DNA from: Diploschistes diacapsis
Taxonomy: Eukaryota
DNA length: 41,995 nucleotides
Assembly: GCA_023645945.1 (NCBI GenBank)
Contig: JALAIB010000043.1
Span: forward strand, 1-41,995
Reading direction: 5' to 3'
Under the pieces are notes generated by a model. The model saw nothing but the letters and a program-made list of their open reading frames with translations. It made no database searches and was not told the DNA's origin. Below, piece after piece: positions 1 through 41,995 of this stretch (positions are counted from its first letter, which is position 1; every line of letters starts with the position of its first letter). A program made the translations under genes and the position numbers.

Positions 1-1
1 G

Positions 2-21
2 GTCGAGTCGAGTCGAGTCGA
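2..21. repeat. (GTCGA)4 microsatellite
   Basis: gtcgagtcgagtcgagtcga at the window start, followed by a short (GA)n run. Confidence 0.9.
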
Positions 22-774
22 CGCGAGAGAGAGGAACTTTGTTCTGTTGTCCCTTTTTTTTTTCCCTGCGGGTTTTTCTGTGCGAGGTCCTCCTGGGCGC
101 CGCGGTGTGTGATGTGATACGGAACTTGTTACTGTTACGGTGCTGTACTGTGCTGCAACTGTGTTTTGTGCCGTACTACTATTCCGTTGTGATTTCCGCT
201 CATGATCGCGCTTTTTTGTTTATTAGCATCGCTCAAACTATCTCGTTCCCGAGCAACTTGGTGATGGGGCTAATTAGCGTTTTTGGGGTTCTCTACTGGC
301 TCTTGGAAAAAATTTAAAAAAGTAGATAAAAAATCGACCCCGAATGGTCGCAACCTTTGGATTGGGGGTTATTGACTATAGATGCAATCCCCAACCGAAG
401 AAAAAAGGGCAGGAGGGGTTTGGGGTGCAACCCCAATAAGTTCCCCGAGTTCTTTCAGTCCCAACTTGGTGAGGGATCATGGATGGTAGACTCGGATACC
501 TAGCAGTCCCAGTATAGACAAAGCAAGTGTTATTTTATTCATCCGCGTTGTGACCAACAGCATCTTGATTCCCACTTGAACATAATCGAACGCTATGCAA
601 CACACATCCAGAGCCCCAAAAACCAATTCCACTGGAACTGGACAGACACCGGCAAAAGCAATCTGGGGTATCCTCGAAGCCAAAAAAATTCCAGCCCATC
701 TCCGCAGACGCCGACCAGACACAAAAAAGATCGCCCGCCAAGCCATGTCGACCACAGGTATGAACTCCCCCACC

Positions 775-3700
775 TTACACCCGCGCAGCGATGCCCGCGA
801 CTTTCAACTCGTTCCTGCCCTTCGCGACACCGCCAACGACGACATCCCTGCTCTTCCGCTTCTCCCTGAGCCTCGGCTCCTTCTCGCTGATGATCGGCGG
901 GCTCGTCGGCAGCGCCGGGCTCGGCGTGCTGCGCCTCCCGTCCTGCTTCGACGAGCGGTCGGGCGTCGCAGCTGGCGCCGGCGGAGCAGCCTTGGTCTTG
1001 CCATTCTCCCCCGTGCTGGTGGCCTTTGCTTGAGCGTCGATGACGTCCGCGAGACCCACATCCTCGGCTCCCTCACGCAGTACCGACCCACCTACGGCCG
1101 CCTCACCCCCCACCGTCGGCAGCGGCAGCCTTCCCGGCATCCCCACGCCCTTGCCCAGCACCCTCTCCATATCGCTGACCAGCACCTCCATGGGAGCAAT
1201 GTACGCCACGCCGCTCCGGTCCGAATACGCTAGCACGTGCCCGCAAACGGCGCCCGTCGCGTCGTCAAACACCCATGCCCCCGAGTCGCCTCCGCCGCCG
1301 AAAGAGCCCCTTACTTGCCAGCTATGGCTCGGCGAGATGCGGCCTGGCATCTTGACGAGGCGCATGGTGGGGAGGATGGTGCCGCGGGCGAAGAGGCCGG
1401 AAGATCGGGTGTGGGAGTGGACGCTCCGTGACGGAAGGTTGGCCGACGGGAGGATCGAGACTGGGCCGAGGGTGGAGTTCGCGGGCCAAGACCCTTTGAT
1501 CGAGCTCGAGGACGGTTCCTGCAGGCAGGGCGGAAGACGCTCGGGGTGGATCTTGATGAGCGCCCAATCGATTTCGTGGATCAGAGAGTCCTCGCCCCGG
1601 GTCCGACGGAGGCCGGAAGAGGCGTGGACGTAGCCGAGCGAGTGGGAAGAGAGGTGCTCGGAGTCGACGTCCTCCGGCGAAGGGAAGAAGCCGTCGTGCA
1701 CGTCGTCCAGGGCAGGTTGCGTGACTTGCAAACTGGACCCTCGGCCAGGAAGGATGCCGTCCGTGTCGCCCATCTCTATTTCGTCGTCGTCGTCCGAGTC
1801 AAGTGCAGTAGCGTCGAAGTCTGGAGAGAGCCAAAAGTCATTCTCCGGGTCGTCTTCGTTGGTGGCCGAGTCAAGCTCGAAGTCGTCGTCTGGAATGTCG
1901 AACGGGTAAAGGGCTCGAGTCGGTGGACTACCGGTAGCCACATCTTCGCTTGATATGGTCGAGCAAGGATAGCCGATGGACGAGGTGTCCTCCGTCTCTG
2001 GAGGTTCCGACACTTCAAACGGGTGGAGCCCACCGAATCTATCATCGAGGTCCGTCATCATATCGGAAGAAACCTTGGTGGAGTCGCGAGAGGCCATTGA
2101 GCGTTGGAGGTCGATCCTGTCTTCGAGTCCAGCTTCGATGCCCTCCCCGTCCTCCAGCATGTGGTGCACGCTCATACCAAAGGGCTCGCCGTCGACGAGG
2201 ACAGCCCCTCCGAACGTGACAGGCGGAAGGTGTGAGCCATTAAGGTAGGCCCCAATGGACGCCCCGCAGATTGGCTGCTCCTGATAAGAGGGGTTCAGGT
2301 CCTCTACCGACGGATCCAGCTCGTACATCCCATCGGCGGTCGCCTTAACCTTCTTTCCGCCCTTGCGCTTCTTCTTTCCTGCCTTGGACCGAACAATCTT
2401 CCCGGAAACGACCTTGATTTCGAAAAGCCGAAGCTCCTTGTTCAGGTGGCGAAGGATCCTCTGGCACTTTGAGGTACTCGTGCACTCCATATAAACGGTA
2501 GGCCGGGCAGTGTCCGGATCCTTCCCAGCCATGAACAGATCAATCGTGTACGATTCCATGCGGCTCAGAGCCTTACGAAGCATTCGCTCGAGCTTAGGAA
2601 ACATTGTTGTCGTCCAGTAGGTCAGATACAACGTGGGTATTTCATGGGACCAGACTCGAATCTTTGGCTGTTCTTTGGGAGCTTTGCGTACTATTTCGGT
2701 GCTGGCCAGTTGTGGGGCCACAGTTGCCGTACTTGAGCGATTGACTTTCACGTCTGCGGATGCTTCTTCGGGGGACACCACTCCGGGCCCGGCTGCACCT
2801 CGGTCTGCAGCCTCGGTGCCTGCGGGTTGTTCAGAGGTGTTCGACGGCATGCAAGGTTCACTGTCCCTATCCATCCGACAGATTCTCTCGAGAGGGCCGA
2901 CCACGAGTTCGCGGAACCTAGCGAGCTGTGCTTGCCCATCCAACGTTGGATTGTGCTCGCCGTACTGACGAATCACATCGGCTGCGGTTATACACGCAAG
3001 CACGGCGTTCATGTAGCCTTCCCCACATTTGGGAGAAAGTTTTCTCAGATAGATGTCTTGCAGCCTCGTCTTCAGGTCCCAGAGAGTGTATCTAGACTTC
3101 CAGAATTTGCCAATGGGCATCCACAGACCAATTTCCAGAAGGACCAGGCCGAGGCTGTAGTAGTCGTGTGCTAGCTCATGAGATGCCGCATGTTCGCCAC
3201 CGAGCGCTGGGTGATGGTAGAGGCCGGTGAATGGCACATCGTTACTGTGGCCGGGACCGACGCTGGCGCGCTGGTGAAAGCCAGTCAGGTAGGGTTTCCT
3301 GATGATCGATGTCTTCCATATACGTGGTTGAGTGGCCAAGGCCTGATGATGGAGAAAGAATAGCAAGTTGTTGCTGTTGATGTTCCGGTGAGCAACGTTG
3401 GTCTCGTGCAGGCGTAGGATGCTCAGGACCACGTTATGTGCGAGCTTGAACCTGTTCTCCAGGCTTGGGATGTTGTTGTTGTCTGCGTCACCTCCATGTT
3501 GTAGGAAAGAAAGCAGGCTTCTTGGTTGGAGGTTCTCCACGGCGGGGTCCGCGCCCCCTTCAGAAGGCGGGATTTCGTATATGAAGGCAGAACGAGACCG
3601 TGACGGATCCGAAGTCCAGCCAGTAAGCTTTAGAATGCCGGTGTAGGTGCTATCTCTCGGGCCGGGAAATTTCAGTAAAGCGAGCAGGAGCTCTTCGAAC

Positions 3701-4524
3701 CTGGCTCTATCTGGCTGTGCCGTTCCTTGAGCTGCTCCGGCGGGTAGCTGTCCATAGTCCAGCAGAACCGGGGTTTGTTTTGGCCGAGCAGACGTTCTGA
3801 AAGGGTCCGAGTGTGACGAAGGGGGAGTGAATAAGGCTACGGTTCTGTTCTCTGTTCCAGTCGCAACGGACTCATAGGATGGAGGCGATGCACTGAGTCT
3901 GTTATGTGCAGAACGTTGGCGGATCAAAGTTGGGTGGATATAAGCCAAATCCGTGAGGCCGTCTCTTCGAGAAGGCAGGGCAGGGCTCTTGATCTGCTCT
4001 GATGGGACCACATGCTGGGCTTGACGGCTCGAAGCAGGCGGGTTCCGTTGAGTAGACTGGGCCTGAAAGTTCTTGGGGCTGGGGGCAGTAACTTCTGGGC
4101 CTTCGACCTTGGACCGGGACAGATCGCAGAGAGTGTCGATGGAGGTGGTCAGGTCCTTCAGTATCTCTTCGAGGCGCCGTATGTTAGCGGTGGTCCAATC
4201 TTCCGAAACGTGCGCCGTAGGTCCCGGGGGTTGTAGGCTCTCGGCTTCGTCCAGAAGCTCCCTTATCGAGCACATGATGCTCGCAACTAGGTCGCTGATG
4301 CCGGCTTTGACGAGGGACTGATCAATATCGCCCGTTTGGGCCGAACGATCGCTCCATTGAATTCCCCATGCAATCAGTCGGTCCTTCTGTATCCTCAGCT
4401 TCAGATGGAGATGTGATAGTTCGGGTCCGGATTGCCGAGGTTGAACCAGAGCCTCGTAGGACTTTTTGTTGTCCGCAAACAGCTGCGTGAGCCTTCTTGG
4501 AAGAACATTGGTGCTCCGCAACAT
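775..4524 (-). CDS. HeLo (HET-s/LopB prion-inhibition) domain + protein kinase-like (pseudokinase) domain + trypsin-like serine protease (Ssy5/peptidase S64-like) fusion protein, about 1249 aa
   Basis: Uninterrupted 1249-codon ORF. HeLo-like N-terminus LHLKLRIQKDRLIAWGIQWSD. Kinase-fold motifs AHRNINSNNLLF, YHHP and DYYSLGLVLLEIGLW. Protease triad-like motifs MSVHHML (H), EIDWALI (D) and GGDSGAWV (S). The exact start is uncertain (see findings). Confidence 0.85.
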   Translation of the reverse strand: MLRSTNVLPRRLTQLFADNKKSYEALVQPRQSGPELSHLHLKLRIQKDRLIAWGIQWSDRSAQTGDIDQSLVKAGISDLVASIMCSIRELLDEAESLQPPGPTAHVSEDWTTANIRRLEEILKDLTTSIDTLCDLSRSKVEGPEVTAPSPKNFQAQSTQRNPPASSRQAQHVVPSEQIKSPALPSRRDGLTDLAYIHPTLIRQRSAHNRLSASPPSYESVATGTENRTVALFTPPSSHSDPFRTSARPKQTPVLLDYGQLPAGAAQGTAQPDRARFEELLLALLKFPGPRDSTYTGILKLTGWTSDPSRSRSAFIYEIPPSEGGADPAVENLQPRSLLSFLQHGGDADNNNIPSLENRFKLAHNVVLSILRLHETNVAHRNINSNNLLFFLHHQALATQPRIWKTSIIRKPYLTGFHQRASVGPGHSNDVPFTGLYHHPALGGEHAASHELAHDYYSLGLVLLEIGLWMPIGKFWKSRYTLWDLKTRLQDIYLRKLSPKCGEGYMNAVLACITAADVIRQYGEHNPTLDGQAQLARFRELVVGPLERICRMDRDSEPCMPSNTSEQPAGTEAADRGAAGPGVVSPEEASADVKVNRSSTATVAPQLASTEIVRKAPKEQPKIRVWSHEIPTLYLTYWTTTMFPKLERMLRKALSRMESYTIDLFMAGKDPDTARPTVYMECTSTSKCQRILRHLNKELRLFEIKVVSGKIVRSKAGKKKRKGGKKVKATADGMYELDPSVEDLNPSYQEQPICGASIGAYLNGSHLPPVTFGGAVLVDGEPFGMSVHHMLEDGEGIEAGLEDRIDLQRSMASRDSTKVSSDMMTDLDDRFGGLHPFEVSEPPETEDTSSIGYPCSTISSEDVATGSPPTRALYPFDIPDDDFELDSATNEDDPENDFWLSPDFDATALDSDDDDEIEMGDTDGILPGRGSSLQVTQPALDDVHDGFFPSPEDVDSEHLSSHSLGYVHASSGLRRTRGEDSLIHEIDWALIKIHPERLPPCLQEPSSSSIKGSWPANSTLGPVSILPSANLPSRSVHSHTRSSGLFARGTILPTMRLVKMPGRISPSHSWQVRGSFGGGGDSGAWVFDDATGAVCGHVLAYSDRSGVAYIAPMEVLVSDMERVLGKGVGMPGRLPLPTVGGEAAVGGSVLREGAEDVGLADVIDAQAKATSTGENGKTKAAPPAPAATPDRSSKQDGRRSTPSPALPTSPPIISEKEPRLREKRKSRDVVVGGVAKGRNELKVAGIAARV

Positions 4525-4939
4525 GGTTGCAGCTGACCCTCGAGTTCTGCCAATGTATCATGCAGAAGGGGACGACGAGCACTCATTCACAGTCCCAGCG
4601 ACAAGACACACGAGAGGTTACTGTCGTCTTCAGTCTCCAGAAGTGCTGCAAACATGCTGTTGCCTAAATTGACGAATCAGGGGCCGAGTCCGGAACTACG
4701 GACGAACCATTCGCGCGGGACGGGGTTTCTGGTGCTTGGGGTTATGGTTTGCAAAGGAAAAGGAAAAGGAAAAGAATATCGAAAACAATGCGAAAGCAGA
4801 TGGGAATGGGGGAAATTTCAATAGCAATAGCGATATCGCTGTGGTCTTTGCTTGCACAACAACAACACAATAAATAGGATAATTGTTGCCTGGAGCGGGT
4901 GGCAAACTCCGTGCTAACCGAGTTCTTGGCGCCAAGCCC

Positions 4940-4956
4940 CACACACACACACACAC
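4940..4956. repeat. (CA)n microsatellite
   Basis: cacacacacacacacac followed by a CT-rich tract. Confidence 0.85.
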
Positions 4957-7540
4957 TTTCTCTCTTCATGCTATAAATCAACTTGTTCTTCTTCTTCTTC
5001 ATCTATATTGACTACCTAGTATGCCCATGGAGTGTTGAACTTCTCTAGGCATCCCAACCTTTGAGCCATGTCACGGCCTGCTTTCAGCAACTGCCCAGTT
5101 TCTCTTCATATGCTGCTGAAGTCCATCCCTTGAATACTGCTTGCTGCCTCACGGTTTGAAAGCGCACCACGTGACGCTGCAACACGAACCAGCTCATTAA
5201 TCATTCTGTGTGCCAGTCATGCTGAGAGTACTGGTCTTACGATGAGCGAGCGCAAGGGAGATTGAGTGGATGGTGCTACAGTGCGCCGGGACGGTTTCTG
5301 AGCACAGCTAAACCATTGAACCAAGTTCCACTCAACCGCAATTGAACCATTTCGTAGAGCCGTCCGGACACAAGGAGAATTTCGCATGCCAAACAGCCAA
5401 CATCGTGCCACGACCATCTAAATTGAAGGCAAGGGAATGCCTTGGCCGCTTGTGTTTAAATCATTCGTGCACCGGCTCTGAAACAAGCAAAGGGCAATGT
5501 AAGGAAGCAGATAGCATGTGCTGAACCCTTCGCCCTTCTTTGTACTTGAATTGCACGATGTATCACGTCTGATGCGGGGAAACAGGACATGTGTGTATGC
5601 TGTGGTAACAACATTGAACGGTGTGATGCGACGCCCGCGAACCCGGTACGCAAGCTTGACAAATTCCTGGAATTGCCGGTATCGTCGACGATCCCCAGCA
5701 ATGGTGGTTCGTGGTATCGCGCAAGGCCCAGCAGGGCGCAAACAATAGCGCAGAAACGAGATACCTCAAGCACGGGATCCCTGCTGCAGATCTCCGCATC
5801 GGATATTGCTTGTGCACATAGTGGGCGGCTATATGCATGCAGCTCGAGAAGATATTGATTGCTCGGCCAACTTCGTATCCGTCAGCAGCTACAGACAGGA
5901 CTTTCGCGCCGGGAAGGTCGAGCTTATATTGCGTACATGGTGGCAATTGAAGAGCGTGCAGCCTCCATCTTATAGGGTATAAGCCTTTGCTAATTGGTTG
6001 GCATAATCGAAGCCAAATCGACTGTGGAAGAGAAAGACCCGCACCGCCGCTGGCCACAGTCACAATCTCAAACTCGCGGCGCCCATCCGAAATGCACGTG
6101 CTTGGGCGGTAACAAGTTCTTAGGAGAAAGACTTACACTTCGTGCCTCCAAGGAAACAATCGGCGACCTGTGCTCGGGTCCCGTGGTTGGCTCCGTACAA
6201 TCCCTTGCCGTGGGATCCCAGCTGGACCGCAAGCTTCCCAGAGGCCAGGTTTGAGAGACCTGTCAAAGTAGATCCCATGCAAACCATCACGTCAGCCTGC
6301 GGAAGGGCCCCTTGGCAGATCCATCCAGGGTTGCACAGTGTGTACGGTGTGCGTCGGCCATCAGCCAGACGATACGGTCGGGAGAGACATTGGCACTCTG
6401 TGGTCTAATGAGTTACGTGAACTGCGTCAACGGTCGCTTGCGCTCGGATCTGCAGAAACGTGCAAGTGAGAGGCCGCACATGGCCGAGGTGCAGAGCAAG
6501 CAGCGTATAGGCGACCCTGTGGTTGGAAAGCGGCCGGCTTGCATGGTTTTCTTTCTCGTCGTGGTTCAATCTTTGCATAACGCTAATAGTGGCTTGTCTG
6601 GCAATAGTAGCACGAGCATTAAAGGGGAGAGGTTTTGGGGATCGTAGGACGTCCGAGATTTCGAGGATGAAAATGTATCTGTCCTGTATTGTGAGGTGGG
6701 CGCGAGTCATGTAAGTGGTGCAGAGCCTGGTGGTCGTGCCTGCAGGAGACGTTGTTTGCTAGGCGGTTCGTAGATTGCCAGGCAAGATAAATACAGCCTC
6801 TCAACCTGAATCTCTTCCACGGCCATTTCCAGGCACTCGGGTTCCAAGTCGGCCTTTACCATGACCGAACGAATCCGACAAAGAAGGCGAACGAGATAGC
6901 AACAGATAAGTAGAGAGCAACGGGGACCTCGAGAGTATGATATCGTGACTGCACGCTTCACCGCATAATTGGATACAAAAAAAAGTCAGACAAAGAGTCT
7001 GGCTATCGGGCGCGGAATTGGGGCACGGCCGCGCTGTGATAAGTACGATTCTGCCAGTATTGAACTAAACTGATATATTCTTGTAATGAGAAGGCCTTTG
7101 GATGTTGCGTACTGAGGATGCAGGCACCGTAGACTGACAAAGAATTCCCCAATTCCGACATTCAATCTCGGGAACTGTCTGGCCCGCCTCATCCAGACAT
7201 TGTGGTTGCAATTGATTCAGTAGGGCCGAGGACATCTGAAAAAGGCAATACCATACGACTTTTATCCTGCCGCATGTACTTCCGTATGCAGCAACAAGTT
7301 ATTCGGGTAGGAGACTAGAGAATTACAACTTAATAGAATAATGAAAACTCGTAAGGTGGGCGGTTCCGCGCGAGGCTTCCAGTATCCTCGGAGCAATTGA
7401 ATTTTCAAAATAGCCCAACTCGCTTTTTTTTATGCACCAAGCAGGCCTCGTAAAAGATTTGGCTGCATTTATCGTCGTCGACATGAGTGGCGTGGTTCTT
7501 GCCAGCCAGCAGAAGTCTTGTGACTTCGGCAAAGTGGACT

Positions 7541-7560
7541 CGATTCGATTCGATTCGATT
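7541..7560. repeat. (CGATT)4 microsatellite
   Basis: cgattcgattcgattcgatt. Confidence 0.9.
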
Positions 7561-8590
7561 ACCCGTGCTGAGTAAAGTAAGCTGAATATGATTCAGGTTG
7601 ACAGAATTTTTCCAGACCTGAGATTGAAGACGCGTCCCATAATTAACATCTGAACAATGTGTGCACGTAGGCCGGCGCTGATTGGGGAGAAGTCAAGTAG
7701 AGGTCCCCTGTACAAGTCTGGTGTATGTTAGCAGCCCACGGCGAAGGCGACACACGGCTGTAAATTCTGCCTTTCCTTTCGCCATGAGTGCAGCACGGAC
7801 TGGGCTGAAAGGCTTGATGTTGTACGAGGTGCAGAAAGCGGTAAGTTCGAGTCTGTTCCGTCTGCCGTTGTTGAGGATATCCAAGAGATCAACAGTTGCA
7901 CAAGATCTTGCAACTCGTGTTTCAAGCCTCACCCGGGTCGAATCGCACTGTGTGAGGAGGTGTGAGGAGGGCGAAAAAGAGAGAGGGAGAGACAACAACA
8001 TGTTCACGGTCTCTGCTCCGACAAGAAGGGTCTAATCTCATTGGCCGAAAGGCACTGGGGGTTGAAGCCGGACCAGCCTCCAGTCTCCAGCCTCCAGGGA
8101 CCGGCGATAGATAATCCCAGCCATCGAGTTGTCCTGCTTGCACTGGGGCTATTATTGGCGCTTTGGACCCAGCGTTGCAGTGGCATGCAAGATCGATCCC
8201 ACAAGCGACGGGGAGATGGCGATCATCCGTAGAGAGAGATCCGGCTAGATCAGAAAGGGTCAACAAACCTTTCAATAACAAAACTAAAGAGTACGTGCAG
8301 TTTGACTAGTACATGTAGAGCAATATCGAACCGCACGAGTACTAGCAGTAGCTCGGTTTGGTCTCTGGTGATGGCGGTATCTGAGATTCATCAATACCTG
8401 TAGGCTGTATGTAGCGTGTCGAAAAGTAACTTGAAGGGATGCGGGGATGTGGAGTTCAAGAGATAGTCTTTGACTAGCAGCAGCCTGGCACTTAGTACGA
8501 TGCGGTGACAAAGCGGCTGTCTTACGGGCCTGCCAGATTGACAGCGCAGGGAAAGTAGAAGACATGTCAGCCTTCTTACCGTGTCTTTAC

Positions 8591-8850
8591 TGATGATTCC
8601 AAATCACTATGATGTTCATCATAATCATAATCAGAATCATCAGAATCATCATGATCATCATGATCATCATGATCATCATATTCATATTCATATTCATTCA
8701 TGTTCATATCCATATTCATAACTATATTCATAATTATATTCATAAAATATATTCATAAATAATCATGTTCATAATCATATTCATCATCATATTCATAATC
8801 ATATTCATAAATAATCGCAATAATAAAAATAATGACAATAATAATACAAA
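8591..8850. repeat. AT-rich compound tandem repeat (ATC/ATCATG/CATATT/ATTCATAATC-type units)
   Basis: Directly visible degenerate repeats such as atcatcatgatcatcatgatc and catattcatattcatattc; almost no G. Confidence 0.85.
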
Positions 8851-8937
8851 GAATTATGCATGCATACTACTGCATGGCATAATAAGCGAGCCCACAATGG
8901 TGGCGGCATGGAATAAAAATGACTTGTGACTCGACAG

Positions 8938-8952
8938 GTAGTAGTGGTAGTG

Positions 8953-8995
<43 letters not shown>

Positions 8996-9028
8996 GGAAG
9001 TACTAGTAGTAGCAGCAGTAGTAGTAGT
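8938..9028. repeat. (GTA)n trinucleotide microsatellite
   Basis: 14 perfect GTA units at 8953-8994 with degenerate flanking units. Confidence 0.95.
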
Positions 9029-9172
9029 ATCTATAACTTTATCTTTCTTTTCCACCTTGATTTTTTCATTTCTCATAACCCTTAAAGCATTAGGTAGTAT
9101 ACCACACCCTACACGGACTACTAACTACTACTTTACTTTACTTTCCAATCGCCCGAGCTGCTTTTATTGGAT

Positions 9173-9228
9173 GGATGATGGATAATGGATAATGGATAAT
9201 GGATGATGGACGATGGACGATGGACGAT
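9173..9228. repeat. 7-bp tandem repeat GGAYRAT x8
   Basis: GGATGAT, GGATAAT x3, GGATGAT, GGACGAT x3. Confidence 0.9.
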
Positions 9229-9502
9229 GTATCCAACGCCCCCAAATACTAATATCCCTCTAGTCTGTACCAGAGCCAGCTCCGACTACTACTACTACTA
9301 TTCTGCTTTTTCTATTACCATTACAATTACTATTGTTTACTGTTGCTTACGATCTCCCACTGCAACATCGAACTCATTCATCCCTTCATCCCTTCATTCA
9401 TTCATTCAATCATTTCATTCTTGCTCTTAGCTAACCTGATCATTAGCGACCTTTTGAACCGACTCACCCGAGCTGCCCCACACAGCTTTTTTAGCAATGT
9501 CA

Positions 9503-9552
9503 CTCTCTCTCTCTCTCCCTCTCTCACCTCTCACACACACTCTCTCTCTCTC
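9503..9552. repeat. (CT)n/(CA)n compound microsatellite
   Basis: ctctctctctctctccctctctcacctctcacacacactctctctctctc. Confidence 0.85.
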
Positions 9553-11683
9553 GCATCCACCACCGGCCACACTAGTGGCTCTACCAGGACCCAACTACTC
9601 CCAGTACCACTTCAAACTTGTTGTTCCCCTAGCACCCTGTCCAATCTTCACCACTACCTCCCACTCCTACCAGATCATCAAGTGCTAAGCACAGTCTACT
9701 AGCCAATTTAATAATATCGCCAGGCACGCGCACAAACCACCACAAGTCCCGGCGAAGTACAGCATTGTCCGGATTTGGCCCCTGGTGTTGTTGTGCCTCG
9801 ACCATCCCCTCGTGGCAATCCGATACAGCTTGCCATCGCCCCAAAATCTCTGTGGTGGGTGTGCCTTTTGCATCTGGGAATTCGGTAATTGGGCACTAGA
9901 AGCTTAGAACAACTAGATCTGTTTATGGATTTTAGACATCTATTTCCGTCAGCTCAAGATGCAACACCGGCCTCACCTCCCTCCGCTTCCACTTTTTTCT
10001 CCTACAAGTCTCTGGCGTCATGACATTGGCTCCGAATTTAGTGTCTCAATTCCTCATGCCTTGAGCCGAGGTAGCGTCCTTTTCCTATTTTTCTTATCTC
10101 TTTCTTTCCCCTGGTAACCTTCTGCCTCGTCGGTGAAAAGCTGGCTTGGTCTGTGAACTTTATAGGAGACTGCCTTCCACTGGACGACGGTACGACGGTA
10201 ATTCTCAGCATTTGTCTCTGACGTGACTTGGTAGAGGGCTGCAGGCTACTGCACAAGTCTCCTCCCGCTACTTGCAGGTAGATAGACATCGCATCCTTGA
10301 CTGACATTCCCGCTGCCCTGGTCACACTTTCTGGTAGATCCTTGCAGGGAAGCCTACTCCAGGTTTTTTTCCAAGCCCCCTACACCCTGGCTTTCTGACT
10401 GGCTGCTCCAAATATACGGTCCGATATCCAGAACCGGCTCCTCTGAATCTTAGCATCCAAACTTGGTCTCCTCCTTCAACCCGGCTCTTTCCTTGCCCTC
10501 CCTCCGTACCGGTATCCCTCCCACGCGTCACTCGCAGCAAAGACCCTTGGCCATTTGACAACAAACTGACATCCGCCACAGCAGAGGCAAAGCCCGACTC
10601 TCATCGCCGAAGTCAGCTTAATTGGGCCCCCGTCGGACGGAACACTAATCTGCTTTCATCACCTGCTTCCTCCTTTCGGGAAACCACTGGCGGACGCATG
10701 GCTGATGGAAGGACTCGCTACTGTCGACCATGTCTCAATCTTGCGAGCCCCAGCTGTGACGGCAGATCCTGAGTAACGAGGGAAACTGCCGCGAACCGGC
10801 TCAGCCACTGAAACAACTAACAGCCTCTTGTCTGATACATCACGCCAGCTCAGATCTTTGAACCAAGTGCTAGGGGCCTCGGCGCGCTAGGGCGAAGCGA
10901 GCAGCTGTCAAAGACTAGACTTCCTCAACTTGCGGCTTGTCAGTCTGTTCATTCCAGAAGGACCCATGTCCCTGTTGTTGCGGGATTGCGCCTTCCCCCT
11001 CTGTCTCGGTTTCTTTGGAGAACCACTTGCCGTATTCAGAGCGCCTACTCCATCATCGACCTTGTGCCGTATGACAAACCCGCTTTGCCTGAAGAACCGA
11101 TTGCGTGGTAGATATCGTCAACGAACAAAAAAAAATATAACCTCGACTTCCTTCCCAACTTTCTCCCGTTACGACATCCCACCGGACGCAATCCATTCTT
11201 GAAGCAACGGATCCTCCCATCTTTCTACTCTCCTTTAGTACTCGTGATATCGGAACATCGTGCTACTGTTTTTGGTTCGTCTAATCAAGCAACAGTTCCC
11301 CTGCAAGTGATCGTCGTCCATTCGATATCTTGCAGATCAACTACTATTGCTCCCAGCCTGTTGGTTCCGTCTCAAAGGTCCAACGGTCACAATATCGGAT
11401 TACAATACAGCTGTGCCAGGGCTTTGCCACCCCTTGTTATAATAGTACATATCTCTTAATCAGGAGCAGCGAGACTGCTTTGCCATCCTTTCGTTCAAGC
11501 ATTTTCCTTTTCTCTCCAAACCAATTCGGCTAGTCCGATCCAGTATCGTTTCCCCTGTACCAAGGGCAGATACTCCGGCCTCTCTACCGGGGGAACGTTG
11601 TCTTGGAGGCTTAAGCGAACGCATGTTAGCAGTTTTGATCCGGTAATTGGAGCCAAAGGGCTTGAGTCTACGCGTGGGGAAAC

Positions 11684-12734
11684 ATGCCTTCGGCTTCATC
11701 TTCTTCTTCTTCATCACGGCGAGCCCAGAAAGAGGTGCTGCCGCCGCTAAGTGTGGTATGTCATCCTCGACGAGTGCTAATCTATCAAGCTCACGGTTTC
11801 GAAAGGTCCTCCCGGAGATGCATACTACCAGACCAGATCCAGACGGGACATATCCTCGAACCCTAGACGACTCCCCGCTTGGTCCAACTTCCAGAGCAGG
11901 AGCCAGTGGTCTGGCGCCATCGCCCAGAGGCTCGGGCAGCAGCAGGAGTCGTGCGCAGTATGCAAACCATCTCTCGCACCGTAGTGACTCGTCCATCTCA
12001 TCTAATCTCTCCGAAAGGCCCAGCAGCTTCGCAGGCTCCTCGAGCAGCCACGCCTCTACAAATCGAAGCAGCCCAGCAATACCCCCAGCCCGAACGTCGG
12101 CGCAACTGCCCGAGCGACCTCTGGAGCGCCGGAACCTGCCCCCCATCAACACACACGGCGAGGCGTCGAGGCCCACGGATCCTCGATACGCGGGTTCCCC
12201 CACCTCGGCCAGGTACCCGGCCCAACCTGGCCCTGGGATGCCCGTACAAGGTTACGGGAGCCAATATCCTGGCGCACCGTCCTACTCCGGTCCCAGCGCA
12301 TCCGCTGGTTACTCTCTGAATTTTGACAACCTGAGCGACTACGGTGATGGCAACAAGAAACGGAGACGAGGCAACCTTCCGAAGCATGTGACCGACATCC
12401 TCCGCAGTTGGTTCCAAGATCATATCGCCCACCCGTATCCGACCGAGGATGAGAAAGTCGGTTTGATGCAAATGACCGGGCTGAGCATGAGTCAGGTATG
12501 TCTTGTGGGGAAAAGGGCAGCAAACTACTTCGTCGCCTAGGCTCTTTGCGATTGCTGATATGATCTGCCCCTTGTATTTCCCGGTCATGGTAGCTGACAA
12601 GCATGTAGATAAGCAACTGGTTCATCAATGCCCGGAGACGCAGTTTGCCGCAAATACAGCGGCAGGCGCAGGCGGAGCAGGAGCTACGGGAAAATCAGGG
12701 CAAAATGATGCAAAGGGGGCATGGGGGCTCGTGA
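11684..12734 (+). CDS. TALE/KN-class homeobox transcription factor (Cup9/Tos8/TGIF-like); exons 11684-11755, 11806-12495, 12609-12734
   Basis: Splicing rebuilds KKRRRGNLPKHVTDILRSWFQDHIAHPYPTEDEK...LSMSQ|ISNWFINARRR, with the TALE HPYP loop and the WFINARRR recognition helix. Introns are GTATGT..AAG (50 nt) and GTATGT..GCTGAC..TAG (113 nt). N-terminal LPPLSVVLPE motif. Confidence 0.92.
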
Positions 12735-13482
12735 TGCAGGGGCTTGGGAGAGCTGGCTTGTTTCGCCCTTTTCCAGAGTTCCGTAGCACACACCCTCTCG
12801 GCGGTCCTAGGAAATGCCGGATCGACGCCGGAACGGTCTTGGGGGATATGGCTTGGCAACCGTTTTTTGGGTCAATGCATCTTTAACGAGAGCAGGTAAT
12901 TGTTATGCCGACAGTGGCCTTTTGCAAACCATTTGGGACCAGTTGGGGGGGATTTTGTTTCTTGGCATGGCGTTTATGAGACTTAAGTCCGGCGGCTAGC
13001 GATCCTTGGGAATGAATGGTGTTCGGTTACGGATACGGATTTGGAGAAGGACTGGGAAGGTTCGATCAGGAAGGAAAGGAAGAGAAGACTTATCGAGGCA
13101 ACTCCCAACAGCCCTAGCCCGCGCACAGGATGTGTCGAGCTGTCGAGCTGAGCTTCACGATATATGTTATCTGCTAGGGAAGGAGTAGGGAATCGATTCC
13201 GCCGTTGGCTTGGGCTGTGTTTGAGAAGGTTGGGCGTTATTTGAGGTTATTGGAGAGGAGGCACGCATCTCTTGAGACGGGAGGAAGGAGAACGGGAACG
13301 TCTTGGATTCAGGCGGAAGCCGAGAGGTCTGTTGTACGGTATCGTTCCGCCGAGGAGAGGGCCGGGAAGACGTATTAGGATAGCGAATGCTTGTCCGTGC
13401 AGAACTCAGGCGCCATTTCCGCCCTCCGACGTTGACGTCCTTTATCATAGTTTCCCTCCTGTCGCGTCCCCAGCATAATTGT

Positions 13483-13506
13483 AGTGTAGTGCAGTGCAGT
13501 GCAGTA
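13483..13506. repeat. (AGTGY)n pentamer microsatellite
   Basis: agtgtagtgcagtgcagtgcagta. Confidence 0.7.
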
Positions 13507-16500
13507 CATCAATTTGGGAAAAGGGGGGGGTTATGGTCGAAGACTTGAAAAACACCGAAAGCATATCTGACCCCGCCTGTTTATTTCTGTCATGCAGTCT
13601 GGCCCTCCGGGCCCTGGCCGCTGATATTCCCCTTTCTCTTTCTCATGTTGCTAGCCGTCGTCCCCGATCGGCCCCTTGATCGGACCTTGTTGGACCGCTC
13701 CTATACCGGTTAAAAAACGGCGCGTTCCTGACAAGCACCCAACGGACACGACGACAGCGCAAAAGCGGCTTCACCCCCCGCTTACTACTAACTACCCCCA
13801 AGGACTTCCTTGGCATAAAAGGGCATCGACGCTAGCCGGCTCACGCCAACCAGGTAGGTTCTATAGTGTCCTGCGCCCCATTAAACTTTCTCTCGCATCC
13901 ACTTCCCCGTAGATGCGTTGTGTTTACCTTTTTTTTTCTTTTCCCGTCCTACTTCTCTCTCGATCGAGAACAGAAGTTAGCATTGAACCACGGCCATAGC
14001 CCGATAGGGGGGGTCATCGTTGTGCCCCTACCTACAGCACTCTTCTTCTTTCCGGATCCGGCAATACTTGGCAATATCCCCATTTCGTGTGGTTCGAAAG
14101 CGGGACGAGAAGGATGGTGGGGGCAAGCGGCCTAGCAAAGGATGGAACGGGACGAAGCAACTGCGGAACGAACGAGAAGAGGCCGACGTGGGACACGGCG
14201 GTGGATGGAGGGTGACGTTGCTCGCATCTGAGGACGTTAGCGGAGGTTGAGTGGAGGCCTTACCAATTTGGGCTGAGGACTGAATAGAATCGATTGCCTT
14301 GCTGTGAGGCGGGCGTCCTGTGAGGGGGTTTTTGTACCCACATACATGCATCTGCCTTGGTAGACTTTTCTTCTTCTCTTATTAATCTGGAAGTAGTACC
14401 TGCATGTGATATCTGAAATTGAGGAGAATGGACCACTATGAGGACCTCATCCGGGTTTGGAACTCTGCGGAGGCGGACTGGGACATATTGCAACCACCGT
14501 GGTCGTGTCTCCTTCCCAAAGTCTTGGGGAATAGGACTTACCGGGAGTCAGCCAGGCCTGTTTCGGATGGCTAGAGAATTTGGGATTGGAATGAATGTAT
14601 GGAACAAGGCAAGTGATGAACCGAGGAGGCGCGGCAGCTCCGGAAAGAGAGAGTTGCCGCGTAAGCCGAACGCCAGATGCTTTCCTAAAGAGTCAAGTAT
14701 AGGATAAGTTGTCCAAACTCAATATCAGAGACGAGGATAGGGAACAGAACAGACGTGGGTACGTCCTTGTCGAAGGATAGGGGACAATAGACCGAGTGGA
14801 GATGTGCCGCTTTGGCCATATCTTCTTTTCTGTGGAGAATAGAATACTCAGGAATCGAGTCATTGACTCAGAACATGTAGTGCGGAAGAATCGATCAGAT
14901 GTAGAAGTCTCGCCGCAGAATTGTCAGGTACGCCATGGAAAAGCGAATGTAGGGTCATCGAAAAGGGTACTCTGACTTCGACACTAGGAAAGTATCCATC
15001 TTCTTCCCTGGTTGGGCATTGAGGATGAAATGAGGGGCGGAAGGAAATTTCCACAGCTGTGCTCTTCCTAATTCGTATGCTCACTGTCTGAATCCAGAGG
15101 AAGACCTTGTAGAGAGTATTCATGGATGCCAAAGTCGATAAGACGAAAATCTTTGGGTTACTACAAATGGATGCTCTATGCTTGCGGCACCTATCGGAAT
15201 CTGTTCAACCAACGATTACACGTTTCCGCTTATTTGCCCCTTGTTGACATTCAACATCCATCAAGGACAATAGTAGAGAGTGCTCGTGCTTCGTACGCAT
15301 CTTTTGAATGGACGGATAGACATGTGGCCTTGAGATAGCCAGGTAGATTGCTATCGGGCGACGTGGTCGTGAGGATTGATTATTGAAAACTGGGCCCTGG
15401 TTTTCCAGCATCTGCCTGTCAGTTCAGTTTGCTCTAGACATGGATCAATCATCAATCTATTGCGAATCCCCAGAACGTCCCAATCCATGAGTTTCAGGAA
15501 ATAAGCAGACTCGGGAGCTGTGCTGAACGAAGCAAAGCGGATGACCTCCAAGAAATAAGGGAAGCCATAACGATACTCGCTCCACAACATACTGAAGTAC
15601 AAAAATGCTGTTACGAAGCACATCACTTTCTTCAAACGTATATTTTCGTACTTCCGGGACTGCAGGTCGCGCAAGTACGCAACTAGGGAGACGTCAAGCT
15701 CTACCTACCAATGTTTCGGGTATGTGAATTCGAGAGATTCCCTTCGTTTTGTGCGCTGTCATGGAGTTTTGGCAAGTAGAGAACGCTATTTCTCCGCACG
15801 ATGGCTTGACAGTATGCTCGATTGGCTTCCTAGACCAAACCCCACAGTCTGGACGCCAGTGAACCCGAATATCTCTGCCCCGTTATTTTGGCTTCTTTCC
15901 ACTATATGTTCTTCGCGATAATGGTGCTGCGATATCGCTGCATGCATGACCGGTAGCCAGAGAGCTAGGCATGGCTAGCCACAAGATGCATCAGATGTGA
16001 CGTCGAGAGATAGATATAGGATTACAAGATCCAGTTCTGGACACTTTTGCGTGATCTGTGGGACAGTCACTTCAACTGTTGCAACTCTTTGACGTCAATG
16101 CCGTCCAGAATGTCAAAAGAGTGTAGCCGCGGTCACATTCGGGCGGAATTGCAAATTTCCCACCAGTATTGGCACTGTGAGGAACAGCCAAAACTAACGT
16201 TAAGCCTTGGTGAGCATATTTGCGGTCTGACTTCAACTCTAGCTGGATAGAATACGAGGTCGGCTTTGTGTCGGAAACTTTATGTTAGCTGTGAAGACTT
16301 CTATAAGAGCGATGCGAGCCAAAAGGGGAAATCGCCATAAAGGTTGTTGTGGTACAAGATATGAGCAATATTGGAACTGGCCCCCTTACATCAGGTTGGG
16401 AGTTTGCCAAGCAATGGCAGATACAGCGGCCTCTCCTGAATCTGAGAGCGCTTGAAAAGTGTTGTAGTCTACCGCACTTACTGTACATATGTTGATTTTG

Positions 16501-18565
16501 TATTCATCTACCGCTAAGGAGACTGAATTTGTATTGGATCTTAACTTTGGGCTCTTCAGAAATAAGATGGGGGATCTAGATTGTTATACCGAAGGCACAT
16601 TGATGACTCGAGCAGAGTTCCCCTGCAGACATGTATCTTAAAAAGCAGCATTTTGTTGGTCTGGAGATGGCGGCAAAGGACAAAATTGAACAGGATTTCA
16701 TCAACAACTTGACCCCGGGATTTAAAGAGGCAGCTTCGGTTCAGGCGAAGCTATGCACGATTCAAAAAAGAAAACAGGAACCAACCTTGGAGAGCAAATT
16801 CTCGGTAGTTTGACTCGAGGTGATAACATCAGCATCGTAGGTGGTTGTACTTTGTTAGGGATGGAGTTTCGGAAAGATTAACCTGCTATAGAAGCCGGTG
16901 AACAGCCTATCCTCTCAAGGGCGATCAAAAGGGAAAGAAAAAGCATCGCATCCTTGTTCCATTAGGAGATATCGAATGTGCAGAAGTTTGACTCGGCCAG
17001 CAAAACCCTCACAGTACGTTGAACAGCGAACTCGGGTCGTGCTCCGTAACGAAGACTAGCACACGGCACGAGAATAATCTGTATATGAGAATGAAAGCCT
17101 TTGATATGTCCTCTTCTTGGTGGGTTGAGTGGATCTTCACGCTTGGAACCAACTCCCCTAGGTTTCCATGTTTCTGGCTCTCCGTTGAAACTTATTCGTC
17201 CCCATAACGCAAACGCCGATTCGATGAACAACTTGTACCGCTATTTCGAAGGAAGTTGAACAGCTTTTCCTAATGAGATGGCCATAGATCGGCCTCACAG
17301 ACAGTACGCGCGTGTGGAAGGGCCGAACTTCAACATTCGCCGAGACACTTTCGTTGTTCCGACCTTGATAGGTTGTACGTAAGTGCATTCTGTCACATTA
17401 ATGTCCAGTTGTCTCACGTTCTTCTTCACTCTGTGATGCAGTTGTAGATTTGAGCAAGAGGTGCCCCATCCCACCAATGACGCACAGGGTAGCTCTTAGG
17501 GACTTTTTAGAATGCGTCTAGATCCTGCATGGCTGCAGCGTGGCTTCAACTATTCGGTACCTTGTAGACTTGGGCTTTTTAGCGCTTATCAGAAATACCC
17601 TTGGCTGCCGGTGGGTGTTCCAGAACTAGAATACTTCTATTCAAGTTCCGTGTGTTCACCTTCATTACTGCCACGCTAAGTTTACGTCGCCGGACGCCGA
17701 TGGTAGAAACACCTGCAGGTTGCATGATTGTGTACCAGTCGAAAGTAAGAGTGGTGCCTAGGAAGGCATTTAGCTGCTGTTTGGCCAAGCCACACAACGT
17801 CTAAAAACCCCAAGCAAGTAGATACTAGATAGTAGATAGACGGAGCGGACCATTTTCGACGTGACCTCGTATTCAAAAGCTCTTGCCGCCTATCGGATAA
17901 CCCATACCAGGTTGTGGGAGCATGCCAGGCATTCTCGTCTCGATGGCTATCTCGTGAGTGCAGTGGCTCACTAGATGACGTCTTGTATATCGAGATGTGG
18001 TGTCCTATGTGGTTGCTTTTGAGAGTCCTTGAACTCCAGAGGTTAGCGAGGCGTGATATGAGCCTCATGTACTAAGACAGGTACTGTAAAACTCGAGTAT
18101 AGAAGATGTATGTCCAGGAGGGAAGATGTGAGAGGGGGAAAATTCCATGCAAATTTGTGGGAGCATCACATTAAGCGAAGATTTGAACCCTTCAGAGGTA
18201 CCACGAGCGACAAGTAAAATCTACTTCAAGGAGTGCTCCAGTTGATAATAACCCCATAGTATCTTGGAGGATTCTTCATGAAATACAGGACTACAGCTTC
18301 TCGCTACTAGGTCTCATCAAACAATGCAGGAGATAGCGATCCCATGCGGTCCTATAACGCTCATAATAATGAAATATTTGCATTGAAAGCCAGTCCACTC
18401 CCTCTCTAATTCCTCGACAATCATTATTCAGTGGATATCGCCGCGTGCGTGCGCAAAGAAACTTTCGAAAAGCATGCCTCCGTCCTCATGTCCGAGGAAC
18501 TTTGTTGAATTGACAAGCGAGAAGCAGGAAGCACGTGTCTTCGTTTTGGTGGCACTCTTTCCCAA

Positions 18566-21500
18566 TCATAGCTCATCCTTTACTCTTGCAGTCGCAGACC
18601 CAACCATGCTGCTCACGCTGCTTGCCATCTCCTCCATGCCAAATTGCGCTGCCTTGATGTTGTCTGCTGCGCCTCCACTCGCTTGTTCAGCCATTTCCGC
18701 CAGCTTATCTCGAGCATTCTCTACTAGATCTGAGAGCCGAGCGCTGGCGCTTTCTACTGCACTCTGTTGTTCACCGTAAATAGCTGAGCTAACCTTGGCG
18801 CCAAGGCTGGACGCCGAAGCGCTAACATGAGATGAGGCAGCCGAGAGGTTTTCGCTCGCGGCTAGGGTGGCGGAATCATAAGCTTCAGCTGCTGCACTGG
18901 CTACAGACCCTGTAGTGCCCTGACTGGTTCCATAAATCGCCTCAGAGATTGCGCTTTGAGCAGAGGCGGCAGCGTTCTGGATGGAGCTTTGTGCAGCCTC
19001 TATATAACTGGGCTGTGTGCCGTAAACAGCCTCGGAAATCTTCGATTGTGCAGATTGGTAACTTGCGGCTGCCGTCGAGGTGGCCTCTGCCCAAGAACCT
19101 TTGGATGAGCCGTATAACTGCAGGCTAGCAGCTTCCATTGCAGAGTTTACTTGCTCGCTTGCACTATCAATAATTGCCTCTAGTGTAGCGGGTGGAGTGA
19201 AAACGGAGCTAACGATTGAAGACGCGGAGGCATAAGCTTCGTTGGCATAGGTCGAGGCTGAAGAAGCCATTTGTACTGCACCGGTATAGTATGCTGAACT
19301 CAACCTGTTCATAACGCTCTCTGTGAAGTCGGGCTCTTTCCCAGCCACGAGTTCTGAAATCAGTATCTGAACGGCGGAGAATTGAGCTGCAGCCGAGTCA
19401 GTTGCCTGTGCTGCAAAAGCACTGGCTTGAGAATAAATAGACTCGGCGAAGGGTGTAGGTTGCCCGTACACTTGCTCGCTTGCCCTAGAAACTAAAGCAT
19501 CCCAGTTCTGTGATGCCGCAGCCGAGATTTGGGAAGCTGCCGATTCCGACCAAGGAGTCTCAGAAGGAACGATGCAAGCTCCGGATTTCGAAACCTTGGA
19601 AGCGATGGATTCTACAGGCCCAGTGTAAGTCCCATAAAAAGCTGTACTTGCAGCGTGGGATGCCGACTCAAGCGTAACGGATGCGATGGAGAGGGCAGCA
19701 CTGTATTGTGATGATACAGAGTCCAGAATACTTTGAGCGGGTGATTTGCTAGTTATGCCTGCGACAGAGCTGGCAGACACGAGCGCAGCTTGAAAAACTT
19801 GAGAGGCCTGCTTCGCAGCGTCACTGTATTGACTTTGAGCAGTATCCAAAAGGCCGTGATAGGCCGGACCAGGGGTGCCAAGAATGGCTTCAGAAGCTTG
19901 ATTGTAGAGGCTCTGATAAACTGGTGTAGGTGCTCCATACACAGCTTGCGATGCGGCGGTTACAAATTCAGAATACCTATCATGAGCTAGTCCAATGCCC
20001 TCGTAGTATCGTCTCTTAGCTTCAATCAGATATTGCTCGTGGGTGGCGGTAGGCGTCGCCCCAAGGGCCGTACGAGCACTTTCATATTGGGCGGAAGCAG
20101 CTCGAATCCCTTCAGACAAACGCGAAGATGCCACAGCAGAGATTGACTCTAGTGCGCCTTGTGTTGGTCCAGCAACGTAACTGTTGAGCGCATCTGTTGC
20201 AAAGGCGTGCTGTGAACTTGCCATGCTTATCAAACTCGAATATCGCGCGGAAGCCTCGGATATGAGTGATTCATGAATGGGGGTGGATGTTGCTCCAACA
20301 GCAGTTTTGGCAGCATTCAGCTGTGCCAATGCCACATCACGCGCCGCGGAGTATTTCGCATTCGCAGCGGCAATCATTGACTGCTGCATACTTGGCGGAG
20401 ATCCCCATACTGCAGAAGATGCTGAAGTTAGCGCAGAGTCTAGACGCTTGCTTGCAGCGGCCATGGAATCACTGTATGCGGATTCAAATGAGGATAGAAG
20501 TTTCTGATGAGCAGGATCAGGTGTTTCAGATATCCGGATGGAGGCAATGGACAGAGCATGGTCGTATTGTTCTCGCACAGTTTTTGTGGCTTCTGCATAC
20601 TGTGCTTTAGCCTGTGAGATGACAGACTCGTGAACAGGCAGTGGAGTGCCGTAAAGCACCGATGAAGCTCTGTTGCAGAATGTTAGGAAATATCAAGACA
20701 AGAGAGTGAACAAACTTACGCAGAAACGGCATCAGAGTATCGATCCGATGCAACCCTTGATAACTTCTCAGCCGCGCCAGGCTCAGGACCGTAGAGCGCT
20801 TGAGAAGCTGCTGCCAAAGCGCTTGAATACTTCTCACCTGCCAATGAGGTCACGCTCTCCACAGCATCTTGAGCGCTGGCTTGCCTTGCTATAGCCTCGT
20901 TCATAGCCTTTGTGAGATCAGCCAGCTTGTCGCTTGCGTTTTCTGCGAACCCATGCAGTTGACCTGAGTAGGAGTTATCATCTTTCAACTCTTCTTCAAA
21001 GATGGGTATCTGTTGTGCCACGTCCTGGGCCATGGCACCGGCAAATATATTGCTAGATGCCGCTGTGGCTATCGATTCCGCACTCGAGCTTGCTTCAGAG
21101 GCCACCCCGAAGGCTTTGCTTAGCATGTTGTCAGATTCAGGAGGTGGAGCGCCGAGAATGACATTTCCGGCCTCCTGGACTACATCGTCCAAAAGACTCT
21201 TCGCTGTTGGCGTGAAGCTCTGGAGCGGTGCCTCTGATGTCCCGATTACACCTTCACTCGCTATAGATACTGCCGAGGCTGCAGACGAGGCCAAACCCTC
21301 GGTATTGATATCTGGCAAGTCAATCAGAGCCTCCGACACTTCTCCAACGATCTTAGTGGCTTTCTCGCTGCCGGCAGAGAGAATGCTTTCATGTAGTGCC
21401 TGCTGAGTTCCTATTACGGCTTGTGAGACCCCAGTGGAAGCTTTCTCAACAACACCGGGCTCTGCGCCGACAATGACCGATGAGGCAGAAGACACAGCGT

Positions 21501-23437
21501 TAGCGGCGCCTTCGGTAGCTTGGACAACATTTTCCCCCACAGCTGACGCGGCGTCGTTGGCGCTCTTTGCAGCAGCCTCTCTGAATGCACTGGCGCTTCG
21601 CTCCGCCAGCTTCGATGCAAGAACAACCTTAGCCGGTGTATTCCGTGTCGAAAAATTGTCCGACGCATCTTGTGCGTATACTTTCCATAGGGCTACCTCC
21701 TTCAATCGCGAAAGTTCCTTGGCGGCGTCCTCAGCAATAGAGATCCCCTTGGATTCCAACTCTTCTGCTGCGCTCGTACTCTTTTGGAGGCCCTCATGGC
21801 TAGTTGCAACGGCCCCGACTTCGTTGCGCCATTCGTCAAAGGCTTTTTTGAGCTTGTGATATTCGGCCCAATCTTTGTAGGTGACGCCATCCATCCAAGC
21901 CCATCGCATGCCGATTTCCTGCAATCCTAGGTCGCGGATGTTATCCAGGACGTCAAGGGTTGAAACAGAAGCTGCATTAACTAAAGACTGAGTTTCTTTG
22001 TCAAAGCCCTGCTTCCAGGATCTGAGCGATTGAGCTTTGAATTTGATGGCTACAGCTGCATTTCGAACAGCTTCGGAAACTTGACCCTCAGCCTTCTCGA
22101 AATCTTCTTTTGAAGGGTCGGCCGGAAGAGATTGCACAATGTTGTTGATAGATCCTTTCAAATTCGTTGTCTCTGAAGCTGTAGCTTGCTCAAGCTGGAT
22201 GATCAAGGCTTTCCCGACGCCGTTAACTTGACTCTCTACCTGGCGATTCGTGATATCTTGGACACGCTCCCTGAGATCTTCAGCGCCTTTATCAGCAGCT
22301 TTGAGAAACTTTTCCTGCCAGGTGAGCAGGTCTTTAGAAATTTTTTCTCTATCCTCAGCATCCTTCTTTAGGTCGTTTGGGAAAGATTGAGAAGGATTGG
22401 CTTCTCCCACACTATGTGGTTGCGAGATACCTGGAGTGGCATCCACAGGCTCAATAATTTCAGAGGAAGATATTTCGAAGGACTCGGTACTAACACTATT
22501 CTGTTAATAGTCCACATGGACTACAGGGTTTCGAAACTTACTTATCCACCTCATCAATAGCCGCTTTCAACTTCTGGCTGTCCCGATAGCGACCAAGCCT
22601 CTCGCTTATTCTCAGAAGCTGCGGCTCGACGTTTTCGCCGTATAAAATACGCATTTGTGGCCATAAAGTTCGATTGAGGAACTCAATCGAAGTTAAACAT
22701 GCCCATTTAGCGTACGGATACCCCGTCTCAAAGACGGCTTTATTGACAACACCGTAGGCCTTTGCAGCATACGGGCGAGAGGCGGTATAGGCCGGAAGTA
22801 CACGATCGTTATAAGCTTGGACAACATTGGTTTTTCCAGCGCTGTAATATGGTGCAGCAGCCGAGCTAACTCTATCGACGTGAGGTGCGATAGCAGCTGA
22901 ATATTGGGCGTTGACCTGCGCCTGAGCATTACGAATATGAGGCTTTACCTTCTGCTCCCAGTGATCGTGGCTATAAAGGCGTGCTTGATCAACTCGTGGC
23001 GCCAGATATTCTGTATAACCTTTTTTACCAAGTTCGACAGCCGGTGTCAGGACTTCCGTACCTAGCCTGCCTACATATGGTCGCGCTGCGTCTGTATAAG
23101 GTGAGACATACTGATCGTAGTAGGGACTGATATAGGGTGAGGCGTAGGATCGAAGCGTCAGATAAGGTTTGCAGATAGGAGATGACTGATCCGAGAGCTC
23201 TGCTGGTGATGAAGGGCACTGGAAAAGAGCGACGAAGATAGTATACCAGAATAGTAGTCTAGCCAAGTCAGTTATCTCTCCAGGCTTTGAGTAACTTGGT
23301 TACCTTGCAAATATACTGATAGTTTTTGTGCTGGAGGGCTCCGGTTTTAGCTGCTGCTGAGTAGAAGGAGAAGAAATTGTTCCTTTAGGCCGAGTTTTAT
23401 TGTGCTCTACCGCTCGGCCGTTAGGGTGAAGACCCAT
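18566..23437 (-). CDS. Large She10-like ER protein (family often mis-annotated 'transcription factor hoxa13'), 1576 aa; exons 23437-23304, 23258-22542, 22495-20720, 20669-18566
   Basis: Three GT-AG introns (45, 46 and 50 nt) join four ORFs in frame (4731 nt). N-terminal TM/signal anchor ARLLFWYTIFVALFQCP. Conserved LGLQEIGMRWAWMDGVTYKDWAEYH block. Ala/Ser-rich helical repeats. C-terminal KDEL. Confidence 0.85.
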
Positions 23438-24357
23438 TTGAGCAATCTGCAGCACTGCTGGCCTGCTGGTCCGGTCTAGATCAAGCTTCACACTTTGAGC
23501 TTCCAAACGGACTTTGGCTGCTTAAATCGCGTTGTTGTAGTGCTTCCACTGCGTCACCGCGTTGACCGAGATGAAGTTTCCTCCTTTTTTTAAGTCAGCA
23601 TCAATGACCGAATGTCATGATTCCGGTGACGGTGATTGCTCCGACAAAAAGGCAAGATCTTATCGGAACGAGTGAGATGTACGGGAGGTAATATCTAGGA
23701 GGAGGTCAGCCAGGTCTGAGGAAGTGAATTTCTTATGATAGGAGGGAGCCGCTAAGGGCGCTAGGATGCGATGCCGTCACTCTTTGCCAAGTACAGTACT
23801 GGACAATAGTAGACTACTAGGTAGGTATCTTCAACAATTCTTAATAGTTGAGTATCGCCTTTTCACCTTGTCACGCGCTGCTGCTGCTGGATTGACCCTC
23901 GCTCCTACAGTATGCTGCAGCAACAAAAGCCACCCACGGAGATAACTTGAAGGTTCCTTTACAATGGAATAGTAAGCAAACTTGAAGCTATTTGGTTTGC
24001 GTGCCAGGACCACATTTGTACGGGTATTACTATCCAGAACTCAAGCAAAAACCCTCAAATACCCTCTATCTCTTTTAATTATAGGTTGCATCCGGGGAGA
24101 TGATTTGTCTCTACTGAAGGGGATGGACTGTTTCCTAAAAACTTTCCACAGGTGGTTATCAGAAGCTCAGTAGGCTGTCGAAGTTACCAGCACAGGTCGC
24201 TCGATTCAGTCGACCCTGAAGATACTGATTTATTTGACCTCTGACTCGGCAATATTTCAACGCACACGAACTGCCCTGGACCCCCTAGCTCTTGCTCTTC
24301 TATTTATCTTCACGCCAGAAGCCTTACTACGCAGTCGACAATCAGACACTGGCTGCC

Positions 24358-27300
24358 ATGATGGATACGATGAATGATCCGTCGATTGATGCAAAGAGAA
24401 GGAATAACGAGAAGGCTATTAACGAAGGGGATACCTGCCGGATATGTCGAGGCGAAGGCTCTCAAGAAGAACCTTTGTTCTACCCTTGTAAATGCAGTGG
24501 TAGCATCAAATATGTGCATCAAGCTTGTCTCATGGAATGGCTCTCGCACTCCCAAAAGAAGCACTGCGAGTTGTGCAAGACGCCCTTCAGATTCACTAAA
24601 CTATACGATCCGCATATGCCGAATTCGGTTCCGCTGAGGGTGTTTTTCAAACAAGCTTCGCTACACGTCGTACACAGTCTGATGACCTGGGCGAGATGGA
24701 ATCTCGTGATTTTTGTCTGGCTTGGATGGGTTCCCTGGTGCATGCGAACGATTTGGCGGGGGCTCTTTTGGATTGGGGACGGTGCTTGGATCAGTCGTCA
24801 GGAAATTGAGAAGCATACACGTCGCATTGAAAGCCTTGCTGCAACAGTAGAAGCACAAACGAAAAACAACGCAACCTCTTTCCTAGCTAATGCTACCTCA
24901 AGTACTTCCGCCACCATCGCTGGGATCTTGCCAAAATGGGGACCAATATCACAAACATTGAACTCGTCAGTAAGGGAACCTGCTATTGTGTGGCTATCGA
25001 GACGAATGCTCAGCGGCTTCGTCTTTCCATACAACGCTTTGATTCAATCTCAGAACACGGTGGGAAACAGTACATCCACAAATCTCCCTCTAAGGAGCCC
25101 CTCTGTTCTTTCGGACGTCAAGTTTCTAACGAAGCTTACCCGATGGAGAACCTTGAACAGTATTGTCATTGATATTCTCGAGGGCCAGTTGATTACACTA
25201 AGCATTGTCGTTGCCTTTATCCTAGTGTTTTTGATTAGAGAGTGGGTCGTTCAGCAGCAACCGATTGTGAACTTCGTCGCCGCCGCCGAAGACGCCAGAG
25301 CACTTGAAGACCCTGCGAGAATTGTAAATAGGTTAGAGGGTCCCATTCTTCCCCAAGATGATAGGGATGTTCCTGAAGGAGAAGAAGAAGTAGTAGAAGA
25401 AGTGGTAAGGGAAGAAGAAAAAGAAGAAGCGGAATTTGGCATACAACTGCCGAAGCCTAATGCCGATACTTTATCTTTGGATTATAACCAACATGGAATA
25501 GCTACCGCTGTCGAAGCGACAAGTCATGTTAGTTCCACAGAGGACGAATTGCCTAATGAAGGAGCAGCGTCGGGTTCAGTCGGACAAAGACAACTTAGGC
25601 GGATGCCGGCAACAGATTTCTCACTCGCACGGTCTGTTGATTCGGAAGAAGCTGGGAACACGCTTGATCAGGATGGCTTGGACTCAGCGTCTCGCAGCCA
25701 AGAAACCGACTCTGATTCGGAAGCGCGACTCTCGAGACCGAGTATGCCCGCCAAAGATACCGCCGCGCAAGCGACGGATATTCAAAGGACGTTGGAAGAA
25801 GAATCTGGGGCTTCTGGGAAATCTTGGCCTGGTGTCGATGTGTTTATGGATCTTTGGAATCGTGCAGACGGCGACCCTGACCAAGTTCTGCGCATAATCG
25901 AGCAGGAAGGCCAGGTTGAACAATTTGGATGGATAGTTTCCGCCATGAAAAGGCTTCAGAAGTCGCGCGCCCAAAAATCTCGTGGAGGATCCAAGACTGA
26001 TGGTCAAAACGATACTCAGGGACCATCTCTGGAGACAACCCTGGACGAACAAGGGAGTCAAGAAAGCAACGAGAGTTGGCAAGTAGTGGATGATCTGGAC
26101 AACCGGTGTGACTCCTCTACGCTATTACGTAAAGAACTAGAGCCGCATCTCCCAGGGTCATCCGGATTCAGCGACGAGAGCACACGTGCAATTCCATGGG
26201 CAGGCAGCTCGCCTGGTGAATCAAGCAGTACACCTGCTCAATCAGCAGAGGCGGCCCAAAATAACATCGAACCTTCTAGTCAATCTCGTGGGCCTTCATC
26301 TGTAGACATCCCTCAGCTACCCTATAATGAACGTAATGAGGGGGAAATGCAGGCGAATGAGGCTCCGACGTTCCGCGCGGTTATTCGGGATTGGCTCTGG
26401 GGTGGGATTCCCCCTACTAATGCGATTGCTGAAGAGCCCGAAGTAGACGAAGAACATGTAGTAGAGAACATCGCAGAAGAAGCACCGTTTGTACCAGCCG
26501 CTGAAGGGCAGCCAATTGTTGCCGCTGGCGACAACGCAGACCTTGTCAATCGACCAATGGATCCGGAAATAATCAGGGCTGCTAATGAAGCGGGAATCAA
26601 CCCTAATGATGTGGAGGCGATCGAGGAAGGGGAGGATCTCGAAGGTGTCATGGAACTCATTGGTGTGCAAGGCCCTATAGGAGGTCTCGTACAGAATGGC
26701 ATTTTCAGCACGGTCCTTATCTCGATGACTGTCCTCCTTGGAATATGGGTGCCTTACATATTTGGCAAGCTGATACTGGTATTCGTGGCAAACCCGACGG
26801 CTTTGCTTATCAAGATGCCATTACGATGGATGTCAACGACAGCTGATATGATTGTGGACTCCTTCATCTTCCTTTTCGGCTGTGCATTCTATTGGCTTGA
26901 TCGTTTGGTACGCTGCACAGCTACTCCCTTGAGTTGGGCGTTCCCTTTCATCCGTGTTGTGCAGCAGGATGATTTGATCCCCATTACTGCACATCGGTTC
27001 ACCTGGAATGCCGCAGAAAGGTTGGCAAGAAACTTCTTTCAAACAAGCGACCAATTCTCGGACTTGGACATTCCCATATTCTCTATCGTAGCCCATGAGT
27101 CGCTACAACAGATAGAGAACTCAACATCCAATGTTATCGACACTGTGTTTGCAGGTATTAGATCTATCGCCGAGTCGTCCTCTCCTGGGTTTCACATCCT
27201 TAATCTCATCTGGCACAGTGCCTGTCTGATTATTCTGAAACTATTGAGATTGCCGCAGCAGGTATCCTATACTAGCACAGAGTTACTCCGAACAGCACCT

Positions 27301-29397
27301 CTTCTACTTCAATCGAACCCATTGAAGATCAACCTTGATGTCCCTGCTCGAACGGAGCCCTTAGACTACGATTTGGCCGCTTGGGGTACACGGGATCGCA
27401 TTTTCACCATATTCGTCGGTTATGGGTTCTTCTCAATTATTGGAGTGCTTTATCTGAAAGCTCGTCGCCTCGTTAAGGATTTCCATCAAGAAGCAGAATT
27501 GGGTGACGGAGCTGTGATTGACGGGCTTAATCAAGCTGCCGGAGTGCTCAAAGTCATTCTGATAATCACGATTGAAATGATCATCTTTCCACTCTACTGC
27601 GGCATGTTGCTGGATATCGCCCTCCTTCCTCTTTTTGAGGATACTACTATAGTATCGAGACTTCTCTTCACAGCAAAATCTCCAGCAACTTCCCTATTCG
27701 TACACTGGTTTGTTGGTACATGCTACATGTTTCATTTCGCCCTGTTTGTGTCGATGTGTAGGAAAATAATGCGGAGCGGAGTTTTGTGTAAGTTTCTGAC
27801 AAGCCACCCCTGGTTTGACTAATTTTACATAGACTTCATCCGAGACCCCGACGATCCTTCGTTCCACCCAGTTCGTGACGTACTAGAGAGGAATGTTTCA
27901 ACTCAGCTGCGGAAAATACTATTCAGTGCCCTGGTCTACGGTGGTCTAGTTATCATCTGCCTTGGTGCAGTTGTCTGGGGCTTATCGTCGATCCTGCGTG
28001 GAGTTTTCCCCATATACTGGTCATCGAACGAGCCAGTTCTCGAGTTTCCTGTGGATCTATTGGTATATAACTTCCTCATGCCAGTGGCCATTAGATTCTT
28101 TAGACCATCAACCGGCCTTCAAGATATGTACAAATGGTGGTTCCGTAAATGCGCACGAGCTCTGCGATTAACAAACTTTCTCTTTGGTGAAAAGAAAGAC
28201 GATGAAGAGGGTTACTACACTCAGACCGTCATGAAAGCAGAAGAGACCCTCCAGCATCAAGGTGCCGATACAGAACCTCAGCAGAGAAACCGAATGTTCG
28301 TCCGTGATGGACGCTTGGTCCGTGTACCTGCTTCCGACTCGGTTCGGATACCGAAAGGCAACAAGACGTTTGTAGAGATCGACCAAGAGGGAAATCGATT
28401 GGACGGACTCCCGGACAACCATCACGGCCTCCACGGGCGAGAGAACCGGATGTTCTCGTCGGTTTACATCCCTCCAAACTTTCGTCTCCGCATAGCCGGC
28501 TTCATTCTGTTGCTCTGGCTCTTCGCTGCAACGACTGGTCTGAGCCTAACAATCTTGCCTCTAGTTTTTGGTCGATTCGTTTTTGCTCACCTTGTACCGT
28601 CACATCCCCGGGTGAACGACATTTACGCCTTCGCCATAGGCATGCACCTACTTGGTGGCCCGCTTTATCTTATCGTTCATTACCGCAATCGGCTCTCTTC
28701 TCCTTTGGAACGGCAACCGGCGGTTAGGAACGTCCGCGTTGACGCCATCAAATCTTCGCTCCGTAGAGTTCTGTCCGGTGGGCTTCGTCTTCTTCGAGTA
28801 TTGTATTTCTACGGAGCTTTCACAATACTTCTGCCTTCTTTGTTTGCATGTGTATATGAAGCCTACCTGCTCGTGCCGTTGCACACCTATTTCTCAAGGG
28901 ATCAAATACCGCCTACTCCCTACACTGTGCATTTCATTTCTGACTGGACTCTCGGCGTTTTGTACGTACGAGTTGGGATTCGACTTATTCTTCAATTCCA
29001 GGGATCTCGACCGAGTCGAGCATTGCGAGCACTGGTTTCTCAGCCAAACAATGGTGCTTCATGGCTGGATCCTGATATTCGGCTGGCAACCCGTGCATTC
29101 ATCTTGCCTCTCACAATTCTTCACGTTCTAGCTTTAGTGGTTCCGCTTGGCCTCGGCTGGGCGATGAACGCAACCTGGTTTTATGGCGCAGCGGGATCAT
29201 CGCAGACGGTGGTCTATCGGTACGCATACCCGGCTGTGTTATTCTTCGTTCTAGCATATGCTTTGGGTAGAATTCTACGGCGCGCTTTGGGTAGGTGGAG
29301 GTCCAAGGTTAAGGACGAGGTCTACTTGATTGGGGAGAGGTTACACAATTTTGGCGAAAAAAGGCCTAGGGTTAACAGGCTTACCACGCAGGTCTGA
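24358..29397 (+). CDS. SSM4: RING-CH (RINGv) membrane E3 ubiquitin ligase Doa10/Ssm4 (MARCH6 family), about 1664 aa; exons 24358-27787, 27833-29397
   Basis: CRICRGEGSQEEPLFYPCKCSGSIKYVHQACLMEWLSHSQKKHCELC (C4HC3 RINGv). Many TM segments. A 45-nt intron (GTAAGT..ACTAAT..TAG) restores the conserved GVLYFIRDPDDP. C-terminal KDEVYLIGERLHNF motif. Confidence 0.95.
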
Positions 29398-30043
29398 TGG
29401 CGTTTTAGGCGAGGAAGATTGACTGTTCTATGCTTCACGATGGTTGAGAGCGCTCTTACCCTAGCACAAGTCTGTAAAGTAATGAATAGGTTTGTTACAT
29501 CCCAGAATAGGACACTTTGGAATACTTGTTGATCGTCGGACCTGTTCAAACTTTGTGAAAGCACAGCATGGGACAACCTAGGTCATATGGTTAGCACTAA
29601 TGGAGTTCAGTTCGGTAACAACTTGGTGGGCCTGGCATCTATCTAGTTCATATGCACTGTGATAGATTAGGGAAACACCTATGATAAAGCCACCTCTTTG
29701 GGCAATCCGCAATGGCCCCTGTTAATCGAGCATCCGAAATTGCGAATGATCCAAGACCCAGTCACCAATACATCTCAAGGAAATGTTCGAACTACTGGTC
29801 TTAAAACCATCCATCTCATGTATGCAACACTGGCTTGTTCCTCTATATATAACTGACGAAGACCCCGCAGTGTTACCTCCATAGGTGCGCTTAGACATCT
29901 TGCCTAAGTGAATCGAAGTCACAAAATGGCCCCCTTGCAATATTTGCCATCAAATGGTTCATACGCAGTCTCAATCCATCCCCATTGCAAAGAGAATACG
30001 AACAGATAGAGACAACAAGTCCTGTGCTGTTACTAAAAGCAGG

Positions 30044-31395
30044 ATGTCCGAATCTAAACGGCAGCCACTAGACAATTATATATTCCAGCGCAACACGAAT
30101 GCTACAGCTAGGTACCGTCAGGCCATTTATTGCTTACCCCCAAGAAAGCCCAGACTAACGCGCTCTCATTAGGTTGAATTACCAGTACTACCTGTGGCAA
30201 GACGCCTTGGGCTTCCTGCTGCATCCCAGTATACCTAAGCTTGGTCCCAATGCGAGGGTCGCCGATGTCGCAACAGGCTCAGGGTGAGTGTAGTTCTAAC
30301 AAGACTGTCATTTCATTCATTGTGCCGTTATCCTCGCGTCGCTGTCATAGAATCCTCAATGAGCCGTTTCGATTTTAAACCTTACAGTTATGTAGGATAT
30401 GGCTGTTCGATGTCGCGCGGGACTGTCCAGCGGATATCAAACTTATGGGGTTTGACATAAGCCTTCAGCAGCTACCGCATCCTTCGCATTACCCGTCTAA
30501 TGTGGCTTTCCAGCCGTGGGACTTCTTCGAGCCCGCCCCTGAAGAGTTACGAGGATCCTTTGACCTTGTACATATCCGCCTGATTGGGGTTGCGATCAAG
30601 AACGAAGATACAGGCGCAATCCTAAAGAATATCAAACGTTTGCTAAGTAAGTAAATCTCCTCAACTTAACAATGGCAAACCACGATCTGGACTATAAAGC
30701 TCCGATTGTTTTTATACATCGCTGGTTCCTAACCATTCTGCAGAGCCGGGCGGGTACCTGCAGTGGGAGGAACCGGATGATCGCAACATCACCATTGTAG
30801 CACCCCCTGACTGGACGGACTCTTCGCAGCTACCCGGGTTGAATGGCTTCAAAGACTTGATCTCAGAGGAACTCAAGGGTTCAAACGGACAGTAAGCAAG
30901 ATCTATTCTTGTTCGCATAATCCTCCTTTCTCCTACCTCTGCACTTGCAGAGTAGCGATTCACCACTCCTACAATCTGGACATGAACTCATATTCCAATG
31001 CTGAACCTCCATAGAACCATACTACATTCCAGAAAATGGAACCAAAACATCCCAACCATCCTACGCGATCAGGGGTTCGAGGACGTGGAGAAGTTCGCAT
31101 ACCAAGAGCGGCCCACGCACGGGAGCTTTCACACAGTCATGTAAGTATACGCTCCGCCAGCGACGCATGCCATGGCCCAGCAGCTGGCGTTTTGTGCTCT
31201 TTAAGAGTCAGCTAAGGCATCCTCAGCTATGAATTGGGCGCGGAAGAGTTCATGGCCCTCATGCTTACAAAGGACGAAGCGCTTGCGCAGAAGCTACGCG
31301 ATATGATTGACAACGCGCGACAGGAAAACCAGATGGGTGCCTGGCTATCGAATCCGAAAGCTGTGTATGTCGCCCGGATGCCACCAGAGGGGTAG
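30044..31395 (+). CDS. Class I SAM-dependent methyltransferase, LaeA-like/UmtA-like; exons 30044-30111, 30173-30283, 30396-30646, 30744-30891, 31033(or 31015)-31140, 31227-31395
   Basis: Spliced product contains RLNYQYYLW, motif I VADVATGSGIW, GFDIS, FDLVHIR and LLKPGGYLQWEE. Five GT-AG introns, all in frame. Ends VYVARMPPEG*. Confidence 0.88.
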
Positions 31396-32228
31396 AAACC
31401 GTGAAGGTATGCGAAAGGGCGTCGTAAAGCTTTCCCATTAGAATATCCTTCTGTAAGCTCAGTGCTTGCGGATGTATCGTTATTCTGGTGTCAGTTAGTC
31501 GGGATGCACGATCAGGTCTTGTCACTGTTCTATCTTGATTCTCGTTATCGTTGTTATGCCAAACCTCGTTGCTTGAGACTGTGACTGCATCCCTTTGAGG
31601 ATGACCTTTGAAGTTCAAGCTGTTAGAGTCATACTATACCCGATATGGCAAATCAAGGCCAGCATGGATGGCGAGAACCGAGCCTTCTAGCCCCTTCAAG
31701 CTACCGAGGTCATCACGTACCTCCCTTACGAATATACACTAAACTTTCATAGCGACCCACTTACTTTTACGCCTTGGCCATCTCATATACGTTGTAACTC
31801 TGAACGTGTGGCACGAATGAATATCTCCGTTAACGAAAAGGATCCTACCGGGATCATGAGGCTCGTACAGCACAGTATCGTTTACATATACGTCTCTGTA
31901 GCGAGCTTGTAAGCTTAAGCCGCTCGGCCGCTGATGATATAAGGCAAGATAATGGGCCACTCGCACGACCTAAACCCCCCGTGCAGATTGCAGGCTACGT
32001 GCTCAGCACGGCGAGCAGTGCGGGCAGTTTTTGCGCTGAGCCTTGCGCGCGCGCGCACCCAAGCTATTCTAAAGGGCGCGAACGAGGATATTATCGGGAC
32101 TGGGGGAACTTGAAGTCGAGGTGCTGAAGACCGCGGCAATGCTTCCGCGCATCGGAATATCCTCAGTCCAAGCTTAAGCTCTTGTCCAGCGATGGAGCCA
32201 TGCAGGGGGCAGCAGCAGTACTACCACC

Positions 32229-32732
32229 ATGGCCCGCAGTCCCAGTGAGGCACAACAGCGACCTCGCAACCAAGAGCAGCCGGCCAGGTCGACCCCGATG
32301 ACCAGAGCCCTACGCCCGCAGGGTTACGTCGTAAAGCCAGACTACAACGTCCCGGCCCGCCGCCGAAAGTCGCTGACCAAACCAACCTGCTGCAGCGGCT
32401 CGGGAACAAGCGGGCGCAAAACACGGGCGGCGAGGGCAACGGAGAAGATGGCGGACGCGCGCGCGAAGATGCGGGATAGATTGGGGAGACTCCGCAAGAA
32501 GCTTGCGGCAATGGAGATGGAGGCGGAGGAAGAAATTGGGAAGGAAGGGGGGCCCGGGTCGAAGAAGGGGAGAGAGGTGGTGAGGGAGTTTGAGGGGGAG
32601 AGGAGAGGCGTGGAGGAACATTTGAGGAAGGAGGAGAAGATGGGGGATGGGAGGGATGAAATTATTGTTCTTATTACAAATACACAGGAGAAATGTGCTG
32701 CTGAAATGCTCTTTCAAGGCTGGATGCGCTAA
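32229..32732 (+). CDS. Hypothetical charged/coiled-coil-like protein (167 aa)
   Basis: ATG-initiated ORF in a good context (ccaccATGG) with an E/K/R-rich helical segment; no recognisable family. Confidence 0.4.
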   Translation: MARSPSEAQQRPRNQEQPARSTPMTRALRPQGYVVKPDYNVPARRRKSLTKPTCCSGSGTSGRKTRAARATEKMADARAKMRDRLGRLRKKLAAMEMEAEEEIGKEGGPGSKKGREVVREFEGERRGVEEHLRKEEKMGDGRDEIIVLITNTQEKCAAEMLFQGWMR

Positions 32733-34220
32733 CCATAACACCAGCCCTAAGCTCGTTTAGGCAATTTTACATGGAAACGGGGACCCTTCGCATATGGCAT
32801 CCGGGTTGCACATCCTTTATTCACTCACTGCTCTCACCTCGTTCCTTATCTGCCGGGCAATCATTTAGCGTTCAAATGCTTCAGACAAACGGTCCTGTGA
32901 TTGAGAACAATTTCTTCTCAGCCATCAGTTACTTCGATTGTAGTTTTCAAAAATGGACTCAAGATTCCCTGAAGAGAGGATGGGTTCCGCGTAGGCAGCG
33001 GGTTAAAGGAATTTTTGTGCTCGTATACACAAGGCTGTTATCACCTCTCACGGTATATATCCTACAATATATCCTCCCACCATCGCATTCTTTCTTCCCG
33101 CAAGGCCTTTCCTCTTTGTGAGAAACACCTATCGGTCTTTTGGCAGCATTCCGAAGCGCACCCCCCCCAACCTAACTGGCGATGCCCTATAATCGCATGT
33201 GTCTCACGGCAACCTGCCTGCTCTATATCATCGCTGAAATTCTGACGAAGCGGTCGCGACACACAAGTCAGTCCCGTCCCCGGCTCGTTCTAGTACCACC
33301 GTACCAAGACAAAGCCACTACCTTCCCGACCAAACTAACCGCCCCATTCCCTGCAACCTCCTCTAGTCCTCCCAGCGCAGACGACCCCCTCTTCCAGAAC
33401 CTTGTCTCAGCAGCATAGGTCATCTTCACTTTCTTCTACAAACCGCCGTCAACACCGACGTTCACCGCCGTGAATTTCGCCATCGCCGCCTACTCCGCCA
33501 CCATATACTCCGCGCACAGAGCTCTCCGTAGCCTCGCCCGAGTTGGGACGTCTTCGAGATGGCGTGTGGTAACTGCGCTTTACTTCTAGCAGGTTGCTGG
33601 GCAATGATGTTGCCGTCGCGTTTGGCAATGGCGCGCCTGAATTTTGGCTGGAAAGGGTTGTTACGTGGCGTTTTGTGGTCTCTTAAGGGCGCTTCTTCGC
33701 ATTATTGGGCTCACGTTTTTTCGGACTCTTACCATAGGAACTGCGCGTATATGCAAGCCTCGATATGCGGGTGAAGTGAGGAAGGTTTCTGCATCTAGGG
33801 GTCATATCTTTTTGGGTCATTTTGGCTTCGGTGCTGTTGTTCAAGCTAGTGAATATGGGCAGTAAACCAGATGTGGAACCTGACTTTTATCATATCTCTG
33901 ATCGATGAACGTTCAAAATGGCTGTATGGAAGAGAAACCCTCAACGAGAAGGAAAGCTCTGGTCCGAAGTCTAATGAGGATCAGGTGTCGGAGAGAAGTT
34001 AAAAAGTGAGAAGGTGATGGCTTAAAGGAGAAATCAGAAATTTTGGTGGAATGACGAGCAGCAACTTTGGGCATAGTGGCTTGTATAAACCGAATAATCC
34101 GTGCTTCGGATTGCTCATGTGCCAAATACACTATGCTCGAGACCAGAAACTCCAGAAATCTACATTCGCTAAACAGTACTCGCTCCATAACTGTACAAAA
34201 AACAAAGGAAAGCCATGATC

Positions 34221-34801
34221 CTAGAAACCTGGAGGATTAACTCTCTGACTGACTCTCGTCCATTTCGGTAGCTCTGCGAAAAACACAGATCAGCTTCCTT
34301 CCTAAAGACATGCTCTACCCACAACTTCCCACAAAGTACCGATACCGTCTATAAGAAAACCGAAGGAGGAGTGCAACGTACTATGTATCCCCTTCCGATA
34401 CCGCTTCTCTTTCCGATCGAACATTGTGTATTTATCCTTCGGTAGCATCTGCTGTTCCGTGGGCATTTCCGCTTTCCACCGCTCTATCGATTGCATTGTG
34501 TGACCCTTTTTCGCAAGTGCCTTGTCGACCGTCGCGACTACCGAGTCCACTGCGCGTAATCGCTGCCGCTGCCGAGCTTTCTGGGGGCCGGAGAGTCGCC
34601 AAGGAATTTTCCTGCGAGCATAGGGTCAGTAGAGTATGGAACGTGCCGAAAGGACAAGAAGGTAAGGGAGCGTTGAGGAAACAAAGATTTCAGTCGGAAT
34701 AGAATGTAAAGTGCTCATGGCAATCGCAGAGGATTGCAGCGAGGCGCATACCAGAGGAGACCACCTGAGAGGGGAGAAGTAGCTTTGAAGGGACCGAACA
34801 T
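34221..34801 (-). CDS. MRPL31: Mitochondrial 54S ribosomal protein L31 (mL60), 110 aa; exons 34801-34752, 34611-34382, 34273-34221
   Basis: Spliced MFGPFKATSPLSGGLLWKIPWRLS...[37 protein letters not shown]; canonical introns; 333 nt. Confidence 0.95.
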
Positions 34802-35080
34802 CGTCGAATGTGGAAGAGTCAGAGGGTGAAGAATGATCTTAGAGGGAGCTCTGGTATCGTTGTAGTTGGGGTAAGTTGTTTCGACCTGGGAAAATCTAGG
34901 CGGTGAATAATTCTGCCATATCTTCGGGATAAGCTTCCGCCCAACTTATCGCCCTCCAAGTTCTCTACCAGCTTCATGGAGTTTACATGGGTCAATTCGC
35001 ATTATTTCGTATGGATAGAGGCTTCTATTTGATTGGCATGGACTGAAGAAGTGACAGTCATCTTGCGTTCTGTGGACGTG

Positions 35081-35728
35081 ATGTCGTATCATTTCTGTAT
35101 AGTGGGCACAAAGGACAACCCGCTTTTTGAGCTGGAATTTGGGACTTCTAAGCAAGGTGGGGATGGGGTCGCTAGGTTTTCTACGGAAGCAAGGCAATTG
35201 AATCCATTCATTGTGCATGCAAGCTTAGATATTGTGGAAGAAGTGCAATGGCTAAACACTCAGATGTGGGAAGAATCTTGATGCTAATTGTTCATTTCCT
35301 GCTGACGAACACCAAGGTATCTTAAAAGAGTGGACCATTTCGCCTCTTCCCACATCTCCTGCTTCCTTACGCCAACCAACGTCAAATTCCTCTTGCTGCA
35401 CCTGCCACATCCTCCCAATACGCCACCGCCGACTCAAAGTACAGCAAAGAACCCATATCTGTTTTCCCCGTACGCGCCATATACGACGGGTGCGCCCTCT
35501 TCATCACTGCTTGCTCGGGCTTCAGCATCAACAGGAACAGGGACTGCCGCAACAATACCCACAAACCCCACGAGTCCACAAACGGAAGAAGCTCTTCGGT
35601 TGTTCTTTATCGAAGTGTATGAGGTTTGGGTGAAAGCGGTCATGAACCCATTCCAAGGCATAAATAAGGCCTTGTTGAGTCCAGTATTCAGAACCAGAGT
35701 ACTAAGTGCGGCTAAAAAGTTCCTCTAA
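35081..35728 (+). CDS. TRS20: TRAPP complex subunit Trs20 (sedlin), 198 aa; exons 35081-35265, 35317-35728
   Basis: MSYHFCIVGTKDNPLFELEF, FIVHASLDIVEEVQW, MYLKRVDHF after splicing, and FFIEVYEVWVKAVMNPF are sedlin signatures. Confidence 0.93.
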
Positions 35729-35788
35729 ATTATCCTCATTGAGACGGAGATTGTTGGCATACGCTTAGGCGCGACTGTGTTCCAGGAA

Positions 35789-36403
35789 TTACGCCCAGAC
35801 GGAGATTCCCAACCCAACTTCTTCGTCTTCTTCCAACACTGGCCATATTTCTTCATCAGGCTCTCTCCACGCTCTGGCCCGCTTGGAATGGCTTCGAACC
35901 ATCCTGTTGCCGTATGGTCTGCGCGAGGTTCGTCGTGCACGTCTGCCGCGTAGGGGTGGCGAGATAGAGATGGGAACTGATCGTGCAATCTCCTCCAGTT
36001 CCTCGGGAGAAGCTGGTCGCTTCAGGTTCGGTCGTGGGGTATCTGCATCTGGGCCCACAATATATGGTACGGCTGCTGGACTTGGGGCGTCCGGAGACCT
36101 TGAACGGAAATAGCGAACTTCCATTTTCTCGACCCACTTCTTCAGCTTCAAGATGGATTTCCCTGTCGGACTAGCTAGCAACCTGGCTTTATTGTGCGCC
36201 ATCCTCGGCGAGTGTGATCTTGACCGCAGGTCTGTGTCGATGTCTGCGTTCATGTGATCGATCATAGACCTAGCTGAGCCTGTATCTGAGATGAAGAAGG
36301 AGAAGGGATCTTCATCTATGTGCTTCCTGTGAGGGACATGTAGTTTGAATGGAGGCCAGGAGTGGTTTCGTCGGTGATGATTTGCGAGAGGTCGCATCGG
36401 CAT
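35789..36403 (-). CDS. Conserved hypothetical fungal protein (204 aa)
   Basis: Intact ATG ORF, Pro/Arg/Ser-rich, with motif-like EDPFSFFIS and RAWREPDEEIWPVLEE segments typical of a Pezizomycotina uncharacterised family. Confidence 0.7.
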   Translation of the reverse strand: MPMRPLANHHRRNHSWPPFKLHVPHRKHIDEDPFSFFISDTGSARSMIDHMNADIDTDLRSRSHSPRMAHNKARLLASPTGKSILKLKKWVEKMEVRYFRSRSPDAPSPAAVPYIVGPDADTPRPNLKRPASPEELEEIARSVPISISPPLRGRRARRTSRRPYGNRMVRSHSKRARAWREPDEEIWPVLEEDEEVGLGISVWA

Positions 36404-36890
36404 GATGGCGATGACTTATTTGTGAAAATAAAGACTGGATGGAGTGAGAGATCTCCTGTCAAACGAACGGATTGCTTAGCCTATAGATAAAGGGAAAAAA
36501 GGAATGGATGGTGAAAGACATCGACAAGCGGAAGTGGTGGAGTCACCAGAATCGATGGCTGTCTTATACCATGGTGCAGTTATCATTACTTTACAGCCTC
36601 GTGTTACAGGCTTGTACAGGCGAAATAACAGCATGATGGTAACCTTTGTCTAAACGATAGAAGCTCGTGACTACGAAGCTCAAATGATGGTGCCCGCCGC
36701 AGGCAACATCCTTCGGAAGGCAGCCGACAAAAGATCCAATTAATACATCGGATATGCATCTCAAATCCATAGCCCTGGGGCGACTCGTATACTACTTACG
36801 AATAGCCGGTGTGTGACTTGCAGAGTCTGACATGAAAGAGGAGTCATGTTGATAGATAGATAGATGGAAGCGCTTGTGACCAACGTCCGA

Positions 36891-36916
36891 GTATAGCAGT
36901 ATAGCAGTATAGCAGT
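36891..36916. repeat. (GTATAGCA)3 octamer tandem repeat
   Basis: gtatagcagtatagcagtatagcagt; a (GATA)n run lies nearby at 36851-36865. Confidence 0.85.
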
Positions 36917-37284
36917 GCGCCACAAGGTGGCGGAAACTTTTTAAAGTACATGCTATATGCGCCACATCCGCCTTGCCCTGGGCTCAAACACGCTTCTCCA
37001 TTGGATCTCCTGACCTCCAGGCACTTCCACATCCATCAATCAACTATAATCTACATACTATGCAGCACTATTCATTCCATTGTCCGAGTCCTGAAGAGAG
37101 CCACCAAAGAACTTTTGAACCCAAAGTAAGGAAAAAGAAACTTCCTCTGCTAACATGGTACTCAGAGCCTGGAAAACCCACAAACCCCTCAGACCCTACT
37201 AGCAAAACTTCTAAGACCCAACTGTCAAAGCCGAAACTCGATTGACGCTATTGCTAAAGTGCTTATTAAGGCTGGTACTAAGAC

Positions 37285-38224
37285 TTAGGTCGGCTGAGTC
37301 CTCAAACCTCGCTGCTGAAGATTCTCCAGGAGAGCAGCCTCTTCCTCGCCTAAAATTGAGTTGCATTAGAAAAAGGAATAAAAACTGCCAGCTGCACTTA
37401 CCTGGAGACAAGTCCTCCGCTTCACTATTCACATGGATTACCCGACTCAAAGTACTTTGCAGGTTCATCGCTCCGGTTGAAGCACTGCTGTCCGTAACTT
37501 CCATCTTCATGAGAGAAACTCGAAGCCGGTAGTTACCAGGATCTTGGATACGGAGGTTAGGAAATGATAGAAACCCAACCTCTTCTTCGTCAGATTCAGA
37601 ATCGCTGTCTAGCGTGTGAACCGAGTCGCTGAGATTGCCAGCAATCAAGTCATCTCTAGGTGGTGCAAGAGAGGTGGATCCATCTTCGGAAGTGATTGAA
37701 ATAAACGCGAAAAGGAGAGATGGGTCTGTGACGCTCTCGTCTTCGGCTTCCGTTTTGTCCAAGCGCACAACAATAGGAGGGTTCAGTATTCGCCCGGGTC
37801 GAACCTGCTGCGGAGGCTCTATAATAACGTGCATTTTGAAGCGCCTTCGATTCTCGCCGTTGAGTCCAGATAATGCCGGTACCTGATTATCTTCTTGTTC
37901 CTCCCCAGATGTTCTCCTAAACAAATCAGCATCTTCTTGATCATTCGAAAGTGGAATGACTTACGCTTGATACTGAAATTGGCCTAGGGATGAGGCTGGA
38001 TCTTGGAAGGCTTGCGTCGATGCTACTGTCTGTCCGAAGGTGTTGATGATTCCTTGAGGACCACTTCTTTCAGCGGCAATTCCTTCAAGCAATCTGGCTG
38101 ATCGACGTAGACTTAATTGCACGGCTCTCTCAAGCTCTCGAGTTCTTCGAGCTCGGCCAATGATCGATCTGGAGGCTTCCGAGGAGGCAGTATTTGATGA
38201 ACCTCTTTGTGGCCGACGGCGCAT
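37285..38224 (-). CDS. Velvet-domain-containing protein (divergent), 279 aa; exons 38224-37965, 37916-37402, 37349-37285
   Basis: Velvet-fold motifs IEPPQQVRPGRILNPPIVVRL, DLIAGNLSDSVH and GFLSFPNLRIQDPGNYRLRVSLMKM. Two GTAAGT..TAG introns (48 and 52 nt) give an 840-nt CDS. Confidence 0.8.
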
Positions 38225-40969
38225 GTACTGACCAAACTATGCAACGTTAGAGACCTAGAAGGATTCACGATAGCTTTCGAGCTGAGTAGAAGCATCCTAT
38301 GGTTGAATCTGGTCGCTTACATCGTGATGAGATTGAATCCTCCACGAACAGCGTTGCTCCAATTTATTTAGAGACCGCTGCCTTCTTTGGCAAGCACCAC
38401 CCACCACACGAGGCAGTCACAACGAGCGCCCTTGCTATAACCGCTGCGAAATAATGCAATTCTAAAGTGGTATCCGTGTCTCTCTATTTCCTTACAGACG
38501 GACAAGCACTGCGCAAAAGGATCATAGCAAGTTTCCCTCTTCTTTCGCGCTTTAGGACCTGGATAGGTGTTTCTTATATACATTTTGGTTCCTCGTTACT
38601 ATATCGTTCGTTTCTGTTCTCTTTCGTTGGCTTTGACCCTTTTTGTGATGCAACTGAAAGCTCTGACCCTATGTTTCCAAATACTTCAAAGTTGCCATCC
38701 ATCTGAGCAGACGTTTTTGGGCTCGCCTTGATGCTATGGCTGAGACTATTCTGTCGTATGATTCCTCACGTGGTGAAGTCGGCGACCAGTATGGAATCAG
38801 GGAACAAAACATCCCCGAGAGGGATGCGAGCGTCGGATACTCATGGTCAATGCCTCCGGGAGCTTCGACAAATACCTGCAAGATGGCGCTTTTGCCGCAA
38901 GATCAGATCACAGTGGGGACGCCGAATGCAGAAGAACAGCGTTATCAAAATGCGGAAGTTGCTCAATTTGAGCCCAGAAAGGGCTAAACGTAAGATCGTA
39001 CATAATAGCGCTAGGCGTTGCACATGGCAGACGTTGAAGATCTTGCCTACCGTGTCCTAGGCTGCCACGCCTTCCGGCCTGGGATTGGTAAACTGAATTT
39101 TGGATCTGTCAGGATGCTGCGACCTTAGTTCAGATACCATACTTAGGCCCTCTGTTGGTGCAAGCTATGCGCTGGGGCCGCAGTTTTTGGCATCGGCAAC
39201 CAACGGTACTTTACGTCTTACGCTGCTTGCGTCTGTCTGGCATTGTCACTCCTTCAAGATGTGGTGTCTGAGCGCAAATTAACCCGATCACGAGCGGAGA
39301 GAGAACAGGAGTGCTATGAATTGCTGTAGATTATCTTGTCGATCAAGACGCTAAAGTCTGCGACTTCTCGAAATGAGAGGCCACATGTTTCACAGCTCCA
39401 ACATCTCTTTGCCCTTTAGCCCGGACAGGCCTCCGCCGCTTTTCAAGCTCAACTCACCGATCAACCCAGGCCTAGGCGCAAAATGAGAAAGGAAACTGTA
39501 GACAATTGAGCTACTCAAATTACTCGAACATGACACAGTAGTCGACCAACTTTACCAATTGGCTTTGCTAAGCATTACCCGGGAAACACGCGGATACCGG
39601 GTAGCTGGATTGAGATGCTGAGGTAACTTCAACCTATCCCAACAGTTGCAGCGTGTCACATCTGGCTGTCCCGATCGGATGGCGCCCTTACTGTTCCGGC
39701 AGATTGTGGCGTTGGAGTCTAATCTGATCTCGATCTCTACTGAACCAATTATATGCTTTTGAACTACACCAGCAGATTGGATAGCATCAAAGACCCCTCA
39801 AAAACGCTTTTGGGTACTCTTTTGACTCCGAGGATGGAGCACTATTTTCTGCAAAGACAAACATCCGAGCAATGCCGCGTTGGCTCCAAGCTTAGCCACA
39901 CAGTCCGCGCTACCTCCATATAACAGGAAGAACTAGATAAACAAACTGAACTTGTTCAAGTGGATATTCAGGTTTTGGAAGGGCTCATGTTCCCCCGAAA
40001 ATAGTCAGACTCTTATTTGAACTACTAAAATTGCGATTCTGCTGGCCTTCATGACTGTCAGCGGGATATCGTTCATCTCTTTGAGACGATTTCCAAACTG
40101 GGAGAAAGAACTTGCAAACATACATTGCTAGATCGAGATCCATTGGAAGATGAGCTGTACGGAGGTAGCAAGATCATCTGTTGTCATGGGGGACCAGATT
40201 CGTCAATTGCCAAATCATGCGCTTTGATGGCAATTGATGGGTGGAGGGGGAACTTATAGTACGAAGTCTCTGACCCGCCGAGCTGACGCTGCAGGAATGC
40301 AAGATTGAATCTCAACCAATCGATCTTAACTACCTGGACCAAGTAGCACTCGTGGCATTCTATGTTGTGGCTCTTGCTGTCCCCACCTACGCACATATCG
40401 CTAGTGTATTGCCAGTGTGTACTACGACGGGCTAATTGCCATATGATGATCAGTATTGGCATAATGATGACCAGTCGAAGCCCTTGACTATTGGTCGCAT
40501 AAAAGGAGCAGAGGTATGGCTAATGGAAGATTCGCCGCCTTGCCCTTTGCGCTTTGTGACTGCACAACAGCACTCTTTGAGGAGTCTTTCAGCATTGGTT
40601 GGCATAATCAGGCTTTCCTTGGGTGCTTCTCAACGTATACTTTCTTGACAAATCTCATCGAACTAGACCTTACTCAATAGGATACATAGCCACCAACCCG
40701 GGTCGTGTTACCCACAAGCAATGCTTATCTAGGCCTCCATCGACATGCGAAATGTATTGAGTTCAGCACGAGATATCGGAAGTGATCCTAATGCGTTATC
40801 GACAAGGATAGGCTTGTACTTTGAAAACGTATTCAAGTTTTCCCCAGAACAACTTAATGCCTGTTAAACCCCAGCAGTTATGGCGCCAGACACCATGCTT
40901 TGCATCGTTTCCACAACGAAGCTTCATCGTAACCAGAACCTCGACACCATCCATCTCTATCATGTTGCA

Positions 40970-41526
40970 TCACGTCCCAACAAATAAGGAAGCCTGTCAT
41001 GAACCATCAGTATTCCCATCTTGCCAGAAAAATACAAGGAGAAATGATAGAGCCCGCAACCCAAAGCATGACCCTACCAACCCCATTTCCCTCTTTGCTA
41101 GCCCGCCCGTCCAATACACACAGACTACAAGCCCTGGACGTTACCATATAACCCGTCTGTTCCTCCCTATATCTCCCCCCCAGATAACCCCTTGATTTCC
41201 GCCCCGGCCCCATGCCCTCCACATGACCCGCGATCCCCAGCCCCAAATAAAAAAGAAACAGCAAAACACGAAACAACACTCACCGCCATAGCCACGCAGC
41301 ACAGACTGACATACGGACTCAGCCGCTCGCCGACGCGCGCGCTCTTCCAGAAGATGCCGAGCACGCCGTCCTTGCGGCTGTCGAGCATCGATGGCGCCAC
41401 GTTGTGCACGTATGTGCTCGTGCAGATGAGCAGGAGGATCACGAGGAGGAGGGATTGGAAGTTGAAGAGGGCGGACTGGGGGAGGTGGTTAATGGGCGGC
41501 TTGGAGGAGCTGGAAGGGCTTACCAT
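40970..41526 (-). CDS. KSH1: Protein Kish (TMEM167), 72 aa; exons 41526-41524, 41475-41284, 40993-40970
   Basis: Spliced MSALFNFQSLLLVILLLICTSTYVH...GIFWKSARVGERLSPYVSLCCVAMAASLFVGT*; ATG-only first coding exon; introns of 48 and 290 nt. Confidence 0.93.
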
Positions 41527-41896
41527 TGTTTGGTGGAGAGTCGGTTCGGGTGAGGGAAACTATTGGGAGCTGTCGAGGAGTGAAAACGGCGTAGAAGCTG
41601 CTGCTCTTTTTGCAATGGATCGTACTTTGGTAGTTGCAAACTCACAGGCAGATCGCGGTTACTTTCCTGAACCAGAGATCGGGGACAGCTTTTGGAGATC
41701 TGGTTCGGCTGTAAGAGCTTCAGAAGCGCTTAACTCCGCTGAACCATTCCCCAATGAACAACATTTAGCTGCTGTAAACGTGCGATCTGTCTTCGTACAG
41801 AGGACAACTACTTTTAAAAAACATCCACGACCTTCAAATGCCAGCAGTGGTCCCAAAATCCCTCCAGACCGACTGTCCCTCAAACGTCGCCTCAGA

Positions 41897-41957
41897 ATGG
41901 CCGAAGTCCGCGCCCGCGCCGCGCGCCACAAGGGCCAGCTCAACTTCGAATCAGACA
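41897..41957 (+). CDS. TAF13: First exon of probable TFIID subunit Taf13 (continues beyond the window)
   Basis: MAEVRARAARHKGQLNFESD followed by a GTCCGT donor at 41958 and a pyrimidine-rich intron; matches my recollection of filamentous-ascomycete Taf13 N-termini. Confidence 0.7.
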
Positions 41958-41995
41958 GTCCGTCCCTTCATCCTCTTCCTCCCCCCCCCCTTTCC

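Follow-up and report, generated by a model that had tools for sequence, protein, structure and literature searches.

The window analysed here, 41,995 nucleotides of the Diploschistes diacapsis contig JALAIB010000043.1, carries one uninterrupted open reading frame (positions 775-4524, minus strand, 1249 aa) that joins an N-terminal HeLo-like domain, a kinase fold and the His, Asp and Ser parts of a protease, and raises the question whether this combination is a cell-death switch or serves another pathway. A sequence-only reading had recognised these parts, and open reading frame, Pfam, structural model and motifs confirm them; it had further proposed an MLKL-like cell-death module, which we find unsupported. 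The unusual combination of domains is genuine but does not amount to a new cell-death switch. We put at about 93% the probability that the gene encodes the cytoplasmic SltB zymogen of the Slt cation/alkaline-pH pathway in this fungus. SltB-type regulators have been characterised before and are distributed across Pezizomycotina, of which the present gene is a lichen-fungus-like copy.

Sequence comparison assigns the gene to SltB (AN6132) of Aspergillus nidulans as its orthologue, on the basis of best hit, copy number and collinearity. The A. nidulans reference used for alignment (P0394, named "protein sltB", AN6132) matches the window protein collinearly, with 32% identity over 931 columns (E 6e-113) and 40% over 302 columns (E 5e-44). 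Searching this genome with SltB returned seven matches, of which the window gene provides the top three and the sole ones covering the full length, and the protease part as query retrieved one match, itself. The SltB residues S1142, D1036, G1156, E743, W722, Y568 and Y478 are the same in the window protein, where S1142 and D1036 correspond to S1081 and D986, and all parts are present in 113 of 118 diverse homologues. Against this explanation stand the identity to SltB of just 32-40% and the position of F1126, a residue whose deletion abolishes SltB activity; it is Pro here, and Phe in 49 of 118 homologue rows. LopB of Leptosphaeria was likewise considered as an identity and dropped; LopB is reported to carry a signal peptide. 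The features of the locus are collected in Table 1.

Table 1. Features of the sltB-type locus and its upstream region (positions in the window).
Feature	Residues	Position	Strand	Basis
sltB orthologue (sequence-based assignment), single-exon ORF	1249 aa	775..4524	-	ORF, alignment to SltB, genome search
HeLo-type helical bundle, polar first helix, no transmembrane-like segment	8-137	4114..4503	-	Pfam, model helices, hydropathy, column composition
Pseudokinase domain	187-554	2863..3966	-	Structure match, DUF7580, motif counts
Linker, low confidence, little conserved	551-620	2665..2874	-	Conservation 0.16, pLDDT<50
Conserved alpha/beta domain, taken as SltB-CR region	621-712	2389..2664	-	Model, conservation, PMC4557415
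Trypsin-fold protease, first part, SVHH	744-792	2149..2295	-	Most conserved block (0.74)
Acidic variable insert between His and Asp	793-915	1780..2148	-	Composition, model, homologue spacing
Protease, second part, D986 and S1081	916-1130	1135..1779	-	Motifs, mapping to SltB
Low-complexity C-terminal tail, unconserved	1131-1249	778..1134	-	Conservation 0.10
Upstream kilobase, six AGGCA (4661, 4887, 5047, 5145, 5427, 5438), candidate SltA binding sites		4525..5524	.	Site scan

The N-terminus of SltB is, judged from profile and model, a HeLo-type bundle, which adds to its published description; the published accounts (PMC4557415, PMC4985261) mention neither a HeLo domain nor H873/H874. Pfam HeLo (PF14479) matches residues 12-98 (window 4231-4491) with E 3e-7 and 30.9 bits, above the cut-off of 23.2. 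At E<=0.1 it is found in all 28 aligned homologues, and in SltB itself at E 1e-4, slightly below the cut-off. The model has four long helices of moderate confidence (residues 8-27, 34-61, 76-96 and 112-136), and the nearest named ESM Atlas clusters for this domain are HeLo, at a score of just 0.88. Sequence searches of solved structures with residues 1-140 and with the HeLo domain of a paralogue gave no match. The maximal 19-residue hydropathy before the second helix is -0.28 here and does not exceed 0.82 in any of 115 homologues, so that no hydrophobic membrane segment is apparent by this measure, computed within this family; R, D and K residues are conserved in helix 1. In the death effectors HET-S, HELLP and HELLF, by contrast, an N-terminal transmembrane helix inserts into the membrane (PMC7885112).

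Residues 187-554 of the model align to kinases and pseudokinases, reaching Z 18.1 at an rmsd of 3.6 A over 253 residues; the best match is TYK2 (Z 18.1), and MLKL ranks 33rd (Z 16.0). Kinases alone appear among the matches listed in fold searches with a 1135-residue model, and alone among the best 60 listed in profile searches of solved structures, while a sequence search of solved structures with the full protein yielded three weak matches, none of them a HeLo or protease relative. A DUF7580 match (residues 329-540, E 7.9e-5) lies below its cut-off. The domain is a pseudokinase of the SltB type, in which VAIK, HRD and DFG are all absent from the window protein: HRN (379-381) replaces HRD, and DFG, the beta3 Lys and the Gly loop are missing. 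Among 118 homologues none has DFG, a Gly loop or a Lys at 252-257, and 24 have HxD. SltB cleaves itself near M692, close to the linker between pseudokinase and protease (PMC4985261). By analogy the linker of the window protein, in which M692 maps to about residue 609, is probably its region of autocleavage. The alpha/beta domain that follows is also found in two stand-alone protease paralogues of the same genome.

The earlier reading of the C-terminal part as an Ssy5-like protease is correct, and so is cis cleavage, which was demonstrated for the orthologue SltB (PMC4985261). His, Asp and Ser follow in trypsin order with conserved motifs, a feature of Peptidase S64 and clan PA. The motif SVHHM occupies residues 785-789 (window 2158-2172), its two His codons 2161-2166; the codons of H788, D986 and S1081 lie at 2161-2163, 1567-1569 and 1282-1284. 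H787 and H788 are present in every one of 118 diverse homologues. Of the rows that have a residue at the respective position, all 116 keep D986 and all 96 keep S1081, 22 of the 118 rows having no residue at the latter. The Pfam comparison, which the earlier reading had suggested, places HeLo above its cut-off but gives only a weak S64 match, seen in 3 of 28 homologues with a best E of 0.013. An S64 cluster of the Atlas matches at 0.94, the S64 family being annotated on 10% of its members.

H788 (SltB H874) is the most probable catalytic His, predicted to act across the acidic insert from 198 residues before the Asp, rather than H1033, which was mutated in SltB. The [ST]-x-x-H pattern around H788 fits the trypsin TAAH motif, and in two paralogous proteases of the same genome His is found solely at the position of H788, residue 787 being D or Y. 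Residues 793-930 contain 29% D/E, and the His-to-Asp distance ranges from 132 to 278 residues in 119 homologues. We regard it as doubtful that the catalytic His is instead H787, or H957 or H983 near the Asp (SltB H1008, H1033), as in the 2016 paper. H787 is invariant in 120 of 120 homologues against 119 of 120 for H788, H957 is retained by 118 of the 120, the H1033A mutation lowers SltB processing, and residues 788-871 have pLDDT below 50, though the model is fairly confident for the strands that precede H788. However, 9 of 120 homologues have another residue in place of H983, and all or nearly all of these retain the Ser motif; H1033A causes no more than a partial loss, with normal SltA processing. 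Moreover, the 2016 model spanned residues 900-1192 only, so that H873/H874 could not be in it. H788/H874 would imply that a His-to-Asp span of 130-280 residues, holding the acidic insert, divides the first barrel of the protease; this prediction would fill a gap left by the SltB papers (PMC4557415, PMC4985261) and should be useful to the small Slt field.

In about a third of the first 120 homologues the Ser motif seemed to be missing, which we attribute to gene-calling errors at a conserved intron and not to real loss. Many predicted homologue proteins end at an intron just ahead of this motif, and the sltB intron lies four codons before the Ser, whereas the window gene has none. A GT-AG intron occurs at the sltB site in 4 of 49 distinct loci, a count biased towards intron-less genes because the contiguous scan pattern spans the site.

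The earlier statement that no mechanism is described for this architecture is wrong: for SltB, cis autoproteolysis followed by SltA cleavage and activation, leading to cation and alkali tolerance, has been published (PMC4985261). In the corresponding scheme for the window protein, the trypsin-fold protease (H788/D986/S1081) would first cleave its own chain in cis in the linker behind the pseudokinase. The HeLo-pseudokinase half would serve as a large pro-domain or scaffold on which activity still depends. The primed enzyme would then cut the zinc-finger factor SltA/Ace1 and free its DNA-binding C-terminal part, and processed SltA would act through AGGCA sites on cation and alkali tolerance genes and on sltB itself. 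Both cleavages, the transcriptional step and the requirement for the N-terminal half were demonstrated in A. nidulans (PMC4985261). From the orthology we infer that cis cleavage, SltA activation and AGGCA control apply to this fungus as well; a scaffold function for the HeLo bundle and the identity of the catalytic His are likewise putative.

A candidate SltA/Ace1-type partner gene, identified by the names of its relatives, lies on contig C2879 of the same genome (L068, L070). A zinc-finger search at E<=0.001 gave 17 matches without it, and it surfaced at a looser threshold (109 matches, 40 surrounding regions taken). One relative at 73% identity is named "zinc finger transcription factor ace1"; several others carry the name "copper-binding transcription factor", presumably through confusion with yeast Ace1. 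The six AGGCA sites in this promoter alone are weak by themselves (P 0.02-0.07; 0.067 against shuffles). Upstream of 18 non-redundant homologous loci, AGGCA ranks first of 512 pentamers by enrichment, with 75 occurrences in the upstream kilobase, against 41 +/- 6 and never more than 56 in 200 shuffles. For 15 of the 18 loci the near kilobase holds 59 copies and the stretch 2-3 kb upstream 31.

The published behaviour of SltB also bears on whether the protein is a dedicated, self-contained death effector whose protease frees a membrane-disrupting HeLo domain. The layout of HeLo and pseudokinase is like that of MLKL, HeLo-like domains are reported to be homologous to the MLKL 4HB (PMC7885112), and cis cleavage, the part of the earlier proposal that stands, does free that half. 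Yet SltB is cut constitutively in healthy hyphae, so that the fragment is always present, and as regards salt tolerance processed SltA makes up completely for the deletion of sltB. The cytoplasm is the reported location of full-length SltB and of both its fragments, no link with membranes was noted for SltB-GFP, expression of the N-terminal fragments 1-477 and 1-590 gives a null phenotype, and "toxic" and "cell death" are absent from the main text of that report (PMC4985261). In the window protein the N-terminal helix is not hydrophobic, MLKL is not the nearest kinase fold, the gene is single-copy in this genome, and no NLR family was found among the 10 and 48 neighbouring ORFs scanned, a scan of the longer open reading frames that reached the contig end 774 bases downstream. 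We consider the death-effector model very improbable and largely refuted by the published SltB work.

A related possibility is that SltB has a second job: besides priming the protease, the freed HeLo-pseudokinase part would work on endomembranes or the plasma membrane independently of SltA, much as MLKL does, with ESCRT normally buffering the effect. This would account for the rescue of ESCRT-null hyphae when the Slt pathway is lost. In animals, ESCRT-III counteracts MLKL damage. The HeLo match extends across the family, SltB included. The allele sltB57, which lacks N544 of the pseudokinase, suppresses the deletion of vps32 while SltA and SltB are both processed normally, and its authors leave room for further functions. 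SltB is undetectable without SltA, so that sltA suppressors may lower SltB too; N-terminally tagged SltB is cleaved yet non-functional, and the Podospora orthologue Pa_7_4390 is up 2.58-fold in incompatibility. If true, this would make SltB a domesticated MLKL-like module and explain the rescue of ESCRT-null mutants by sltB alleles with normal SltA processing. Such a residual membrane role tied to ESCRT suppression is nevertheless unlikely. The polar first helix speaks against it, as does the cytoplasmic location of SltB with GFP at either end; weak sltA alleles suppress vps deletions too, N544 is little conserved (Asn in 12 of 118), and sltB56, expected to yield a 1-477 fragment with the entire HeLo bundle, is itself a suppressor.

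Returning to the SltB zymogen, the window protein shares with A. nidulans SltB the pseudokinase, the conserved middle region, the Ssy5-like protease and the catalytic Ser and Asp; its genome has a candidate SltA-type partner, and AGGCA sequences lie upstream, weak though they are for this promoter alone. The acidic insert is longer here (His-to-Asp 198 residues versus 162 in SltB). Ssy5 of Saccharomyces cerevisiae (MEROPS S64) is also an intracellular chymotrypsin-type zymogen that has a large pro-domain, cleaves itself and activates a transcription factor. It differs in its His-to-Asp spacing of 80 (H465, D545), whereas the SltB pro-domain is a HeLo-pseudokinase unit and its Pfam S64 match is weak; no evidence of true homology between the Ssy5 and Slt pathways was reported (PMC4557415). 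MLKL is alike in layout, with an N-terminal HeLo-type bundle followed by a pseudokinase, and HET-S, HELLP and HELLF have the bundle in common. In contrast to these, the window protein lacks a hydrophobic N-terminal helix (the first helix, membrane-inserting in HET-S, is polar in 115 of 115 homologues) and an adjacent NLR in the ORFs scanned, and SltB has a fused protease, constitutive cleavage without reported harm and a conserved single-copy gene. A cell-death-type domain thus serves stress signalling in SltB, so that a HeLo and pseudokinase layout is insufficient to label a fungal protein a death effector; the HeLo domain also ties the Podospora HeLo protein Pa_7_4390 to SltB. PskA-like or "HeLo + Pkc-like" Podospora proteins combine HeLo and pseudokinase without a protease, and a HeLo-DUF7580 protein of the present genome (L002) has a profile match to the pseudokinase (probability 93.7). 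The stand-alone S64-like proteases L028 and L029 of the same genome share the middle domain and the split protease with SltB. SltB has both units in one chain, which suggests that it may stem from a fusion of HeLo-pseudokinase and stand-alone protease units.

The open reading frame at window positions 775-4524 is a real gene, already characterised through its orthologue SltB, the Slt cation/alkaline-pH pathway protease of Aspergillus nidulans, and not a new death module. SltB was reached through the literature on Ssy5-like proteases of filamentous fungi. Its sequence in the PMC4557415 supplement, compared by eye, agrees block by block with the window protein, and the database entry named "protein sltB" (P0394, AN6132) matches it in two alignments, one of 931 columns (32% identity) and one of 302 columns (40%). 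The best three of seven SltB matches in the assembly fall on the window gene and jointly span SltB residues 11-1185, the remaining four covering single domains each. S1142, D1036, G1156, E743, W722, Y568 and Y478 of SltB are identical in the window protein, and different residues replace F1126 and N544. The Asp numbers printed in PMC4557415 appear to be shifted by one against P0394, where the paper's D1037 is D1036 and its Asp 1049 is an Ala. Homology extends to 487 of 8000 scored candidates; the closest named relative belongs to the lichen fungus Thelotrema lepadinum (70% identity), and the Podospora homologue, Pa_7_4390, is catalogued as a HeLo protein with 2.58-fold induction in incompatibility (PMC3689799). 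The term "HeLo" is absent from the main text of PMC4557415, PMC4985261 and PMC11011638. A search of article text, with few subscription journals among it, found a single, unrelated paper on SltB and HeLo, and an earlier mention may exist. In databases, Aspergillus homologues bear names like "HET-s/LopB domain protein", so automatic annotation already includes the HeLo match.

The sequence-only reading, which joined a HeLo domain, a kinase fold and a trypsin-fold protease, holds in its anatomy. HeLo lies above the Pfam cut-off at residues 12-98 and DUF7580 below it at 329-540. Modelled by AlphaFold from 28 sequences, residues 1-1135 (mean pLDDT 60) form four long helices at the N-terminus, a kinase fold, an alpha/beta domain at 621-707 and, C-terminally, a part rich in beta structure; in model-based alignment, residues 187-554 match kinases and pseudokinases (Z up to 18.1). 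Judged by motif, the kinase domain is dead: DFG, the Gly loop and the Lys at the beta3 position occur in none of 118 homologues. Directly after the middle domain lies a Lys/Arg-rich stretch (residues 712-727; window 2344-2391, reverse strand), with a basic run in SltB too, which might pair with the acidic insert. The suggested cleavage in cis has its counterpart in A. nidulans, where SltB is split constitutively and mostly intramolecularly near residue 692 into a pseudokinase half and a protease half (PMC4985261). There, S1142A blocks both its own cleavage and SltA processing, the protease half by itself has no activity, processed SltA makes up for the deletion of sltB in salt tolerance, and every SltB form is cytoplasmic (PMC4985261). 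The window protein would pass through the same steps, being cut inside or just past the variable linker 551-620.

The His, Asp and Ser motifs had been placed correctly. For the catalytic His of SltB, H925 or H939 was proposed in 2015 (PMC4557415), and H1008 or H1033 in 2016 from a model of residues 900-1192 only, H1033A causing a partial defect (PMC4985261). H925 is unconserved and H1033 (H983 in the window protein) is substituted in 9 of 120 homologues. H873/H874 (H787/H788) are retained in 118/118; in the wider set (n=120) the H788 position is substituted once, in a protein without a visible Ser motif, and two protease paralogues in the assembly keep the SVHH His at the second position only. 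H788 (SltB H874) is therefore predicted from conservation to be the catalytic His; neither "H874" nor "His-874" occurs in the main text of PMC4985261.

Genomes having sltB also contain sltA (PMC4557415), and the SltA/Ace1-type factor of this assembly, a relative of which (73% identity) bears the name ace1, is likely the substrate of the window SltB. Six AGGCA motifs (the SltA site) occur in the kilobase upstream of the window gene, which is weak by itself (P 0.02-0.07). Among 78 metagenome loci, 42 cover the gene start together with 1 kb or more of the preceding sequence, 18 of them non-redundant; these 18 regions contain 75 AGGCA against 41 +/- 6 in 200 shuffles, the most enriched of 512 pentamers. 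This enrichment over homologous loci therefore suggests that an SltA-to-sltB feedback loop is kept across the family. The two S64-like paralogues match SltB in the protease part only. The three consecutive open frames had no Pfam match at E<=0.001 and are probably exons of a single large gene.

Features in the window, which fills contig C3668, and elsewhere in the assembly (G000; C, contigs; L, loci)
Feature	Location	Strand	Basis
sltB orthologue, 1249 residues	window 775-4524	-	unbroken ORF
Homeobox KN (TALE-type) domain gene	window 11647-12537	+	E 9e-11
Three consecutive long open frames (708, 595, 253 aa stop to stop)	window 18566-23299	-	ORF scan
Doa10/MARCHF6-type RING-variant E3 ligase	window 24292-29397	+	RINGv, DUF7889, MARCHF6_C
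Mitochondrial ribosomal protein L31	window 34305-34625	-	domain match
Sedlin (TRAPP subunit)	window 35306-35725	+	domain match
Velvet-domain protein	window 37214-37960	-	domain match
DUF1242	window 41170-41559	-	domain match
SltA/Ace1-type three-finger transcription factor gene	L070:385-3029, C2879	-	intron within first finger
S64-like protease	L028:163-2535, C1990		middle domain and split His...Asp-Ser protease in common with SltB
S64-like protease	L029:1-2205, C890		middle domain and split His...Asp-Ser protease in common with SltB
PskA-like pseudokinase protein	L002:1-1359, C331	-	HeLo match E 1e-28, then DUF7580
PskA-like pseudokinase protein	L026:727-2283, C1824		

The proposal that the protein is a dedicated cell-death effector is unsupported, and we regard it as extremely improbable. 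The freed HeLo-pseudokinase fragment is constantly present in healthy A. nidulans hyphae (PMC4985261), a scan of neighbouring ORFs turned up no NLR family, and the N-terminal segment is polar: before the second helix the maximal 19-residue hydropathy is at most 0.82 in 115/115 SltB-family homologues scored (of 118 rows, 3 being too short), and -0.28 in the window protein. A second, membrane-directed role of the SltB fragment is slightly less remote, though still improbable; sltB57 is reported to rescue an ESCRT-null mutant although processing is normal, SltB expression to depend on SltA, and an N-terminal tag to inactivate SltB, against which stand the same polarity and the charged first helix.

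The orthologue of SltB described here differs from A. nidulans sltB near the catalytic Ser. The sole intron of the latter lies four codons 5' of that residue; a GT-AG intron there is present in 4 of 49 distinct loci and absent in 45, the window gene among these, in a scan biased toward intron-less copies. The first helix of MLKL is amphipathic, and the hydropathy test had no HET-S control; this test therefore argues more against a HET-S mechanism than against an MLKL one. From HET-S, the SltB family is set apart by this low hydropathy and by the conserved R, D and K of its first helix.
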